Positions 1 through 64,000 are shown, counted from the first letter of the stretch. The stretch: 64,000 nt of DNA from a virus (IMGVR_UViG_3300021387_001709:125812-189811), one strand, 5' to 3'. The notes: generated by a model not told the origin, from the letters alone. Numbers and translations: made by a program.

Positions 1-1527
1 CAATGTATTATCTAAATCTACATCATCCGGATTACCGGTAGCTGCGTACAACAACATAGCATACGGCGATCCAACAATGACAAGATTGTCTGCATTTTGG
101 ATAAGTTTACCGCTTTTGATATTTTTAACATAGTTATAAATTATGTATTTCTTTCTGTCGCGGTAATACGAACACCGGGTAAACTCCTGATTCCATTCAC
201 ATAACGCCAAAAGTACGGCGTAGTCATTTGCGAAGTTTATATTCTTTCTTAGGTAATCATGAAATACAGCCTCGTCATTTTTTAACTGCTGAATGTAATT
301 AACTGTTTCGGCACATACAGCGTCCATTGTATCCTCGTCTAACGAATTTATAACTTGATACGACATCCTCTGATAGTTACCTAGTTTACTGGGATGAGAA
401 TACTTCACCACGCCAAACCGACACCCGTTTGACTCAACCCATTTACACCAATAATCATACGACAGATCAAACTTAATCCATTTGACGGCGTTGTTGGTAG
501 TAATTAACTCTATATCTTTAACATAATGATCATTACCCCAAATGTCCTTCACAGTATATGTGGCGTAATCCTCACCGTGTTCCTCACACCAATCTCGGAA
601 GAATTGTTTTATATTTGCATGAAACGCAGCCATCTTAGTAAAGTGATGGCGTAACAACACATATCCATTCGCCCACTCCGGAAACACTGAATCATCAATC
701 AACGCCTGACCGTCAAACAATTCGTTACTTAGTTCATATTCATCCAGCCATTTTGCATAACAATGGCGACGCTCATCAGTTTCTATAGTAACAACATCTC
801 GCGTGAAATACCGCTTGACATCATTAAGCACCAATATATTACGAGGATTAATAATTGCATAGCCAACAATCCCACTGGCAACCAGTGGAGCATAAGCAGA
901 TATCTCTACAATAGGTGCATTTGTTGCAGGCAGTTTAATCCCCATATAGAGGAAATTCCGCGCTTTATCAAACAATTCATCACGGATAAACATACAGCTA
1001 CCTTTTTTAGCTTTACCCGTGGAGCGGAAGAGCATTTTGTAATGGATGACTTCTTCCTTATATATAGTACCGTCTTTTTTCCGCGACACGTACTTTACGT
1101 CAACACCATTATTATAGTAATCACTACGAACCCGATCTTTCATCCGCCGAGTGTATTGATCCTTATTCTCGTAGGTAGCTTCGAATAATTGATTGAGTTT
1201 GGCAATTTTGTTTTTAGCCTTGGCAATCAAATATTCGTCATCTTTGACCACGGCACTCCGGTATTCGTTACGGGCAGTTTTCAGTGTTTTATATAAGTGG
1301 TCGATTTCGTCCCGGTAAGATCTAGTCTTGAAGTTAAACTCCAAACCAATCACATCCCGTGTGGCACCACTGTTGCTAACGAATAGCCCGTTCTCCATTA
1401 AGAAGTCGAGGAACAAGCTATTTACCAACATCGCCCGTTTATACTCAAAGTGATCGCGTAATCCCAAATTATACTCATAATTTGTACTGGCTTCTATATT
1501 TTTAATTTCAACTCCGTACTCGCTGAT
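1..1527 (-). CDS. YonO-like single-subunit (RdRP-related) phage RNA polymerase; C-terminus runs off the window
   Basis: Not in the ORF track. The minus frame is open from 1527 to 1 (509 codons): ISEYGVEIKNIEAST...YKMLFRSTGKAKKGSCMFI...LFDGQALID...GYVLLRHHFTK...QRMSYQVINSL...VIVGSPYAML. These motifs resemble SPbeta YonO-type RNAP. RBS GAGGGGG lies 8 nt before an ATC codon that directly follows the upstream stop. Confidence 0.75.
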   Translation of the reverse strand, partial: MSEYGVEIKNIEASTNYEYNLGLRDHFEYKRAMLVNSLFLDFLMENGLFVSNSGATRDVIGLEFNFKTRSYRDEIDHLYKTLKTARNEYRSAVVKDDEYLIAKAKNKIAKLNQLFEATYENKDQYTRRMKDRVRSDYYNNGVDVKYVSRKKDGTIYKEEVIHYKMLFRSTGKAKKGSCMFIRDELFDKARNFLYMGIKLPATNAPIVEISAYAPLVASGIVGYAIINPRNILVLNDVKRYFTRDVVTIETDERRHCYAKWLDEYELSNELFDGQALIDDSVFPEWANGYVLLRHHFTKMAAFHANIKQFFRDWCEEHGEDYATYTVKDIWGNDHYVKDIELITTNNAVKWIKFDLSYDYWCKWVESNGCRFGVVKYSHPSKLGNYQRMSYQVINSLDEDTMDAVCAETVNYIQQLKNDEAVFHDYLRKNINFANDYAVLLALCEWNQEFTRCSYYRDRKKYIIYNYVKNIKSGKLIQNADNLVIVGSPYAMLLYAATGNPDDVDLDNTL

Positions 1528-1860
1528 TTATACCGCCCCCTCAGTGGATAAACCAAATAAATAATCATACAGCTCTTCGGGCGATTTCATAGAATGCTTG
1601 ATACCGTGAGGATCGGTATATTCCTGGTTGGCTTTGCCGTGTCCGTAGTTCTTCTCCAGACAAAACGTAGTCACCGCGTCGAAGTCTGTATCTTCTGGAA
1701 TAAGTAGTTTCAGTAGCTTAAGAACCACCTCATTATTATCCGGTTCAATTAAATAACCGTCCACATTATGTTTTTTGTATAAACTGTTTTTGGCGTTCTG
1801 ATAATCATCCACCCGCGCCATTGACTCAATCGCCGCCACAAAATCTGATTTAGTTATCAA
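1528..1860 (-). CDS. hypothetical protein (paralog of 1850..2203)
   Basis: ORF with RBS; shares K..F.A.I..M / FC.E.N.G / LYDYL motifs with its neighbour. Confidence 0.7.
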   Translation of the reverse strand: MITKSDFVAAIESMARVDDYQNAKNSLYKKHNVDGYLIEPDNNEVVLKLLKLLIPEDTDFDAVTTFCLEKNYGHGKANQEYTDPHGIKHSMKSPEELYDYLFGLSTEGAV

Positions 1861-2203
1861 TAGTATCTCTCCCCTTATTTTTATCCATCATCATTATCAA
1901 ATAATCATACAAAGCTCCGGCTGTATTAAGCGGATATTCCTCTCCGTCAACAACATTCTTAAATTCGCCGCCATAATACTTACCGAAATTCAATTCAAAA
2001 CAAAACCAACTTATGACTTCCAGTTTGTCATCAAACATCGCTTCAAGAACATCCGCCAGTTTAAACACACAATTTTGCGGACACCAATCAACATAATATC
2101 CATCGGAAAATTCCCGCCCTGCTTCATTGATAGCATCATCAAAACGTATTGTTTGTTCCATAGCAGATATAGTCGCAAGAAAAGCTTCCTTATTTAATAG
2201 CAT
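1850..2203 (-). CDS. hypothetical protein (paralog of 1528..1860)
   Basis: ORF with RBS; ISWFCFELNFG...LYDYL. Confidence 0.7.
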   Translation of the reverse strand: MLLNKEAFLATISAMEQTIRFDDAINEAGREFSDGYYVDWCPQNCVFKLADVLEAMFDDKLEVISWFCFELNFGKYYGGEFKNVVDGEEYPLNTAGALYDYLIMMMDKNKGRDTIDN

Positions 2204-2216
2204 GGATAATTCCCCC

Positions 2217-2984
2217 TTACTGATTGTACTTGCGAATCATTGCGCGGACACATCCCCTTACTAAGTCAGCGCCTGAAATTTGAGGGGCAGTGTTTGGCGT
2301 CACCGGTCCGGCTATATTTTCATACACATTAGTAACTACCTTTTTCATTTCGACGTCAGTGAAATTCCCCTTGAGCTTATTACAGGTTGGGTGTACGGCG
2401 CGGAGATTGTCTATATTATTCGTACCGCCGCGAGACAATGGGATTCTATGATCGATAGAGTACTGGAATCTAGATATTGGCTTTCCGCAAATCTCGCACG
2501 TTCCACCGGACCTTCGGAATACTTCTTCTTTGATAGCTTTAGGAATAAGCACACGCTCAGACGAATCCATGCCGGAGAACGTATCAGAAGTAGGTTTCTT
2601 AACAGGGGTAGTTTTTCCCATCTGTTTTACGTGGCGAAATTTGTCATCAATAACGATTCGTAAATCTCGATCTATATAATCCAGCACAGATTCCATATGG
2701 GAATATGCTTCCTCAGCAGTCGCAAACGCTCGTGCTTTCTTGACGTCATTAACAGTAGTATCATCATTGCTCAAAAACTTCATTCTGGTAGTAACGACGT
2801 AGTCATTACCTTTGGATGAGGTTCTGGTCCTGTACCACATATAGGTATCCGGCGAACGATTGACTGCTCTCTGGGCATCCGCCATCTTCATATGAGTGGC
2901 TGCAGACGGGGTAGGGGCAAATTGCCCGATTCCCCGCAAAAACTGAATGTTATTAGCTATATAATATTTGCTCATTGTAATCAT
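2217..2984 (-). CDS. HNH endonuclease domain protein
   Basis: C-terminal CEICG...IDHRIPLSRGGTNNIDNLRAVHPTCNKLKG. Confidence 0.85.
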   Translation of the reverse strand: MITMSKYYIANNIQFLRGIGQFAPTPSAATHMKMADAQRAVNRSPDTYMWYRTRTSSKGNDYVVTTRMKFLSNDDTTVNDVKKARAFATAEEAYSHMESVLDYIDRDLRIVIDDKFRHVKQMGKTTPVKKPTSDTFSGMDSSERVLIPKAIKEEVFRRSGGTCEICGKPISRFQYSIDHRIPLSRGGTNNIDNLRAVHPTCNKLKGNFTDVEMKKVVTNVYENIAGPVTPNTAPQISGADLVRGCVRAMIRKYNQ

Positions 2985-2990
2985 CCCTCC

Positions 2991-4037
2991 TTACTTCGCC
3001 GCTGCAAGTTCCTGAAGCGCATTTACCAAGTTCGGAAATTTACTAACCGCGAACCATACGTTGCATCTATCAATGTTGAACTCATCATGAATCTGAGAAA
3101 CAATATCTGCCTCACTCATATTTGTAGCTTGCAAAATCTGGCGAAGAATTTTACGGTACTGAACTCCGGACGGACGAGAAGCACCGGTAATTTTTTTGAT
3201 CAGCGCAGAAATGTCGCCGGGACATCTGTGGGATTCTGCATAGCTTACTTTCGGCGCTTTCGCTTTAATACCTTCTACAGATTTAACATAATTCTTATAG
3301 TGAATATTATTGATACGTTTCTCCACACTAAGACGAAGAGCGTCAGAGTTCGCACACATCTTGATAATATCTGCGGTAGAATCAATCTTTTTATACTGGG
3401 AGAGAAGCTCCCCCACATCATAATGATCGACCCTTTTCATGTCAGAATAAAGAATCTCATAGAATTCATCGGTAGTTTTGCAACCGGTTTCCAGACACTT
3501 TGTGCAAGCAATCCCATCAATCCTTTTAATCCACATAGTTTTATCATTTTCATCAAAGGTGGAGTAGAATAACCCGTTAACATCTATGGGCTTATTAGCT
3601 GATGAAAATGCTTTTTCAGTTTTGGCAGCATTCACATAGATAGCCTTGGCGATAGTGTCTGAAGCGGTTTTGTTTGATTCAACAAGCTTATTAAGCGCTA
3701 ATTCCTGATGCTTCTGAGAAAAACATAAATCCTGGACGCACTTAGCGATATCAGCATTTGATTTCGCAAAGGTACTTATCCCGTCGGCAATTCTATTAAA
3801 TGCATTAGTCTGGTGTCCAAGAACAAGCATCATGTCCTGTATATTCTCCGAAAATTTTTTTAATTCAGATACTGTTGAGTTAAGAGATTTGATTGCTTCT
3901 TTTGTCTGAGTGAGTAATTCAATAACGGCATTCTTTTCCGGGACTCCCAAAATCTCGCGGAATGTAGCAAGTTCATCATGAGTAAGAGAAGAAGCAGCAG
4001 TAGTCGCCGGTGTGAAGGTGCTTTCAGTTGTGCTCAT
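2991..4037 (-). CDS. hypothetical protein with N-terminal coiled coil
   Basis: 348-aa ORF with GGAGG RBS. Confidence 0.7.
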   Translation of the reverse strand: MSTTESTFTPATTAASSLTHDELATFREILGVPEKNAVIELLTQTKEAIKSLNSTVSELKKFSENIQDMMLVLGHQTNAFNRIADGISTFAKSNADIAKCVQDLCFSQKHQELALNKLVESNKTASDTIAKAIYVNAAKTEKAFSSANKPIDVNGLFYSTFDENDKTMWIKRIDGIACTKCLETGCKTTDEFYEILYSDMKRVDHYDVGELLSQYKKIDSTADIIKMCANSDALRLSVEKRINNIHYKNYVKSVEGIKAKAPKVSYAESHRCPGDISALIKKITGASRPSGVQYRKILRQILQATNMSEADIVSQIHDEFNIDRCNVWFAVSKFPNLVNALQELAAAK

Positions 4038-4084
4038 AGTATTCCTCCAAATTTAATAAATAATTAATTACATATAGTTGTTAG

Positions 4085-5155
4085 TTACTCAACATCAATT
4101 ATAGTAGGTGCTTTAAAACGCTTAAGAACGTCCTCCGCAGCGCAAATAACTTTAGTGCAAGCGTCGATTATATGGGTGCCGCATAAATTGTCTTGATTGT
4201 TAATAATCAAATCATCATAAAGCATTGGGGCAAGAACTGTGTCTATGTAGGTCTTAGTTGCTTGCCAGAAGGTATACGCAACGTTGGCATCGCGACCCTC
4301 TGCAGATGTACTGCGACTACGTAGAATTTCAACTTCCTTTTTATAAGTAGCTAATTCGCTGCGAAGGTATTCAATTTCATTAGATGAAGCACTAGATTGA
4401 TTATAAGAATTCACAGATTCTAATGCCGCAATTTTAGATTCCATTTCTTTTATCTGAGAATTTTTTAAATTGGATTCTTCTTGTAATTTTTTTATTTTTT
4501 CTTCGGCTTGTCTTTGAGATATGTAGGTACCGTCCGTAATAAGTTCGCCAGCTAATTTTTTCTGTTGATCCTGTGGCAGCTGCCTCATAATCGCAAGAGC
4601 CGTAGTAGAGGTTATAACTCCGGTAGTAATAAGTTCCTCAATTTCGGGGATAGCATCCGCGAGTTTCTTATAATTATGATATGAAGGAATAGACATATTA
4701 TATTCTTCGGCAAGTTCCTTTTGAGTTTTTGAGGACTTATAATTATTAGAAGTCCCCGATATCTGATTATTCCCATGGTGAATTCCATAATATCCTTCAA
4801 GGAATTTCAAACACTTGCCTAACTTAATAGGATTATTATTCCCTGATACTCGCTGTTTGAGATTTGATTCGATCAAATCCTTTACGTCTTTTGGATAATC
4901 GCCCCCGAGTTCTTCGTCTGAATATGTTATACGAATATATGGAATGGAGGCAATTCCCAAAATTTCGCATGCCCGGACACGTTGATGCCCAGAGATTATC
5001 ACATTGTTATTATCTATAGTTATTGCGTTAGTAATCCCGGAAGTTTTTATAGATTGCAAAAAGTCTTCCCAGTTGTCGCCGGTGATATCATCAAAGTAGT
5101 AGCTGTTTAGTGGATGTGGTGTGAGCAAAGTAATGGGGATTAGTTCGGCGCTCAT
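4085..5155 (-). CDS. ParB N-terminal domain protein
   Basis: LTPHPLN...SIKTSGITNAITID...IISGHQRVRAC...IESNLKQR, then an HTH-like TQKELAEE. Confidence 0.85.
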   Translation of the reverse strand: MSAELIPITLLTPHPLNSYYFDDITGDNWEDFLQSIKTSGITNAITIDNNNVIISGHQRVRACEILGIASIPYIRITYSDEELGGDYPKDVKDLIESNLKQRVSGNNNPIKLGKCLKFLEGYYGIHHGNNQISGTSNNYKSSKTQKELAEEYNMSIPSYHNYKKLADAIPEIEELITTGVITSTTALAIMRQLPQDQQKKLAGELITDGTYISQRQAEEKIKKLQEESNLKNSQIKEMESKIAALESVNSYNQSSASSNEIEYLRSELATYKKEVEILRSRSTSAEGRDANVAYTFWQATKTYIDTVLAPMLYDDLIINNQDNLCGTHIIDACTKVICAAEDVLKRFKAPTIIDVE

Positions 5156-5205
5156 AATATATTCCTTCCTAATGATAATACGGAATTTAATAATTAATTA
5201 GTCGG

Positions 5206-5256
5206 TTATATTTGCTACTAATACGGCGGTGGCAGTTGATAGCGGAAAATTCTCAT
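5206..5256 (-). CDS. putative leader peptide MRIFRYQLPPPY(**QI*)
   Basis: AGGAGG RBS at 5265-5270 (minus), ATG at 5256; TAG TAG after codon 12, then TAA at 5206. Confidence 0.45.
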
Positions 5257-5294
5257 AGTTGGTACCTCCTGGCTAAAATTATCTCGGTAGGTTA

Positions 5295-5323
5295 ACTATA
5301 GCATAGCGATTTACTTATGTCAA
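5295..5323 (-). promoter_or_regulatory. sigma-A promoter (leftward)
   Basis: TTGACA-17 nt-TATAGT with extended TG; an operator-like TTATTTATTAAA lies just upstream. Confidence 0.75.
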
Positions 5324-5508
5324 GCGGATTTAATAAATAATCATAAGATAATAAACCGCCGGATGTGAAAGTGTGAAAAATCGAGGGTATTTTGGAACGA
5401 TTTGTCACATATGTGCTAAAATAAGCACAAATTCACATGAGCCAATTTATACTACCATGTCCAAAAAATTCCAAATTTAGCACATGTGTTACTGTGAGGG
5501 AACACCAC

Positions 5509-6750
5509 TTAGTTAGCGATGGCGCTAACTTCATCAATCCAGGCTATTAACAGTTCCCTCATTCGGCGACTGGGAATATAAATCCAAATTTCTTTACCGT
5601 CTCGAATTGCCGATCTCCAAATCCACTGTAGCATTTCGGAAAGTGCATAGCCGTCTTCATCAACAGTAACGCCATTCATAGTGAAGTAATTTTTAATAAA
5701 CACATTAATATACTTATTAATAGGATAAGCAATCACGTTACGATCTCTGTAGTCATTTGTTGCTCTTAAATTACTCGGGATATATCCGCGCCCATAACCT
5801 TTGCCGGAAATATACTTTTTGTAATCCTTGAAACAAGTCCATAAATTATTAGAAGTCGGCGACTTCATAATATTATGGAAGTAATTAAACATATTGTCCT
5901 TAAGTCGTTTTATAACCACATTCTCGGATTGGCAATTTCGCATATACCAACTTTTGCTTAGATCAGTGTCTAGATTGCCGATCGCATTCAGCTTGGCGTT
6001 ATCACATATATGGATGAGTGATTTATAATCGGTAGTTAATACTGTATCTTCCGGAGTAGCGGAAAATCTATAATTGCTTACATCATCTCCATTTACATAC
6101 AAATAGGAATATTCTAACTCATAATAATCATAGTAATACTTTTGGATTTGCGCTTCAAACATATAAGTGAGTATATATATTTTGTTAAACGCATTAAATG
6201 CCTGGATTGGGAATAGCCATACAACAATTTCATCATCATATTTTGCCAGACAGCCGAGATCACACAGCCTTTTTTCTTTGGAAAATTTTCCGCCGTTATA
6301 ATTTTTCTTGGACGGTTTCCAATTAAGAAGTCTGGTGGTAGGATCTACATCTACATATTTTTCTAGCAATGTAGCGGCATCGTCGGATTTTATATCATAT
6401 TTTTCCACTACGTTACTTACTTCGTCCATAATTAATGTATAGTTCTGGCTTCGGCAAATATCAATCAGCTCCTGATCAAACAAACTAAACAACGCGTGAG
6501 TGGAAGCAATATTTTTACCGCGATTCATCAACATTTTGAGGTGGCGGGTCTTGGTGCCGTATTTATCCTCCGGCATTACAAAATTTTTATCTCGGCAGCT
6601 CGGAATTATACGTTCGTTAATTTCCTGGAGATATGGAGTAATATATAGGTATCTTTCGTCATCATGGGAATTAATATAGTTTATTGCCGCCCAGGATTTA
6701 CCTCGTCCCATTATCTCATCAACAACAAATACTTCACAATTATACTTCAT
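5509..6750 (-). CDS. SF2 helicase-like protein (possible origin-binding or initiator protein)
   Basis: Walker A-like DEIMGRGKS, Walker B LIMDEV, C-terminal QWIWRSAIRDGK; lies next to iteron-like repeats. Confidence 0.7.
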   Translation of the reverse strand: MKYNCEVFVVDEIMGRGKSWAAINYINSHDDERYLYITPYLQEINERIIPSCRDKNFVMPEDKYGTKTRHLKMLMNRGKNIASTHALFSLFDQELIDICRSQNYTLIMDEVSNVVEKYDIKSDDAATLLEKYVDVDPTTRLLNWKPSKKNYNGGKFSKEKRLCDLGCLAKYDDEIVVWLFPIQAFNAFNKIYILTYMFEAQIQKYYYDYYELEYSYLYVNGDDVSNYRFSATPEDTVLTTDYKSLIHICDNAKLNAIGNLDTDLSKSWYMRNCQSENVVIKRLKDNMFNYFHNIMKSPTSNNLWTCFKDYKKYISGKGYGRGYIPSNLRATNDYRDRNVIAYPINKYINVFIKNYFTMNGVTVDEDGYALSEMLQWIWRSAIRDGKEIWIYIPSRRMRELLIAWIDEVSAIAN

Positions 6751-6763
6751 AATTTCCTCCTAA

Positions 6764-7100
6764 TAATTTTAACACCTTTTCGCGCAGAATTCATGATTTT
6801 GTAGGTTGTACCTACGGTAAAGTTAATTTTAACACCTTTTTTATACCTTTTCTTTTAAGGGGGCAGAATTTTTTTTGTAGGAAAACACTGGAAAAAAATG
6901 ATGCGAAAAACCCATTTTAACACCTTTATACCCATGTAATTTTTTATTATTGCATTTTGAACCAGTATTTATCTGGTTTAAAAGTAACACCAAAGGTGTG
7001 AATATCCCCAAAAGCAATAAACGAAATTTTTAAGTCAGTGTTTTACTGGGTTTGAAATTCAAATCCTTATAAGTGGGGTGTCAAAAAGCAATAAATAAAA
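6764..7100. repeat. iteron-like repeats; candidate replication origin
   Basis: ATTTTAACACCTTT at about 6766, 6826 and 6914; ACACC/GGTGT palindrome at 6987-6999; AAAAGCAATAAA twice; AAAACACTG/CAGTGTTTT inverted pair; AT-rich and non-coding. Confidence 0.55.
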
Positions 7101-7152
7101 AAAACAGCATAGAGATATTCCATAACTGGTAAAATGATTATTTATTAAATGG

Positions 7153-7181
7153 AGTATACCGGAAGGATTGTGTTCTGTCAA
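7153..7181 (-). promoter_or_regulatory. sigma-A promoter (leftward) flanked by two operator motifs
   Basis: TTGACA-17-TATACT on minus; TTATTTATTAAA at 7138 and TTAATTATTAAA at 7185. Confidence 0.75.
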
Positions 7182-7429
7182 TAGTTAATTATTAAATGTA
7201 AGAAGATAAAGTATGTATTCTATCGAAGATACGCTTAGCTCGGCTGATTCTAATGAAGTTTATTATTCTAGGTTGGGCCTCGCTGCAAGTTGTGTCTGCG
7301 ACGCTTCGCTGCAGTCAAACTTGCGAATATAATCTTTTTATTGATATTTAGAGATTAATTCTAAATAAAGTACGGATCTTGATTTCTCGCAATAAAGATT
7401 ATGACTAACCACTAGGTTTTCTTACGTAA

Positions 7430-7995
7430 TTAGGTACGTGGGTTTATTAGCTGAGGAATGTGGATGTGGGTGTTGATTAGCTGCGGGGATTTTGCTGGGC
7501 GGGAGGTATGGGGGTTGGTTATCCGCAATTAGGCTGTGAGCGGGCGCATACCGGGCTTTATCCGCACCACGGATGGTATTGGCGCCCCTTGTGGGGTGGT
7601 ATGGGTGAAATATTGGATCAATATATTATTTGCTGTAATGGTGGGGAGTAGAGCAGATATATTAGGTGATTGAGGTACTATCCGGATGTGGAAGGTAATG
7701 GGGGGAGATAATGTTGGAGGCAATATGGGAGGATTACCAAACTCGAGGATTTATATGTGGTCAGTTATTATATGAGGAGAAAAATAAGTGAGTAAATTAT
7801 TGGATCGGTAGTGCTGGATTTATTTTGGGGGTGTGGGGTGGGACGATATTGGGGGCGATGAGGGTTGGTGATGGGATGAATGATGGTATGTTAGAGATTT
7901 ATTGGGGTTGGATTTTTTGGGTAGTGTGTTAGTGAAGTAGCATCCCCTCTGCCAGGCGGATTTGAGCGAAAAAATGCTGAAAAATGGGGCAGTTT
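7430..7995 (+). other. G/T-rich strand-skewed non-coding tract with G-runs
   Basis: Many G3-G5 runs and few C on the + strand; no credible ORF. Confidence 0.7.
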
Positions 7996-8016
7996 TTGCC
8001 AAAAAATAACTATTTA

Positions 8017-8045
8017 TTGACAAAATCACTTGACAGTTATACCAT
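8017..8045 (+). promoter_or_regulatory. rightward early promoter
   Basis: TTGACA-17-TACCAT; further TTGACA/TTGACC at 8030, 8046 and 8091. Confidence 0.5.
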
Positions 8046-8323
8046 TTGACCATAGTCAACGGCGACTGTCGCCGGGGGCTATGCGGTACCTTGACAATAA
8101 AGCACGACGACGACGGAAACAAGCCGGACGCAAGGCGACGGCGAGTTATTCCATTTATGGTGATTCTGTGAACGCCTGGACCGTTCGACCTAGTGCGGAA
8201 TATCGTTAGTTTTCACCAGTGGTGAAGACATTAGGACTTTTTCCGGGATTAGCACCTAAAACCATTATTTAGATGTTAATCCGGGGAAAAGTCCCGGCTA
8301 TTAAAGAAAGAGAGGAAAAAGCT

Positions 8324-9016
8324 ATGTTAAAACTTAAAGCTATCGAAACAAAAGAGGGTAAAACCTACAGCGTTGAAAGAATCGGATTCATTATTCCGAA
8401 TTACATCGACTTAGACCAAGCCGATGATTTCAGAAGTGGAGTTTTTTCTGTATCCGATAATTATCTTGTTTCCGGTTTGACGCCTACTAAAAGTAAGGAC
8501 GAGTGGACAGACGAGGACAAAGAGAACGTCGAAAAAGTCCATGCAATCACAGATAGCCCATTGTATACGGATTCTAATGTAGTATTTTATGGTAGAGCGC
8601 AAAAGGCTTTTGCAATCGGTTTAAAGCATATCAGATGCACAGCTGTCCCGGAAGAGTTCGCCACAGTTTTTGACCATGCCGTCAAGTATGCTAGAAAGTA
8701 CATTAGCATTACAGAGTGGGACGACGACCGGAAAACAGAGTTCAACGACATTCGAAAAGAGTGTGTCGCAGCTTTTGATACTATCTTTGATGGATATATC
8801 AAAGATGGGTTTGCACTGAAACTTTCTAGCAAGTCGCTTAATGTGTTCTTAAACAGCATTATCACCTTTAAGAACACAACCGGAAAGAGTAAAGAGACAG
8901 CGACGACGTACAAAGTCGCCGATATCTATACGGCATTTGTTAGCTATATGCAGATGATTAACACCAACACCGGAGTATTCCGGGAGAAAAAGGTCAAGAC
9001 AATAAATGTATTTTAA
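8324..9016 (+). CDS. hypothetical early protein
   Basis: GAGG RBS before ATG 8324; followed by terminators. Confidence 0.75.
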   Translation: MLKLKAIETKEGKTYSVERIGFIIPNYIDLDQADDFRSGVFSVSDNYLVSGLTPTKSKDEWTDEDKENVEKVHAITDSPLYTDSNVVFYGRAQKAFAIGLKHIRCTAVPEEFATVFDHAVKYARKYISITEWDDDRKTEFNDIRKECVAAFDTIFDGYIKDGFALKLSSKSLNVFLNSIITFKNTTGKSKETATTYKVADIYTAFVSYMQMINTNTGVFREKKVKTINVF

Positions 9017-9018
9017 TC

Positions 9019-9055
9019 AAAAGCCCCCGGCTTTAGCCGGTCGGGGGCTTTTTTT
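9019..9055 (+). terminator. intrinsic terminator
   Basis: AAGCCCCCG...CGGGGGCTT stem followed by a T-run. Confidence 0.8.
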
Positions 9056-9066
9056 ATTGCATGAAC

Positions 9067-9110
9067 AAAGAACCGGACGCCGGGCAGGCGTTAAACCCCG
9101 GTTCTTTTTT
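9067..9110 (+). terminator. second intrinsic terminator in tandem
   Basis: AAAGAACCGG...CCGGTTCTTT stem ending in a T6 run. Confidence 0.7.
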
Positions 9111-9151
9111 GATGCAATAAAACTGTTATCAATGAGAGGAGATATAAAACC

Positions 9152-9838
9152 ATGAAACCATGTAATCAGACTCGCGACTGGAGTGTAACCATTTTCGGCG
9201 AAACGCTCCCGAGGTATGAATTTTACGGCAAGATCAACAACATTACATACCGGGCGGATTATTTCACCGGGCGCCTTTTAATCCGTGACACCAAACACAA
9301 CACCTGGAAACCGTCCACACTTGACAAGAACGCCCGTATCTATAATGCTGTGAAAGCGTACATTGTCGAAAACGGACTTCTCGGCGATCACGTCGAAATC
9401 TGCCATCATCGCCAAGCCGAGAAAAAAGAAGCGTTCTATCGCACTAAAACATTTGAACGCCGGCGTCGTGTTGAACGTGACCGGGAAATTATGGAATCCG
9501 CGCCGGTAATGCGCAAGGCGACAATCAGCGCATTTGGAGCAGCAGCGCACGATTATGACGGCAGTCGTCGCCGTGTCGCAGTTGAAACAGACCACATATT
9601 TGAACTTGGCGGATACCGTGGGATATCCGCAGACGAGCGAGATCGTGGATATGCACAGCCCTTCGAAATGGGGCAGAATACATCCGGTACAGCCGGCGAA
9701 TATACACGTTCCGGATTTGAAACCCGGGACGGAATGAAGATCGCCCAGAATAAAATCAGACCGGAGAAAAAGCCGGTCAAACGGGAAAAGTTAATAATTA
9801 GGGTAAACGGCAAAATCGTTTACCATGAGGAAAACTAA
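9152..9838 (+). CDS. hypothetical early protein
   Basis: GAGGAG RBS; 228 aa. Confidence 0.7.
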   Translation: MKPCNQTRDWSVTIFGETLPRYEFYGKINNITYRADYFTGRLLIRDTKHNTWKPSTLDKNARIYNAVKAYIVENGLLGDHVEICHHRQAEKKEAFYRTKTFERRRRVERDREIMESAPVMRKATISAFGAAAHDYDGSRRRVAVETDHIFELGGYRGISADERDRGYAQPFEMGQNTSGTAGEYTRSGFETRDGMKIAQNKIRPEKKPVKREKLIIRVNGKIVYHEEN

Positions 9839-9842
9839 TAAC

Positions 9843-9878
9843 AAGCGGTTACTCATTCCGGTGAGTAGCCGCTTTTTT
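9843..9878 (+). terminator. intrinsic terminator
   Basis: AAGCGGTTACTCA/TGAGTAGCCGCTT stem followed by a T-run. Confidence 0.8.
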
Positions 9879-10258
9879 ATGCCCAAATAAACGAGGTAAA
9901 AAATGATAAAAAATAATTTATATGCCCTTTTTACCAAAAGCGCACACGCCACAAGTGCGCAATAACATAAATAGTGTGTGGTGGGTTTGTGAGCGTACCA
10001 AACGCCACACTTGTTATCACACGCAAGTTATCCCGGGGTAGGTATCCCTTGGAGTGTGTCGTGGTGGTTTCATGCAATATTAACCCGTCGGTCCGGTAAA
10101 CCGATGAAATTAGCCACAAACCGGAACTACCAAGTCCGGTTAATAGTGTTGGGCGGTCGCCTTGTGTAGGTATGCATACACGAGGATTCCCAGAACGTGG
10201 ATTAGCTACCCACGGGGTAAACGACCGTCTTTTTTCATGGAGAAAAGTGGCTTTGATT

Positions 10259-10304
10259 ATCCACGTAGTAGGACTCGCGCCGGGTTCAATCCCCGGGCGT
10301 GGAT
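10259..10304 (+). ncRNA. tRNA minihelix-like element (acceptor stem plus T arm only)
   Basis: ATCCACG/CGTGGAT stem with a CCGGG-TTCAATC-CCCGG T-arm; no D or anticodon arm. Confidence 0.4.
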
Positions 10305-11665
10305 TTTGTAACACGTCAACAAATTTTTACGGGAGGTAAGATTATGAATTTTAATGTCAAAGATATCTACGTTGTGGGGTACTCGTATATTCACGAGGAC
10401 GGCGAAATTGTAACCGGGGAACTTGTTGTTTTTGAGCGTGATAATGCGCTAAAGGTAGCAGAGGGCAAATGGGATAGACTCGAAGATTCCGATTATGCCC
10501 ATGTAATAGTTCGTCCCGGCAGACCAGATGCCAACGGGATTATTGTGGAATGTACCGAAGACGACCCGATCTTTAACCGAGAGACCGAGTATGAGGACAT
10601 ATCCCGGGATGATTTTTGGGATGATGACGCGGAGTATGAACTCGCGGACTAACTGTCCCTATCTGCCTATGTGCAGATACCAGACCGTGAACACGTTCAT
10701 GATTTGGTATGTGCGCATAGTCCGTAACCGCAAGGTTACCCTATGAATAATGCACAGAAAGAAGGTGAGATTATGCTCACCCTTCAACAGCTAAAGGACG
10801 GGACATTCCGGCTTACCCTGGACCTCACCGTCGGCAATAACCACATCCACAAGGTGTGGTACTTCGCCGAGGTCGAACCGGGGGATTTATCCGCTGCAGA
10901 ACCCGACCAACACGGTCAAGGATTCCGCTTTAGGATAGTCGTCGAGTAAGTCCGTCCAAACCGGGGAGTGTGGGAGCAATCTTGCACTCCCTCGCTGTTG
11001 ATAAACGTAACTAGGTAACCACCCTGTCCGCATACCGGTATCGCCGCTCATGGATTAGCTACGTGCAATCTGTGGGTGTGTTGGGGTTATGCGAGGGGAA
11101 CGGCAACCCGTTAACGACACGGATAAACCGTATCTTTTTTGATGCTCAGAAAGAGGTGGTTATCATGAGCATTTTTAGGCGAAAATATTTCGTGACTGAC
11201 ATCTCCGTAGGTCGATATGAAACCCGAAAATTATCTCGGGAAGAGGTTGAAAACCTTCGCAACCTGGGATACATTGTGGAGCCGATTCGCCACGAGTAAG
11301 GCTCGCATCCTCATAGAACAGGAGGCGTGTATGTATGAGGATAACGATGAACGAGTTTGAAACTCTCAAACTCGGAGAGTGCGAGAATGCACTTTATAAC
11401 CGCATTGCTCGGAAATTCCGGGCGATGCTCCCGGAGACAATGTGTAACAAGCTCTTGGAGAGGTTCTGGAGTTATACACTCCGGGAATTATCCTGCAACA
11501 GCATGGTCAATATCATGGATTGTTTCGTCATAATTTGACGAGGCAATCCTGTTTTACCTAGACCGTGTCCGCAAGGCGAACCTTCCGGATGCGGATGTGG
11601 GTAAAACCACGCAACAATAACCAAATTCCCCCGGAAGCTGACCGGGTGAACAACAGCTTAGAAAA

Positions 11666-12001
11666 ATGACGATCATCAACTTAACCCCTCACTCAATCAA
11701 TTTTGTGGACGCCTCCGGCGCTCCGCTTGTAACTGTTGAACCTTCTGGGCAGCTTGCCCGAGTAACTGCTCACACCGTCACCACCGGCAGTGTGTCTGTC
11801 GGTGACGTAACCATTCCCACAACTGGAACAACCTACGGCGAAGTCGAGGGGCTTCCGGCTCCGGAAGAAGGCACAATATATATTGTGTCGTCCCTCGTGG
11901 CTTCCAGATGTCCAGATCGGACGGACGTTTTTATCCCGAATGAATCCGTCCGGGATGAGAAGGGACGCATCATTGGATGTAAGTCCCTCGGACGAGTATA
12001 A
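11666..12001 (+). CDS. conserved phage protein (NLTPH N-terminus)
   Basis: MTIINLTPH...GLPAPEEGTIYIVS...RDEKGRIIGCKSL. Confidence 0.7.
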   Translation: MTIINLTPHSINFVDASGAPLVTVEPSGQLARVTAHTVTTGSVSVGDVTIPTTGTTYGEVEGLPAPEEGTIYIVSSLVASRCPDRTDVFIPNESVRDEKGRIIGCKSLGRV

Positions 12002-15000
12002 AAGGAGGACACTATGACAATTATATATAACGAGCAGACAGGTATCATGTACTACTACGATGAGGACGGCAACCTCGTCGATGTAGTAGACACTAACTAA
12101 AACACCGTCCACGGGTATCAGTGGGAGAAAGGAGCCAACCATGGCTAAAAATGCAACCGTAACTATCAACCTCACACCCGAGAAGATAACCAAAAATACG
12201 GTTAGATTCTCCGAACAGTTGGAGTCGGAATTCTCCGCTCCGGTCATTGGAACAATCTATGTCCCAAAGGTAACCCTGGGACAGTTAGGGTATAAGGAAG
12301 GAAACGTCCTTACCCTTACCCTTGGGATTGGAGGTGATGAGAAATGATTATCACACTATCCAAAGGGAAATCTAGCATTCGTGTTTCCATCAACACAGAT
12401 GCTAGTTACCGCATCTGGCTCAATAACCGATGGAGTGTAACATACCCAGACTTCGCGGAAAAGTATATCCAGCTCCGCGATGCCGGATTTGTGGAAACAC
12501 GTTCATAGTCAGACTATGGATACAAGGAAAATCATTATCTTGTATCCATAGATGTGGTTATGAACCGCAAATATATGGTTATGCCTTATCTTCAAAGGCA
12601 AACGGAGGGAACATTATGAAGAAATTTACAGATTACTGTCCGCTTAATGATGATATCGACTTTTGGATTGATGTTAAGATTATGCCTGATTACAAGAACT
12701 GGGAATCCTTGGAATACACCAAGGAACTCAAGTCCAAGATGTTCGAGGAAGTTTCCACAACGGAAACTGCTCCTCATGGAACTCGTAGACCCACAACTCG
12801 CGGAGATCGCCGGAAAGCTACCGCTAAGGCAAAGCAGCGCCGTGCGGAGATTGTAGTCATCCGCAAGGCAAAAGCACGCCGTACCTGGAGCGATGTTTGC
12901 CGTCACCCGTGGGAGTTCTACGGCAAGAATATTGACCGCTTGATGGGGGAGGTGGTAGTAAGATGAAGAAGGCAATTCTCGTCGGACTTCTGGCACTCAC
13001 CATCACCACACCCGTCAACGCTGCGGTCTATCCCCACATGGGGGAAGTAGTGGAAGTACTCCCCAAGGCAAATGGGGAATACGAAATTACCTTTGAGGAC
13101 GGAGCCGGTCGACCCTACTCATGGATTGACGATTCCGGGGATTGGTTGCCCGGAGATTTTGTTGCAACCATTATGGACGACAACGGAACTCCGCGCAACT
13201 GTTATGATGACCTTGTGGTCGATGCAAGGTACGTCGGATACTTAGAAATGTTTGAGTAAGGGAAAGGAGCTGATTGTATGAGTTTCACAAAAGAAGAGAA
13301 AATCTTCATGGAGATTATCAAAAGCAACCTTGCTAGTTTCAACGCTAACAAGCGCAAGGGAAAGTTAACCGTCGATTACGTAGTAGACGGCGGTAACCGG
13401 GCAGAAATCCGCAAGGACGGAGAGCTGCTGTTGGATGTAACGATTGACCAGGCATGGGCTGCTGTCGCAGCTATTATTAGATATAAGGAGGTTTAACATG
13501 AAAACATTATACTTCGAAGGCGCCGGATGTGAGAACACCAACGTAAACGATGTAGAAAATTGCCGTATCCGTACGGCATTCCGCACCGATGACGGAAGGG
13601 AATTCTATCTGGAGTTATTTTCCGGCTGCGAGAATTACCACTGGTATGACGCACCGCCGGGAGCTGTGAAGAAAGGAAACCACCATGATTATTACTATAC
13701 TTGCTCGGACATGATTATTGTAGATTTCTGCTTTGAGATTCACAATGGAAACGGAGATTGCAATACATACATTCACCCTATTGAACGTAAGAGAACCGGT
13801 TTGTCCTATACCAAGGCAAACATTCTCAAGCTAGTAAACGAGAACCTTGGGTGTAGCTTTACAGATATGATTGTGTTGCCTTGGTTAGCCGGTTACCGTG
13901 TACATTCCGGCAATCCCAAACGGAAATATAACTTGATGGACGACTATACTGACGTCCCGGAACGTACCGCAGAGCGAAACCGCATCTATCATGAGGTCGC
14001 TCGTGATTACTTTAACCGGATTTATCAGTCCCACATCAAGGCAAATCCAAGGGTTGCTCGTTTACTTAGTAAATACGAGACCTGGAGTCTTGTAAAGTAC
14101 ACCGATAAAACGATCACAATCCGTTCTCATACGTACAAGGAACTGATTGATGATGCGGAGCGTGTTCATACATTCCGCGTTAATTATTAAGAAGGGAGAT
14201 GAGCATATGCCTCCACAGATAGTAACAAAAAGGGACGCATACAACGCAGGTGGATACCGCGAACGCTATGCAATGGATAACGGAGACCGGGAAATCCGCG
14301 TGGTAAATGGTCACCGCTTGTGGATATATACCTACTCAAATGGAAATCCGTACCAGGATGCAAATGGTGCGACGTTCGATTGCAAGGAAAGGAAGTGGAT
14401 TGGATAATGGCACTATTCGGCTTGGGATTAATCATTGGATGGCTCGTCGGAGCGGTCATGATTGGTTTAGAATTGCAAAGAAGCGAAATCAGTTTACGGA
14501 AGGGAGGTCGCTATCATGGCTAACAAATTATTAAACTACTGCCTTCAGAAGCCGTACTTCCGGCTGATGCAGACATATAACGATATTTATTGGGCGGTAA
14601 AGAAAACCGCCATCAGCTTCCTCTACGACACATTCTGCGATGAGGAAGTTCTTAATCCGGAAGTTCTCCGGGAAGTAACCGAAAGCATCCTTGCTATCAA
14701 TGGAAAAGAGGTGGTAACCACATGACAAAAAGAGAGGCAGTTCGCAAATTCCAGGAAGACTTCGCATATCTTTATATGAGTGAAGTTGATTATTGGAAGG
14801 CAGAAGAATGGTGGTCATATTTTGTGGATGACCTCAACCGAAACGGTATCATTACCAATCGTCAAAGGGAAAATTGGGCAGCCCCATTTCCATATGGTAA
14901 ACATTTGAAACTTACTCGATGGATGGTTAAGCAAGGTTACCCGACACTTGCTAGATTAAAAGAACTGGAATATTGCGAAGAATATAACTAATTATTAAAG

Positions 15001-15023
15001 CGAAAGGATAAGGTAAAATAATC

Positions 15024-15896
15024 ATGATGGATTTAAGAAAAGTAGCATATGACTCTATTATTAACAACGCACATAAAACGAAAACAGGCAGAATGAACGC
15101 CGTCATTCCGGTATCTATGTTGGATGTAGATCCGCTATACCAGCGCGTTGAAGGTAGAAACGAAGCGAAACTCCGCAAGCTAAAAGATGAATGGGATTAT
15201 AACCTTATGGATGCAATTCTGGTTGTGCCTCATCCGGAAACCCATAACTTCTTTGTTGTCGATGGTCTTGGTAGATTAACCGTTGCAAAGGAAAAGGGAA
15301 TCGAGGAACTTGATTGTGTTATCCTTTTTGGTCCGGCTGATTATCTTGCTCGGCGTAAATTCGAAGCTCAGTACTTTTTGCGTCAGGCCATCTGCACCGA
15401 TCCGCTCCGTCCGGCAGCCATGCACAATGCGAGAGTACTCAACGGAGATCCGATTGCATTAGCTATCGAAGCTATCTGCGAGGAGTATGGAGTCGCCATC
15501 ATGAACACCAAAGGAAATCGAACCACTAAGAAGCTCGGTTCTTACGATAGGACATTCAACGTTATAAAGCGAAACGGCGAGGATGCTCTCCGCTTTGCTT
15601 TTGATGTTATCAAATATGCTGGGTTTGACGAGGAGAAGAATGGATACTCCGGTCGTCTGGTAACAATCCTCGGAAAGTTCCATGATGGATATAAGAACGT
15701 CAAAGCGAAAGACCTCGGCGAGTTCCTTCGTCCGATGAGTCCGATAGTCTTCCAAGCGAACGCGGTTGCGAAATATCCGCAGAGAGCGCATACTCCGGAG
15801 ATTCCCATGATTCTTTATCTTCAGGATTGGGCAATCGAACACGGAGAAAAGGAAGTGGTGTTTGGCTCTAACGGAAAGAAGATGAAGGTTGCCTAA
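15024..15896 (+). CDS. ParB/Srx-like domain protein
   Basis: VDPLYQR...FFVVDGLGR. Confidence 0.65.
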   Translation: MMDLRKVAYDSIINNAHKTKTGRMNAVIPVSMLDVDPLYQRVEGRNEAKLRKLKDEWDYNLMDAILVVPHPETHNFFVVDGLGRLTVAKEKGIEELDCVILFGPADYLARRKFEAQYFLRQAICTDPLRPAAMHNARVLNGDPIALAIEAICEEYGVAIMNTKGNRTTKKLGSYDRTFNVIKRNGEDALRFAFDVIKYAGFDEEKNGYSGRLVTILGKFHDGYKNVKAKDLGEFLRPMSPIVFQANAVAKYPQRAHTPEIPMILYLQDWAIEHGEKEVVFGSNGKKMKVA

Positions 15897-16406
15897 CCCT
15901 TGTGCTTAGATAAAGCCGGTGAGAATTATCCTCGCCGGCTTCAATGTAACCATAAGGGAGAATGATTAATCAAGGAGATGATACAATGAAGCTAAAAAAC
16001 TTGTTACCCGAGATTGAGCGTAGATATGCGCTCTATGTCAAGGATAAAGAATTCCGCTATTTCCTTGCGGAAGGCAAATCCAATCATTGGTACAGAAAGG
16101 ACTTTGCCACCTGGGCGGCGAACGTTCTTAAGAACGCATTGTTCAAGCCCGACGAAATTTGTGAGTGGTACAAACAATACGACTGTAATGACACTCACAT
16201 CACCACTGTGTTCAAACATTTTATTAAAGAAAGGGGAATCATCTAATGAAAGAAAAATCAATCAAGGTTAGTAAATGCAACGATCCTCGTAAGTGCTTCG
16301 CCAAGGTATTCGGCGGATGTATGGTACTGGACACCACATATCCCGAGGGAAAGCAGTGTCCATTCTGCAAACCCACAAGAAATATCACCAAAGGGAAAAA
16401 ATATGA

Positions 16407-16445
16407 TTGACAAACGTCAATCTCTGGATATAATTAATTATTAAA
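16407..16445 (+). promoter_or_regulatory. sigma-A promoter with overlapping operator motif
   Basis: TTGACA-16-TATAAT, then TTAATTATTAAA at 16434. Confidence 0.7.
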
Positions 16446-18938
16446 GGAGAAGCACTATGAAGGAAATCATTATTGAGATTCCGGAGATCGATTACGTATT
16501 AATCCACTGGCCGGAGAACACATGCACACCATGGGTCGCCGCCTGGGCATACCGTCCCAACCGCAATAGCTGGGGACAAGGTCACTACTTTATGAACAAG
16601 GCAGATGCACTCGAGTATCTTGTAGATATTTACAAAGAGCGTTATCCGGTATATATGGAACGCCGGATAAGAGAAATCCTGGCAGCGTAAGGAGGAATGT
16701 TATGAAATTGCGTAAACGCTATACAATCGAGTACATTGACAATAAACATGATATGGAACTCGCCGAAACAACACAGAACCCTTGGGAATACTTCAAGACA
16801 AAAGTATTTGAAGAGCCAAAAGCAAAAGAGGTATATACGGGCGAAAAGTCGCTTGATGCAGAAGCCTGGAAAACCTATCTCCTTTGGGCGATTTGCCCGG
16901 ATCAGATATATTTGAGTAACGCAAACAATGTGACTCATCCATTGTTTTGCCAAATGTGGATGGAACTGCTAGATGAGGACGACAAGGTTGTATATGAGGA
17001 TTACTGTGAACTCCCAGGGACAATCCGGAATACGCTTTTTACCGCTGTTAACAATCAAGCAAATAAGGAGCGTGACTCAGCAAGAGAAACAGTTAATGCT
17101 CTTGAAAAGGAACTCGCACTGTACAAATCATTTATTAAAAAGTGCAACGGCGAGAAGTTGTTTGATGAATTTAGAAGGGAGGCTGAATAATGAAAGTCTA
17201 TTATGAAGAGACATATGGCGGCTATTATGATGTAGACGCCGACAATCCCGAAGCCGCCGAAAAAGAATTGCTTTACTTAATCGGCGAAGGTAAAGAGAAT
17301 GGTCCGGATCAGTGTGAGAATAGCATAGTCGTTCCGCTCATTGGCAACGGAAAGCCGGACTTCCAGATAATGGGTGGTCGAATTGATGCCATGGGAGAGG
17401 ACGAAAAGAAGTTCTACTTGTGGCATCTACTCCGCTACTACTATAAACCGCGACTTATTGCGGGCAAAAAGAAGTATGTGGATAATCACGATACGGTTGA
17501 TATGATTGATTCGGTACTCAATGCGGTAGACGCGATCGATGCTGTTCTATGTTATGAGATTTATTAAAGGAGGTAGTCATGAAAAATAGAAAACTCTATG
17601 ATGCGATTACCGACTTCGCCACGGAGTACGGTTCGCTCAAATGGAACGATGATGAGAACGTCGCAGCGTTCCGAAATCTGGTTGACCTCAGTATTAAAGC
17701 CGGGAAAATTCCGGAGTGCAACAGAAATGAACCGTCCACTTGGAATAGACTTCAGGCGGCGGTTACTTACTATGATAACAGATTGAGATTTTGCAGTGAT
17801 TAAGGAGGTAGTCACAATGACAAGAGAAGACATCAGATCTAACGTTGAGGGGATGGTCGAAAAGGCTATCGAAAATATATTTCTCAACATGCAGTATAAC
17901 TTGAATGTTGCCGACGGGTTTATTGACCCGTGGGATTCATATAAGTTAGATGTAAAGGAATCGGAAATCACAGAGCTGATTACCGATATATTACTCAATC
18001 AGCCCAGAGAGGAGGAATGATTATGAATAATCCTTACTGGCGAGTAGTTCTTGACTACGGAAACCGCCGGGAATATGTCCCGGTTCACTCCTCGGAGTTC
18101 GCCGCAAACCTTATTGCTAACAACTACCGATTACTTGCCAAGGCAAATCATTTTAATGTAATCGCAATCACGGTCGAGCGTGTTATGGTTGTTAATAACA
18201 TCATCAGGAAGGTAGGGTGATAGCATGTTGAGGTATTTAGTAACCTACAAAATGGAGGGAGAACTTAGAGATCCGCAGATTTATACTAGCAATCGGATAT
18301 TTGATACCATGGATATGGATGATTGCTATGATATAGAAATTGACCGTATCTACTTAATCTCCGCGGCTAATGCACCAATTGAGTGTGAATTCAAGGGAAC
18401 TTGGTGTTGCAAAGATGAGGACGGCAGATGGGACTCACTCCGTATGGAGATTGTGGATAAAACAACCGGTGAAATATATTCAGTCGGTCGCGGAACCGAT
18501 CATTAAGGAGGTAGATACTATGACAATCGGCTACAAAGGGAGAATTACTATGGAAGTAACGCTCGTACATCGTTGTGCAACTCATAAAACATTCTACGTC
18601 AAGGCAGACACACTTAGTTCTGCATTGGTAGACATTGCAAACAAGCTGGATGAGGAAGATGACACAGGTTATTTCTTCGAAGCAGCAACAGCGGACATGG
18701 ATTACATCCGCACTCATAAGAACTTCCATATTATTCCATACTATGGAAGAGATATGGTGTGTGAAGTGGCTGACTATGGGGAAACAAACACTATGGAACG
18801 GCTCAATCAGTTTCTTAAAGACCATGACCCATACGAGTACATGGATAATGATATGAGCTTGGATAAGGTAAAAGAAATGGATTGCGACACAATTATAAAC
18901 TACTTACTTGATGTAATCGAAGAAATGGAGGATTAATT

Positions 18939-19547
18939 ATGATTAACAAAGTTATTAACGTAAACGAGAACCACCCGATGCACGACAAGCTCATGAATAT
19001 GATGAACAACACGACCGATGAGAATCTCATCATTGTAGCGCGCAGCTACAAGAACCGCAAAAATGATGCTATTGAGCCGATCGAAGTAAAGAACGGAATT
19101 TACTTCTATGTTGCATATAATCTCGATGGTGCGCTTGCATATCCGGCGGAAATCACTCCTCACCAGATTGCAATAGCGAAATCCAACACCGCATATAAAG
19201 CAAGACTTGGCACAATGCCGACCACACGGCTGACAGACGGTTTTGGTAGGTTTATGAAACATGTAGACGAGTTCACTGCCTGGGATGAGCCGATGATATT
19301 GCTTACCACCGACGAACTCGCGAATGGCGCAGGGATACTCCTGAATAAGTATGTGTTGTCTGCTATCAAAGAGAAACTCGGAGACTACTACATTCTTCCG
19401 AGTAGCATCCATGAGTTACTCATTGTTCCGGCTCACATAATGAGCATCCTTGATGCAACCGAAATGGTTGTGAACGCAAATGAAACGGTAGTAACCGATG
19501 ATGTATACCTCGCCGGCAGAGCATTCCATGTTGACGAGTGGTTATAA
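18939..19547 (+). CDS. DUF5688-like protein
   Basis: NGAGILL...LGDYYILPSSIHELLIVP...MV..AN. Confidence 0.65.
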   Translation: MINKVINVNENHPMHDKLMNMMNNTTDENLIIVARSYKNRKNDAIEPIEVKNGIYFYVAYNLDGALAYPAEITPHQIAIAKSNTAYKARLGTMPTTRLTDGFGRFMKHVDEFTAWDEPMILLTTDELANGAGILLNKYVLSAIKEKLGDYYILPSSIHELLIVPAHIMSILDATEMVVNANETVVTDDVYLAGRAFHVDEWL

Positions 19548-20037
19548 GGAGATAGAGATTATGTGGGAACATTACCGCTATATGGGTAACGATTATAAAA
19601 TCGTCTGGAAACAAAACGGAGAGGAGTTCGATCTCGACGCTCCGGAAAACGAGCGAATCTGGGAATCAATCGCATCCTACATGGATGACGATATAAGGGA
19701 AAGCGTACACGCTGAGCTTGCTCCGTGTACAAATACGGAGTTCCTTAACTCGTATCTGGAAAAAGACCCCGATTTTGAGGAGAATATTCTCCATGGAGAA
19801 TTCGGGATTACATGTGACTACGAATAAAAGTCGGATTTGAAGGGAGATGACCACAATGGAATTTATTTATTCCACCGACATTGAACTCGCGGATATTCAG
19901 CAGACGGTTAGTTTATTAACAGAGAAACTTAATCACTACAAGGCAAATTATCCATACGCAATTTATGAAATTGATCGTATGGAAGTTGCACTTGATGTGT
20001 TGAATGACCTTGAAAACGATGTAGCGGAGGCTGAATA

Positions 20038-20277
20038 ATGAAAAGCTGGTTTGTGTATGTTATTAACAACGAGAAAATTGGCACCTGGGCAAACAATTCT
20101 GATGAAGCAGAGCGGAATCTGCGAAAGGAATATGGTGATGTTCCAATGGAGTATGTCGGTGTTAATTACGCCGGTATTGGTCCGCGACCGGACAAGGTTA
20201 TTCGGTGTGGTATGAGTCCTATAGATACCATGCTCGCTTATGGGCTTGGTAATATGTTGGCTAGTCTTAGATATTGA
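20038..20277 (+). CDS. hypothetical protein (paralog of 24540..24785)
   Basis: MKSWFVY.IN..KIGTWANN..EAERNLR.EYGDVPME shared. Confidence 0.8.
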   Translation: MKSWFVYVINNEKIGTWANNSDEAERNLRKEYGDVPMEYVGVNYAGIGPRPDKVIRCGMSPIDTMLAYGLGNMLASLRY

Positions 20278-21386
20278 AGGGAGGTTGCAATGGAAAAATA
20301 CTACATGATTCATAGTTCACTATTCGAGCATATTGGTAACAATACATTCAAATGTATTGCATCCACCAGAAAGAACATGCTCGGCACAATGATAATAAAA
20401 CCCGATTTGCATCAGCCCTGGGTTCATTCGGTCACATCCAAAGATGAAGCAATCCACTGGATGAAAGAGGATGCGTATTGGGATAACGTTGAAGTATATA
20501 CACTTGAAGGGAGATGATACAATGATAAATATCAAAGCTAATAAATGGTCGTTAATTAACTACTTCGACGTCTGGGGAAACGCAGACGACGGTTACTTTG
20601 TAAACAACCAGTGCGTTGAGGTAGACGACCTCAATATCACTGAGGACGCAAACGAAAAGGATATTCTCCAATATCTTGAGTCGATTGGATTCCTCGGTAC
20701 TTCCGACCGCCGGAGAGTTCGGCTTGAGGATTCTGGTAACATGATTGAGATCTACGCGGTCAAGGGGCATTATCCCCTTGGTTGCTTGATGATGAACTAT
20801 TAAAAAGGAGATAACGCTATGAGGAGAGCAACAAATATCATGTGGGATTATGATGAGGATGAGTTTGGTGGAACGGCATTATTTTTAGGCTTGCCCGATC
20901 ACGTTGACATTCCAAGCGAAATTGACGACGAAGATATTGCTGACTATTTATCGGATACTTATGACTTTTGCGTATTTGTATTTGATATTGAGGAGGTGGC
21001 ATCATGAGAATTATGAACTGCTCTATTCCGAATTGTGTACCGGAATATAATCGTTCTCGCTTCGAAGATGAAGCCCACGAAGCGGAAAAGGAATGGGAAC
21101 GGCTGACATGGTACGAGAAAAACAAAGCGTACCGCCGGCAGAAGTACATCGACGGTTGCAATGAACTTCAGTTCTATCCAACGGAATGTGAGAAATGTCC
21201 ATACGGAGAGGAAGCGATGCCGGACTCCGAGATGGACGATATTCCCACCATGATTTGTAGCAACTGGAAAAACTGCCAGGTGTACCGAAATGATGCAGAC
21301 GAACATTTTCCGACAGTACCATGGGAAGAATATTGTAGCTGGAGAGAAGAGTATGTAGAAAAGCTTAAGAAGGGAGAAGCGGAATA

Positions 21387-21689
21387 GTGAAAGAAAGAGA
21401 ATATGTCATATACATGGCACCAATGAGTGTGAGTTACACATTCAGAGATTTTGATTTCGCCATGGCTCATGATTGGAAGATGGCTGATTACGTTCCGGTT
21501 TGGCGCGGAACAATATCAAGCGAAACGGTAAACGGAGCGCTTGAAAGACTGTTTGTTATATTCAATACAGACGAACGTCCGTCACAGTATTGTGGAAGAT
21601 CACTTAGCATGTCAGATGTGGTAGTGCTTGATGGAATTCCGTACTACTGTGACAACATTGGATGGAGCGAATGTCCGAGAGATTATTAA
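21387..21689 (+). CDS. YodL-like domain protein
   Basis: LERLFVIFNTDERP..Y.GRSLSMSDVVVL...YYCDNIG. Confidence 0.75.
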   Translation: MKEREYVIYMAPMSVSYTFRDFDFAMAHDWKMADYVPVWRGTISSETVNGALERLFVIFNTDERPSQYCGRSLSMSDVVVLDGIPYYCDNIGWSECPRDY

Positions 21690-23874
21690 ACGAAAGGAGA
21701 CTACCACATGAGAGTAACAACTTACCGAAATAACAGAAATCCACACAAATTCCTCGATGTCAAGCATACCGCCGACCGTCACTACATGTGGCGGCAGCGA
21801 ATGGTGTTTGATAACGGAGTAACCAATCATGTCGGTACTCCCAAAGGTGGATTTCGCCGGCAGAGTAAGGCAACTATTGATGAAGTGTTGATGGATTATG
21901 AGGAGGTAATAGCATGAATATGAGTTATTGCAGATACGAGAATACACTCCATGATCTTAGAGATTGCATCAATGATGCACTTGCCCATGTAAATGAAGAA
22001 GCGAAATACCCAGTGAGCAAGTCGGAAATTGGTTGCTTCCGTCGGATGGTAAAAGAATTTTACCAGATGATGGATTTCTGTGACATGATTAACGATGACG
22101 GCACACTCAATGAAGAGGAACTCGATAATTGCTGCTCTATGATGGAACACGGATATGATGTGGATGACGATGATGAAGGGTGGTGGTAATTATGGAAACG
22201 ATTGAAAAGGAAGTATATGTCTTATATGGCTATATTTTCGACCCGAGTCATTACACTGTATTCGGTGTATATGAGAACTTGCAAGACGCAAAAGAGAAAT
22301 ATGCGGAGTTAAAAAAGTATGAAAAATATGGCGCAAATATAAAAGACAAAGTTATTAAAGCAGTGATGAATGCAGAGGAGAAATGATTATGGATTTTGAA
22401 AAGGAAATCGAAGATAGCATCAAGGAAGCTATTAAAAACAATAGCTACATCGAAGCCGAAGACGGCGATGGAGTTCTTTTCCCAACGGTTGAGAACGTCC
22501 GGACATTTAAAGAAGCGAGTATTCTGACGACTGACAAGGGAGTTGTAATTGATTTGAATGACGGCTCCACCGTGTATCTTACAATCCAGGCATATAAATA
22601 AGGAGGATTAGCTATGAAAATGACGCCGGAGTTTAGAGAGTTCCTTGAGGAATTTGAATTGACACATTATTTTGACCTTGGTTACGAACGGGACTTGCTC
22701 GTAGCATATGAATTATCCAAGAGAGTTCCATCAATCAAAACATTCGAGGACTTCGATGCTTACGCAGAGGTTCTCGAATCAAAGAAACTTGACCATGACA
22801 TAGACTACTATATGTACAACAAGGCACTTGAAAAAGTGTTAGGTCATCCGGTGTTTAATGACGAGGATGAAGATGAAGACTTTTGGGATAAGATTATTGA
22901 CGAAGAAGGGAGATAATACTATGTTGACGATTGACAATTTACTCGACTACACAAACCTTGAAGGCCCAGTAAGAGTAACTCGCTGGACGGATGATGGTTG
23001 CGAAGTTCTCTTTGAGGATGACGCATGGGAACTCAGCCGTGTCGATGCTGATTGGATGAACACGGAAATTCGAGTTATATTCCCTGGTACCGACGGAAAA
23101 CTTGTTATTGAGGTAGCATAAGAAGGGGGGTGATTACATGACATTTAGAGATAGCGAAATAAACCAGATAGAAATCGACATGAATACTTTATGGATTTAT
23201 GATGAAGAACAGCAAAGGGTAGTGGTTGATTTTTATCCAGGATATTCAATACGGAGACGAGTACTGGATTTTCTCGGCTTGGATTTGGATAACATCTTCA
23301 CCGACATGTGGCTTGATGCCACGGCGATGATCGATCCGGTTCGCCGGATTGTAACGGGATTGTACTTCGAGGTTCCGCTTGACGAGTATAACGGGATGCC
23401 GCCAACGGAGTTGTCACTGTCGATTACTAACTATCCCGAGGGTAAGTTGTTCTTCGACCGCCTTATGGAAACAAGCAACGGCGGTCTTGAAGAATTTATT
23501 AAAGAGTATGATGACGCTGCTCCAAAACTTAAGCATCATACGCTTGACCCAATACTCTATAAAACAAATATCCTCGGCGAATTTGGAACCGGGAAAGCTT
23601 ACGAAAGGAAATGATTATATGATTACAGCAAAAGGAATTAAAAAAGCGGTTCGCGCTAATGAAAGATACATCGACATTCCGAGCCGCTCCCATATGGATA
23701 ACATGGTTTATTTTGTCGCTGACTTATTAAAGGAATCCGGTGACGTGGAAACAGCGGCTAAGGTGAGGGAATTCTATGGAAAACTGGAAGACATGGATAC
23801 AGCCAAACTTGTGAAAGAAAGAATCTGGATTGGGTAACAATGAAAACCGAGTTTAATCAAAAGGAGAAATCATT

Positions 23875-24159
23875 ATGAGAAAATACGTAGTAGTTAAGAC
23901 ACACAACTTCGACACAGAAACAGAAGCGACAGAGTTTAATGACTATAGAAAAGCAACCGCTTATCTTCACTGGATGTGGGAAACATATCTCAATGAAGAG
24001 ATTGCAAATGATAGCGATCTTGACGAAGAATGGTGTTATCACGAAGAAACCTATGGAAGGATTCGGTGGAAAGACGGAGATTATACAGAATTCAATCTGA
24101 TTGAAGTTTATGAACCTAGGGAAGACTTCCCGGTTAACTGGGAAAAATATGCAATGTAA
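23875..24159 (+). CDS. hypothetical protein (tandem paralog of 24218..24511)
   Basis: HNFD..T...F..Y.KA.AYLHW.WE.Y.NEEI shared. Confidence 0.8.
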   Translation: MRKYVVVKTHNFDTETEATEFNDYRKATAYLHWMWETYLNEEIANDSDLDEEWCYHEETYGRIRWKDGDYTEFNLIEVYEPREDFPVNWEKYAM

Positions 24160-24187
24160 TAAAACAACGATTTCATAGGGAAGCATA

Positions 24188-24203
24188 CCACAATATATAG
24201 TAT
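24188..24203. promoter_or_regulatory. NrdR-box-like site
   Basis: CCACAATATATAGTAT resembles consensus acaCwAtATaTwGtg. Confidence 0.5.
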
Positions 24204-24217
24204 ATAAATGAAAGGAG

Positions 24218-24511
24218 ATGCACGATATGATGTATGCAGTAGTAATTAATCACAACTTTGATGCCGATACAAGAGTAACCGTGTTTGATAATTATGATAA
24301 GGCAAAGGCTTATCTTCACTGGATTTGGGAAAAATATTATAACGAGGAGATAGAGGCCGAGAGTCATCTGAATGAAGCAGATTGTTGGCATCAGGATGAA
24401 CTCGCAAAAGTAACATGGGATGATGGGTGTTACACATATTTTGAACTTGTCAGTCCTTATGAAAAACCCGAGGAAGAATTCAATCAGATTGATTGGAAAC
24501 GCTACCTGTAA
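24218..24511 (+). CDS. hypothetical protein (tandem paralog of 23875..24159)
   Basis: Shares the motifs listed for 23875..24159. Confidence 0.8.
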   Translation: MHDMMYAVVINHNFDADTRVTVFDNYDKAKAYLHWIWEKYYNEEIEAESHLNEADCWHQDELAKVTWDDGCYTYFELVSPYEKPEEEFNQIDWKRYL

Positions 24512-24539
24512 TAAAACGATTATTGAAGGGAGAACGCCT

Positions 24540-24785
24540 ATGAAATCTTGGTTTGTGTATCTTATCAACGGAAAAAAGATTGGCACCTGGGCGAACAACA
24601 CAGAAGAAGCAGAGAGAAATCTGAGAACTGAATATGGTGATGTACCAATGGAATTCATTGGTATTAACTACGGAAAACTTGGCGCACAGCCAGAGAAAGT
24701 AATCCATCGTGGAATGAGTGCGGTGGACACAATGATTGCAACTGGAATGATGAACATGCTTGTTGGTCTTAGATATGGGAGGTGA
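24540..24785 (+). CDS. hypothetical protein (paralog of 20038..20277)
   Basis: GAAGGGAG RBS before ATG 24540. Confidence 0.8.
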   Translation: MKSWFVYLINGKKIGTWANNTEEAERNLRTEYGDVPMEFIGINYGKLGAQPEKVIHRGMSAVDTMIATGMMNMLVGLRYGR

Positions 24786-27700
24786 TCACATGGATAAAAA
24801 TAAACTGCGTGTAAAAGTAGAGGCAATAGCGGAAGCATTTGAAAATTATTGTGAAACACTTGATGCAACAGAATATGAGTTATTCTATGACGCACTTAAT
24901 GATGTACTTGCACTTTGTGATGGAAATGATGTTTCGGCAATTTGTAACGACAACAAATAAAACGGTTATTTGAAAGGAGACACAAGATATGGAAAACAAT
25001 ATTAAACTTTACAACGTAATCGGAACTGATGACCTTGAAGGCACGACATTTTGCAGATGTACGTCTTATGAGAAAGCACTCAATGCTTTAGAACTTTTAG
25101 AAGACCAGGGATTTGATGGGTTACTTGATATAGTTCAGGATGAAATGCCTGTTGATGTTATAGAAATTGACGGAGTTCTTGTGGAATTAGAAGACTAATA
25201 AAAGATAGGTTTGATGAAGGGAGATGATTCTATGGCAATAACTCGTACATGGAAAGTATACGGTGCGGACGGTCATCGGCAGCGTGAAAGTTTTGGTCCA
25301 TCGGTCAAGTGGGATTGGTCAAATAAGGAAGACGGTGTTCGGATTTTCGAGGCTAATAACTTCGATAAGACCGGCACACATGATTACTCGATTATCCGTA
25401 TTACTCGTAACACTTGGGAAGAATGTGACGAGGAAATGGAAGGGCAGATAAGTGATGGATACTTTGAAAATTCAAGAGTTGGCAAGGTAGTTGAGGTTAT
25501 TTAAAGAGAGGAGAATAGCAAAATGTCAATAGGCTCATTAGTAAAGGTAATTGTTGACATGCCGGACGGTTGCTATAACACCCATGTTTATGGTGAAATC
25601 GGCGTTATAAGCGAAATATACCGCTATGATAACGGCACGTATGATTATACCGTCCATAATAAATATGGCGATTTTGTGTACGGTCGCGATCAGATAAGGG
25701 AACTTACAGACAAGGAGTGTAGAGATGCACTGCATGATATGTTGATTAATTAAGGAGATAGCATTATGTTGAATCCGAAACAGAATCTTATCCGATTAAT
25801 AAAAGAAATCAGTTCGAAGAGCGACGCAGAAACGATTGTATCAGATACAATGTACGGTATATTTTCAACACCAGGTCAGTTATATTCGTTAGCAGATAAT
25901 ACTAATAAAGAGTTGTGTATTGAGTTCCTTTCGACTGACTACAAAAGAAAAGAAGATATCTATGGTAGCAATCCGAACGTAAACGAGTATGCTCTCGTTG
26001 TGTTCTGGAATGATGATATTGTATATGATGAATACTTCCAGCACGATGTTACGGATAAGATGATAGAAGAAGTGAAAGAGATTTGGTATCAATAAAAAAC
26101 AGCTTTTATAGAAGGGAGAATGCAAATGAAATATGTTGTAACCGCATACGTTGATGAGAACAAGAAGTACGAGGTAAATGTAACTGTAAAGCGTAATGCC
26201 AAAAAGAGAACGGTATTTATTAAATGCATGAATGCGGTTGGTCAGATGTTAGTAAATGATAAAATCCTCACCACAGGCAAATACGGATTTGAAACTCCGT
26301 GTTTAAATAATGGCTGTCTTGGTGCTGCATGGTTTAACGATCCATTCATTAATATAACTATTCAAGAAGAAACCGGTGCCTGGATAGCACTCTAATGAAA
26401 CCGGTTTTATGAAGGGAGAAGTGGTCACATGAAGAATGAATTGGTAATCTGGATTGACGGGACTATGTCATATATTTATTTCAAGACAAATCAGACAACA
26501 GCCGAACATGCTCTTGCAGAATTCGACGTATTGATGGATCGACTTGGAGTAGATACATGCAATTTAGGTATCTCTGAAATTGAATTAAGAGATGCAAACA
26601 CAAACGAAACTATTGACAAAGTTGTGTACTAATAAAACTAGCCTTTGAGAGGAGATGATAATATGACAGTAAAGGAACTCACAAATATTCTCAATACTTG
26701 CGATCCGGATATTCAGGTTGTGATTTTCCAGAAAGGAAATAATGATCCATATTCCGTAAGATACGGAATTAAATCTGTAGAACAGGTTGAGAATTATTCA
26801 TTGCATGACGAAGATGAATGGCCGTATACAGTAGAAATCAGAATAGGTAGATAAAATGAATGGAGATGATTACATGAAAACATATATCATTGATTACGTT
26901 GTTGGTAACACATATAAAGTAAAGAAAATAAAAGCGGAAACGGTTGAACAGGCAATCAGGAAAGCAAGAGTTAAATCGATTGTTGATATTAACATTGAAG
27001 AATACATCGTGAAAGATAAGTATCAGCTGAGAGACTTTTAATAAACGTTTAATGAAGGGAATTTATAACATGCCAAAAGAAATAGAACTGAGAACAAACT
27101 TAGACTGGGCCGGAGAATTCCAGACGATGGCAGAAAGAATGAGACTTTGTGGATCCGAAGAGCAGATGTATAGACAGCTTCAGAAGTTTAAAGAAGAATT
27201 CAATAGCGAGTACGGAAGACTTAGCAGAACGCAGCGAAGTAAAACCGGGTTTAGATGGAAATAAAACACACGTTTGATGAAAGGAGAGAATTATATGTCA
27301 ACAAGATCTTATGTAGGAATTATTAAAGATGGTATGGTTAAATATGGATATCATCATTGTGATTCACATTTAGAATCACTTGGTATTGAGTTATTCAACA
27401 TCAAGACGGAATCTGAATTGCTCACTAAAATTGATGCTCTTGCGGAATTTGATATGGGTGGTTGTGTATCTGTAAATGATTATTTCAGAATACCAAAAGA
27501 AGATGTATTCATGGAATTCTGTTATGGATTCAATGTTGATGATAATGAATGGTATGTAAGTTCATGTCATTTTATAAATCAGGACAAAATGTACAAGCTG
27601 ACTGAGTTGATTAAAAATGATGAAGAAATGGAACATTATCTTGATATGTATTATGAAAGATATAGAAAAGAAATATTAAATATAATTAGAAATGGGATTA

Positions 27701-29333
27701 AATGAAAATCAAGTTTGATAGGAGGAAAACATTATGAAGAACTATAGAGTCGTAGTAAATTTTAGTTTTTTCGGAGCAGACGATGAGTTCTATGTGGAAG
27801 CTGACAACGAAAACAAGGCAAAGGAAATCGCCTTAGATCTTGCAAGTGAGAACCTCGACGTCGTTTCTGTTGATGTAGATGATGACGATGATTCATTCGT
27901 TAAGGACTACAGAGTCACGGTTAACTTTGGCTTTGTAGGTTGTGACGAAGAGTATATTGTTGATGCAACCAATAAGGAAGTGGCTATGGATGATGCCCTC
28001 CAGTGGGCGAAGGACGAACTTAGGATTGTGTCCATTGAAAAAGCTGATGACTATGATAATGAAGAAGGGAGATGATATTATGAAGTACGAAGTAGTAATA
28101 ACCTATGAAGAAAAACACCGTTATTTCGTTGAAGCAGAAAACGAGGAAGAAGCGAAAAAGATTGCATGTGCCAGAGATGAAAAGGACGATGATAATGATG
28201 GTATGTGCTGGGGCACTGATTATGATGTATGCGTTGTCGATTAAGGAGGGACACAAATGGAATTCAGAACCGCAATTGTAGACGAAACGGGCTGCGTAAT
28301 GTTTTGGGTTGACACACTCCAGGGTGACGATCAGGTAGAGGCAATTCTTACAGCCCATCTGGAGTGGTCATGTGTAGCGATTGAGCAGTGATTATTAAAG
28401 AAGGGAGATAATCTGATGAGAGGAAAAATTGTAGAACTGGTTGACAGCTTCAATAAAGATAAAACATATTGCAAATACATTAGCAATAGGGGTATCAATT
28501 ATCAGTTGCTCGAAGGTATGACAATTGGTAAAGGTCGTTTTACCTCGAATATGGTGTTTATCATTTTAGAAATAGACTGTAATTTAGATTCCCACACGGA
28601 AAGCGAATTATTTAAACTTTGTGATTCGTGGTCTCAATTGGTCGATTTCCATTATATGGCCGGTGACGAAGAGACATATGGACTTGAAGAGGAGTATATA
28701 AAAGACGTTATTGATAAATATGAGGAAGACCATAAGGAACTGATTGACTTCATAATTGCTAACAACATAGAAACTTATTAAAGAATGGAGCGTGATACAA
28801 TGAGCAAGACAATAGAAAGCTGCGCAACTACAGACGGAAAGATGATGTGTGAATTGGTAACCGGCAAACACTACGGAGCAACGGTATATGTGGTTCATGT
28901 GTATGAAACATCGGATTACGTAAATTATAAGGAAACTCACCGCTCTTATCCTACTGGCAACAAGGTAAAAGCGAAGACGCTGTATAAGAAGTATACAAAC
29001 ATTTACTTAAGGAATAGGAAATAATTACTGAGGAGGAAGATAAATGAAATTATTAAAAACACTGAGAGTTAATCAGAAAGCGAGAGTCAAACTTGATTAC
29101 TTCATGGGGACAGACACTTACAAAGATATCTATCTGCCGATGGTCGTCAAGGCAGAATATCCTACATGGTATCTGTGTGAGGTGCTTCCCCATATGAATC
29201 CTCGCGGATGGAAAACATCTGCGCCGTATCCCGTAACAATCAGCAAATGGAATCTTGCTCACGGTTTTGTTAGCGTAATTCCATACAATGAAAATAACCC
29301 CGTACTTTATATGGTATAAATGTGTCAATAACC

Positions 29334-29364
29334 AAAGGAACTGGCTTCGGCTAGTTCCTTTTTT
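29334..29364 (+). terminator. intrinsic terminator ending the small-gene array
   Basis: AAGGAACTGGC-TTCG-GCTAGTTCCTT followed by a T-run. Confidence 0.85.
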
Positions 29365-29409
29365 ATATAGAGAAAACAATTATTCATTATTAATTAATTA
29401 TTAAGGAGT

Positions 29410-30219
29410 GTGCGTATAATGATGAGAAAAAAAGAATTCTTTGGAAGCTATGGAATCGAGTACAGAACAAAAGATAACAAAATCCTCGCACCGTGGGGAC
29501 AGTGGGTATCACTTCCGCTCACATGGGGTTCCAAAACTCATTGCTATGGATGGAGCATGTTAGCCGGTACAAAGTCCTGGAAAGTAGAGTTCAACGGCTC
29601 CACTCAGATTATGAAGGGAACTTGCCCACTTCAGTGTGAACATTGCTATGGTTGCAACGGCAGATATGCAATGGCTTCGGTATATAACAGCATTGCTTGG
29701 AAAACAGTAGCTGCTCGTCAGCATATGGATTGGCTCGAGAACGCTATCACCGCTCAGATTAACTGGGGCAAATATGGAAAACCGCTTGACTTTGTCCGCG
29801 TCCATATCACCGGGGATTTCTTCTCGTTTGATTACATCAACATGTGGAAGCGCATCAAGGCAAACTGCCCGACCACTCGTATGTGGGCTTACACCAAGAA
29901 CCCCGTTGCCGAGAACGCATTTGATGATGTTGAGGGATTCAACATTGTCAAGAGTTTGGTTCCTGGGTTTGGTCTGAATTATGGTCACTGCGATCATGTG
30001 ATGGAAATGTACAAGGCATTGAGATCCGCCGGAATTGAAACGCATATTTGCAGATGTGCAGTTGACGGAGAACAGCATTGTGATAGCTGCCGAGCTTGCC
30101 AGGATCTGAAGCATGTTCTGTTTCTTGAGCATGGTACTAGCTACAATCCAGAAACGGATCCGCTCTGGGATGAGTTTGTTGCACTGGTTGAGAGTGAAGA
30201 AAATACTCGTCACATTTAA
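29410..30219 (+). CDS. Gp88-like Cys-rich (radical-SAM-like) protein
   Basis: TCPLQCEHCY, RVHITGDFFS, WAYTK, C-terminal Cys cluster. Confidence 0.65.
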   Translation: MRIMMRKKEFFGSYGIEYRTKDNKILAPWGQWVSLPLTWGSKTHCYGWSMLAGTKSWKVEFNGSTQIMKGTCPLQCEHCYGCNGRYAMASVYNSIAWKTVAARQHMDWLENAITAQINWGKYGKPLDFVRVHITGDFFSFDYINMWKRIKANCPTTRMWAYTKNPVAENAFDDVEGFNIVKSLVPGFGLNYGHCDHVMEMYKALRSAGIETHICRCAVDGEQHCDSCRACQDLKHVLFLEHGTSYNPETDPLWDEFVALVESEENTRHI

Positions 30220-30232
30220 TAGAATCCATTGA

Positions 30233-30280
30233 TTAATTATTAAATAAGGTATTGACAAATAGAAAGGAATGTGGTAATAT
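30233..30280 (+). promoter_or_regulatory. operator motif plus sigma-A promoter
   Basis: TTAATTATTAAA at 30233; TTGACA(30252)-17-TAATAT. Confidence 0.7.
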
Positions 30281-30836
30281 GATGGGCGAAAAAAATAATA
30301 TGATTACAAAAACAGCAACCGGTTACAAGCTTTTCGAGATGAACGACCGAGGTGAATTATTTCCACTGTTTATCGACAAAAACACGCCGGTGCCGATCGG
30401 TGAGTGGATGAAAGCCGAATTTCATCCCACTAAGGGATTCGCAGCTAGAGGCGGCTGGCATATTGGTGCCGACGTTCCGGATGCACCATGGCTGAAATCT
30501 TATGATGGAACAGATACTGGTTATTACAAACCTCGTTGGAAACATGGCAAGCGAGTTTGGTGCGAGATTGAGTACAACGCAAGCACCGATTATAATAAGG
30601 AAGTAAGTGAATTACCAAAAAAGTGCTTTACGGATAAAGTTCCCGATAACGGATACTATTTCTTTCGCGAAGTCGGTAAGGGAGTTTGGGTTATTACTTC
30701 CGATATTAAAGTAATCAGGGTTTTGGATGAGGATGAACGCATTGAAATAATGGATGCAATTGGGTATAATGAGGTAGAAGCATTTAGCAAGTACAAAGCA
30801 ACTTTTGAGAAGCGTATGAAGATTGCGGCAGCGTAA
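30279..30836 (+). CDS. conserved hypothetical phage protein
   Basis: GYKLF...LFPLFID...GFAARGGWH...APWL; start uncertain. Confidence 0.7.
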   Translation: MMGEKNNMITKTATGYKLFEMNDRGELFPLFIDKNTPVPIGEWMKAEFHPTKGFAARGGWHIGADVPDAPWLKSYDGTDTGYYKPRWKHGKRVWCEIEYNASTDYNKEVSELPKKCFTDKVPDNGYYFFREVGKGVWVITSDIKVIRVLDEDERIEIMDAIGYNEVEAFSKYKATFEKRMKIAAA

Positions 30837-31018
30837 GGGAGGTTGATATTATGGGAGCGTTTCTGATGTTAATTGTAATCATTTGTTTATTTGGAATTTA
30901 TGCTGGAGTTCGCTTAACAACCGACGGTAGTTCTGCTGGCCCAATACTTGTGTTCGTTTGTGGTACATTAGCAGCGGGAATTCTTGGCGCATTGAGATAA
31001 TATTATAAGAAAGGAAAA

Positions 31019-31609
31019 ATGATTATGGGAATTTTAGGAGCATTTTTGGCAGTAGGTTGGCTCGGAGGAAATTTAGCAAAAGACGCAACAAAGACAGCAA
31101 AAATAACTCCGGCTATGAACGCTAGTCTTCCGGATAGAATTGAATGGCGCAATGGTAATTATTATGATACCGTAACAGGGAAAAGGGTTAGACGAGAATT
31201 TTTTACAGATCCTATTACTGGGATAAAGAACACTACCGCATGGGTAAATGCTAAAACAGGATGCGTGATTTATGTACCTTCAAGAGAAAAATATTTTGAA
31301 GAACAGGAAGTTGCTAAAAAAGAAATTGAACGATTAAAAGCAGAAAAAGATGCGGTTTGGCTTCAGGAGGCGATTGATAATAATGATAGATTTGCAAAAG
31401 TAATATTACCTTTTAGAGATGGAGTGTGTAATGTTGCGGAAGGATATTATGACAGAAAACAAATTGTAGAAAATGAGGAAGATAGAGTTTTTTATTTCGC
31501 CAATAAGTGGGGTTTTATGTATAAAGCAATTATAGAAAATGGATATTGGAAACCAAACAAATATGGTTCATATTGGAAACTCAGTGAAAGATACGATAAA
31601 AATATTTAA
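31019..31609 (+). CDS. hypothetical protein with hydrophobic N-terminus
   Basis: MIMGILGAFLAVGWLGG; AT-rich. Confidence 0.65.
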   Translation: MIMGILGAFLAVGWLGGNLAKDATKTAKITPAMNASLPDRIEWRNGNYYDTVTGKRVRREFFTDPITGIKNTTAWVNAKTGCVIYVPSREKYFEEQEVAKKEIERLKAEKDAVWLQEAIDNNDRFAKVILPFRDGVCNVAEGYYDRKQIVENEEDRVFYFANKWGFMYKAIIENGYWKPNKYGSYWKLSERYDKNI

Positions 31610-31818
31610 ATTATATAGAGGTGGTTAGATGAGAAAACGAACGAATATGTTTACATCATATCTTACATGTAATAAATGCGGAAAGCAATTTCCTATTATG
31701 CGTAGCAAAGGATATAAACGCGAAAAGGGACACATTAAGGATTTATGGTGTCCATTTTGTAAGACTGAGAGTAAATTTAAAGAATTTTGAAATATATCAA
31801 TAGGAGAAAAAAGTAATT

Positions 31819-32769
31819 ATGACTGGAAGACAGGAAGATGAAATAAAACTAAAAAATAAAATACAAAAAATGTTAATTGACAAACCTATTATATTAAAAA
31901 AATATTATGCGTATATGGGGGAGAATAAAACAGAAAAAACAAAAAATTTGTATATATTAGGTCTTATAAGATATAATAATTTTTTAATTATAAATAATCA
32001 TACCGTAGAAGATTTTGATTATTTGCAAAATCAGAAAAAAACAAATATTAACGAATACATAGAAGAGTTAAAATATAGAAATGTTAATGGAAAAATAATA
32101 AATAACAGCAGAAGTAATATTAGGACTAATTTATATGCGGTAAAATCTTTTTTTGAGTTTTTGGAGGATGAGGAATATATTACGAAGAATCCATTTTATA
32201 ATTTTAAGTTCCCAAAATTAAATGAAATTATTGAAGTTCGTCCGATAGAAAAGTCTGATATTAAAGAAATCAAAGCAAATATTCGAGCTTTTAGTAAAAA
32301 TCCAGAAAGAGACGAGGCCATATTTGTTATAGGTATTAAAACTGGTTTGCGAGCATCTGCAATAACAGAAATAAATATCTCGGATATTAATTGGGAAGAT
32401 CATACGATAAAGGTAACAGAAAAAGGTAACGTAACTAGATTAGTTTATTTTGGTGAAAATACTGAAACTGCTTTGATTAAATGGCTTGATGTTAGAAAAG
32501 AAACTCCAAATTGCGACGCGTTGTTTATTAATAATAGGGGGCAAAGAATTAATTATAGTATTATCAATAGAATGTTAAAAAAATATGGACTGGGCAATGT
32601 TCCGCATAATTTGAGAAAAACATATGGGACAAATCTTTATGATGAGTCTGGGGATATTTATTTAACTGCAGAAGGGCTAGGGCATAAAAATATTCAAAAC
32701 ACGAAAAGATACGCGCGAGTATCAGAAAAGAAGAAATTACAAGCAGCAAGATTAGTAGATAAAATATAA
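31819..32769 (+). CDS. tyrosine recombinase (YopP-like position); catalytic residues intact
   Basis: TGLRAS (R), EKGN (K), PHNLR (HxxR), LGH, TKRY (Y). Confidence 0.9.
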   Translation: MTGRQEDEIKLKNKIQKMLIDKPIILKKYYAYMGENKTEKTKNLYILGLIRYNNFLIINNHTVEDFDYLQNQKKTNINEYIEELKYRNVNGKIINNSRSNIRTNLYAVKSFFEFLEDEEYITKNPFYNFKFPKLNEIIEVRPIEKSDIKEIKANIRAFSKNPERDEAIFVIGIKTGLRASAITEINISDINWEDHTIKVTEKGNVTRLVYFGENTETALIKWLDVRKETPNCDALFINNRGQRINYSIINRMLKKYGLGNVPHNLRKTYGTNLYDESGDIYLTAEGLGHKNIQNTKRYARVSEKKKLQAARLVDKI

Positions 32770-32786
32770 TAATAGTTAAAATGCGC

Positions 32787-32819
32787 TTGCAACCAATGCA
32801 ATTATGTTGTATTATTAAA
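32787..32819 (+). promoter_or_regulatory. sigma-A promoter for the DndB-like/MrpR-like pair
   Basis: TTGCAA-17-TATTAT, overlapping TATTATTAAA. Confidence 0.6.
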
Positions 32820-32838
32820 TACAGAAAGGAGGCTCACC

Positions 32839-34077
32839 ATGATAAACGGCGAAGCAAGCAGAGCGGAACTAAACAGTTATCTTAATGATAAGCTGATGGA
32901 AATGACTAACCGGCGCGAAAGGATGGAACTGTACAAACAGATTTATTCCAGGTTCAACATTTCTATTGAAGTAACTACCGATTACTTCACATTCAAGAAG
33001 GACATAGCGGAAGCATCCAACTTTGAGGTGTTCGCATTCTTGTATTTTATTAAAAGAAACCGTCTTCATTTATACTTCACAGACAATGAAATCGAAGTGT
33101 TTAGCAACGAAAAGGTAGAAGATAAAACTATCACATTTCCGTTGGTATTCAAGGACATTGTCCAGGTAAGTGAAGATCAGTGGATCGGGCGTACATCATT
33201 TCAAGAGCTGATGGCAATGAAGGACGCTCGCTTGATTAACTACGACGAAAACGAGCAGCGAACATTCCGTCACATCAAATCCGGCAACACGGAAATCATG
33301 CGAGTGTTCATCAACAAGAAGTCCGTCCAGGAGATTAAGGAAGCACTGAAAACAGGCCGCTACATCCCGGATGACATTACACTCAATATCCCACAGGGAT
33401 CGGAATTTAGTTTTAGTAACAACACGCTCAAAATATATAGTTTGCTGAATGGTAAGTTCAATATTATTGACGGCTATCATCGCTGGCTTGGAATGGCGGA
33501 GATATATAACTTCAATAAAGAGTTTGATTATCCGATGGAAATCAGATTTGTTAACTACTCAACGGAGAAAGCAAATCAGTTTATCTATCAGAAGGATCAA
33601 AAAACTCAGATGAAAAAATCTGACTCAGCGTCTTATAATCAGTATAACATTGCAAATCGTGTGGTCAAGCGACTCAACGAAGACCCAATGAGCAATCTCC
33701 AGGGTATGATTGCTCGTAATGACGGGCTAATTAAAGAAGCTGACCTCGCAGCCGTAATTGATTCTTTCTATGTTAAGGGAAAAGAAATCGGCAACGAAAC
33801 TTTAGCGGTTGTAACTATTAAAAATGACATTCAAAAGAAATTTAATTCAGTATCTGAGGTAAATCCCGATTATTTAAATAAGAAGTATACCGTGAAGGAT
33901 TTAATAATCCTAATGTTTGTATTTACATCCGACGTAGAAGTTAATAAGTATGATGAACTGATTGATTATCTAGTTTCAAAGAAAATTAATTCTTCATATT
34001 ATACATTTAATCGCGGCTATGTAAGAAAAAAGGTTATCAATGAGTTAAATAATGCGTTAGCAGAATGGAGGCGCTAA
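32839..34077 (+). CDS. DGQHR/DndB-like (ParB superfamily) protein, SPbeta YopQ-like
   Basis: INYDENEQR...YIPDDITLN...IIDGYHR; lies between the recombinase and the MrpR-like gene, as in SPbeta. Confidence 0.7.
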   Translation: MINGEASRAELNSYLNDKLMEMTNRRERMELYKQIYSRFNISIEVTTDYFTFKKDIAEASNFEVFAFLYFIKRNRLHLYFTDNEIEVFSNEKVEDKTITFPLVFKDIVQVSEDQWIGRTSFQELMAMKDARLINYDENEQRTFRHIKSGNTEIMRVFINKKSVQEIKEALKTGRYIPDDITLNIPQGSEFSFSNNTLKIYSLLNGKFNIIDGYHRWLGMAEIYNFNKEFDYPMEIRFVNYSTEKANQFIYQKDQKTQMKKSDSASYNQYNIANRVVKRLNEDPMSNLQGMIARNDGLIKEADLAAVIDSFYVKGKEIGNETLAVVTIKNDIQKKFNSVSEVNPDYLNKKYTVKDLIILMFVFTSDVEVNKYDELIDYLVSKKINSSYYTFNRGYVRKKVINELNNALAEWRR

Positions 34078-34079
34078 TC

Positions 34080-34976
34080 ATGTATAACGCAGAACGTAAA
34101 CATCAGTTCCTTAATGAACGCAGAAGCGAAGTGGAGTTATCTCCAAACACAGAAATCTGGTTTGAATCAATGGAATATTTTGAGAAGGAATATGATCGCG
34201 ACATTTGCGAATGGACGTCAACCGAAATCATTCGATACATGAAATATATGAGTACTCCGCGGGTGCAGACATTGATTATCTTTAAGGGATCAATGAGTAT
34301 TTACGTTGACTGGTGCATAACCAACCGGTTGGTTGATGATAATCAGAACCATTTTACGGAACTCACTACAGAAACCCTTTGTGAGTGTATTGATTTCACA
34401 AAGTTACGTTCGCTGATTCTTACTCGGGAGGAGTTGCTGGAGAATATCCGCACACTAAACAACTATTCCGATCAATTCATATTCCTCGGGTTGTTCGAGG
34501 GTATCAATGCGCAGAACTTAATTAATGTTGGTGTATCCGATATTGATGGAAATGAATTGCATCTTCATGATGGAAAAACAATTACAATCAGTAACGGCCT
34601 TCGCCACACTATTCTGATGGCAGCGGAAGAAACGACCTGGATTAGCACCAAGAGCCGTCAAAAAGAATATGACTATATCCCGTCCGATAAGATAATTCGC
34701 ATAATTGACCGTAAAAATCCGCAAACAAATATGATGCTGTTACTCGGCGGAAGGTTTAGAGGTGCGCTTGCGTTTATGGGCTTACCGAGCGAAATCTCGC
34801 GAAAGGATATAATGGAATCCGGGCGCCTGGATTATATCCAGAATATTATGAAGGAAAAGAATATGTCACTACATGATGTGATTTTTAATAGTGACATTCG
34901 AAACGATGTAGAATCAAGATATGGTAAAATACAGAATTGCGGCGTATATGTTAACATATACGGAAAATTAATTTAA
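34080..34976 (+). CDS. MrpR/YopR-like lysogeny repressor (catalytically dead tyrosine-recombinase fold)
   Basis: MYNAERK..FL, FEKEYDRDICEW, IFLGLFEGI, ESGR; lacks the R-HxxR-H-Y set; synteny matches yopP-yopQ-yopR. Confidence 0.65.
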   Translation: MYNAERKHQFLNERRSEVELSPNTEIWFESMEYFEKEYDRDICEWTSTEIIRYMKYMSTPRVQTLIIFKGSMSIYVDWCITNRLVDDNQNHFTELTTETLCECIDFTKLRSLILTREELLENIRTLNNYSDQFIFLGLFEGINAQNLINVGVSDIDGNELHLHDGKTITISNGLRHTILMAAEETTWISTKSRQKEYDYIPSDKIIRIIDRKNPQTNMMLLLGGRFRGALAFMGLPSEISRKDIMESGRLDYIQNIMKEKNMSLHDVIFNSDIRNDVESRYGKIQNCGVYVNIYGKLI

Positions 34977-34983
34977 ATCCGGC

Positions 34984-35037
34984 TTGCAAGATGAAACAAG
35001 ATGTGCTATTATAACATCAGAATCGAACAGATGTTCG
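34984..35037 (+). promoter_or_regulatory. sigma-A promoter with LexA/DinR SOS (Cheo) box
   Basis: TTGCAA-17-TATTAT, then a perfect CGAAC-AGAT-GTTCG at 35024-35037. Confidence 0.85.
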
Positions 35038-35108
35038 AGTTAATTGTTCGATATCTTCCCTGGTAGGGAGATACTGCTGGGGAAGACCTTAATGGAGGGA
35101 AATGCTAT

Positions 35109-35387
35109 ATGATGAACGCAAGAGAAGCACTGGTAAAAAGACTTGAGGATGTTTGCTATACCAAAATCGCAATAACCGTAGGAATGAGAACAAACCCGGA
35201 TATGGGGATCGGAATAAACATGGATGTAGTATTAGAGGATGTGTCGGACGACGAGAATATAATCTATCTGGAAATAGAAAATGGTACATTCAGCGTGGAC
35301 GCTACCAACGTGGAATATGATGAAACGATTGATTGCTATGAATGCTATGGGAATGATGGAAATGTGGTGTTTGAATTTATTTTCTAA
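35109..35387 (+). CDS. small acidic protein under SOS control (candidate induction factor)
   Basis: GGAGG RBS; directly downstream of the Cheo box. Confidence 0.7.
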   Translation: MMNAREALVKRLEDVCYTKIAITVGMRTNPDMGIGINMDVVLEDVSDDENIIYLEIENGTFSVDATNVEYDETIDCYECYGNDGNVVFEFIF

Positions 35388-35389
35388 AA

Positions 35390-35456
35390 AATTATTAAAA
35401 AGGGTATTGACAACAGAGAAAATCTGTTGTACAATCCCTATAGATTAATTATTAAA
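35390..35456 (+). promoter_or_regulatory. sigma-A promoter flanked by operator motifs
   Basis: AATTATTAAA at 35390; TTGACA(35407)-17-TACAAT; TTAATTATTAAA at 35445. Confidence 0.8.
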
Positions 35457-35491
35457 GACAAATTAATTGATTAACAAAGGAGAAACAAATT

Positions 35492-35869
35492 ATGGCTAGA
35501 GCTGGCAAGATGAAGAAAAAATGTGAAAAATATAGAAACCAGGGACGTAAGGAAATCAATAAAGAACTTCGTGCAAAGCGTCACGAGGCTCGTATGAAGA
35601 AATTTGCAGATCGCCGAGAAGCCGGCAAAACATATAAGTATAAACCCAATCCTTATAAAGAAGAAACATTCGAATATAATCGTGAAGTTCTGGAACGTGC
35701 CGAGAAGAACAGATCTAAGCGAACAGAATTTGATAAAATGAAATCTATCATGCGCAAACTTCAGAACAAAATCAATGCGCAGAAAAAGGCGGCGAAAGCT
35801 GCGGAGAGTAGTACTACGGAGAAGAAATCTCCGAGGAAAAATAAGAGGAGGAAAAATGATGATAATTAA
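35492..35869 (+). CDS. very basic (K/R-rich) small protein
   Basis: Composition; AAGGAG RBS. Confidence 0.7.
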   Translation: MARAGKMKKKCEKYRNQGRKEINKELRAKRHEARMKKFADRREAGKTYKYKPNPYKEETFEYNREVLERAEKNRSKRTEFDKMKSIMRKLQNKINAQKKAAKAAESSTTEKKSPRKNKRRKNDDN

Positions 35870-36414
35870 ATGGAATCATTATTATAGTAGCGAATGGAAA
35901 ACAACAAACATAAATGTTTCTTATGCGGAAATGAATTAATTATTAAATGGGATGAAAAAGGATATGGCTATTCGACTAAGTTAGGTGTATGCCCGGGATG
36001 TGGTAAAGTTGTCATCCTAGAAATCATAGAAGACAGATGGATTACGGATTGGGGGCGAGAGTTATTTGAGTACGATAAAAACAAACTTTGATGTGGTAAA
36101 AGGATTCGATGCTGAGAGGATGGCAGCTTTCTTAGCTTCTATAGAAAAAGATATCTGTGATGGTCATAACATTGAAGTGAGTGAATTCGATCTCGAAATG
36201 TTGAAGATAAAGTATTATAAATTCTTGCTCACTCCATGTCCGGAATATTTGGGAGTAGTTGATTAGAGGTAAGGCAAGGCAAATCTAATGTATTTGGTAG
36301 TGTTAATATTTGGGATTTGCATAGGGGTTATGGTAGCAGGCGGAGCAACGATATTATTTATTGTCTCAATTACTCCGCAGAAAGAGTTATACGAGTTATT
36401 AAAGGAGGACAACA

Positions 36415-36921
36415 ATGACAACAGTAACGGTAACGTCCAAAGAAGCAAACAACATACTTCGAAAACTGTACGAAGAAAAAAGTAATTTCCGCAATAAGGA
36501 AATAGACGGAATGGAATTCCATGCGGCTGTCGGCGAAAAGCTTGATGATGTTCGCCCGGATTACAACTTTGAAGAGACTAAAGAATGTATTGAAATTATT
36601 GACAACCAGATTCTTGCTATCAAACATGCGATTAACTTGTTCAACAGTTCCACGATTGTCGGAGATACCGGGCTAACAATTGACCAGGTGTTGATTAAAC
36701 TCGGTATGTTGACAGAGCGAAAACAAAAATTCGCCCGTATGAGAAGTATGCAAGAGAAACGCAGAGGTCAAATTACGGGAAATGTAATTGACTATATCTA
36801 TGCTAACTTCGACATTGAAGCCGCCGACATGGCATATGAAGAAGCCGACACTGAGTTAAAGCATCTCCAGACGGCACTTGATCTGGTGAATAATACAGTA
36901 ACTTTCGAAATTAGTTATTAA
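36415..36921 (+). CDS. DIP1984-like coiled-coil protein, copy 1
   Basis: T..EA...L; IKHAINLFNSSTIV...LTIDQ; LD..N...TFEISY; similar in layout to 38190..38822. Confidence 0.7.
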   Translation: MTTVTVTSKEANNILRKLYEEKSNFRNKEIDGMEFHAAVGEKLDDVRPDYNFEETKECIEIIDNQILAIKHAINLFNSSTIVGDTGLTIDQVLIKLGMLTERKQKFARMRSMQEKRRGQITGNVIDYIYANFDIEAADMAYEEADTELKHLQTALDLVNNTVTFEISY

Positions 36922-36935
36922 AGGAAATTAAAATT

Positions 36936-37137
36936 TTCCGTCGTCCGGTAATGTTCAAATGATATTTTAACAATAAATCTGTGGTTGTACATGGTTATGT
37001 TTTATATGCGTTATTAATTTGAATTATTTGTTATATGTATTAGTCCACGGTGCTAAAGTATTCAAGTTCTTTAGGGATGAACATCATTACAGTAAATTCT
37101 GGTTCTACTGGATGAAAAAACTTCTTTGGCGACGGAA
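36936..37137 (+). ncRNA. structured ncRNA directly downstream of coiled-coil gene 1
   Basis: Closing stem TTCCGTCGTC/GGCGACGGAA; ATGTTCA/TGAACAT; CTGTGG/CCACGG enclosing TTAT repeats; CTAAAG/CTTTAG hairpin. Confidence 0.6.
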
Positions 37138-37239
37138 GTACGGTTATAAGTTGCCACTTAAAGGAGACCAAATTATTTAACATAGTGAAACTCAACTTGT
37201 GTGGGCGATCCACATAGCCGTGATAGGCGGTAAAATTAT

Positions 37240-37329
37240 GGGGGTATGGCGAAATTGGCTAGACGCTGCGGGCTTAAAACCCGTTGGATATATTGTAATT
37301 CCATGAGGATTCGAATTCCTCTACCCCTA
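37240..37329 (+). tRNA. tRNA-Leu(UAA)
   Basis: Cloverleaf; anticodon arm GCGGG-CTTAAAA-CCCGT; long variable arm; T-loop TTCGAAT. Confidence 0.9.
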
Positions 37330-37331
37330 CG

Positions 37332-37597
37332 GAAGGTAAAGGCAGCCGGTTAAATAAACCGGTGAGTAGGTTGAAACGATAGCCAAGACCGTAAGGTAAG
37401 GTCAACGACTATTTCTCGTAAGAGAAAGTAGGGAGTAAGCTATTGACTCTCGAAATGCTTAGGTCTAAACAGGTAATGCTGTAGAATAAGATATAGTCTG
37501 TACTTATTGGAAACAATAAGAAGTTCATTTGAGAACTACATGGGACTAGCGACCCCATGTGAACATTTTTTTACATATCTACTCAGCCGATACCTTC
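37332..37597 (+). ncRNA. group I intron 3' catalytic half (Q, R, S, P7-P9.2) inside a closing helix
   Basis: Q-like AAACGATAGCCAAG; R GGTCAACGACTA (37400-37411); S AAGATATAGTC (37488-37498); P7 GACTA/TAGTC; P7.1, P7.2, P8, P9, P9.1 and P9.2 hairpins; flanks GAAGGTA/TACCTTC and TGAGTAG/CTACTCA pair. Confidence 0.65.
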
Positions 37598-37727
37598 TCG
37601 ATGCACCGACTAATAATTACTTAAACAGCAACAACTAGACTATCGGCAGACTGGCTTTTACACTGTAGTGCATTATGGTGACCCTGTTGCTGGGGTTGAA
37701 ATAATAAGGCGAATCTGTACGGACGGT

Positions 37728-37840
37728 ATTCAATCAAAACTCCTTGACGAGCAATGAGGAGCGGATGTGGTGTGGCAACGCAGACCAACTTGTAGTGTCT
37801 CGGCGTTATGTAATTGTAAATCCGGAGTTTTTGATTGAAT
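37728..37840 (+). ncRNA. structured RNA with a long closing stem
   Basis: ATTCAATCAAAACTCC/GGAGTTTTTGATTGAAT (16 bp, 1 bulge) with internal hairpins. Confidence 0.5.
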
Positions 37841-37846
37841 CTGTTT

Positions 37847-37920
37847 GGAACATTAGCTCAGTTGGTCAGAGCCACCGGCTCATAACCGGTCGGTCCCAGG
37901 TTCGAGTCCTGGATGTTCCA
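37847..37920 (+). tRNA. tRNA-Ile2/Met (CAU)
   Basis: Cloverleaf; ACCGG-CTCATAA-CCGGT; resembles the Firmicute Ile2 type. Confidence 0.9.
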
Positions 37921-37938
37921 CTGTAGGAGAACCTACAT

Positions 37939-38051
37939 TATGTGGTGGCGGAATAGGTAAACGCTTTGGAAGATAAGATGGCTACTAACGTAGGTGGCGA
38001 AATTAGTTCGGCAAAAGTCATCATGTGAGGTGCAAATCCTCCCCCACATAA
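37939..38051 (+). ncRNA. tRNA-like RNA (Leu-type D/T arms, no anticodon stem, extended variable arm)
   Basis: TATGTGG/CCACATA acceptor; GCG-GAATAGGTAAA-CGC D arm; GAGG-TGCAAAT-CCTC T arm; GATGGCT/AGTCATC long arm. Confidence 0.6.
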
Positions 38052-38053
38052 TT

Positions 38054-38140
38054 GACTCTATAGAATAATGGAAGTCGATTTAAGCTAGTAGTTCACTCCA
38101 TGGTTAGGGAGAGGTTCCGGTTCAATTCCGGATAGAGTCG
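38054..38140 (+). ncRNA. tRNA-like RNA with expanded D loop and abnormal anticodon loop
   Basis: GACTCTA/TAGAGTC acceptor; TCCGG-TTCAATT-CCGGA T arm; CTCC-ATGGTTAG-GGAG with an 8-nt loop. Confidence 0.6.
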
Positions 38141-38189
38141 TTTCCGATTAGAACTTATAATTTATTTATTAAACAAAGGAGAATTAACT

Positions 38190-38822
38190 ATGAGAAAAAT
38201 CACAGTAACAGAGGCACTGAAAGAACTGAAACTTTATGATGACAAAATTTATAAGGCAATTGGTCGTGCCGAATTTGTCGGAGCAGCCAAGAAAAATTCG
38301 GATTTAATCGGTCACAAAAAGAAATCTATCTACGAGAATGATGCGCAGTCCTCGTTCGACTCTATCACGGCTATGATTGATAACCGAGACACCCTCAAGA
38401 GCGCAATTGTTAACTCTAACGCGATCACCAAGGTAGAAATTGGCGGAATAACGATGACTGTCGCCGCTGCTATAGAAAAGAAGAGTTCGATTGAGTATGA
38501 TAAGAGATTTTTATGTGCAATGAAAGAGCAATTTGATTCGGCTGTTTCCACTGTTGCCCGTGAGAACGCAAAAGTGGACGCTCAGTGCGACAGATTGATC
38601 GAAACACAGCTTTCCGGCGATAATAAGACAAAAATTGACAAAGTTGACATAGAAGCCTTTACGGCGCCGTATAGAAAGCAAAGGGAATTTGCCATTGTCG
38701 ATCCGCTCGACATTGAAAAGAAGATTGCCGAGTTGGAGTCCAGGATTGATGCGTTTGAAGCTGAGGTTGATACGAAGCTAAACGTGTCGAATGCACTGAC
38801 TACAATAGAAATTGATTTTTAA
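38190..38822 (+). CDS. DIP1984-like coiled-coil protein, copy 2
   Basis: TVTEALKELK; LKSAIVNSNAITKV.IGG.TMTVAAAI; VDTKLNVSNALTTIEIDF. Confidence 0.75.
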   Translation: MRKITVTEALKELKLYDDKIYKAIGRAEFVGAAKKNSDLIGHKKKSIYENDAQSSFDSITAMIDNRDTLKSAIVNSNAITKVEIGGITMTVAAAIEKKSSIEYDKRFLCAMKEQFDSAVSTVARENAKVDAQCDRLIETQLSGDNKTKIDKVDIEAFTAPYRKQREFAIVDPLDIEKKIAELESRIDAFEAEVDTKLNVSNALTTIEIDF

Positions 38823-38835
38823 TTATTAAATAATC

Positions 38836-39202
38836 TATTGCGGCTATATCGAAATTCGCAAACTTAAGCCCCTCGCCGGGAGGGTTATCCCGGCTCCATT
38901 TAAAACATCATAATATCGAGATGAAGCGATATGATATTATACAGTGTTTTCTCATATGAGCAGCATCAATATTGCAATGCTGACGGGATGAGAAATCAAA
39001 TGTAAATCGGCTTAAGCGCTCAGTTATCATTGATTATTGTTTAGTGGATGCCACAGTGGATGTGGCGATTTAGAACTCAGCATTCTTTTTATGTAGGGCT
39101 TAGGGAACTTAATTATTAATTTTCGATAAAATCCTCGACTAAAGTTTATGGGTATCGCTTATTCGACCCTGCGAATTGTACGAGGCTGATATAGCCGCAA
39201 TA
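38836..39202 (+). ncRNA. large pseudoknotted ncRNA directly downstream of coiled-coil gene 2
   Basis: Perfect 15-bp closing stem TATTGCGGCTATATC/GATATAGCCGCAATA; AATTCGCA/TGCGAATT; AAACTT/AAGTTT; TAAGCCC/GGGCTTA; CCTCG/CGAGG; several hairpins. Confidence 0.75.
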
Positions 39203-39206
39203 ATAA

Positions 39207-39299
39207 GGGAACGTAGTTTAATAAGGTGCCAAAAAATAAATCCTTATGGTAAAACACTTTTGCGCAAAAGAGATGCAAGTTCAAATCTTGCCGATCCCA
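39207..39299 (+). ncRNA. tRNA-like RNA with a hairpin inserted in the D loop and a 4-nt anticodon loop
   Basis: GGGAACG/CGATCCC acceptor; TAAGG...CCTTA insert; CTTTT-GCGC-AAAAG; GCAAG-TTCAAAT-CTTGC T arm. Confidence 0.6.
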
Positions 39300-39364
39300 C
39301 TAGCTAGAGTAAGTCGGTGAAGTACAAGCTGTCCGAAATAGTGAAAGCACATGTGTAATTGGTT

Positions 39365-39437
39365 ATCTGTATCGTATAATGGTGAATTACGCCCGTCTTC
39401 CACTCGGGAAATGGTTGTTCGAATCGGCCTACAGATA
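39365..39437 (+). tRNA. tRNA-Gly(UCC) with atypical acceptor end
   Basis: Cloverleaf with CT-TCC-AC loop; A1-U72 and A73 are atypical for Gly. Confidence 0.75.
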
Positions 39438-39440
39438 TCA

Positions 39441-39628
39441 TGGTTGTCCAGGAATCCAGCTTATCTTGATTGTGGATAAAGGTAAGCGAAAGCAGATTGG
39501 CAAAAAGACCGCATCCACAAGTGGTTGTATGCTCGCGGTAGAATAACATGCGAATGACATGGCTACCAAAAACTGGTGACACTCGGGAAAGGCTGAGAAG
39601 TACGTACTTGTAACTCGGTAATTGACCA
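39441..39628 (+). ncRNA. putative structured RNA
   Basis: TGGTTG/TGACCA ends; TTGTGGAT/ATCCACAA; GCTTATC/GGTAAGC; ACCGC/GCGGT. Confidence 0.45.
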
Positions 39629-39776
39629 CAGTAACTTTTTATCTAGTGTAACAATTTACTTGTTGCAAACCCCGACGACTCGGAAAGACGAGCACTGCAA
39701 TATTACTTAACAGAAACAGAAATGAAATAACTTAAAGTGAGGTTTTGTGGCGAGGGTATTTTCTCGCCACATGCAA

Positions 39777-39867
39777 TCTTAAGCAAGGTGCCATAAGACG
39801 GGTTTTTGGCTTAATCAGCCCCGCACGATGCGCAAATGAATTTCGTGGAACACGGCCTTGTTTGAGA
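39777..39867 (+). ncRNA. putative multi-branch structured RNA
   Basis: 12-bp closing stem TCTTAAGCAAGG/CCTTGTTTGAGA; CGGG/CCCG and CACGA/TCGTG branches. Confidence 0.45.
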
Positions 39868-39923
39868 GTTTATTTTTGGTCAAGAATTAAAATTTAGGCG
39901 GTGATTAACTCACTGCCCATTAC

Positions 39924-39998
39924 AGGGCGTTCGCCAAGTCAGGTCTAAGGCCACAGTCTTTGAAGCTGTCATCATCCGTCCGAATCGGATACGCCCTG
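39924..39998 (+). tRNA. tRNA-Gln(UUG)
   Basis: AGGGCGT/ACGCCCT acceptor; ACAGT-CTTTGAA-GCTGT anticodon arm. Confidence 0.85.
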
Positions 39999-40047
39999 CT
40001 CTAGTAATTACAACAAAAAACAACTTATTAAAAGCGAGGTAAATCAA

Positions 40048-40680
40048 TTGATTAAAGTAGAAAATATTGAAGTGTTTAACTTCGAAGGAGCAGTTAGAGG
40101 AATGCGTAATCCACTAAATAGTTGGTCCAAGTCCGATAGTCATACGGAAACTGATTATGCTAATAACACAACCAAGTTTGTAATCGGAGAGAACGATCTG
40201 AATTTAATGAGAAGGTTATACAAAGCCGGACCGGAGCACCGTAAATATCTGAGAATGATTCATGTAAGTATGGATATTATTGCTCCAGATTATTTTTTCA
40301 AGGAATTTGATACATATCGCGTTGGAGTTACGGAGAACTCCACTTCTACTATGCACAAGCTGACGAGTAAACCGCTCACAATTGATTGTTTTTCGCTGGA
40401 AGATATGAATTGGGAAGAAGCAAATGCAATTGTAGAACACAATGAAAAACGTAGATTAAATTATCTCGAGGACAAGACCGAGGAAAACTGGAGATCTCTT
40501 ATCCAGGGGTTACCTATGTCATATAATTATCGAAGAACAATTGATATGAACTACGAAAATGTTATTACAATGATACATCAGCGTTCCGGACATAAACTTT
40601 CTGAATGGAGAAACTTCGTAACCATCCTCAAAGACCTACCATATATTATGGAGATTATCAATGAAAGAATTATTGGATAA
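40048..40680 (+). CDS. ThyX-like (flavin-dependent thymidylate synthase-related) protein
   Basis: GMRNPLNSW, EHRKYLR, EFDTYRVG..ENSTSTMH, QRSGHKLSEW. Confidence 0.65.
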   Translation: MIKVENIEVFNFEGAVRGMRNPLNSWSKSDSHTETDYANNTTKFVIGENDLNLMRRLYKAGPEHRKYLRMIHVSMDIIAPDYFFKEFDTYRVGVTENSTSTMHKLTSKPLTIDCFSLEDMNWEEANAIVEHNEKRRLNYLEDKTEENWRSLIQGLPMSYNYRRTIDMNYENVITMIHQRSGHKLSEWRNFVTILKDLPYIMEIINERIIG

Positions 40681-41426
40681 ACAAGAAATCCTTACCAAAG
40701 CGAAAAATTTGTGTGATGGATGTTATCTTATGGAACATTGTGGATAATGCAATCCAGATTGTAGATTGCGACAGGCAATTGATATGATTGAAGGATCATT
40801 TTCGTGGTCTTACGAAAATGATAGCAGGAGACAAAATGGAAGCACTCGATAAAATTGAAATAGTCGCAAAGAACTACTTCAAAGAAGACTGCGACGTAAA
40901 TATGCTGAAGCGTTTAGCTGAGGATATTTATATTAGCGGATTTAAGCGAGGAATAGAGGCAAAATCAAAACCCGTGACAAATAGTCACGATTTCGACCGG
41001 TGGTGGAGTGATTATATAACATCACATACCACGGAGAAAGATACTGATGAAAATTCCAGCAATAAAGTAGTTAATTTTAAACCAGGAGACAAATTTATCC
41101 TTGAGTTAGGGCAAGAACGCAGAATGTTTGGCGAGTTTGAAATCGCCGGCACTGACCTGTATGTAAAGACCAACTTGCTAGAGAAGCTGAAGAGGTGCGA
41201 GGATGAAACGTAAAAAGATTATTGCAACTATTGCTGTTCTCGGCATGGCATTATTGACAGGATGCGGTGGTAAACAATATCCGGAAGTGATTATCAATAC
41301 TTCTGTGTTTAGCAGTTATAGGACAATCAGTATTGGTGATCCATATGAATACATCGGGTTTGATATCGAATCGACAGATGGTGGCAAAGATTTGATTTTA
41401 CATTTTGAAACAGAAAGGCGTAATGA

Positions 41427-42418
41427 TGAGCGGATGGGGGATAGCTGATACAGCACCAAAAATTGAAAAAATCAAAGCTGAATCAGCCGATTATCTGCAC
41501 GGATTAGATTCCTGCGGAAAAATAGAGTGGTCGACTTATTCAGATATGTTTGATTTTTACGCAGATCTGATTGAAAAAGCATACGCACAAGGAAAAGAGG
41601 ATGCACAGCCCGAAATTGTGACGGATTGTCACGACTTGACGGGTGATTTGTTAAGCAGAAAGCTGTTATTGATGCGATCTATAAAAACGGTTGCAATACA
41701 CGAAGGATTCTTGATGCAGTTGAAGCGTTGCCATCCGCACAGCCCAAAATTATCCATTGTGAGTTTTGCAAACACTGGAAAAACAATCACTTGTGTGAAT
41801 GTCTGAGCAGATATGGAACATTTGAAACACCGAAAGACTTCTTTTGTGGGTACGGAAAGGCGAAATGATGGATGATTTAATCAGCAGACAGGCTGCGATT
41901 GGTTACATTAATAAGCAGAGAGAGTTTTTACGGCCTGACATTTATGAACAAGATTATATTGGAGATGCGACATATAAGGTATGTGCCGAAATTATTGAAC
42001 GGCTACCATCTGCACAGCCAGATGGGATTCCTCTTGAATGGATCGATAAACATCTTGAATGGCTCGATAACTGCGACAATGATTTTGCGCAGCTTGCAAA
42101 AGCCAGTATAAAAGCGATGGTGGAAATATGGAAAAAAGACAAGACTTAATAAGCAGACAGGCGGCGATTGATGCGCTGAGAGTTGCGTACTGGGACGACA
42201 ACATTCAATCTGCAAAAGACGATCCTTGTATAGTTGATGCTATGACGGATTGGGCAATCAGACAGGTAAAAGCACTTCCATCAGTACAGCCCGAACGCAA
42301 GACGGGGCGGTGGATTGACGATAACTGCTCTGAATGTGGGCAATATGTGTTTCACGGGGACGCAAGAAATTTCTGCCCGAACTGTGGAAGCCCAATGCTG
42401 AAGGAAGGTGAAGGGTGA
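41427..42418 (+). repeat. tandem modular small genes sharing DLISRQAAI...LPSAQP modules
   Basis: GA(T/C)TTAAT(C/A)AGCAGACAGGC-like units at about 41645, 41873 and 42143; CCATCNG(C/T)ACAGCC at about 41731, 42006 and 42278. Confidence 0.7.
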
Positions 42419-42678
42419 ATGGACAAAAATGTTATAGGAATAATTTTCGCATTATGTTTCGTTGGAACTGCGTTGGCAATGCTGACTCTAAAGATTATTG
42501 ACCTTTCCGAGGAAGTCCGCATAACAAGAGAACTGATTTCCAAAAATTTTAAGGATGCCATAGAAATTAATGACAGAGTTATTGGTAATTGGGGTAAGTG
42601 TATTAAAGAATTGGAGGAGACAAACAGAGACTTGGAAAAAGTGCTTAAATTGTTTGGAGGAATTACGGAGAAGAATAA

Positions 42679-42864
42679 ATGATGATTTATAAATATGGAA
42701 TGAGATTGCGTGGATTTTCGCCAGGATGCCAACCAAAAGATGGTTTCATCGGAAGGGAAGATGATCCAAGTGGTCGGTATTATGATATTCTTATTTATGA
42801 GAGACCATTAACTATGGAAGAGATTATAAATTACGAACTTGATTATTTGGGAGAAATTGATTAA
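42679..42864 (+). CDS. small DarA-C-terminal-like domain protein
   Basis: YGMRLRGFSPGCQPK...Y.RPLT.EEI..YEL. Confidence 0.5.
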   Translation: MMIYKYGMRLRGFSPGCQPKDGFIGREDDPSGRYYDILIYERPLTMEEIINYELDYLGEID

Positions 42865-42933
42865 TTATTAAATTTGGTATTGCAAAAGCAAAACCAATGT
42901 GCTATACTCACAGAGTAGCAATTAATTATTAAA
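42861..42933 (+). promoter_or_regulatory. sigma-A promoter flanked by two operator motifs
   Basis: TTAATTATTAAA at 42861 and 42922; TTGCAA(42880)-17-TATACT. Confidence 0.8.
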
Positions 42934-44067
42934 TACAAGCGGAGGTATCCACCATGGGAGTAATTGTTATCACAACTATGGGATTGTTGCTATTCGGGTT
43001 GGTCTACTCAAGCGTAACCGGCGGAGAATTGGAACTACTTAGGAGGAGGTTGACCGATAACACTGATGATTAAGATATTAATACTAATCACAGTCTTATG
43101 TGTGATAAACACCATCGGATTGTACTGTATACTAATCGTAGCGAGTAACGCAGATGACGTGGCGGATGCATACTGGCATCCAAATTGCCGAGGTTGCTTT
43201 GGAGCATCAAATGAAGATTGTGACAGATGCTGGGCAGAGCAGCGTAAACGATGGGGAGTGCCGGATAATGAGGAACCTAATGTCGATATTGAGTAAGCTA
43301 ATAATGGTTGTGTTGGTAGTAGCGTTATTAGTTGATATCACGGCGATTATGTGTAGTTTGGGAATGAATTCACTGATGGTTTCGGCGGTTATGATGCTGG
43401 CTACCGCATATGTGGTGGGAGTATGGCTGTTTTTATGTGATGAGTACGACGAGGAAAAGAAATTATGATTTATCTGGGGGCTGGAGCTATTGGACTTATT
43501 GTGGGGTCTGTGTTTACGTTCTTTATGATGTATCCGAGTTATAGGCGAGGATACTACGATGGGAAAGCATCCAAGGTTAAAAAAGATGTGTTAAATCAAA
43601 TATATAACGAAGCATTTGACGATGTTATGCAAGGCGTATATAAGGCAATTGGTAACATTAAACCTGATGAGTATGATTATGATGGTGATTAAGATCATTG
43701 GAGTATTAATATTAGCGGTTGCAGTCTGGAGTGGAGTTTATGTCGGATAATGGGGTAAAGACTATGGAAATTACTTGCGGTAACTGTGTGAATAATGAGT
43801 GTGGACTTTGCGATCTATTGGGATACTTTGTTGAGGATGACGATAAGCCCTGGTGCAAGAACAAATATGAAGGTAAATATGAGCGACAAGACAAACGAGA
43901 TAAAACTTGAGTTAGGTAGGAGACGGGCGCTATATGAGAAAATTATTAAATACGATGAGAGCATCTCCGAAAAAGAAAGAGATTTCTATCGTGGAAAAGC
44001 TTCCGCTTTGGAAGATTTGATGTATCTGTTGATTAAATATGATGAATGAGTAAAGGAGAATGATTAA

Positions 44068-45006
44068 ATGGCATTTGTAAAAGCTGTACGTGAAAAAGTT
44101 AAGGCTAAGGTGCTTCTTTCCGGTCCGAGTGGAGCCGGAAAAAGTCTGAGTGCTTGTGAACTAGCAACGGGAATTTATAGAAAGTGTGGTGGCCCAGGTA
44201 TTGCATACATTGGGACAGAAGGTGACCGAGATAAATTATATGCTCAGACAAAATCAAAACATGGAGATTATACATTTGAATATGATTTGCTTCAGTTGAG
44301 TGATCCTTTTACAACTGATAAATATATAGCAGCTATTGACGAGGCGGTTGACGAGGGTTATCAGGTGTGTATTATTGACGGTCTTAGTGCAGAATGGAAA
44401 TGGCTAAATGATACCCATGATAAGATGCCCGGAAATTCATTTACTAATTGGGGGAAATTAAAACCCAAGCACCGCGCACTTCTTGATAAAATTCTCAGCG
44501 CTCCGATGCATATTATTTGTTGTGCAAGAGGTAAGGACGAGTGGCTCCTGGAAGAAAGAAACGGTAAATCCGTTCCGAGAAAGGTAGGAATGGGAAGTCA
44601 GACGGATAAGGACATTTCTTATGAGGTCATGCTGTCACTACAGATTGAACAGGATACTCATTTAGCCCATTCCGACAAGGACAATACGAATTTATGGCCA
44701 GAAACCAGATATTCCGTGATTACCGCAAAAGATGGTGAAGCGCTTTATGACTGGTGCGAAGTCGGTACTATTCCGGCTCCGAAACCCGTCATCCAGAAAT
44801 CCGCTGATATAGCGATGGATTCTGCCGACGACCTCAAAGCCGTCAAAACCGAAATCATCAACGCAGCTAAAGCAGCCGGCGGTTCCGGTAACGAAGCCGT
44901 CATGACCACAATTAAGGAATATGCTCCGAGTGGTAACCCTAATGCCATCAGAGATATTAATAAAGCTCGAGAGCTTCTGACTAAGCTCCAGGCTCTTGCG
45001 CAGTAA
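44068..45006 (+). CDS. AAA ATPase (Sak4/AAA_24-like)
   Basis: GPSGAGKS, IIDGLS, HIICCAR; directly upstream of ssb. Confidence 0.8.
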   Translation: MAFVKAVREKVKAKVLLSGPSGAGKSLSACELATGIYRKCGGPGIAYIGTEGDRDKLYAQTKSKHGDYTFEYDLLQLSDPFTTDKYIAAIDEAVDEGYQVCIIDGLSAEWKWLNDTHDKMPGNSFTNWGKLKPKHRALLDKILSAPMHIICCARGKDEWLLEERNGKSVPRKVGMGSQTDKDISYEVMLSLQIEQDTHLAHSDKDNTNLWPETRYSVITAKDGEALYDWCEVGTIPAPKPVIQKSADIAMDSADDLKAVKTEIINAAKAAGGSGNEAVMTTIKEYAPSGNPNAIRDINKARELLTKLQALAQ

Positions 45007-45086
45007 CTCATTAACCATTACCATCACTCACATACGGGCGGAGCAAATCCGCCCAACTAATTAATTATTAAAGGAGAATAGATATT

Positions 45087-45509
45087 ATGAATAAAGTTGA
45101 ATTACTTGGACGTATGGTGAGAGACCCTGAGATTCGTTATGCATCTGGAGAGAACGCAAATGCAAATTGTCGCTTTACAGTAGCGGTAAACAGAAAGTTT
45201 AAAAACAAAGAAACCGGACAGTATGATGCCGACTTCATTAGTTGTGTGGCATTTAATCAGCAGGCTGAGTTTGTGAACAAATGGTTTCACAAGGGTGATC
45301 CGATTGTTGTTGATGGATGGATTAGAACAGGCAGTTACACCAACAAAGAAGGAGTTAAAGTATATACAACAGAGGTAAGTGTTGATGGTGTTGAGTTTGT
45401 CCCCGGAGTTAAAAACGGAGATAATACAACAGCTACTGCTCCTTCTCAGGCGGCAACCGATGGTTTTATGAACATTCCGGATACTGTCGAAGAAGAACTT
45501 CCGTTTTGA
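45087..45509 (+). CDS. ssb: single-stranded DNA-binding protein
   Basis: MNKVELLGRMVRDPE...ADFISCVAF...EELPF acidic tail. Confidence 0.95.
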   Translation: MNKVELLGRMVRDPEIRYASGENANANCRFTVAVNRKFKNKETGQYDADFISCVAFNQQAEFVNKWFHKGDPIVVDGWIRTGSYTNKEGVKVYTTEVSVDGVEFVPGVKNGDNTTATAPSQAATDGFMNIPDTVEEELPF

Positions 45510-45529
45510 GATAACTACGGAGGCTGGCT

Positions 45530-46078
45530 ATGGCTAAAAAACGACCACCTAAAATGGTGAATTGTAGATACCCCAAATGCCGTAAGCTCCATGAGAGTAC
45601 TCAGCTACTTAAAGATGAGGCAGTTCAGGGTGGTAAACAGAAACATTACTACCACCCCGACTGTTATCATGTCATGCAGACGGTCAATGAAATTAGGGAT
45701 TTATTCTATAAACATATAGACCCGACATTGACCGGAAAGCAAATCGGCGGGCTCGTATCTACTATAAATTACTTGGTTTTAGACAAACATGTGGATGTAG
45801 ACTATTTAAAGTTTGCACTACAGTATTTTATTAACTATAAACCCGGCAAGCTGAACCATCCACCCGGACTTCATTACATTATCCAGGATAAGGACGTTAA
45901 GGACGCCTGGGATAAGGAACAAGAGTGGAAGATTCGCAATCAGTTGAAACAACAGGAAGAGGTGTTTTTAGCAAATGAGTTTGAGTTAGATTTGCCCGAT
46001 TTGGATACGGAAAAAATTCCGCAATCAAAAACAACGAATAACAAAAAGTCAAGATTTTCAAGTGTATTGGGGGTGTAA
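45530..46078 (+). CDS. hypothetical replication protein (Cys/His N-terminus)
   Basis: CRYPKC...YYHPDC; lies between ssb and the helicase. Confidence 0.7.
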   Translation: MAKKRPPKMVNCRYPKCRKLHESTQLLKDEAVQGGKQKHYYHPDCYHVMQTVNEIRDLFYKHIDPTLTGKQIGGLVSTINYLVLDKHVDVDYLKFALQYFINYKPGKLNHPPGLHYIIQDKDVKDAWDKEQEWKIRNQLKQQEEVFLANEFELDLPDLDTEKIPQSKTTNNKKSRFSSVLGV

Positions 46079-47440
46079 TTGTTGGCAAGAAGTATATCGG
46101 AGTTAGTGGATAATTCGGCAGAGGGTGGCGTAATTGCCTCATTAATCCATCATCCCGAATATCTTCTTAGTGACAACAACTTACGCCCTCGTTTTTTTTA
46201 CAATCAAGAAAATCAACTCCTGTTTTGGGGAATTGAAGAACTGGTAAAAAGCGGAGTTACTAAAATTGATAGTTTAAATCTGCACAATGTTATTTATAGT
46301 AGCCCGGGTTGCCAAAAAATTGCAGACAAATACGGACTAACAAACCTTCAGGAATATATCGAATTATCTAAAATTGCAGCCAGAGGAACATATGAGGAGT
46401 ATAAATTATTAGCTAACACCGTTGTCAGTTTAGCATTTCGACGTGATCTATGTGGGTTTTCGGTTGATATTGGAAAAGAATGTTTTAATAAAGAGATTAC
46501 GCTAGATACGCTGAATGACTATGTTAATAATGGAATCGATAAAATTGCCGAAAAATTTATCTTTGGAGGAGACAGCGTCCAGCTTGGTGAAAAAATCGAT
46601 GCTATCTGGGAAGAAATTTGTGAGGACAGGAATGAGGACGGCAGCATCGGCATACCAAATTTAATTCCGACGTTAGACGATTATTTTACATTTGGTAAGG
46701 GCGAACTTGTACTTGTAGCCGGAGCAACGGGGCGAGGAAAATCGAGTTACTTTATGAACCAAGGATTATATTCGCTAAAAAATGGAATTCCAATCGTGAT
46801 CATCGATACCGAGATAACTGACAAGGTGTTTTTGCCGAGAGCGATTGCATGTTTAAGTGGAGTTACGGTTAAAAAAATCAAATCCGGAAAATACACAAAT
46901 GAAGAATTTGATCGCATTCGGAAGGCAATGGAATTTATCAAAAAATCTCCGGGGTTTGTTCATGAATATCAGCCGATTTTTAGTAGGACATTAGTTGAAC
47001 AAACATTCCGGAAATGGCATAACAAGAACCAGTTAGGTTTTGCAATATACGATTATATAAAACCCTCCGAAATGAGAGGAGCAGCCGAAATATCTCAGAG
47101 TTTGGGTTTAATGGCTGATTTTCTTAAATCAATAGCGGGGACTTTGGAAATTCCAATACTTGCCGGTCTTCAGTTAAATAAGATGACCGGAACTGTCTCA
47201 GATAGTCAAAAACCAGAAAGATATGCGGATGTACTAATGTACTGGAAAGACAAAACTATTGAACAGCTTAAGCAAGATGGAATTGATTGTGGCAATTATT
47301 GTATACAGGTCGTTAAAAACCGTAACGGAAGTACTCATGGCGGTGAGGACGATTACGTTGACGTGCAGTTTGTCGGTGATCTGATGAATATAAAAGAAGC
47401 GAAGAAACACACTAAGAATGCAACACCATTTGATACATAA
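46079..47440 (+). CDS. dnaB: replicative DNA helicase, DnaB-like
   Basis: GATGRGKS, IDTE, YDYIK, QLN, KNRNG. Confidence 0.9.
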   Translation: MLARSISELVDNSAEGGVIASLIHHPEYLLSDNNLRPRFFYNQENQLLFWGIEELVKSGVTKIDSLNLHNVIYSSPGCQKIADKYGLTNLQEYIELSKIAARGTYEEYKLLANTVVSLAFRRDLCGFSVDIGKECFNKEITLDTLNDYVNNGIDKIAEKFIFGGDSVQLGEKIDAIWEEICEDRNEDGSIGIPNLIPTLDDYFTFGKGELVLVAGATGRGKSSYFMNQGLYSLKNGIPIVIIDTEITDKVFLPRAIACLSGVTVKKIKSGKYTNEEFDRIRKAMEFIKKSPGFVHEYQPIFSRTLVEQTFRKWHNKNQLGFAIYDYIKPSEMRGAAEISQSLGLMADFLKSIAGTLEIPILAGLQLNKMTGTVSDSQKPERYADVLMYWKDKTIEQLKQDGIDCGNYCIQVVKNRNGSTHGGEDDYVDVQFVGDLMNIKEAKKHTKNATPFDT

Positions 47441-47462
47441 TATTAATTAAGGAGAAAGAACT

Positions 47463-49514
47463 ATGTTGAACTTCAAACTGATAAAAGACGCAATAGAGAG
47501 CCATTTTTCAACTATGGTAGAGAAGTATAATTGTTTGTATGAAGTCAATCTTGACAAGGATGAACTGTGGAATACCTACATGGAAGCAATTCCACCACAG
47601 CACAACAAAATATACCGTGTTCGCCGCGAACATGATTGCAGTTGTTGCCGACATTTTATTAAACAGATTGGTGCTATTATCGGAATTAAAGACGGCAGAG
47701 TCGAATCCATCTGGGATGTGACAACCGGAGATGACGATTGGGATGCGGTTTGCAAAACATTATCCACATTTGTGAAATCACACGGAATCATGAGCGTGTA
47801 TTATTCGCCGAGTGCTAATGTCGGTACGAACTACAATATGGACACAGACGAAGACGGGAATCCGATTAGGTGGGATCACTTCTTTGTTAAGCTTCCGCAG
47901 AAGTATGTTAAAAGTGGCGAGTATTTAAATTCTGCGGTCGGAACGTCCAGAGATAATAAGAATGTATTCAAAAGAAGTCTTGATGAGTTAACAATGGACT
48001 CGATTGACTCCGTACTCGAACTTATTAATCAGAAGTCATTGTATCGAGGAGAGGAGTATAAAGCAAATCTGATTGATTTCCGAACTCATAAAATTGCTTA
48101 TGATAAGCTAGCGGACGAGACTCAGAAAGACATCTACGCTTGGGAGAAATCTCCGAGCCTTCGTGAGTCGGTGACTAAAATCCGCAATACAGCAATCGGC
48201 ACATTACTGATCGACATTAGTAATGGTGTAGAACTTGATGAAGCTGTTCGTAAATATGAGGCGGTAGTTGCTCCGGCAAATTATAAGCGTAGCAAGCCGA
48301 TCTTTACGCAGCGTATGCTGGAAGAAGCACAGAGAACAATAACAGAACTCGGTTATCTCGATTCGCTCAAGAGAAGATATGCAAATCCCGATGATATTAC
48401 GGTTAATAACATTCTGTTCAGTAACCGTGATGCGTCAAAACGTATCCAGGGTGCAGACGATATCTTTGCAAGCCTTGCGAAGGATACCAAGAAATCCGCA
48501 AAGAAATTCTCCAAGGTTGAAGAAATATCTATTGAGGACTTTATTAAAAATGTTCTTCCCACAACTACAGAGGTCGAAGCATATGTAGAGAACAAACATG
48601 CTTCAAATTTTGTTTCACTGATTGCTCCGGTTGACAAGAACAGTAAGACGATGTTCAAGTGGGATAACAATTTTAGTTGGGCATACTCTGGTAATATGAC
48701 TGACTCCATCCTGAAGCAGAATGTCAAAAATGCCGGTGGTAAAGTTGATGGTGTTCTTAGATTCTCGATTATGTGGAACGATAATGGTGAATGGAACCAG
48801 AACGACGAAGACGCTCATTGCATTGAGCCGGATGGCAACAAAATCTTTTTTGCAAATAAGCGTAGCGCTTCCGGCGGTAATCTTGATGTAGACATTATAG
48901 ACCCTATAAATGGAATTCCAGCGGTTGAGAATATTACATGGGCAAGTAAGGACAGAATGAAACCTGGAACTTATAAGTTCTTTGTTAATACATATACTGG
49001 GCGTGGCGGTCACGGTGGATTCAGAGCCGAGGTTGAGTGTAACGGTGAAATTCACTCCTATGACTATTCATTTGATACTCGTACCGGGAGAAATGTGGAT
49101 GTTGCTGAGGTTGTACTTGATAAGACCGGTAACTTTACCATCAAGGATGTGATTCCTTCCAATATTAGTAACAGAGATATCTGGAGTATTACAACCAATG
49201 ATTTTGTCCCGGCTAATGTGATTTGTTACTCGCCGAATTATTGGGATGAGCAGCATGGTATCGGCAACAAGCATTACTTCTTTATGCTGAAGGGTTGCGT
49301 AAATCCTGAAATGCCGAACGGTTGGTATAATGAGTTCTTAAACAGTGACCTGTATCCGGCTCACCGTAAGGTTATGGAGGCTATGGCAACCAAGGCTCAT
49401 GTTGAAGAGTGTGATGATCAGCTTAGCGGTCTGGGATTCAGTTCTACGGTGAGGAATGATTTGGTAGTTAAAGTCAAGGGCTCTACTGAGAGAATTCTCA
49501 AGATTAAATTTTAA
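47463..49514 (+). CDS. conserved large phage protein of unknown function
   Basis: HDCSCCRHFI, NTAIGTLL, APANYKR, DEDAHC, LDVD, AVENITW, QLSGLGFS. Confidence 0.8.
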   Translation: MLNFKLIKDAIESHFSTMVEKYNCLYEVNLDKDELWNTYMEAIPPQHNKIYRVRREHDCSCCRHFIKQIGAIIGIKDGRVESIWDVTTGDDDWDAVCKTLSTFVKSHGIMSVYYSPSANVGTNYNMDTDEDGNPIRWDHFFVKLPQKYVKSGEYLNSAVGTSRDNKNVFKRSLDELTMDSIDSVLELINQKSLYRGEEYKANLIDFRTHKIAYDKLADETQKDIYAWEKSPSLRESVTKIRNTAIGTLLIDISNGVELDEAVRKYEAVVAPANYKRSKPIFTQRMLEEAQRTITELGYLDSLKRRYANPDDITVNNILFSNRDASKRIQGADDIFASLAKDTKKSAKKFSKVEEISIEDFIKNVLPTTTEVEAYVENKHASNFVSLIAPVDKNSKTMFKWDNNFSWAYSGNMTDSILKQNVKNAGGKVDGVLRFSIMWNDNGEWNQNDEDAHCIEPDGNKIFFANKRSASGGNLDVDIIDPINGIPAVENITWASKDRMKPGTYKFFVNTYTGRGGHGGFRAEVECNGEIHSYDYSFDTRTGRNVDVAEVVLDKTGNFTIKDVIPSNISNRDIWSITTNDFVPANVICYSPNYWDEQHGIGNKHYFFMLKGCVNPEMPNGWYNEFLNSDLYPAHRKVMEAMATKAHVEECDDQLSGLGFSSTVRNDLVVKVKGSTERILKIKF

Positions 49515-49528
49515 TGGGGGTATTGTTT

Positions 49529-49918
49529 ATGAATGAAAGAAATATTTTTAAGGAAGCCACTAAAAAGAAATATAGATGGAATTTCCGCGGTGTTTGCACC
49601 GTTGAAGATCTTTGGGATCTGAATGTCGAGCATCTCGACACCATCTATAAAGCACTGAAGAAACAGCAGAAGGATGCTGACGGGGAATCGCTTCTTACTA
49701 CGGCAAGTAAAGAAGACGTAGTGCTGGAAGACAAAATTGCAATTGTTAAGGCGATTGTAACAGATAAACTTGCGGCAATTGAGGCAGCTAAAAATGCTGC
49801 AAAGAAACGTCGCGAGAACCAGCGTATCCTGGAAATCATTGCGGATAAACAGGACGCGGCTCTTAAGGAGAAATCCCTGGAAGAACTTCAGGCAATGTTA
49901 ACAGCGGAAGAGGATTAA
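49529..49918 (+). CDS. conserved partner of the 47463 protein (coiled coil)
   Basis: NIFKEATKKKYRW..RG...VEDLWDL. Confidence 0.8.
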   Translation: MNERNIFKEATKKKYRWNFRGVCTVEDLWDLNVEHLDTIYKALKKQQKDADGESLLTTASKEDVVLEDKIAIVKAIVTDKLAAIEAAKNAAKKRRENQRILEIIADKQDAALKEKSLEELQAMLTAEED

Positions 49919-49934
49919 TTTAGGAGAGGTTGTA

Positions 49935-50651
49935 ATGGCAAGGTGGACGGATAAAGATATATAGATATTAAAAGAGATGGTTGACGATAACAGAACTAAT
50001 TTAGAAATAATGGAGCGTTTGAATAGAAGTGAATATGGTATTCAATATGCAATGAGAAAATATAATTTAGTTAGGTCAACCGAGATAGAAGATTTAGAAA
50101 ATGAAATATGGAAAGACATCCCAGGTTATGAAGGGTATTATCAAGTAAGTAATTATGGAAGAGTTAAAAGTTTGCCTCGATGGATTGTATATTCAGATGG
50201 CAGAAAATATTTTTATGATGGTGTATTATTAAAACAAAAGCATGACCACGGCGGATATTGCGGAGTGGAATTAACTACCAATTCTGAATTGGAAACGTTC
50301 AAAGTACATAGACTTGTAGCAAAAATGTTTATTCCAAACCCAGATAATTTACCGGAAGTTAATCATAAAGATGAAAACAAAGATAACAACTGCGTAGATA
50401 ATTTAGAGTGGTGTGATAATTATTATAATAATCATTATGGTACAAGATTAGAAAGAATGCGGGAAAAAATAGTCGAAGCAGTTGGAAGGCCGGTAGAATT
50501 TACTAAAATTAGTACCGGCGAGAAATTCTATTTCCCAACCATAACATCTGGAGTGAAAGAATTAAATTTAGACCCAAGAACTGTTCAAAGATGTTTAAAG
50601 AAAGAACCTCGTTTCAAGACTACAAAAGGCTATACTGTTGAATATGCATGA
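49935..50651 (+). CDS. NUMOD4-HNH homing endonuclease (in-frame TAG at codon 10 if started at 49935; stop-free from 49977)
   Basis: EIWKDIPGYEGYYQVSNYGRVKS; VHRLVA..F...VNHKDENKDNN.VDNLEWC. Confidence 0.85.
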
Positions 50652-51654
50652 TTTAATAAAATATGATTATGATCAATTAAATGAATTATGTAATAAAATT
50701 AGTCTGTTAGAATATGCAGAAAAATCCTATGATTTTAAAAATCGTGGCGGAAAATATTATTGTAGCTGCCCAAAGCATAGTGATTCCGACCCATCTTTAT
50801 GCATAAGCCCAGATGTCAATTTATTCTATTGTTTCTCATGCGGAAGAGGAGGAAATCTAATAAATTGGCTGATGGAATATGAGGATATGGATTTTTCTGC
50901 AGCTATTCAAAAGGTGTCGGAATTAACGGGTTCAGAACTTCGTGAATATACGGAATCTACATCGATGAATTTATATCGACAATTAAGTAAATTATGTGAA
51001 CCTAAAAATAAAAACATACAACGTATAATTCTTGATATTGACAAAGATTATCATCAAAAATATAAAGATGAGTCTCCAGAAGAATGGCTTAATGAAGGTA
51101 TCTCCGAAGAGGAGCTTAAAAAATACGATATTCGTATTGATCCAACAAGTAATAGAATTGTATATCCTGTATTTTCTAATGATGATAAGTTGATATCCGT
51201 CAAAGGGCGTACTCGCTTTAAGAATTTTAAAGACCTGAAAATTATGAAGTATATTAATTATTATAAACTTGGCGGGAGACTTGACTACTTCCAAGGAATG
51301 CAACAAGCTCGCGACTCAATCAATAGTTCTGGAGAAATCATCATTGTTGAGGGTATCAAATCGGTGATGAAGCTTGATCAGTGGGGATTTCACAACGTTG
51401 TTTCAGCGGAAACATCCAAGCTGAATGAATACCAGATTGAATTACTAATCCGAATGAAGGTTCGAGATGTGGTCATTGCATTCGATAAAGACGTTCAGAT
51501 GAAAAAAATACGTGAGTGTACAGAATTATTAAAAAGATTTACTAACGTATATGTTGTTTATGATAGATGGGGATTGCTACAAGATAAGGACTCACCATGT
51601 GATCAGGGACGCGAGGTTTGGCAAACTTTATATGATAAGAGGATAAAATTATGA
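50638..51654 (+). CDS. DNA primase (CHC2 zinc finger plus TOPRIM)
   Basis: CPKH.D.DPS...FYCFSCGRGG; IIVEGIKS; AFDKD; KDSPCD. Confidence 0.9.
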   Translation: MNMHDLIKYDYDQLNELCNKISLLEYAEKSYDFKNRGGKYYCSCPKHSDSDPSLCISPDVNLFYCFSCGRGGNLINWLMEYEDMDFSAAIQKVSELTGSELREYTESTSMNLYRQLSKLCEPKNKNIQRIILDIDKDYHQKYKDESPEEWLNEGISEEELKKYDIRIDPTSNRIVYPVFSNDDKLISVKGRTRFKNFKDLKIMKYINYYKLGGRLDYFQGMQQARDSINSSGEIIIVEGIKSVMKLDQWGFHNVVSAETSKLNEYQIELLIRMKVRDVVIAFDKDVQMKKIRECTELLKRFTNVYVVYDRWGLLQDKDSPCDQGREVWQTLYDKRIKL

Positions 51655-52571
51655 TTAAGCAGAAACATTTTATGGATATTGAGAATCTTCGTGAGGAAGA
51701 TACGGAACTCCGACAGGGGAACGGCCATGGGTTTGTAGTTGGAGATATCATTCAGATTAGCGAGAAAATTGACGGATCTAACGCTTGCTGTAAGTATAAT
51801 CCAGAAACGGATTCACTTGTTGCGTTCTCTAGGAAACAGACGCTTTCGTATACCAATACGCTTCAGGGATTTTGGAACTATGTTCAGACATTGGATAAAA
51901 CACCATTTAAAGATCATCCGAGTTGGTACATATTCGGCGAACAGAATGGAACGAACAAGATTAAATATAAACCCGAATTCATGAAGGTATGGATCGTATA
52001 TGATATTTACGACGCTGACACCGAGTGCTGGCTTCCGCAAACTACAGTAAAGAATTGGTGCGAAGAATATGGATTCCCATATATTCACGAACTCTATTAC
52101 GGACCATTTATTAGTTGGGAGCATTGTAAGTCATTTTCTCATATGCCGGCATACGGTGATAGAATCGAGGGAATTATAGTTAAGAACCAATCTCGTCTTA
52201 ATTGCCCCGACACTCGTCTCCCGTTCTATCTGAAGATTGTCAATGATGACTTCAAAGAGTCGATGAAGACTCGCGAAAAAGTAATCGACCCAACGGTAGA
52301 AGCAGCAAAATCCGAATCACAGAGAATCGTGGAATCGATTGTCACCAAAAATCGTGTCGAGAAAGAGCTCTTCAAGATGCGTGATGAGGGTATTCTTCCG
52401 GAAAAACTTACTCCTTACGACATGGGATTAGTTGCGAGATATTTGCCGAAGCGTATCTATGATGATTGTGTTAAAGAAGAAAAGGAACTGGTTGTTGCTG
52501 CCGGTGAGTATTTTGGCAAAATGTGTAACGCCCAGGCTATGAAACTGGCAAGGGGGATTATTACCGGATGA
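51651..52571 (+). CDS. RNA ligase (Rnl2-like nucleotidyltransferase)
   Basis: Motif I EKIDGSN, FSR, FGE, YDI, EGIIVK, LKIV. Confidence 0.8.
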   Translation: MIKQKHFMDIENLREEDTELRQGNGHGFVVGDIIQISEKIDGSNACCKYNPETDSLVAFSRKQTLSYTNTLQGFWNYVQTLDKTPFKDHPSWYIFGEQNGTNKIKYKPEFMKVWIVYDIYDADTECWLPQTTVKNWCEEYGFPYIHELYYGPFISWEHCKSFSHMPAYGDRIEGIIVKNQSRLNCPDTRLPFYLKIVNDDFKESMKTREKVIDPTVEAAKSESQRIVESIVTKNRVEKELFKMRDEGILPEKLTPYDMGLVARYLPKRIYDDCVKEEKELVVAAGEYFGKMCNAQAMKLARGIITG

Positions 52572-53437
52572 ATGAATTTACAGAAGACGCGTTTATCGTT
52601 GGAACCATGCGCTGGTCATTTTCTCGGTTAAACAGTTTTGATACGTGTCAATACGAATGGCATAGAGTTTACATTGATGCTACTACCGAAAAAGATGATT
52701 CCGCAATGGCACAATTTGGTTCGCTAATCCATTCCATCTTGGAGAAATATGCTAAAGGTGAACTTGATATATTTGAATTGAGCCAGTATTATGAAGAACA
52801 TTTTAATGAAGTAATAACCTATGATTTTCCGCCGAATAAATACGTTGACCTTCGCCAGAAGTATTATGAACAAGGTTTAGATTACCTGGACAACATTAAT
52901 CTAGACCTTGACCGCTATAATATACTCGGCGTGGAACGTGAAGTAAACTTCGACATCAACGGTTATGATTGTATCGGATTCATAGATTTATTACTTCAGG
53001 ATAAAGACACCGGCGAGATTATCATCGAAGACCACAAAAGTGCTTCGATAAAAATTCTTAAATCAGGCGCAGTTTCTAAGAAGGATAGGGAGCATTTTGA
53101 ATCATTTAAGAAACAGTTATACCTGTATGCAAAACCAATAATTGAAGAGTATGGTCATGTGGATAAATTAAAATGGAATTTATTCAAGGAACAACGATTT
53201 ATTGAAATACCGTTTGATCAGAAGGAATATGAAGCCAGTATTATCTGGGCAGCTGATACGATTAATAGAATTGAGAATGAGACTGAATGGGGCATAAATA
53301 AAGAACTTATTAAAGCCCGAGAGGAGAATAAGTATCCCCCATTTTACTGCATGAACTTGTGTTCTATTAGGTATCATTGCCCGTATAAATATGAACAGTT
53401 AGAGATGTTGAGGATAATGAATGAGGGTGGTGATTGA
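52568..53437 (+). CDS. PD-(D/E)XK (RecB/Cas4-like) nuclease
   Basis: SFSRL...C, GSLIH, GFIDLL...EDHKS, QLYLY, C..LC....C. Confidence 0.85.
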   Translation: MNEFTEDAFIVGTMRWSFSRLNSFDTCQYEWHRVYIDATTEKDDSAMAQFGSLIHSILEKYAKGELDIFELSQYYEEHFNEVITYDFPPNKYVDLRQKYYEQGLDYLDNINLDLDRYNILGVEREVNFDINGYDCIGFIDLLLQDKDTGEIIIEDHKSASIKILKSGAVSKKDREHFESFKKQLYLYAKPIIEEYGHVDKLKWNLFKEQRFIEIPFDQKEYEASIIWAADTINRIENETEWGINKELIKAREENKYPPFYCMNLCSIRYHCPYKYEQLEMLRIMNEGGD

Positions 53438-54349
53438 TTGGCAAAGAAAGGATCTGAATGGACAGATGAAGAGATAAAAATACTAGAAGAGTGTTATAGC
53501 AAATATATGCCAATGTCCGAAGTTATTAAAATGCTTCCGAAAAGAACGACTGGAGCTATTTCTTCAAAGGCTAAAAAAATTGGATTAACAAAAAAATACA
53601 TTAAAACAAATAACGCAAAATATAGTGCCGATTATAATGATTATGATTGGTGCTATGAACGTTTTATTAATAGATGTATGTCAGCCGAAGAAATAGCAGA
53701 AGAATCTGGATACTCAAAGAGAGTAATTGAAAAATGGCTATATGAGAAGCATCGCTTAGACTATAAACGAGATTTTAGATTAAATGATTTACAAAAAATG
53801 TTGGTTATTTCTGGATGTCTTGGTGATGGGCATATAGCAAAAAAGCATTCTGTATATATTGAGTCACATGCGGAAAATCAGAAGGATTATATGTTTTGGA
53901 AGTTTAATATATTAAAAAACATGTGTAAATTAAAAGGGCCAACGTGTTATCCAGCGAAAATAAAATGGTTTAATAATAAGTCTTATGAATGTCAAGCATC
54001 ATATAGAATAACAACTAGAGAAATCGACCAGTTGGCTAAAATTAGAGATATGACACGATATGATAAAATTGATTATCTGGATGATTTTGGATTTTCAACT
54101 CATTTTTTGGACGATGGTTATTATAATGGATATGACTGGGAAATATGTTTAGCTGAGTGGAGTAAGGAAGAGAAGGATTTATATATTAGAAAATTAAAAG
54201 AACTTTTTAATGCTATTGCATGGTATCAAAAAGACACAAGATATATCACACTTGATAAAGAATCAAGCGATATAATGAATAAAATAATTTTAGAGAATGT
54301 ACCGAGTAATTTAGATATTATTAAATATAAGGTATTAAAGGTGGCATAA
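53438..54349 (+). CDS. free-standing LAGLIDADG homing endonuclease with N-terminal HTH
   Basis: ISGCLGDGHI and THFLDDG; AT-rich; abuts dnaE. Confidence 0.8.
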   Translation: MAKKGSEWTDEEIKILEECYSKYMPMSEVIKMLPKRTTGAISSKAKKIGLTKKYIKTNNAKYSADYNDYDWCYERFINRCMSAEEIAEESGYSKRVIEKWLYEKHRLDYKRDFRLNDLQKMLVISGCLGDGHIAKKHSVYIESHAENQKDYMFWKFNILKNMCKLKGPTCYPAKIKWFNNKSYECQASYRITTREIDQLAKIRDMTRYDKIDYLDDFGFSTHFLDDGYYNGYDWEICLAEWSKEEKDLYIRKLKELFNAIAWYQKDTRYITLDKESSDIMNKIILENVPSNLDIIKYKVLKVA

Positions 54350-57300
54350 ATGGGTAATAATTATACCGTGCTTCATTTACATAGTATGGATTCCAACCCT
54401 AAAAGTGGTTTAACAATAGATTCAGTAACACCGTTTCAGGATTATATATTAAAAGCAAAAGAATGTGGTATGACAGCTATCGCTTTTACAGAACATGGCG
54501 CTGTACTACATAACGTTGCTAAAAAGCAGATGTGTGAAAAGAATGGAATAAAATACATCCACGGTCAAGAATTTTATATAACAGAAACAATCGATAAAGA
54601 AAATTTAGTGAGAGATAATTATCATCTTATAATGCTTGCTAAAAATAAAGAGGGCGTTAGAGAGATTAATTATCTCTCATCAATAGCTAATAACCGGGAG
54701 GATGGACATTATTATTACACACCAAGGATTGAATTATCTGATATCCTTAATACTTCTGATAATGTTTTAATACTTACCGCTTGTTGTGCCGGAATTTTAT
54801 GTAGAGGGACATCTTCAGTAAAAGAAAAATTTCTCACATTTATAATCAATAATAAACATCGTTGTTGGTTAGAAATACAACCGCATAAGTTCGATACTCA
54901 AATTCAGTATAATCAGTATCTTTATAAAATATCACAGGAATTCAATATCCCTCTTGTTGCCACGAGTGATGTGCATGCAGTATCTAAAGATCACTTAATG
55001 GGAAGAGCCGTCATGCAAAAATCAAAAAAAATTGTGTTTCATGATGAGGATGAATGTGATTTAAGCTGGCATGATTATAACGAAATGATTGATGCTTTTA
55101 AAACACAGGATTCGCTCCCGGAAGAAGTTTATCTTACTGCAATAGCTGAAACAAATCATATTGCAGAGTTAATTGAAGACTATAAACTTGATTATAGCAA
55201 TAAATATCCTAGAAGAGAAAATGCGGAAGAGGAATTTAAAAAACGTATCAAGGATGGAATTAAAGAACATAAACTTGAAGAGCTACCAAATTATGAGACT
55301 GATTATCTTCCGAGGATAAAAGAAGAATTCGACACATATAAGCATAATGATGCTATAGATTTTATGTTGCTTGACTCTGATTATAAAAATTGGATGAGAG
55401 AACAAGGCATGTATTATGGACCATCAAGAGGATCTGTGTCAGGCAGTTTAATTGCATGGCTTATACATAGCACTGATGTCGATTCTGTAAAATATAATTT
55501 GAATTTTTCTAGGTTTATGAACCCAGACCGCCAATCGTTGGCCGACGTGGATACAGATATTTATGCCGAAGATAGGTATAAAGTGCGAGAATATTTCTTT
55601 AATCGTCCCGACGTATATTGTTGTAACATTCTTACTTTTAATACAATAAAAATGAGAGGCGCCATTAAAGACGTTGCAAGGGCATTTGATATGCCAATTG
55701 ATGAAGCACAAAAAATTTCTAATACCGTCTATGAAGATGACAAAAAAAATGAGTTCGTTCCAGATGAAATAAGAAAAAAATATCCAGAACTATTTTTTTA
55801 TGTGGATATGGTCATGGGAACAATAGTATCGCTTGGGCGACACGCAGCCGGAATAGTAGTTTCTCCAACTGATTTAAGATATGATTTTGGGACTCTTACG
55901 GTTGATACAGACCCCCGTCCTGTTAGTCAGATTGACATGCATGAAATTGATTCTTTAAATTATGTCAAGATGGATCTTCTTGGATTAAATGCTGTCGGGT
56001 TAATAAACAAAGCATGTAAGTTGGCCGGGATACCAAATCTTACTCCAGATATGGTTGATTTCACGGACGAGAATATTATTAAATCAATTGCTGAAGATGC
56101 AACAATGATATTCCAGTTCGAGTCTGATTATGCTGGAGAAGCATTGGGCAAAGTATTTAGCCCAAAGACTGTTGACAAAATTAAGAAGAAAAATAAAAAC
56201 ATATCATATTTGGATATTATGGCAATGGCGTCAGGTGCAATTCGACCGGCTGGTGAATCATATAGAGATGCATTATTCAATGGTGAGTATCACGATAACG
56301 GTGAAGAAGCCCTAAATAATTTTTTAGTTTCTACACTTGGGTACCTCGTTTACCAAGAGCAGATTATAGATTTTTTACATGATTTCTGTGGTTTTACAAT
56401 GGGTCAAGCCGATATTATTAGAAGAGGATTTGCCAAAAAAACTGGTACTGAAAAATATATACCTATTATTAAAGATGGTGGATATATGGATGATATTCAC
56501 GGTAATAAAGATGATAGATATGTTCCTGGATATATACATATAGCACAAGAAAAATATGGTATGACAAAAGAACATGCTGAAAAAAGTATTGAGTATTTTC
56601 TTGGTGTAATAGAGGATGCCTCGTCATATATTTTTTCAAAAAATCATTCGGTACCTTACAGCATGATTGGATGGTATATTGGATATTTACGCTACTATTA
56701 TCCGCTTCAGCTTTTTACTGCTGCTTTAAATGTATATAAAGCGAACGAATCCAAGATGATTGAGATAAAAACATATGTAAAATCAAAAGGTATTCAGATT
56801 AGACCCATTAGATTCGGGAAATCTCGTGCAGACTATTTTATGGATGTAAAAGAAAATTGTATTTACAATGATATTGAATCTATCAAAGAGTGCAATGCAA
56901 AAATGGCAGAAGAGTTATATGAATTGAGCAAGAATCATTATAACGATTTTGTGGATCTTCTATTTGATATAAAAGAAAATACATCGGTAAATAAAACTCA
57001 GTTGGATATTCTTATAAAGCTAGGATTTTTTAGCGATTTTGGTGATATAAATCAGTTATTACAAATTACTGGGCAGTTTGATAAATTATACGGCAAAAAA
57101 TCAATCAAAAAGGACTCACCGTTCGTAAAGCTACTCACAGAGGAAACACTACGAAAATTCTGCGATTCCGAAACTCCGACACATGTTGACGAAATTGACT
57201 ACAATCTGTATCTACGTTCACTCGGTATAATTAATATCGAAGAAGAACTCCAGGATTGTATTAAATACAAGTATGAAAAACATGATGACGGCACTAAGGA

Positions 57301-57835
57301 TAAAATCCCCAACGGCTATAGCTTCGCAAAGATTTTTAAGAAGTATGAGATAACCGATGAGGAAAAACAGAAGTATGCAACCAAAACCGTATATGGAAAA
57401 TTTGATGGTATTCATACTAGGCAACTACTGAAATATTTATTAAACATATGTCAGTATCCGCCGTGTTCTGTTAAACAGAAAATCAAATATGAAGAGGAAC
57501 TTCTCGGCTATATTGATTATAAAGACCCAAAACTTCCCAAGAATTATTTCGTAGTCACGCAGCTTGACGATAAGTACTCGCCGAAGTTTACCGCATACTG
57601 CTTAAATAACGGCTCAACAGCCGAAATGAGAGTGCGTAAAAAGCGTAATCCCAAAAATCGCAATGACAAATGCAAGAAATCGTTTACCGATCAGCCGTTT
57701 GAGAATGGAGATATTTTATATCTAATATCCTGGGGGAAAGAACCTAAGATGAGAAAAACAGACACCGGGTGGGAGAGAGACCCGTCGGTTATGTATATTT
57801 GGATGTATGATTATGATCTAATTGACAATTTGTAA
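54350..57835 (+). CDS. dnaE: DNA polymerase III alpha subunit (family C)
   Basis: PHP domain LHLHS/FTEHG; RGSVSGS; DVDTD; RHAAG; KMDLLGL; YQEQ; FSKNHS. Confidence 0.95.
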   Translation: MGNNYTVLHLHSMDSNPKSGLTIDSVTPFQDYILKAKECGMTAIAFTEHGAVLHNVAKKQMCEKNGIKYIHGQEFYITETIDKENLVRDNYHLIMLAKNKEGVREINYLSSIANNREDGHYYYTPRIELSDILNTSDNVLILTACCAGILCRGTSSVKEKFLTFIINNKHRCWLEIQPHKFDTQIQYNQYLYKISQEFNIPLVATSDVHAVSKDHLMGRAVMQKSKKIVFHDEDECDLSWHDYNEMIDAFKTQDSLPEEVYLTAIAETNHIAELIEDYKLDYSNKYPRRENAEEEFKKRIKDGIKEHKLEELPNYETDYLPRIKEEFDTYKHNDAIDFMLLDSDYKNWMREQGMYYGPSRGSVSGSLIAWLIHSTDVDSVKYNLNFSRFMNPDRQSLADVDTDIYAEDRYKVREYFFNRPDVYCCNILTFNTIKMRGAIKDVARAFDMPIDEAQKISNTVYEDDKKNEFVPDEIRKKYPELFFYVDMVMGTIVSLGRHAAGIVVSPTDLRYDFGTLTVDTDPRPVSQIDMHEIDSLNYVKMDLLGLNAVGLINKACKLAGIPNLTPDMVDFTDENIIKSIAEDATMIFQFESDYAGEALGKVFSPKTVDKIKKKNKNISYLDIMAMASGAIRPAGESYRDALFNGEYHDNGEEALNNFLVSTLGYLVYQEQIIDFLHDFCGFTMGQADIIRRGFAKKTGTEKYIPIIKDGGYMDDIHGNKDDRYVPGYIHIAQEKYGMTKEHAEKSIEYFLGVIEDASSYIFSKNHSVPYSMIGWYIGYLRYYYPLQLFTAALNVYKANESKMIEIKTYVKSKGIQIRPIRFGKSRADYFMDVKENCIYNDIESIKECNAKMAEELYELSKNHYNDFVDLLFDIKENTSVNKTQLDILIKLGFFSDFGDINQLLQITGQFDKLYGKKSIKKDSPFVKLLTEETLRKFCDSETPTHVDEIDYNLYLRSLGIINIEEELQDCIKYKYEKHDDGTKDKIPNGYSFAKIFKKYEITDEEKQKYATKTVYGKFDGIHTRQLLKYLLNICQYPPCSVKQKIKYEEELLGYIDYKDPKLPKNYFVVTQLDDKYSPKFTAYCLNNGSTAEMRVRKKRNPKNRNDKCKKSFTDQPFENGDILYLISWGKEPKMRKTDTGWERDPSVMYIWMYDYDLIDNL

Positions 57836-57847
57836 GGAGTAATCATT

Positions 57848-58378
57848 ATGAAAATAGATGAAATATTAAATGAAATTAATAGTCTTTCCGATGAATATAA
57901 ACAAAAAATATTAGCCGAATTAAGAAAAGTAATCGAAGAAAAATACAATAGCCAAATTCGAGAAAATGTCAACACTAATAGGAAATATGTTGGAAAATGT
58001 TATTGTGAAGATACGCGCCCGAAAAATGGTATATTCCCTAAAATGAAAAAATATTACAAAATAATTTCAGAAAGATCAAACAATGATGATTATGTTTCGG
58101 CGCTTATATTCTATGAACATCCATTATATTGGTTTGATTATAAAAGGTCAGCCATAAGTCGTCCTGGGGATTATTTTTTAGGTAACTTTGATTTTTATGG
58201 GTTTTATGTAGATGATATATGGAATAGAACTTTAAATACAATGAAAGAAATTACGAACGACGAATATAATACCGCAGCGCGAAAACACACTGACGAATTA
58301 TTAGAATTAAAATGGAGTGCCGATCATTATCGATTTGGCGGAAAATTACCTACTGATTCAGATTGGGAGAAACAGTGA
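57848..58378 (+). CDS. hypothetical protein
   Basis: AT-rich ORF with RBS. Confidence 0.7.
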   Translation: MKIDEILNEINSLSDEYKQKILAELRKVIEEKYNSQIRENVNTNRKYVGKCYCEDTRPKNGIFPKMKKYYKIISERSNNDDYVSALIFYEHPLYWFDYKRSAISRPGDYFLGNFDFYGFYVDDIWNRTLNTMKEITNDEYNTAARKHTDELLELKWSADHYRFGGKLPTDSDWEKQ

Positions 58379-58396
58379 AATAATTTATTAAATCCC

Positions 58397-58425
58397 TTGT
58401 AAATACTGAATTATAATGCTATAAT
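58397..58425 (+). promoter_or_regulatory. sigma-A promoter
   Basis: TTGTAA-17-TATAAT with TG; TAATTTATTAAA upstream. Confidence 0.7.
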
Positions 58426-58442
58426 AGAGGAGTAACAAATAG

Positions 58443-59144
58443 ATGAACAAACCACTTAATAACCCGATTAAAGTACTGGAACTATTCTCCGGCTTTGAGT
58501 GCATGAGTAATGCATTCAGAGAACGAGGATGTCAGTGCTTTACCGTTGATTATGACGAACGTTTTCCGAGTGACCTTCACAAGGACATTCGGGACATAAC
58601 TGCCGAAGAGATACTTACTCTCTTTGGCAAACCCGATATAATTTTCCTCGGCACTGATTGCACCACATACTCCGTGGCTGCAATCGGTCGTCACCGAACC
58701 AAGGAACCTAGCGGAAATCTCGCACCCAAAACCGATAAAGCCCGTCTTGCGGACGAACTCAACATCCATTGCATAGAGCTAATAAAACAATTAAATCCCA
58801 CAATTCAAATTTGGGAGAATCCCGTCGGCGCTCTCCGCAAGATGGATTTCATGAAGTGTATTCCGTATATCAATACTACCACATATTGCCAGTACGGTTT
58901 CAGTTACCGCAAGGCTACGGACTTTTTTAGCAACATCAATCTTCATTTGAAACCACCTTGCAAAAATGGCGACCCATGTCATGAACCGGCAAGTCGAGGT
59001 GCCAGAACCGGTCTCCAGGCTATCAAAGACCCAGCACTAAAGGCTATATATCCGCCGGAACTTTGCAAGGACATTGTCACACAATGCTTAAAAGTTATTT
59101 TCAGTGGCGAGAAACCGCCGCTTTTTAAAGAACCTATTGATTAA
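58443..59144 (+). CDS. short C5 cytosine methyltransferase-like protein
   Basis: VLELFSG, TDCTTYS, WENP, YCQYG..RKAT. Confidence 0.7.
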   Translation: MNKPLNNPIKVLELFSGFECMSNAFRERGCQCFTVDYDERFPSDLHKDIRDITAEEILTLFGKPDIIFLGTDCTTYSVAAIGRHRTKEPSGNLAPKTDKARLADELNIHCIELIKQLNPTIQIWENPVGALRKMDFMKCIPYINTTTYCQYGFSYRKATDFFSNINLHLKPPCKNGDPCHEPASRGARTGLQAIKDPALKAIYPPELCKDIVTQCLKVIFSGEKPPLFKEPID

Positions 59145-59159
59145 TTATTAAAGGAGAAT

Positions 59160-59864
59160 ATGATTATGAGCCATTTTGCGGTAGCGGTTATACACCGAGA
59201 TGACCAATCAGTAGAAGAATTATTGGCACCATATAATGAGAACCTCGATGTTGAGCCATACATAGAATACACCAAAGACGAAGCGATAGCATATGCCAGA
59301 GAACATTATCTGGACAAAAATGCCTCAGATGAAGCTTGTTATGAGTATATGGTGGATGATTATATTGTCGATGATAATGGAAACTTGCTTTCCACATATA
59401 ATCCAAAATCCAAATGGGATTGGTGGATGCCTGGAGGAAGGTATTCGGGATTACTAAAGAATAAAAATGGAACTCCAATCGATGAAGGCAGAATTAAAGA
59501 TTTAGATCTTGATTTAGACGAGGCGGAATACCAATATCGTTTGAGATACTGGGATGTTGTAGTCAATGATTCGCCGCTGAAACCCGGAGAAACTAATGAC
59601 TCTTTTTTCAACAGGTTCAAGAAAGAGTATTACACTCGCCGTTATAGGGACGCAGAAACATACGCCAAAATTATGACAACATTTTCCACATATGCGGTAG
59701 TAACTCCGGATGGTGAATGGCATGCCCCGGGCAACATGGGATGGTTTGGTATGAGTGATGAGTCTGATGAATCGTGGATTGATTGGGTTAGTAACTATGA
59801 TGATAGATTTATTAGCGGTTCAGACCCCAATTGGATATTGACTATAGTAGATTGCCATATTTAA
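59160..59864 (+). CDS. conserved hypothetical phage protein
   Basis: SHFAVAV, YNPKSKWDWW..GGR, TPDGEW...G.MGWFG, VDCHI. Confidence 0.8.
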   Translation: MIMSHFAVAVIHRDDQSVEELLAPYNENLDVEPYIEYTKDEAIAYAREHYLDKNASDEACYEYMVDDYIVDDNGNLLSTYNPKSKWDWWMPGGRYSGLLKNKNGTPIDEGRIKDLDLDLDEAEYQYRLRYWDVVVNDSPLKPGETNDSFFNRFKKEYYTRRYRDAETYAKIMTTFSTYAVVTPDGEWHAPGNMGWFGMSDESDESWIDWVSNYDDRFISGSDPNWILTIVDCHI

Positions 59865-59876
59865 TGAGGAGGATCA

Positions 59877-60410
59877 ATGTTATTAGAGAATTACCGATAC
59901 ACATAGAAGGAACAGGATGAACTGTTGAAGAGTATTACGATTGTTTGTGATACCAGAGAACAGAAGAACGAACATATCACTTCGTACTTCGACAGCAAAA
60001 AAATCCCGTGGATAAGTAAAAAATTAGACACGGCAGATTACACATTTATGATCCCGAAAAACGAGGAACTCGGCATAACTCGTGATTTATGGTTCGATAA
60101 AGAATGTGTGATAGAGCGGAAGAATAGTTTAGAAGAAATCAGCGGCTGCCTAACTCAGTCCAGGGATCGGCTTAAAAAGGAATTCGCTTTAGCTCCGGAA
60201 AACAAGATAATGATCATCGAGAACGCAACATACTCCGACATGGTACTCGGCAACTATGATACGAAGTATGATGCTAAGAGCTTCTGGGCCAGTTACCATA
60301 GCTTTTGGAACGAGTTCAATTTACCGATTATGTTTATTCCGGACAAAAAATATACCGGAATGTTTATCAGAGGACATTTTTATTATTACGTGAGAAACAT
60401 AATTAAATAA
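59877..60410 (+). CDS. ERCC4/XPF-family nuclease (in-frame TAG at codon 10 if started at 59877; stop-free from 59925)
   Basis: DTREQ, ADY, IERKNSLEE. Confidence 0.8.
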
Positions 60411-60421
60411 GGAGAAAGATT

Positions 60422-60874
60422 ATGATTAATTTTATTAATGCAGATATAAAACTCGCACCCCAGGGTTATACAATCGTCAGTGCGTTTTCAGCCGACTTTA
60501 ATTGTAGCGTCGGTATCAATAAAGTAATGGATCAGATGTTTAATATTGAGAAACGTAAATCCAATATTAAAGTATTTAAGGGCGGTAAGCTTGCCCGACT
60601 TGATAATTTATATATGCTGCTTGTTAAAGATATGAGTTATGATAAACCGGTGTTTGATAATCTTATTGCTTGTCTTGAGGAGTTCAAAACCAAGTGTAAA
60701 AAGAACGGTATCACAAAAGTTGCCATGCCGGCAATTTGTACCGGGAAAAATGGTTTTGCCGTTGATGATGTAATTCAGGCAATCGATGAGATATTTTTTG
60801 ACACTAATATTAATATTGTTATGTATGTAGGCGATGAAGTATTTAGATATGTTTGTTCCGCATATGAGGATTAA
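60422..60874 (+). CDS. macrodomain protein (TARG1/DarG-like, divergent)
   Basis: SADF..S.GI, LLVK..SYDKP....L..CL, VAMPAICTGKNG. Confidence 0.7.
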   Translation: MINFINADIKLAPQGYTIVSAFSADFNCSVGINKVMDQMFNIEKRKSNIKVFKGGKLARLDNLYMLLVKDMSYDKPVFDNLIACLEEFKTKCKKNGITKVAMPAICTGKNGFAVDDVIQAIDEIFFDTNINIVMYVGDEVFRYVCSAYED

Positions 60875-60876
60875 TT

Positions 60877-62118
60877 ATGAGCGATTATAAGCCTGTGTAT
60901 TTAGTAATGGTATCATCAAATAATAACAATAAATACTATCGTATGCTGGCGAATACCGACGGCGAAACTTTTACGGTTCAGTATGGCAGAGTAGGGGCGA
61001 GTTCTCAGACGAGGACTTATCCCCTACGAGACTGGGATAAGAAATACAACGAAAAAATCCGCAAAGGGTATACCGATCAGACACATTTGATGGAAGATTT
61101 AATCACCGTTGTTAAACCAAAAGTTGATACGCCAGAGTATAAAGCAATCGAAAATGCTGCCATAGCAGAGATTGTTGATCGCTTAATGAGTATGGCTAAG
61201 AAAAAGGTTCAGCAGAATTACCGTGTGGAATCAAATCAAGTTACTCAGGCGATGGTTGACGAAGCACAGAGAATAATTGATAGCCTTATAACGATAACAA
61301 CGATTAAAGCGTTTAATGAGGAATTGATGGAACTGTTTACCACGATTCCGCGAAAAATGAGTAATGTTAATGATTATCTGGCTAAGACAACCGATGATTT
61401 TTCTCGCATTATTAAAGATGAACAGGATTTGCTTGATGTTATGCGAGGCCAGGTAATCACTCACTCGGCTATGGATGATGAGCAGACGGTTCGAGTCGAT
61501 AGTGTTGAAAATTCTCCGAAGAATGACAAGACCATTCTTGAGGCTATGGGGATTGTGATGGAACCGGTAAATGATACAGAAATTGAAGTCATTAAAGATA
61601 TGTTAGGTGATTGCAAAGATAAATTCTATCAAGCATGGAGAGTAACCAACTTGGCTACACAAAAACGATTTGATGATTTTGTTGATAAAGAAAATATTAA
61701 AGATGTTAGGTTATTCTGGCATGGGAGCAGAAATGAGAACTGGTGGTCAATTATCAATAATGGTTTGATGATTAGACCTACAAATGCCGTATACACAGGC
61801 TCGATGTTTGGAGATGCGATCTATGCCTCGCCAACTGCACGGAAATCTCTTGGGTATACTTCATTAAGCGGTTCTTACTGGGCAAGGGGGAATTCTTCAT
61901 CTGCTTTTATGGCATTAATGAATTTTCATTATGGTAAGCCATATAATGTATATTCATTTGATAGTAAATATTACGGATATAATTATCAGAAACTTCAGAA
62001 CGATTGCCCTGGAGCAAATTGTCTTCATGCTCATGCTGGCTCTATGCTAAGAAATGATGAGATTGTTTTTTATAACGTTGATCAGGTAACTATTAAATAT
62101 TTGGTTGAACTAAGGTAA
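60877..62118 (+). CDS. PARP-like ADP-ribosyltransferase (WGR, regulatory and catalytic domains)
   Basis: NNNKYY..YGRVG..K..KGY (WGR); LFTTIPR; WHGSR, MFGDAIYAS..KS.GY, NDEIVFY (H-Y-E triad). Confidence 0.85.
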   Translation: MSDYKPVYLVMVSSNNNNKYYRMLANTDGETFTVQYGRVGASSQTRTYPLRDWDKKYNEKIRKGYTDQTHLMEDLITVVKPKVDTPEYKAIENAAIAEIVDRLMSMAKKKVQQNYRVESNQVTQAMVDEAQRIIDSLITITTIKAFNEELMELFTTIPRKMSNVNDYLAKTTDDFSRIIKDEQDLLDVMRGQVITHSAMDDEQTVRVDSVENSPKNDKTILEAMGIVMEPVNDTEIEVIKDMLGDCKDKFYQAWRVTNLATQKRFDDFVDKENIKDVRLFWHGSRNENWWSIINNGLMIRPTNAVYTGSMFGDAIYASPTARKSLGYTSLSGSYWARGNSSSAFMALMNFHYGKPYNVYSFDSKYYGYNYQKLQNDCPGANCLHAHAGSMLRNDEIVFYNVDQVTIKYLVELR

Positions 62119-62819
62119 TAATATGAGTAATGATGTAATAGAAACTGATAATTTTCTCCTGAATGATGTTTATAACTATCTTATCAAAGATACGCTTATT
62201 CCGGGAGAAAGTCCCAATATTGCTAATCGACTAAATGATATATCAGTATTGGAGAAATCTCGCGGAAAGCTGCGATTTAAGAAACACAAGGATAAAAAGT
62301 CCGTAATTCAAGCGGGAGATACTGTTGCTAATAACGGCATTAAAGCAGAGGTAATAGACACAGATGGTGATTTGTTGTGTTGTCGGATTCACAGCACTGA
62401 CGAGATTACAGTATGGTATGTCAACGAGGTGAGAAAAATATGAAAGTATATGTTATAGAAAAAGGAATCTATTCCGATCGCCATATAATCGGCGTTGTTG
62501 AGTCCGAAGAAGAAGCAAAAAACATTGTCGAGGCCATTAAATGTGGAGATTATAAAGACGATTCAATTAGCTATGAGGAATATGACACTCGCCAGTTTTC
62601 AGATAAGCGATTAAGATATACTGTCAATAGATATAGCGACGGAGACTGGCAAGCAGAATATGATGATTATGACTTGTATAAGGAATTTAAAGAGAACGCT
62701 TGTGTTTTTTCAGATTACTACGTCATATATGCCAATTCTCCTAATCAAGCTATCAAAATCGCCCAAGATATGAGAGCAGAAGAACTGGCTCGAAAGAATG
62801 GACTAACAGAATAATCATA

Positions 62820-62868
62820 ACACAATATATAGTGTTTGAATAACAACATAGACCACAATATATAGAGG
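62820..62868. promoter_or_regulatory. tandem NrdR boxes
   Basis: ACACAATATATAGTGT (62820) and CCACAATATATAGAGG (62853). Confidence 0.65.
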
Positions 62869-62917
62869 AGAATATCCAATGAAAGAAATTTTTGATTGGA
62901 TGAAAAATTTATACTAA

Positions 62918-62962
62918 TTAATTATTAAATGTATTGACGCACTAAATAATCTGTGGTATTAT
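62918..62962 (+). promoter_or_regulatory. operator motif plus sigma-A promoter
   Basis: TTAATTATTAAA at 62918; TTGACG(62934)-17-TATTAT. Confidence 0.7.
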
Positions 62963-63225
62963 CGTTAATGTAATCACCTAGAGGTAATTAAATAAGAAGG
63001 AAGGAGACATCATGAACTATCGGACATGTCCTATCTGTGGAAGAGCAATGATCCTGTGCAGTACATATGCACATGGTCAAGTACCTAAAAGAATTTTTAA
63101 ATGTGGCTGCGGTTTCCGGACAGATGTGGATATGTCCGGTTTGTCGTATGTGGATTTCTTAAACAGATATCACTTTGGTGATAAAAGTAACAATAACAAA
63201 CCGATTAATTATTAAAGGAGAATTA

Positions 63226-64000
63226 ATGATAACTAATAAAATTAGATTGATTGAGCTATTCGGCGGTGTTGGATGCCAGTCGATAGCATTGAGGGATTTG
63301 GCTATTGCAAATGGTCTTAATCCGGATGACGTATATTGTCACCACCGCCTCGTAGAATTTGATAAGTTTCCGGTCAAAAGCTATAATGCGATTCATGGTA
63401 CTAGCTTCGAAACAATGGATATTAAAGAGATTGGAGGTGATGATTTAGGGATCAGGGATACTGATAAGTATACTTATATCATGACTTATAGTTTTCCCTG
63501 CCAATAGTGCATGACCTTTCAGTTGCCGGTAAGCAAGCCGGAATGGATAAAGATAGTGGAACAAGATCATCATTACTTTGGGAAGTTGAGCGCCTGTTGA
63601 ATGAACTGGAAGAACTTCCACAGGTACTTATCATGGAGAATGTCACTCAAGTTCACAGTAAGAAAAATTTAGAGAATTTCCAGAACTGGATTTCGTTCCT
63701 TGAATCCAAAGGCTATCACAATTACTGGCAAGATCTCGAAGCCAGTGAGTATGGCGTACCGCAGCATCGTAACCGTTGTTTTATGGTTAGCACACTCGAG
63801 GACATCAACTATGAATTTCCGCGACCAATTCCGCTTCATGAAGTTATGAAAGACCGACTTGATCCTGTTGTAGATGAGAAATTCTACATCAACAATGAAA
63901 AAGCGGATGCCCTCATTCAGCAACTTATTGCCGACGGTAAACTTGATGAGGAGACAATCCTCGAAGCTGTTGATTTATCGGTTAATAAACCGGACACTCT
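63226..64000 (+). CDS. C5 cytosine DNA methyltransferase interrupted at motif IV (stop plus frame change); runs off the window
   Basis: First frame: IELFGGVG...TYSFPCQ*. Second frame from 63513: DLSVAGKQAGM...GTRSSLLWEVERLL...MENV...YGVPQHRNR. Confidence 0.85.

Follow-up and report, generated by a model that had tools for sequence, protein, structure and literature searches.

Position-specific intercistronic linkers mark the joints of exchanged mini-genes in an early phage operon

A phage with a genome of some 190 kb has a long early operon made up of ORFan mini-genes, and short sequences with the pattern TRAAA-N6-TTTDA are the conserved centres of intercistronic linkers within it. Among related phages the linkers keep their identity and their order while the genes to either side of them change, and they are most likely a promoter-less, hairpin-less variant of the promoter-early stem-loop (PeSL) cassettes of T4-type phages, with short-homology recombination acting at them. 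The window analysed is a stretch of 64,000 nucleotides, one strand, from the viral genome IMGVR_UViG_3300021387_001709 (125812-189811), and its pertinent features are collected in Table 1. An earlier note, made from the sequence of this window, had seen in it an integron-like or Tn916-like array, possibly run by a tyrosine recombinase encoded at 31819; the shuffling array, with breakpoints at the sites, has found support, and the integron-like or Tn916-like character and the enzyme have not.

Table 1. Linkers, operon signals and recombination genes in the window (SD, Shine-Dalgarno sequence; L and G numbers denote related genomes)
Feature	Position	Strand	Remarks
Perfect sigma-A-type promoter, TTGACA-16-TATAAT	16407..16434	+	12/12 match; start of long mini-gene operon
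Linker gtcgga (TAAAA-gtcgga-TTTGA + AGGGAGA)	19825..19840	+	also in L006 and G005, flanking genes other
Cassettes	23619..28391	+	about 20 mini-genes, 44-136 aa, all ORFans
Linker accgag	23841..23856	+	in L006 and G005 abuts caacga linker, slot empty of genes
Long-form linker caacga	24160..24226	+	palindrome-bearing insert 24188-24203 ahead of SD
Near-match linker cgatta (TAAAA-cgatta-TTGAA)	24512..24527	+	right arm TTGAA
Linker cggtta	24958..24973	+	at junctions of 9 genomes; downstream gene differs in each
Linker gatagg	25199..25214	+	in 7 genomes; window-L006 homology block begins 25198
Linker aacagc	26093..26108	+	own right-arm variant TTTTATAGAAGGGAGA
Degenerate linker TGAAA-ccgg-TTTTA	26396..26409	+	4-nt spacer
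Linker ctagcc	26633..26648	+	variant of ccagcc/ctcgcc types
Truncated gacacg linker, TAAA-cg-TTTAATGAAGGGA	27042..27060	+	4-5-nt core deletion relative to L003, L004
Linker cacacg	27262..27277	+	one base from gacacg; 95.6%-identical window-L004 block begins 27261
Linker atcaag	27703..27718	+	homology blocks with L004, L005 and L006 stop at 27719-27724
Strong intrinsic terminator	29334..29361	+	12-bp stem then T-run; closes operon
Xer-like tyrosine recombinase	31819..32769	+	probably outside the linker system
AAA_24 / weakly Sak4-like protein	44068-45006	+	match to Sak4 PHROG weak, E = 3.8e-4
SSB	45087-45509	+	adjoins AAA_24 protein

All nine sites that the earlier note listed are present where it placed them, that at 24160 (TAAAA-caacga-TTTCA) fitting the general pattern on the minus strand only. 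Its near-matches at 24512 and 26396 are imperfect linkers, its degenerate site at 27042 is a linker with a core deletion, and that at 26852 is an ordinary tight junction with no site. The pattern is matched 17 times in the window, against 4.43 +/- 2.21 expected from dinucleotide shuffles, none of 100 of which reached 17. The plus strand of the entire 189,811-bp genome has 25 matches; 8 are within 19825-27718 and every one of these is a stop-to-RBS junction. When the stop-to-RBS junctions of 10-80 nt were each shuffled with the stop codon retained, 11 of 95 genome-wide carried the motif as against 0.21 +/- 0.45 in the shuffles (maximum 3 in 2000), so that the enrichment on which the original proposal depended is apparent both in the window and at junctions. 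The constancy of the 6-bp spacing is likewise upheld, since among 290 junctions of 11 related loci 43 of the 53 matches have N6 and no other spacing in the range 2 to 12 is found more than three times. A search of IMG/VR found the extended motif confined to 8 contigs, all of them relatives.

A linker consists, in order, of stop/AAA, a core of 6 nt, TTTNAT and an extended SD, GAAGGGAGATGA, and measures 17-28 nt in all. Over the 24 distinct linker types AATAAAA is conserved to the left of the core and TTTGAT to its right. The arms, of 5-7 bp, overlap the stop codon and the SD, and only T-AAA / TTT-A is symmetric, with the caacga site of L006 being a perfect TCAAA-N6-TTTGA. Junction RNAs fold no better than their shuffles (MFE -0.5 to -3.3 kcal/mol, z-scores -1.6 to +1.1), a stop in the +1 frame ahead of the next start is supplied by 53 of 53 linkers, and degenerate cores are few (26396, 27042). 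The whole operon is bracketed by a single promoter, with a TTAATTATTAAA motif directly 3' of it, and a single terminator, as befits the claim that there is no internal promoter; promoter-like matches within the region number 61 where 53 +/- 8.5 are expected, i.e. there is no enrichment. Genes further upstream in the same operon have tight or overlapping junctions in place of linkers. The mini-genes of 23619..28391 gave no informative PHROG match, and the duplicated paralogues that had been remarked on (23875/24227 and 20038/24540) are real.

The linker types are found again in as many as nine related phage genomes of IMG/VR; for 11 types in nine genomes, 252 pairs are concordant in order and none discordant, though the relatives all come from few metagenome samples and neither these counts nor those below are phylogenetically independent. 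The 51 sites represent 24 distinct cores and give 69 between-genome same-core pairs, where about 0.3 would be expected for random 6-mers (an estimate from counts). That all cores differ is thus true within this genome and untrue between genomes, where each core is conserved. Neither flanking gene family is common to the two members in 61 of the 69 pairs, only the left one in 4, only the right in 4, and both in none; identity is at background level at -3 and beyond +25, with a sharp edge at -2/-1. The slot from cggtta to gatagg is filled differently in each of 7 genomes. A tract of 25-28 nt at the aacagc linker is identical in L002 and L017 despite unrelated flanking genes, and the long form of caacga recurs in L004 and L016, where neither neighbouring gene is the same. 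Gene adjacency over linker junctions was kept in 0 of 141 cases (0 of 18 where both genes are present); at linker-free junctions it was kept in 150 of 1022 (150 of 249). A second array of mini-genes, at another place in the genome, gives the same picture, with no homology on either flank in 19 of 22 same-core pairs.

Traces of the exchanges are to hand. Cassette genes of families F10, F18 and F19 have 90-96% nucleotide identity between the window and L004 or L005, compared with 57-70% for backbone genes, and the ends of such high-identity blocks coincide with linkers (27261-27719, 25198, 23861); F18 lies upstream of the truncated linker at 27042, and in L003 and L004 the full gacacg linker follows it. 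Divergent relatives share metagenome samples. The endpoints of gain, loss and replacement in the relatives fall at linker sites, as had been anticipated, but not within the 6-bp core: they are at the outer edges, before TAAAA on the 5' side and within the SD or past it on the other. Gene F11 retains its own GGAGATAAAGCCA leader behind three different linkers, and in L004 the gatagg linker is fused straight to F10's own SD; these, together with the empty accgag-caacga slot of L006 and G005, are visible microhomology joints. The right arm TTTTAT is present with the aacagc core at 5 of 7 sites and with other cores at 1 of 49, the downstream genes all differing (Fisher p = 3e-5), and so this variant tracks core type rather than downstream gene, which places the exchange points outside the arms and not inside the spacer. 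Gene indels are seen at tight, site-free junctions too, and linkers are therefore not required for gene flux.

We consider it probable, with a good deal of room left for being wrong, that short-homology recombination at the linkers reassorts slot contents between related phages. Each linker type would be a positional anchor, in the same order from phage to phage, and the units between anchors (SD, ORF, stop) would be what is replaced, lost, added or moved. Co-infecting relatives would cross over between identical linkers of 24-28 nt by annealing-type recombination, with reassortment of the contents of each slot as the outcome; such a length is about the shortest at which homologous recombination is efficient. 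As identical linkers mask the point of crossover, homologous exchange inside them is something that we infer. The phage's own AAA_24 (Sak4-like) protein and SSB, a candidate recombination pair (44068..45509), may catalyse it; searches for RecT, ERF and RecA found none. Sak4-type proteins perform single-strand annealing (PMC5928155) and the single-strand annealing proteins of phages recombine sequences that are short and diverged (PMC5499656, PMC8093625). Less often, the microhomologies that every linker shares (on the left the stop with its A-run, on the right the SD) would serve instead, shifting a cassette to another slot or leaving a slot empty. The core differences within a genome would hold exchange in register and prevent deletions between linkers. 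Linkers probably also serve expression: with stops in frame 0 and frame +1, a strong SD and an A/U-rich leader free of structure, they would let any incoming ORF be translated independently. Why the spacing is fixed at N6, and why there is a partial palindrome, homology alone does not explain.

Might the linkers be expression signals and nothing else, whether as a translation insulator, as a module for re-initiation or as the operator for a regulator that binds RNA or DNA? Synteny would then break at them because only uncoupled junctions survive random illegitimate recombination viably. We regard this as unlikely, if the most serious of the alternatives. The overlap of the site with a stop codon and its abutting an extended SD fit it well, as do the unstructured junction RNAs, the unfailing +1-frame stop, the tight or overlapping junctions of the operon's upstream genes, and some joints at the SD whose origin in microhomology is plain; the SAS/ESAS of cluster K mycobacteriophages, conserved start-associated repeats of unknown function, are a precedent (PMC3203893). 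However, breaks falling at random in a spacer of 30 nt ought frequently to leave the core destroyed or hybrid, and the core is intact in the 61 of 69 pairs with both flanks replaced, the edge is sharp and degenerate cores are few. Nor does a translation signal need a position-specific core identical over 17-28 nt between phages whose backbone has about 60-70% identity.

In a more elaborate scheme the array would be a register-keeping scaffold for cassette exchange, akin to recombinase-mediated cassette exchange with heterospecific sites, in which the cores are selected 'addresses' and a dedicated protein might recognise the A4-N6-T3 arms. Unique linkers would bound each slot, co-infecting phages would swap contents with gene order kept, and the protein might be the conserved Xer-like/MrpR-like pair or a nickase. 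This we hold to be doubtful.

More doubtful still is that the sites are in themselves the substrate of a dedicated enzyme, as a lox-like heterospecific array in which the conserved Xer-like or MrpR-like recombinases would join only sites of identical spacer, or as recombination hot spots nicked by a phage endonuclease. Tyrosine-recombinase core sites of the lox/dif/FRT type have inverted binding arms of about 9-13 bp around an overlap of fixed length, 6-8 bp. The prevalence of N6 conforms to the latter, and partially palindromic arms, a perfect site in L006, cores that are the same between genomes and different inside one genome, and two tyrosine recombinases, Xer-like and MrpR-like, kept in every relative whose region was retrieved, are all of the kind to be expected. 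The arms, however, are too short, with even less of them symmetric, and overlap the stop codon and SD. Were the exchange in the spacer, each arm would stay with its flank, whereas TTTTAT stays with the aacagc core, and the visible joints are in the SD or the A-run. Further, the second array has the same linker style far from the recombinase genes, which are in a separate transcription unit past the terminator, that at 31819 by about 2.5 kb. Xer- and MrpR-type recombinases usually serve dimer resolution or integration. The best matches of the 31819 protein are XerC and XerA, below the cutoff for both, and against the IntI model TIGR02249 it scores 28.6 bits (cutoff 265) over its C-terminal 46 aa only, so that it no longer commends itself as builder of the array. 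The cores, for their part, are not the heterologous coupling sequences that had been envisaged, being conserved, position-specific and collinear in nine genomes.

Integron attC sites are imperfect palindromes of 57-141 bp with R and L boxes (GTTRRRY) that fold single-stranded. A true integron-like system, with an attC-like site on each cassette and an integrase capturing cassettes, is brought to mind by the small promoter-less genes in one orientation, expressed from the single upstream promoter (16407) and with a recurring imperfect palindrome with 6-bp spacer between them, but it is very improbable and has been refuted here: there is no IntI, the sites are of 16 nt, do not fold and lack GTTRRRY boxes, and they do not travel with genes, the upstream family being common to just 4 of 69 same-core pairs and the genes changing while site order stays fixed.

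The closest parallel is in T4-type phages, whose PeSL cassettes undergo the same type of shuffling (Arbiol et al. 2010, PMC2839356; Comeau et al. 2014, PMC4122927). Both elements begin at the stop codon of the gene before, within AT-rich sequence, and reach to the SD of the gene after, both are between ORFan genes of hyperplastic regions, in both the ends of insertions, deletions and replacements between related phages are at the elements, and for both homologous recombination has been proposed. In PeSLs, however, conservation extends over about 100 bp and takes in both a sigma-70 promoter and a stem-loop terminator, and the 17-28-nt linkers are without either: linker junctions have no sigma-70 early promoter, their 28-33 nt being too short for a -35/-10 pair, and no stable fold that might be a terminator or attenuator. 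The short conserved 'linkers' of modular theory, proposed sites of homologous exchange at the joints of mosaic modules, are also similar; they are reported not to be identifiable at most mosaic boundaries (PMC3029335), unlike those here, which are position-specific and at nearly every joint of one array. SAS/ESAS (Pope et al. 2011, PMC3203893) are alike in being translation-start repeats of the non-structural genome half, an ESAS adding, immediately 5' of the repeat that contains the SD, imperfect inverted arms with a spacer of variable length. Its arms are of 17 bp with a spacer of 4-13 bp, in contrast to arms of 5-7 bp and a spacer fixed at 6, and from genome to genome it keeps its downstream gene family, which a linker does in just 4 of 69 pairs.

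As a natural case of gene shuffling, at linker sequences and not in an integron, the array is a clean one. PeSLs are similar repeats able to recombine mutually; the difference here is that each position has its own core, and that the set keeps a fixed, collinear order across genomes.

The linker array lies in the final 64 kb of one 189,811-bp virus record, within a single row of about 55 small plus-strand genes that one perfect sigma-A promoter and one strong terminator bracket (table). Promoter-like sequences inside the row number 61 (53 ± 8.5 expected), which bears out the view, put forward in an earlier note on this DNA, that the array has no internal promoter, and internal terminators are not enriched there either. 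From 12.9 to 23.6 kb the gene junctions are tight, anything between a 4-nt overlap and an 18-nt gap, and the Shine-Dalgarno (SD) sequence comes immediately 3' of the stop codon. From 23.8 to 27.7 kb they are mostly 28-33 nt and have an additional segment of about 16 nt, the reported site TRAAA-N6-TTTDA. All nine sites that the earlier note listed are where it placed them, and the window has 17 matches to the pattern as against 4.4 ± 2.2 in shuffles. Genome-wide it is carried by 11 of 95 junctions (0.21 ± 0.45 in shuffled junctions), and among 290 junctions from 11 related loci the 6-nt spacing was found 43 times and any other spacing at most 3 times. Three different shuffles rule out chance or AT-richness as the source of the sites.

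Several other features of the region deserve mention. The duplicated paralogs previously noted in the array are real and comprise two pairs of mini-genes. A PHROGs scan of 20 cassette proteins, i.e. products of the mini-genes between linkers, gave marginal matches only, to families of unknown function. The 12-mer TTAATTATTAAA is present in 13 exact copies in the window, 12 of them on the plus strand, where 0.08 would be expected; its usual place is at or just 3' of sigma-A-type promoters, one copy abutting the -10 box of the promoter of the row, and it could be a promoter-proximal operator or leader element. Known RNA families of the Rfam type found between 12 and 40 kb were tRNAs only, with four tRNA genes clustered at 37240-39437 (RF00005).

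Features of the linker array and its surroundings (window coordinates)
Feature	Position	Remarks
Perfect sigma-A promoter	16407-16434	start of mini-gene row
Strong terminator	29334-29361	end of mini-gene row
Paralogue pair 1	23875-24159 and 24227-24511	tandem, long-form caacga linker between
Paralogue pair 2	20038-20277 and 24540-24785	contexts differ: overlapping stop/start vs linker
Three-gene block	31819-34976	Xer-like recombinase, 412-aa protein, MrpR-like recombinase
12-mer TTAATTATTAAA	5186, 7185, 16434, 30233, 35445, 35936, 38819, 42861, 42922, 45061, 59141, 62918, 63205	
Palindrome like ACACAATATATAGTGT	11871-11888, 24188-24203, 62820-62837, 62853-62868	also in long-form linkers of relatives L004, L016, L018

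Megablast against GenBank phages gave no match. IMG/VR searches with two proteins and the extended motif TAAAA-N6-TTTGATGAAGGGAGA, which IMG/VR has in no more than eight contigs, every one from the phage's lineage, yielded ten related contigs of 67-205 kb, and the corresponding arrays were compared from ten genomes. Linker types that recur between genomes, named by their 6-nt cores, are cggtta, gatagg, gacacg, aacagc, ccagcc, ctcgcc, gtcgcc, atcaag, caacga, accgag and gtcgga. Among 51 sites there are 24 distinct cores, giving 69 between-genome same-core pairs where random 6-mers would, by our own estimate from the counts, yield about 0.3; the cores are not arbitrary. Linker order in nine genomes gives 252 concordant pairs and no discordant one, and only one genome, G004, has it rearranged. 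Alignment of one representative of each of the 24 types gives the consensus AA-TAAAA, the 6-nt core, TTTGAT and then GAAGGGAGATGA. The left arm is a stop codon plus A-run, and the final part is an extended SD, able to base-pair with the 3' end of the 16S rRNA of Firmicutes, that is found too at junctions without a site.

What surrounds the linkers is as changeable as they are constant. The flanks of the 69 same-core pairs are homologous on neither side in 61, on the left only in 4, on the right only in 4 and on both sides in none, with identity at background from -3 on the left and past +25 on the right. The stretch, or ‘slot’, from cggtta to gatagg is filled differently in each of seven genomes, with one to four genes. 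Adjacency of gene families across linker junctions is kept in 0 of 141 comparisons (0 of 18 where both genes are present); the corresponding figure for linker-less junctions is 150 of 1022 (150 of 249). When the window is compared with its relatives L004 or L005, backbone genes, among which are those for the integrase, the 412-aa protein and the MrpR-like protein, have 57-70% nucleotide identity, and the cassette genes F10, F18 and F19 have 90-96%. Blocks of high identity span from linker to linker, for instance 27261-27719 against L004, and those against another relative, L006, end at 19824, 23861, 25198, 27051 and 27720-27724. Several samples each contain two or three diverged relatives, and co-infection is therefore plausible. 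The linker style recurs in a second mini-gene array, outside the window at 12000-28000 of the whole source record and at loci L020-L024, but the conserved cores are peculiar to that array (cgattc, ttgagg, agatta, gggtta) and the SD context is different (TTTTATTGGAGAAT, TTTCATTGAGGAGG). There neither flank is homologous in 19 of 22 same-core pairs; part of the motif matches in that array are SD plus spacer plus ATG (TGAAAGG-N-TTTGATG) and not linkers.

Which part moves and which stays? Gene F11 follows three different linkers (ctcgcc, aacagc and aaatgc) and each time retains its own leader, GGAGATAAAGCCA. In L004 the gatagg linker is joined to the SD of F10 itself, a gene that in the window stands behind another gene, the junction between them being tight. 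In L006 and the related genome G005 accgag directly abuts caacga with no gene between, where the window has a 94-aa gene, and the ambiguity of the joint at this empty slot is a 3-4-nt A-run. The right-arm variant TTTTAT(A)G goes with the aacagc core, though the genes that come next differ: it is found in 5 of 7 cases with this core and in 1 of 49 with any other (p = 3e-5). From these joints it follows that SD, ORF and stop move together as a unit, that A-run, core and T-run stay behind as another, and that the exchange points are the outer edges of the site, outside the 6-bp core where the earlier note proposed to look for breakpoints.

That this is a gene-shuffling array is well supported. 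The tyrosine-recombinase mechanism proposed along with it is not supported: the protein encoded from 31819 is Xer-like (316 aa; its 130 bits on the XerC model fall short of the cutoff), and both tyrosine recombinase genes lie in a transcription unit other than the linker operon. Their three-gene block is kept in all relatives whose region was fetched, with a promoter-like TTGCAA-17-TATTAT in each of its downstream spacers; the 412-aa protein belongs to phrog_5732 and matches the DGQHR domain weakly, and from 34080 an MrpR-like tyrosine recombinase/integrase of 298 aa is encoded. We infer instead two layers of exchange. In the first, which is not directly visible, identical 24-28-nt linkers would provide the homology at which co-infecting relatives cross over, reassorting slot contents and leaving no scar. 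In the second, rarer events at universal microhomologies (stop plus A-run; SD) would shift cassettes between slots, and joints of this kind are seen directly when the sequences are compared. The genome has an AAA_24 protein adjoining SSB and a DnaB-like helicase, an arrangement typical of Sak4-SSB annealing modules (PMC5928155, PMC2896510); the AAA_24 protein's own Sak4 PHROG match is weak, and members of the RecT, ERF and RecA families were not found in the genome. Shuffling apart, the linkers probably have an expression role as well: a +1-frame stop precedes the next start in all 53 linkers examined, with a +2-frame stop also in half, and the RNA is unstructured.

Homology alone does not account for the spacing being fixed at 6 nt or for the partial palindrome of the sites; a common ancestral linker, frame constraints or an arm-recognising protein could each be responsible. 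For that reason two other explanations are retained. The stronger, in which the linkers would serve expression alone and selection would filter the products of illegitimate recombination, we regard as unlikely while giving it appreciable weight. A site-specific or nuclease-assisted mechanism, in which spacing and palindrome possibly reflect a protein that recognises the arms, seems distinctly improbable. The integron likeness drawn earlier fails: the sites are 16 nt, unfolded, have arms of only 5-7 bp and do not move with genes, and the 31819 protein scores 28.6 bits on the IntI model (cutoff 265). An RNA hairpin at the linkers is rejected, since eight junction RNAs fold no more stably than shuffles, and the base that opens the core is not complementary to the one that closes it.

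Palindromes like ACACAATATATAGTGT number 11 when up to 3 mismatches are allowed (0.8 expected), and in the relatives' long-form caacga and cggtta linkers the stem has compensatory changes (CACAAC..GTTGTG, ATAC..GTAT, ACAC..GTGT); this may be an operator or small hairpin inserted between linker and SD. A mini-array beside a TnpB-like gene, outside the window at 4728-4900 of the source record, has three GTTTATTCCGTATGTGTGTGGGATGTCCTA-like repeats of about 31 nt with spacers of 23 and 60 nt. It was compared with the linkers because their right arm TTGAT resembles a TnpB TAM, and a connection was discarded as neither spacer matches the arrays or any fetched locus significantly.

The closest known system is PeSL of T4-type phages, which matches the linkers in genomic location and evolutionary role; PeSLs, however, are about 100 bp of conserved sequence with promoter and stem-loop, and their copies resemble one another. 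In the SAS/ESAS of cluster K mycobacteriophages, too, an inverted repeat lies 5' of a repeat that contains the SD, but these elements, unlike the linkers, remain with their genes. The linkers differ from the known kind in being short, promoter-less, hairpin-less and position-specific.

The origin of phage mosaicism is an old open question, with homologous exchange at short conserved linkers set against random illegitimate recombination plus selection. The former, an old general idea, is short of clear examples because such boundary sequences are reported usually not to be identifiable at mosaic joints (PMC3029335). This lineage is an unusually clean case, with about a dozen 17-28-nt linkers in fixed order in nine genomes, all flanking genes turned over and recent cassette movement between diverged backbones demonstrable. 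The exact sequences could be used to establish how much length and identity phage recombination requires, and linker elements can evidently do without promoter and hairpin. The roughly 20 ORFan early genes per genome are a rapidly exchanged accessory pool, and therefore plausible candidates for host-takeover or counter-defence genes.

Follow-up and report, generated by a model that had tools for sequence, protein, structure and literature searches.

Two orthogonal copies of a phage module joining a small helical protein gene to a dedicated pseudoknotted RNA

Introduction

Two genes carried by one phage of ~190 kb are each followed by DNA that an initial annotation took to encode a large structured RNA, which raises the question of what such a gene and its RNA might do together. 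The window analysed here is a 64,000-nucleotide stretch of this genome (IMGVR_UViG_3300021387_001709:125812-189811), and all coordinates are counted from its first letter. The ORFs for protein P1 and protein P2 (Table 1) are the sole long ORFs of their stretches. Each was proposed to be directly followed by its own RNA after a gap of ~14 nt, and the coordinates agree: RNA1 starts 14 nt after the protein P1 stop, where TTCCGTCGTC begins at 36936, and RNA2 starts 13 nt after the protein P2 stop, where TATTGCGGCTATATC begins at 38836.

We conclude that the window holds two orthogonal copies of one phage module, composed of a gene for a small helical protein with a predicted DIP1984 fold and a dedicated pseudoknotted RNA. 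Because these pairs recur in hundreds of phages, including relatives of T5, they probably represent new protein-RNA particles.

Table 1. Coordinates of the two modules and of the main structural elements of RNA2
Feature	Coordinates	Strand	Basis or partner
Protein P1 ORF, 168 aa, helical, DIP1984/DUF6847-like superfamily (predicted)	36415..36921	+	ORF, homologues, AF2, PDB match
RNA1, class 1, ~220 nt	36936..37155	+	model R2 match, covarying terminal hairpin
Protein P2 ORF, 210 aa, helical, phrog_1491	38190..38822	+	profile match, AF2, PDB match
RNA2, class 2, 367 nt, closed by 15-bp helix P1	38836..39202	+	fold z, covariation
5' strands of helices P2 (AATTCGCA) and P3 (AACTT)	38853..38865	+	partners 39170-39177 and 39142-39146
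5' H-type pseudoknot, S1 AGCCC/GGGTT, S2 GCCGGGA/TCCCGGC	38867..38894	+	per-sequence search
RNA2 heptad tract, five U-Y-A units at exact 7-nt intervals	39013..39047	+	lag-7 z 4.0
Class-2 3' domain: TTCGATAAAATCC, pseudoknot arm P5, hairpin P6, GGCTG	39119..39188	+	model R1

Results and discussion

RNA2 belongs to a doubly pseudoknotted RNA class

RNA2 is a member of an RNA class whose helices covary and which holds two pseudoknots. Its fold z-score is -5.1, and 0/100 shuffles fold as well. The class, termed class 2, is defined by model R1 together with alignment A4 and comprises a closing helix, a CGAAAAC-like joiner, helices P2 and P3, a 5' pseudoknot, U-Y-A heptads, TCGATAAAATCC, the crossing arm P5 and GGCTG. 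RNA2 carries every one of these elements; its joiner reads CGAAATT, and its heptads retain the U-Y-A core only. Over 41 diverse class-2 sequences, 85.7% of cells pair, compared with 64.5% for shuffled sequences and 34-44% for slid partners, and double changes occupy 318 cells where 98 are expected.

The perfect 15-bp stem proposed to close RNA2 (38836-38850/39188-39202), the nested AATTCGCA/TGCGAATT helix (38853-60/39170-77) and the crossing CCTCG/CGAGG pseudoknot (39133-37/39181-85) are all found, and all covary across 41 relatives; the proposed AAACTT/AAGTTT pair is likewise found in the sequence. Closing helix P1 is 98.7% paired in the 41 sequences, with covariation at 10/10 pairs, and arm P5 is 100% paired and never broken, its three inner positions varying freely. 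Helix P2 is 72% paired with double changes at 8/8 pairs, and helix P3 is 68% paired, with mostly conserved sequence and a noisy alignment register.

A further proposed pair, TAAGCCC/GGGCTTA, is present in RNA2, but the relatives are 46% paired at this site compared with 43% for shuffled sequences, and the pair is not conserved. It was rejected as a family helix; the CCC run of the relatives pairs inside the 5' pseudoknot instead. In 49 relatives, this pseudoknot has a median score of 11 versus 8.5 when shuffled, with 61% above the shuffled 95th percentile, and the sequence of its stems differs from lineage to lineage. Model R1 recognises the 3' domain with 66.3 bits, and neither the rest of the window nor the rest of the 189.8-kb phage gives a match.

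RNA1 represents a second class that ends in a covarying hairpin

Class 1 is defined by model R2 and alignments A5 and A8. Its elements are a 5' TTCCGT, GUU-type units, GAAAACTT and a covarying hairpin with a GAAGTACGGTTAYA-like loop. All class-1 motifs are present in RNA1: TTCCGT at the 5' end, a U-rich GUU/UUAU tract at ~36990-37045 (its least regular feature), GAAAAAACTT at 37114-37123, and then a terminal hairpin formed by GGCGAC (37128-33) and GTTGCC (37150-55) around the loop GGAAGTACGGTTATAA. Compensatory changes are seen at all 6 pairs of this hairpin in 29 sequences. The fold energy of RNA1 is ordinary (z -1.0), and model R2 yields one match only on the 64-kb window, at 37097-37163 with 50.4 bits. 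The 5' CCGT can pair with ACGG in the loop, and this pairing covaries in L020 as CCCTAT/ATAGGG.

RNA1 had been proposed to end at 37137, closed by the helix TTCCGTCGTC/GGCGACGGAA. This helix does exist in the sequence (36936-45/37128-37, 10 bp, one G.U), but it is not conserved as a closure, given that only about 5 bp recur in 46 relatives and that it competes with the covarying terminal hairpin. Since both structures use GGCGAC, RNA1 runs to about 37155. As a separate observation, GAAAAC and AAACTT are common to class 1 and class 2, and a relation between the classes by circular permutation was considered.

Both RNA classes carry arrays of 7-nt units

The 7-nt period that had been noticed in RNA2 is real (lag-7 identity 0.56, z 4.0). 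Its U-N-A positions fall at 39013, 39020, 39027, 39034 and 39041, and beyond the tract lie an inserted hairpin (~39046-39072) and 2-3 more units, which are degenerate. Alignment A4 shows invariant U and A columns every 7 nt, and RNAalifold leaves the heptad tract unpaired. The class-2 family has a median of 7 strict heptads, compared with 2 in shuffles, and RNA2 has 5 clean heptads. For class 1, GTT-to-GTT spacing of 7 nt accounts for 23.8% of cases versus 3.1% in shuffled sequences. The repeated TTAT units claimed for RNA1 are present, as TTAT/GTTAT, but they are not significantly periodic in this copy (lag-7 z 0.76). The window's own tracts are therefore degenerate.

Short tandem units in an ORF-free stretch could instead be a DNA-level element, for example a replication origin, a set of iterons or a packaging site, with repeats that are bound by a DNA-binding protein. 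We regard this as extremely improbable. Compensatory changes maintain the long-range helices and pseudoknots, the orientation of RNA relative to gene is fixed in 170/170 model matches, and a period of 7 bp is at odds with the helical repeat of DNA. Moreover, G.U pairs, which on the opposite strand would read A.C, are frequent in the helices of the RNA2 class, and few other non-standard pairs occur, a pattern that fits RNA made from the + strand rather than a DNA element. Both RNAs are real, conserved, covarying and encoded on the + strand.

Each RNA class is tied to its own protein family

The proposal that each gene has a dedicated structured RNA is borne out by two covarying RNA classes that track the two protein families without cross-occurrence. 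The class-2 3' domain is detected by model R1 in 85/89 sources with a protein P2 homologue, every match lying downstream of the gene and on the same strand, and also in 7/8 bacterial-assembly loci. Class 1 is detected by model R2 behind the gene in 85/98 sources with a protein P1 homologue. Cross-class searches returned 0 matches for model R2 in 86 protein P2 loci and 0 for model R1 in 86 protein P1 loci. Each RNA class is tied strictly to its own protein family, and conserved, covarying structure is found 3' of homologues of both proteins, as had been anticipated. This co-inheritance is linkage, not contact.

Homologues of protein P2 are carried by 745 phage records. The gene, followed by 365-500 nt or more of DNA that has no annotation, is found again in phages with differing neighbour genes (T5-like, rV5-like, Thalassavirus, Bastille-like, Lactococcus 949-like, Otagovirus and Clostridium phages). 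The module ranges over phages of Proteobacteria and Firmicutes and one Cloacimonadota assembly. In GenBank, the RNA stretch is an empty gap and the protein is named as a tail fibre.

The pair of modules was described as embedded in a tRNA cluster, and the module proves to be often located in tRNA arrays. A tRNA lies within 1.5 kb in 36/55 class-2 loci, always on the same strand; at least 8 class-2 loci have a tRNA that begins 5-13 nt past the closing helix, and a tRNA-like gene begins 4 nt past RNA2 in the window.

The structured region starts within tens of nt of the gene in most loci, and no convincing promoter or terminator was found between gene and RNA. Both of these features, together with the 13-14 nt gaps in the window, would suit a structured region that is a cis-acting 3' UTR of the protein mRNA, providing exonuclease protection or autoregulation, and is not a separate RNA. 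We judge this to be quite unlikely. Pseudoknotted structures of 220-430 nt with invariant single-stranded motifs, kept in very distant phages, go far beyond the needs of a stabiliser, and the fact that the closing helix often abuts a tRNA suggests excision. In Bacillus phage KLEB27-3, three annotated ORFs separate the gene from the RNA, which lies 1.35 kb further on and is equipped with a terminator-like hairpin of its own. Gene-RNA adjacency is thus not obligatory.

Proteins P1 and P2 are predicted to share the DIP1984 fold

The two proteins had been called paralogous, and they share a predicted fold. Sequence-level homology between them is weak, as BLASTP gives no significant match (E 0.14) and comparison of their profiles by hhalign gives only a weak one (probability 34%, E 4e-4 over 112 columns). 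The AF2 models have pLDDT values of 93.2 (protein P1) and 90.9 (protein P2), and the latter is a helical bundle. The best PDB match of the protein P1 model is 3kdq (E 1.7e-4, TM 0.57/0.62), which is also the top Foldseek match of the protein P2 model (probability 1.00, TM 0.43/0.58, E 1.6e-2). This is the only clear PDB match for each model, and other chains are not close; the protein P2 profile matches the 3kdq sequence weakly (E 0.083). The models thus assign both proteins to the DIP1984 fold.

The structure 3KDQ, from Corynebacterium diphtheriae, represents the DIP1984/DUF6847 family (PF20935), which is without recorded function or RNA partner. Protein P2 is ~55 residues longer than DIP1984 and has extra helices. 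For protein P1, 22 homologues were recovered, and PF20935 matches 6/20 aligned members of its family weakly (best E 2e-6). There is no PF20935 match at E <= 1 to protein P1 or protein P2 themselves, neither of which reaches any Pfam threshold, and 0/34 protein P2 homologues match. Protein P2 aligns with phrog_1491 (E 5.9e-62) through residues 1-209 on profile positions 2-210 of 211, and protein P1 does not match this profile. The 'tail fiber protein' label of phrog_1491 is unsupported, given that the gene sits amid early and tRNA genes rather than tail genes and that the predicted fold is a helical bundle; we treat it as a propagated misannotation.

The invariant polar residues sit in a twice-repeated S-N-A-x-T/N-x-T motif ahead of the model's beta strands. 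A protein P2 homodimer is predicted with a score of 0.75, whereas none of the 3 controls exceeded 0.00; the runs share at least 98% of their contacts, and partner pLDDT is at least 89. This mark is reached by 20/30 proteins solved as same-chain pairs and by 1/23 solved as single chains, counts that hold only roughly because an alignment made for this analysis was used. The model supports, rather than shows, homodimer binding, and is the only structural hint for RNA binding or for assembly of subunits on the tract.

No match to a known RNA-binding domain was found for protein P1 or P2 in Pfam, NCBIfam or PDB sequences, and single-protein searches of NCBIfam, PADLOC and PDB sequences gave nothing useful. 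Both families are mildly acidic, with pI values of 5.31 for protein P2 (family median 5.39) and 4.88 for protein P1 (family median 5.16), which would be unusual for RNA-coating proteins and counts against such a role.

This acidity is in keeping with RNAs that act alone as sponges or decoys, in which the heptads titrate a host factor with a single-stranded RNA site of ~7 nt while the protein only helps to make, fold or regulate the RNA. The factor could be, for instance, a cold-shock-domain protein, an Hfq-like protein, or a defence or anticodon nuclease. RNAs that titrate proteins, CsrB among them, are similar in having arrays of short, conserved, single-stranded units, and the module is common among phage tRNA arrays, a setting that the literature connects with the protection of tRNA from host attack. 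Nevertheless, we hold this explanation to be unlikely. The two classes have different units, each found strictly with its own protein family, which would be unexpected if one common host factor were the target. In addition, a range from Proteobacteria and Firmicutes to a Cloacimonadota assembly would demand a target that is near-universal.

The RNAs differ from known families and systems

Rfam 15 gave no match over 36922-37239 or 38823-39206 at the gathering score, E <= 1 or E <= 10, and none at E <= 0.1 on the equivalent gaps of 7 other phages. This null result covers GOLLD, ROOL, tmRNA, the orphan candidate RNAs RAGATH-19 (RF03096) and RAGATH-27 (RF03100), and group I, so no characterised Rfam family explains RNA1 or RNA2. 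ARAGORN reported tRNAs only on the window, and Rfam gave no tmRNA match. Three further readings were considered and rejected, namely a hammerhead-like core (GAAA and CUG flanking helix P1), a layout resembling that of tmRNA, and TTCGATA as a T-loop, as in each case the defining contiguous motifs were absent by eye and Rfam gave no support. No PADLOC family for anti-phage defence or type III TA matches protein P1 or P2 at E <= 1. We found no description of either RNA in Rfam 15, GenBank annotation, open-access papers or bioRxiv, and none in the open-access and bioRxiv literature on DIP1984, DUF6847, septicolysin, T5 ncRNA or heptad/phage RNPs.

Several known systems have partial similarities to the module. 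TRAP reads (G/U)AG repeats of the trp leader, HutP reads UAG repeats that recur every 7 nt, and CsrA binds CsrB/RsmZ. These share with the present arrays a row of short single-stranded motifs at fixed spacing, an analogy that suggests one protein site per unit. They differ in having no protein or RNA homology to the module, whose array lies inside a closed, knotted scaffold encoded beside the protein gene. The ToxIN type III TA system likewise couples a protein gene to a repeat-bearing pseudoknotted RNA in phage-related DNA. However, each ToxI unit is ~36 nt long, and the array is found upstream of the gene for the toxin, an endoribonuclease, whereas the units here are of 7 nt, within one large RNA downstream of a gene for a helical-bundle protein.

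GOLLD and ROOL, ornate RNAs known from both bacteria and phages, are, like RNA1 and RNA2, large, pseudoknotted, phage-borne orphans that often lie beside tRNA genes. The RNAs described here differ in their smaller size (220-430 nt), in their heptad array and in their linkage to one specific protein gene; for this cognate linkage we know of no counterpart in GOLLD or ROOL. The common setting of large, ornate RNAs beside tRNA genes would fit self-assembly into RNA-only multimers, with the protein as functionally unrelated cargo of the same mobile cassette. A preprint reports RNA-only complexes for GOLLD and ROOL (10.1101/2024.12.08.627333). Such an arrangement seems improbable for the present RNAs, which have a strict linkage to the cognate protein family and which Rfam matches neither to GOLLD or ROOL nor to any other family.

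A proposed protein-RNA particle

On balance, we lean towards the reading that the window encodes two orthogonal modules of a protein and a heptad-bearing RNA, in which protein dimers line an array to form a discrete ribonucleoprotein. Points that weigh against it are the acidity of both protein families and their lack of a match to known RNA-binding domains, the degenerate tracts of the window, the separation of gene and RNA in KLEB27-3 and the weak sequence homology between the two proteins. Gene and RNA would be on the same transcript, and the closed ends of the RNA would frame a single-stranded array of 7-nt units, with U-Y-A every 7 nt in class 2 and GUU-type units in class 1. Most likely, each protein would form a symmetric dimer that binds its own RNA sequence-specifically. 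Several dimers could then align along the heptad array, with the knotted 5' and 3' domains as a fixed scaffold, and the outcome would be a discrete particle. Where tRNA genes flank the module, their processing may free it from the tRNA-array transcript. We infer the binding of RNA, polymerisation on the tract, the correspondence of one unit to one protein site and a role in infection. That this role is connected with the metabolism of tRNA or RNA, or with host takeover, is our guess from the genomic setting only.

More tentatively, and with considerable doubt, DIP1984-fold proteins may be new sequence-specific readers of single-stranded RNA, with a dimer on each 7-nt unit of a rod- or ring-like particle that serves large phages, including T5, in an unrecognised infection step linked to tRNA arrays. 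Two diverged pairs without cross-talk in one phage would then mean that a recognition code relates the S-N-A-x-T motifs to the heptad sequence, and the presence of two orthogonal pairs in one genome is a natural specificity experiment.

If the proposed particle exists, the orphan DIP1984/DUF6847 fold would gain its first functional handle, and two pseudoknotted classes, with a rare array of heptads, would join the large RNAs already known. T5-like phages on E. coli K-12 would offer a tractable system. An abundant structured RNA, along with its partner protein, would then be present but unannotated in hundreds of well-studied phages, including T5 relatives, rV5-like phages and phages of Bacillus, Lactococcus, Pseudomonas, Vibrio and Clostridium.

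Two protein families, each with its own class of RNA

The initial annotation regarded the proteins P1 and P2 as paralogues, each followed by a structured RNA of its own (RNA1 and RNA2). Direct sequence comparison gives no significant similarity between the two proteins (BLASTP, E 0.14), and profile-profile comparison yields only a weak alignment (probability 34%, E 4e-4, 112 columns), though one that takes in the conserved central motif. However, AF2 models of both are confident (pLDDT 93.2 for P1 and 90.9 for P2), and each has just one clear PDB match, 3KDQ in both cases, which is the functionally uncharacterised DIP1984 protein from Corynebacterium diphtheriae. Both models run from an N-terminal strand through long helices and a central beta hairpin to a C-terminal strand, and the invariant polar residues form a repeated S-N-A-x-T / N-x-T motif directly before strands. 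We accept P1 and P2 as distant paralogues at the superfamily level. The ‘tail fiber’ label carried by many records is unsupported by gene context or fold.

P2 belongs to phrog_1491 (E 5.9e-62) and has a homologue in 745 phage records, and a protein search with P1 returned 22 homologues. An unannotated gap of 365-500 nt or more follows the P2 homologue in eight annotated phages of very different lineages: Vibrio Pontus, a T5-like coliphage, rV5-like 4MG, Bacillus Bc431v3, Bacillus KLEB27-3, Lactococcus AM9, Pseudomonas phiPsa397 and Clostridium D-1873. When these gaps were compared side by side, seven of the eight displayed the same anatomy as RNA2, the exception being KLEB27-3, where the RNA lies further downstream.

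Covariance models were used to search for the RNA that follows P2 homologues (class 2; model R1, 70 positions of the 3' domain) and the RNA that follows P1 homologues (class 1; model R2, 69 positions of the 3' part). R1 matches 85 of 89 sources with a P2 homologue, always downstream and on the strand of the gene, as well as seven of eight loci from bacterial assemblies; it has a single match in the window and in the whole phage. R2 matches 85 of 98 sources with a P1 homologue, always downstream on the same strand, and several of the loci it misses break off shortly past the gene. The reciprocal searches were empty, both for R2 against 86 P2 loci (337 kb) and for R1 against 86 P1 loci (244 kb). 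Because only the cognate searches are positive, each protein family travels with its own RNA class, and this phage holds one pair of each, separated by 1.3 kb.

Features of the RNA-rich stretch and its two modules (window coordinates)
Feature	Position	Remarks
Gene P1	36415-36921	168 aa
RNA1 pairing strand	37128-37137	GGCGACGGAA, able to pair with TTCCGTCGTC
RNA1 terminal hairpin	37128-33 / 37150-55	GGCGAC / GTTGCC
Element between RNA1 and tRNA-Leu	37160-37239	GTGAAAYTCAAC, hairpin, then GTGATAGGCRG
ORF-free gap, tRNA-Leu(UAA) to tRNA-Met	37331-37846	516 nt
Weak group I intron match	37404-37520	28.3 bits; gathering score 50
tRNA-like by eye	37941-38050	acceptor-like ends, T arm GAGGTGCAAATCCTC, ~35 nt extra
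Gene P2	38190-38822	210 aa
RNA2	38836-39202	
RNA2 closing helix	38836-38850 / 39188-39202	perfect, 15 bp
RNA2 U-Y-A units	39013, 39020, 39027, 39034, 39041	five clean units
RNA2 extra hairpin	39046-39072	GCCACA...TGTGGC
RNA2 crossing pair	39133-37 / 39181-85	CCTCG / CGAGG
tRNA-like gene	39207-39299	93 nt, long insertion; Rfam 41.8 bits, no ARAGORN call
ORF-free gap, tRNA-Gly to tRNA-Gln	39440-39923	484 nt; fold z -2.0

Structure of the class-2 RNA

Re-checking the sequence found all coordinates in the initial annotation to be correct. RNA2 begins 13 nt after the P2 gene with its closing helix, which encloses the nested pairs AATTCGCA/TGCGAATT and AAACTT/AAGTTT; the CCTCG/CGAGG pair crosses both. 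The RNA folds far better than shuffled sequences (z -5.1).

A further 80 loci were drawn from IMG/VR, and 41 full-length RNAs were aligned. RNAalifold recovers the closing helix, the crossing arm (P5) and a hairpin (P6) from this alignment. Pairing is retained in 85.7% of 1405 cells, pseudoknotted helices P2 and P3 included, compared with 64.5% in shuffled and 34-44% in slid-partner controls, and double changes occur in 318 cells versus 98 expected. The closing helix (helix P1) is 98.7% paired, with all ten pairs covarying across the 41 sequences, and arm P5 is broken in none of them, its three inner positions taking four pair types. Since G.U pairs are common in these helices and other mismatches are rare, the pairing pattern indicates that the RNA is read from the plus strand. 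A per-sequence search supports a second pseudoknot, of H type and close to the 5' end (median score 11, versus 8.5 in shuffles). The TAAGCCC/GGGCTTA pair originally proposed competes with this pseudoknot and was discarded as a class-2 helix, given that relatives are paired there in 46% of cases versus 43% when shuffled.

The most unusual feature of the class-2 RNA is a heptad tract, which RNAalifold leaves unpaired. With a lag-7 identity of 0.56 (z 4.0), the 7-nt period noticed in RNA2 is significant. Across the alignment a U, plus an A two bases on, is invariant or nearly so at every 7 nt, within a consensus of about A-A-G-U-U-Y-A; the tract in the window retains only the U-Y-A core. The longest strictly spaced run has a median of 7 units (maximum 10) versus 2 in shuffles. 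An extra hairpin is inserted mid-tract in RNA2 and its closest relatives; the remaining 39 RNAs of the alignment lack it.

Structure of the class-1 RNA

The P1 gene is followed after 14 nt by TTCCGTCGTC, which can indeed form the 10-bp closing helix initially assigned to RNA1. This RNA folds no better than shuffles (z -1.0), and its tract contains recurring TTAT/GTTAT units, but these have no significant period in the window. Among the class-1 loci gathered (17 viral and 80 metagenome), five elements are common to all 3' of the gene: a 5' TTCCGT, U-rich GUU-type units, GAAAACTT, a terminal hairpin and its conserved loop GAAGTACGGTTAYA. The distance from one GTT to the next is exactly 7 nt in 23.8% of cases, versus 3.1% when shuffled.

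The GGCGAC strand of the terminal hairpin is the same one used by the 10-bp helix. Compensatory changes occur in six of six hairpin pairs (29 sequences), and the hairpin keeps a median of 8 bp, whereas only ~5 bp of the 10-bp helix recur in 46 relatives. In addition, the 5' CCGT can pair with the loop ACGG, and both sides are changed in one locus, L020 (CCCTAT/ATAGGG). From this pattern of conservation and joint change we read the closure of RNA1 as a putative pseudoknot between the 5' end and the terminal-hairpin loop, which would place the 3' end near 37155.

Genomic setting

The 189.8-kb IMG/VR phage record, of which the window covers bases 125812-189811, is rated ~98% complete. Since the closest relatives of P2 in bacterial assemblies come from Roseburia and other Lachnospiraceae (49-54% identity), the phage probably infects a clostridial bacterium of the gut or rumen. 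Both modules lie in an RNA-rich stretch (36.9-40.0 kb) that contains five ARAGORN tRNAs, a sixth recognised by Rfam alone, several ORF-free gaps of 300-500 nt each and no more than two real protein genes. One further tRNA-like sequence, preceding gene P2, was called by neither ARAGORN nor Rfam. The gap after tRNA-Leu(UAA), which may represent a free-standing group-I-like RNA, is 72-78% similar at the DNA level to phages of Clostridioides, Listeria and Bacillus; in Bacillus phage LY2 the portal gene is split by an insertion, and the matching piece sits within it. The gap after tRNA-Gly has no Rfam match and may be a further structured RNA. The element between RNA1 and tRNA-Leu recurs after the class-1 RNAs of loci L011 and L012, there too directly before a tRNA.

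The tRNA setting noted at the outset is frequent but not universal. In 36 of 55 loci a tRNA lies no more than 1.5 kb away, in every case on the same strand, and none flanks the T5-like and Otagovirus loci. At least eight loci have the start of a tRNA 5-13 nt past the closing helix. Since the tRNA-like gene in this phage begins 4 nt past that of RNA2, tRNA processing would cut RNA2 free of the transcript. In Bacillus phage vB_BauM_KLEB27-3 the class-2 RNA lies 1.35 kb past the protein gene with three annotated ORFs between (L003 5975-6352), an arrangement that speaks against its being simply a 3' UTR. A terminator-like hairpin follows the RNA there.

In Salmonella phage falkor (H168; NC_102106.1 76249-77865), the gene-plus-RNA stretch exceeds that of other T5-like phages by ~540 nt, due to an insertion inside the module with an annotated homing endonuclease. 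Near the module of Lactococcus AM9, Rfam identifies a skipping-rope RNA (L008 221-299), and behind that of Clostridium D-1873 a drum RNA (L004 5407-5514); thus, other orphan phage RNAs share these tRNA-rich regions.

A candidate ribonucleoprotein

Rfam 15 has no family for RNA1, RNA2 or the equivalents in seven other phages, the RAGATH-19 and RAGATH-27 motifs likewise giving no match, and no published description of either RNA was found in the open-access literature. Gene and RNA are kept at 88-100% identity in 441 T5-like records, and the RNA is annotated in none of the 60 matches listed.

A dedicated ribonucleoprotein, in which we infer that the protein binds the RNA, fits the data best. Counted against binding are the mildly acidic character of both protein families and the lack of any detectable known RNA-binding domain in P1 or P2. 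A predicted symmetric P2 homodimer passed its controls, scoring 0.75 versus 0.00 for the best control; in a calibration that is only rough because our own alignment was used, 20 of 30 solved one-chain pairs attain this value, as does one of 23 proteins solved as single chains. At least 98% of contacts are shared between runs, and partner pLDDT is at least 89. The predicted dimer, with two conserved polar motif copies per chain, would face an array of identical 7-nt units, which suggests a single protein site for each unit. The reading of 7-nt units proposed for P2 would be analogous to that of spaced triplets by TRAP and HutP. What this analysis adds is the cognate test of two RNA classes against two protein families, a corrected RNA1 structure, and the presence of both orthogonal pairs in one phage.

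Follow-up and report, generated by a model that had tools for sequence, protein, structure and literature searches.

Phages that read TAG as glutamine (genetic code 15) are already known, and both their genomes and the gating of gene expression by recoded stop codons have been published (Borges et al., bioRxiv 10.1101/2021.08.26.457843). In Agate phages, the homing endonuclease of an early-gene intron was proposed to be held back by an in-frame TGA; in the same work, 60% of the TAG-recoded genomes had no detectable suppressor and non-canonical tRNAs were expected (Borges et al., bioRxiv 10.1101/2021.08.26.457843). Recoding in crAss-like phages was confirmed by metaproteomics (Peters et al. 2022, PMC9523058).

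The genome analyzed here is that of an SPbeta-like gut phage, 189,811 bp in length, and its final 64 kb constitute the stretch of DNA called the window below. The phage resembles the code-15 gut phages, whose hosts use the standard code, in genome size (~200 kb), predicted Firmicutes host, the use of TAG as Gln, recoded structural and lysis genes and largely standard replication genes; a suppressor tRNA(CUA), for which it has a candidate, may be a further common feature. It could not be assigned to any of the clades named by Borges et al., and SPbeta-like proteins (YonG, YonD, YonB, YomW and YomU) make up its structural genes. It also differs from code-15 gut phages in having no RF2 and in the degenerate elbow of the putative suppressor. 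A contig of Coprococcus catus carries a related terminase, which gives a hint, and no more, of the host group. A megablast search with positions 49500–60500 against 50,697 phage records gave zero matches.

Two TAG codons of the window, at 49962 and 59904, are likely to be sense codons that tie two nucleases to the late, recoded phase of a partially code-15 phage. The evidence for this reading and for its rivals is presented below.

TAG is used as a glutamine codon in the late genes

An earlier note on the window had proposed that TAG is read as sense in this phage, likely as Gln; the coding density and the alignments with Gln upheld this proposal, and a candidate CUA tRNA outside the window speaks in its favour. 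Under code 11, the coding density of the genome was 0.774; it reached 0.889 when TAG was taken as sense, compared with 0.799 for TGA and 0.838 for TAA. The gain was confined to the structural/lysis block. This late block extends over 43.6–117.3 kb of the genome on the minus strand, wholly outside the window, and its products include portal, terminase, tail proteins and endolysin, with matches that span the TAGs. Conserved late genes were split by TAG under code 11 and became whole once TAG was treated as sense. A total of 268 in-frame TAGs was detected across 36 of the 47 long genes of the block (12.0 per 1000 codons, 29% of the Gln codons in the block), and the ORFs of 3516 and 2795 aa bear 67 and 70 of them, respectively. 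The recoding is concentrated in late genes, a pattern mentioned in the note as frequent in code-15 gut phages, with 268 TAGs in the late block versus two robust cases in the 64-kb window.

In the comparison with homologues, TAG was found opposite Gln. Four of the nine TAGs of the terminase gene fell at columns occupied by Q in 120 of 120 homologues, a set which takes in code-11 genes such as P0089 (translated under table 11). Relative to the code-11 relative L010, Q stood opposite 12 of 41 TAGs, against a background of 3.4% (p = 7e-9). When the phage's own TAGs were compared with those of a recoded relative, G001, the matching codon was TAG in 132 cases, CAG in 25 and CAA in 9, and any other codon occurred at most four times, so that CAG or CAA accounted for 34 of the 70 replaced late-gene TAGs.

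Decoding of TAG as a residue other than Gln (pyrrolysine, or else Ser, Leu or Tyr inserted by CUA tRNAs with a long variable arm like those of relatives) and an origin of the TAGs in assembly errors are both extremely improbable. The default ARAGORN label for CUA tRNAs is indeed Pyl, and the CUA tRNAs of the relatives L009 and L013 show a class-II-like long variable arm. However, the alignments indicate Gln and not a Lys-like residue, Ser, Leu or Tyr, and the phage's own tRNA(CUA) has A1–U72, G2, G3 and G73 in common with the phage tRNA-Gln(UUG) (39924–39999, plus strand), which is itself not a suppressor. The same TAGs were found again in independent assemblies, which argues against assembly errors.

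TAG is depleted in the window

The window contains replication and early genes in the standard code, in which TAG is avoided. The near-absence of TAG stops described in the earlier note was only partly borne out, as such stops are depleted but not absent. In the right arm, with the late block excluded, at most 10 of 120 ORF ends were TAG, whereas TAG made up 20.7% of stop trinucleotides (p = 2e-4); standard-code relatives have TAG at ~22% of ORF ends. No TAG was present in ~4,900 codons of the replication genes in the window, where the late-block frequency predicts ~58. The TAG-ending genes had also been described as backed by another stop within two codons. Sequence inspection agreed with this for the plus-strand genes 21004–21387, with a TAG-TGA tandem stop (21385–21390), and 36066–36266, which ends in TAG-AGG-TAA (36264–36272), but not for the TAGs at 12506 and 28281, followed by the next stop after 36 and 5 codons, respectively. 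Position 63507 was rejected as a gene end, as it belongs to a broken methyltransferase.

Two further loci had been put forward as read-through examples. The frame of the small early ORF at 12344–12508 (plus strand) does pass its TAG (12506–12508) to reach an ATGA overlap with the next gene, but in the related genome G002 the TAG is shifted upstream by two codons and is followed by indels of 14 and 22 nt, neither a multiple of three, around a conserved hairpin with a 13-bp stem (12514–12551, plus strand). The stretch after TAG 12506 is therefore a non-coding gap and this TAG a real stop. For the zinc-ribbon mini-gene with ATG 35894 (35870–36091, plus strand), the sequence was as described, with ATG 35870 opening a possible 8-codon extension (MESLL, two TAGs at 35885–35890, then R). 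The tandem TAGs were preserved in G001 and replaced by TGG-TAG with a 3-nt deletion in G002, and a third frame is likewise open in all three genomes; the case is ambiguous. Neither the 12344 nor the 35870 example carries the claim of recoding, and the genes that are recoded in the strict sense are found outside the window. It was also considered whether TAG read-through joins the TRD mini-genes, found at the start of the genome, into a single protein; this was rejected, as they lie in differing frames and one pair alone joins, via TAG TAG.

A genome-wide screen was performed for starts with a Shine–Dalgarno (SD) match of at least 5 nt, a TAG within 40 codons and at least 60 open codons thereafter. 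Its sole returns within the window were the sites at 49935 and 59877.

Two nuclease genes with TAG at codon 10

The first of these sites is the start of an HNH homing endonuclease gene (49935–50651, plus strand). The true start is ATG 49935, preceded by the SD sequence AGGAGAGG (49922–49929), and the frame crosses a TAG at codon 10 (49962–49964) into ORF 49977–50651, exactly as had been read from the sequence before. The encoded protein comprises, in this order, an N-terminal GcrA/Myb-like helix-turn-helix, a NUMOD4 domain (Pfam, 5.8e-17, 62 bits vs a cut-off of 23.4), an HNH domain (HNH_3, 23.3 bits, slightly below the cut-off of 24.8) and an I-HmuI-like NUMOD domain, and it matches PHROG 59 HNH endonuclease (1.7e-44). 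In the N-terminal DNA-binding domain, the TAG falls within the first helix, and phrog_323 covers residues 3–44, thereby spanning it. The WTD..I.IL motif previously noticed in both the 49935 and the 53438 proteins is common to them, with a BLASTP alignment across the TAG (E 9e-5) in which the TAG faces a K of the 53438 protein's paralogous domain, the one paralogue available.

The protein resembles the I-HmuI-type NUMOD4-HNH endonucleases of Bacillus phages in its NUMOD4, HNH and I-HmuI NUMOD-like domains and in its sporadic presence at one intergenic site, but differs from them in the additional N-terminal helix-turn-helix interrupted by TAG. In G001, the same flanking genes enclose no copy of the gene; the independent contig L104 carries it at the same site, with the same ATG and TAG and 98% identity, so that this TAG is known from two near-identical copies only. 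A homologue search with residues 1–60 returned only the gene itself and its L104 copy, and the matches of IMG/VR relatives were almost confined to residues 54–238; at three loci with an apparent extension into the N-terminus, the frames could not be read.

The second site is the start of a gene for a 177-aa structure-specific nuclease of the ERCC4 type, i.e. with the Hef/XPF/Mus81 fold (59877–60410, plus strand). The claimed reading frame was again recovered, with the true start at ATG 59877 behind the SD sequence GAGGAGGA (59866–59873) and the TAG at codon 10 (59904–59906), the only one of the gene, leading in frame into ORF 59925–60410. The protein matches phrog_3490 (1.3e-43) and Pfam ERCC4 (24.4 bits vs a cut-off of 24). 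A sequence search of the PDB gave no match, so that folds had to be compared: the best Foldseek matches of the AlphaFold model (pLDDT 94) were the nuclease domain of Hef (1j22/1j24), XPF and Mus81 (probability 1.00, E 5e-8, TM 0.81–0.83 on the target). The DTRE, GDY and ERK residues are invariant or nearly so in the family; among 65 homologues, E28, D54, E80, K82 and E87 are invariant and D25, R27 and R81 near-invariant. The phage protein has the ERCC4 fold and the catalytic residues (acidic and ERK) in common with Hef, XPF and Mus81 (PDB 1j22, 1j24, 2bhn and 2ziu), but it is a stand-alone domain with neither a helix-hairpin-helix dimerisation domain nor a helicase. As a member of this superfamily, it would be expected to cut DNA at branches, flaps or junctions.

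It is very unlikely that the two TAGs are true stops, whether behind a nine-codon leader ORF, with the nucleases starting at TTG 59925 and ATG 49977, or in decaying genes. Gene callers working under code 11 do give the truncated proteins P0243 and P0244 and many ERCC4 entries of 158–165 aa, and weak SD-like AGGA or AAGAG sequences precede the downstream starts. On the other hand, the ERCC4 relatives begin upstream of the TAG and not at TTG 59925, which is CTG or CTT in relatives; what precedes the TAG is part of the N-terminus conserved in the family, as far as Bacillus prophage homologues. The residues ahead of the ERCC4 TAG were modelled as ordered helices (pLDDT 86–97), the N-terminal domain of the HNH protein would lose its first helix, and TAG is decoded hundreds of times elsewhere in the genome.

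The TAG of the ERCC4 gene, read as a sense codon, is also conserved. It is invariant in G001, G002, L121, L122, L123 and L124 while the flanking codons vary, and in the gene tree 12 of the 14 clade members retain it, down to 54–60% protein identity. The remaining two members have AAG and a Gln codon at the site. The retention is partly due to shared ancestry. In L183, which represents a second recoded lineage (its terminase gene bears 9 TAGs), an independent TAG is located two codons downstream, and Asp occupies the TAG site in G007, the one standard-code relative checked.

Proposed coupling of the two nucleases to the late phase

The phage is SPbeta-like, infects gut Firmicutes by prediction and is recoded (code 15) in part, with TAG serving as a glutamine codon in the structural, packaging and lysis genes on the opposite strand. 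According to the proposed mechanism, ribosomes without the suppressor would halt after nine residues of either nuclease, and the build-up of tRNA(CUA) would allow the full-length HNH and ERCC4 enzymes to be made. A single TAG at codon 10 would in this way link nuclease synthesis to the late phase, when a cutter of branched DNA may be needed to clear concatemers for packaging and, being made late, could no longer harm replication. Both the late timing and the harm of early nuclease expression are inferred, as is the suppressor role of the tRNA(CUA). The suggestion of the earlier note that TAG could gate the expression of nucleases finds support in the conserved TAG of the ERCC4 gene and in the second, independent TAG of the other recoded lineage. 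Against it, the internal ATG 49977 could still yield an active NUMOD4-HNH core, and a single TAG could set the amount of protein instead of its timing.

A non-regulatory origin, in which both TAGs are ordinary Gln codons left by chance in two nucleases through CAG/TAG drift, appears unlikely, although less so than true stops. The free exchange of TAG with CAG or CAA in late genes, seen in about half of the replaced TAGs relative to G001, speaks for it. In addition, two members of the ERCC4 clade keep the gene although the site is AAG in one and codes for Gln in the other, and the HNH copy is restricted to two near-identical genomes. Against it, the replication-gene codons in the window are otherwise TAG-free, which points to clear selection against drift, and the ERCC4 TAG is retained in 12 of 14 genes compared with 4 of 14 (29%) for late-gene TAGs at 76% amino acid identity. 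Moreover, the second recoded lineage gained a separate N-terminal TAG, and both TAGs of the window occupy codon 10, a position where termination costs least.

The coupling of the nucleases to the code switch has a parallel in the Agate intron endonuclease, which is likewise a selfish endonuclease in the early/replication region with translation expected to await the switch. The Agate case involves TGA and an intron-borne gene, whereas the HNH gene described here has a single TAG at codon 10 and is free-standing between two genes. A broader interpretation can be offered tentatively, as somewhat less probable than its converse: the amber codon at the start of Hef/XPF-type nucleases may be a dedicated, selected timer that arose on two or more occasions among SPbeta-like phages with TAG recoding and couples branched-DNA cutting and homing endonuclease activity to the suppressor tRNA. 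On this view, the code change may spread jointly with selfish nucleases, as suggested by a GIY-YIG homing endonuclease gene with 6 in-frame TAGs that adjoins the very tRNA(CUA) it would need.

For annotation, the window should be read with code 15 in mind, since code 11 yields two truncated nucleases, as in public protein sets. The ERCC4 gene, with one codon and a small enzyme, offers a compact and testable case of stop-codon recoding as a proposed infection timer, for which the relatives, differing at this site (TAG, Gln, Lys or Asp), provide natural controls.

A candidate suppressor tRNA in the late block

The tRNAs of the window are those for Leu, Met, Ser, Gly and Gln(UUG) only, in agreement with the observation that no CUA tRNA is visible there. 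A candidate tRNA(CUA) was identified elsewhere, at c112928–113000 of the genome, 12.8 kb before the window and within the late block. Its acceptor stem comprises 7 bp, its anticodon loop reads CU-CUA-AC and its GC content is 71%. It was the sole extra ARAGORN match, obtained at a relaxed threshold only. Its elbow is non-canonical, with the D-loop ACCAGCUA lacking GG and the T-loop GACGGCA in place of a T-psi-C loop. No match to Rfam RF00005 was obtained for it even at E 10, and tRNA-Pro alone reached the gathering score in an Rfam scan of the 123 kb outside the window.

An identical copy of the tRNA(CUA) is present in G002. No homologue was found in G001, which is equally recoded, and hence the tRNA(CUA) stands as a candidate decoder only. 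Canonical CUA tRNAs are encoded by the TAG-recoded relatives L009 (at the same place) and L013 (adjoining tRNA-Pro), and none was detected in the examined stretches of code-11 relatives. TAG is probably decoded by the phage-borne tRNA(CUA). Such an odd putative suppressor tRNA, together with a recoded relative lacking a homologue of it, bears on why most recoded phages seem to have no suppressor.

Decoding of TAG by tRNA-Gln(UUG) through first-position wobble was considered as well and judged unable to serve the ORFs with 67–70 TAGs. RF2 or GlnRS had been named in the earlier note as possible companions of the code change; in the whole genome, neither an RF-1/RF-2 domain (PF00472) nor GlnRS/GluRS (PF00749) was found, and the positive controls worked. 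A second tRNA-like element, a possible alternative suppressor with no Rfam match, adjoins tRNA-Pro (L001:6631–6715, minus strand; also in G001) and is characterized by a weak acceptor stem and A33.

Amber recoding of the late genes

The record is a single virus sequence of 189,811 bp with a G+C content of 38%, the window corresponding to bases 125,812–189,811. A megablast search gave no match among deposited phages, and protein searches revealed hundreds of gut-metagenome relatives of 130–220 kb, whose structural genes belong to the SPbeta-type Pfam families YonG, YonD, YonB, YomW and YomU; one related terminase was located on a Coprococcus catus contig.

Treating TAG as a sense codon raised the coding density from 0.774 to 0.889, compared with 0.799 for TGA and 0.838 for TAA. 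The gain came entirely from the late block on the minus strand (genome 43.6–117.3 kb), in which the density per 10-kb bin increased from 0.52–0.81 to 0.85–0.99. This block codes for terminase, portal, tail proteins and endolysin, with profile matches spanning the TAGs, and 268 in-frame TAGs were detected in 36 of the 47 genes that encode 100 aa or more, accounting for 29% of the late-block glutamine codons. Two ORFs of 3516 and 2795 aa contained 67 and 70 of them, respectively. In the right arm at most 10 of 120 ORFs ended in TAG, several of these being antisense or tRNA-region artefacts, whereas TAG accounts for 20.7% of the stop trinucleotides and terminates about 22% of the ORFs in standard-code relatives. 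The amber recoding proposed in an earlier note from in-frame TAG codons and the scarcity of TAG stops was a correct and careful observation. The late block also carries a gene for a class-V aminotransferase/cysteine-desulfurase-like protein (L004:15261–16529, minus strand, genome 98261–99529; Pfam Aminotran_5, 2e-84), and a possible role in tRNA thiolation would merit attention, given the altered decoding of this phage.

The earlier guess of glutamine as the inserted residue was checked in alignments. Four of the nine terminase TAGs fell in columns occupied by Q in 120 of 120 homologues and two more in Q-majority columns, in a mixed set in which some homologues were themselves translated with TAG as Q (P0002) and others with table 11 (P0089). 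Against the table-11 relative L010, Q stood opposite 12 of 41 TAGs (background 3.4%, p = 7e-9). In the codon alignment with the recoded relative G001, TAG was opposite TAG 132 times, CAG 25 times and CAA nine times, and opposite any other codon at most four times. Because of these three alignments, TAG is assigned to glutamine in this phage.

Two nuclease genes with TAG at codon 10

The replication module (window 44–62 kb) comprises genes for a DnaB-like helicase, primase, RNA ligase, exonuclease, LAGLIDADG endonuclease, 1161-aa DNA polymerase, methyltransferase, ERCC4 nuclease and macro-domain protein. No TAG was found in about 4,900 codons of the window replication genes, where about 58 would be expected at the late-block rate; therefore, the early genes appear to be under selection to be readable without a suppressor. 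The two exceptions both encode nucleases and both carry the TAG at codon 10. A genome-wide screen required a start with a Shine–Dalgarno (SD) match of 5 nt or more, a TAG no further than 40 codons on and at least 60 open codons thereafter; inside the window, only these two sites, 49935 and 59877, passed.

The ERCC4 nuclease gene (59877–60410, plus strand) has a strong SD and an ATG at 59877, from which the frame crosses TAG 59904 into the ORF 59925–60410, exactly as first described. Its 177-aa product matched phrog_3490 and, marginally, the Pfam ERCC4 family, and was modelled (pLDDT 94) with a Hef/XPF/Mus81 nuclease fold; the DTRE, GDY and ERK residues are conserved. The residues upstream of the TAG form ordered helices in the model, and members throughout the family, Bacillus prophage genes included, share the motif M-L-x-x-Y-[RK]-[YF]-[TS]-x-K-E. 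Alignments and model together indicate that the residues N-terminal to the TAG are part of the protein. Initiation of homologues at the downstream TTG was not borne out, the family motif lying upstream of the TAG and G001 and a second relative, G002, keeping the RBS, ATG and TAG while having CTG or CTT in place of the TTG.

The ERCC4 TAG was also kept in four further contigs despite changes in neighboring codons; in one of them, at 60% protein identity, it is the sole TAG of the gene. Of 78 IMG/VR homologues, 69 have GAT or GAC at the site, six TAG, two GAA and one AAG, and every TAG-bearing gene has exactly one TAG, at the codon-10 site. In a midpoint-rooted FastTree phylogeny, TAG-bearing genes all fell within one 14-member clade, 12 members of which kept the TAG, the other two having AAG and a Gln codon. 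For comparison, late-gene TAGs were retained in only 4 of 14 cases when protein identity was 76%, and the alignment with G001 gave 98 of 156; these retention figures are phylogenetically non-independent raw counts. Outside the clade, L183 (IMGVR_UViG_3300021387_000199) has its own single in-frame ERCC4 TAG two codons further downstream, and its genome represents a second TAG-recoded lineage, with nine TAGs in the terminase. The relative G007 has Asp at the site and a TAG-free terminase. These comparisons, non-independent as they are, point to selection favoring a stop-type codon early in the ERCC4 gene of recoded phages. The interesting part of the finding is this single amber codon heading the gene, conserved and apparently evolved twice; no paper on such a case was found in the literature.

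The HNH endonuclease gene (49935–50651, plus strand) likewise has a strong SD and an ATG at 49935, with TAG 49962 leading into the ORF 49977–50651, as the earlier note described. It encodes a small GcrA/Myb-like DNA-binding domain followed by NUMOD4, HNH and I-HmuI-like NUMOD domains. The first domain matched phrog_323 over residues 3–44 and, in agreement with the similarity noticed initially, the N-terminus of the neighboring LAGLIDADG endonuclease (53438) over residues 2–47, both across the TAG. The gene is missing between the same neighbors in G001 and present at the same site in the independent contig L104, a distribution indicating a mobile insert. The L104 copy has the same ATG and TAG but says little about selection on the TAG because it is 98% identical. 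The internal ATG 49977 could yield the nuclease core.

A candidate decoder tRNA

As noted before, the window has no CUA tRNA. ARAGORN at default settings found six tRNAs in the genome, none with CUA; a relaxed threshold added exactly one, a candidate tRNA(CUA) at genome c112928–113000 (L001:928–1000, minus strand), 12.8 kb before the window. It lies between the terminator of the portal gene and a GIY-YIG homing endonuclease gene (L001:96–818, minus strand) with six in-frame TAGs, directly upstream of the latter. The candidate has a 7-bp acceptor stem, a canonical CU-CUA-AC anticodon loop and a G+C content of 71% (genome 38%), but the D-loop, lacking GG, and the T-loop (GACGGCA) are degenerate, and the Rfam tRNA model gave no score even at E 10. 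Its acceptor end (A1-U72, G2, G3, G73) is that of the in-window tRNA-Gln(UUG). The sequence is identical in G002. CUA tRNAs whose T-loops are normal occur in the TAG-recoded relatives L009, at the corresponding position, and L013, adjoining tRNA-Pro; their acceptor stems show compensatory differences from that of the candidate. No CUA tRNA was found in the examined stretches of three standard-code relatives. Neither a release factor nor GlnRS/GluRS is encoded in the whole genome; the earlier note had suggested looking for RF2 and GlnRS.

The equally recoded G001 (202 kb, rated complete) has no homologue of the candidate, which is a difficulty for its role as decoder; the tRNA and GIY-YIG pair may therefore be a mobile cassette. 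G001 has only a poor tRNA-like element adjoining tRNA-Pro, also present here (L001:6631–6715, minus strand, genome 118631–118715; 93% identity). In this element the T-arm is canonical, the acceptor stem is weak and the anticodon-type loop, which contains CTA, is odd; it is not recognized by the Rfam tRNA model.

Proposed gating of the nucleases

The analyses above establish the recoding, the glutamine assignment, the true start codons and the conservation; the mechanism is inferred. Before suppression, a stop at codon 10 would cost only one nonapeptide. In the simplest reading, both nucleases would be made only after the tRNA(CUA) becomes active, when a junction or flap cutter could serve packaging and would be harmless to replicating DNA. 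Late-only expression through stop-codon recoding corresponds to the model put forward by Borges et al. (bioRxiv 10.1101/2021.08.26.457843), who proposed the same gating for an early-gene homing endonuclease of Agate phage; that gene has an in-frame TGA, whereas the HNH gene has TAG at codon 10. The system belongs to a known kind, and its interest lies in the single amber codon of a small nuclease gene and in its candidate decoder.

Other TAG sites

Read-through of TAG 12506, suggested earlier, was not borne out. In G002 a TAG closes the ORF two codons sooner, a conserved hairpin in the sequence downstream is surrounded by indels of 14 and 22 nt, and the ATGA overlap is not kept, all of which marks TAG 12506 as a genuine stop. 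The hairpin (12514–12551, 13-bp stem), which may be a terminator or protein-binding site, has arms conserved in G002 and partly in G001, and its loop takes a 14-nt insert.

For the candidate extension from 35870, the tandem TAG TAG is kept in G001 and replaced by TGG TAG with a 3-nt deletion in G002. In the third frame (35845–35940), a conserved AGGAGG-N4-ATGATG opens an ORF of 27–28 codons, open in three genomes and overlapping the start of a zinc-ribbon gene.

Position 63507 was rejected as a gene end, as it lies inside a cytosine methyltransferase gene broken just after the PCQ motif. The catalytic half of this C5 enzyme (63175–63998) is frameshifted by an 8-nt insert, TAGTGCAT, at 63505–63512. 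G001 has an intact PCQ-DLS at the break site, and the G002 insert, TAG-CAT, is 6 nt long and keeps the frame; therefore, the G002 enzyme would have a single in-frame TAG beside the catalytic Cys. Elsewhere, two small methyltransferase-region ORFs (L006:784–1386, plus strand, genome 784–1386) are joined in frame via a tandem TAG TAG, an arrangement conserved in G001.
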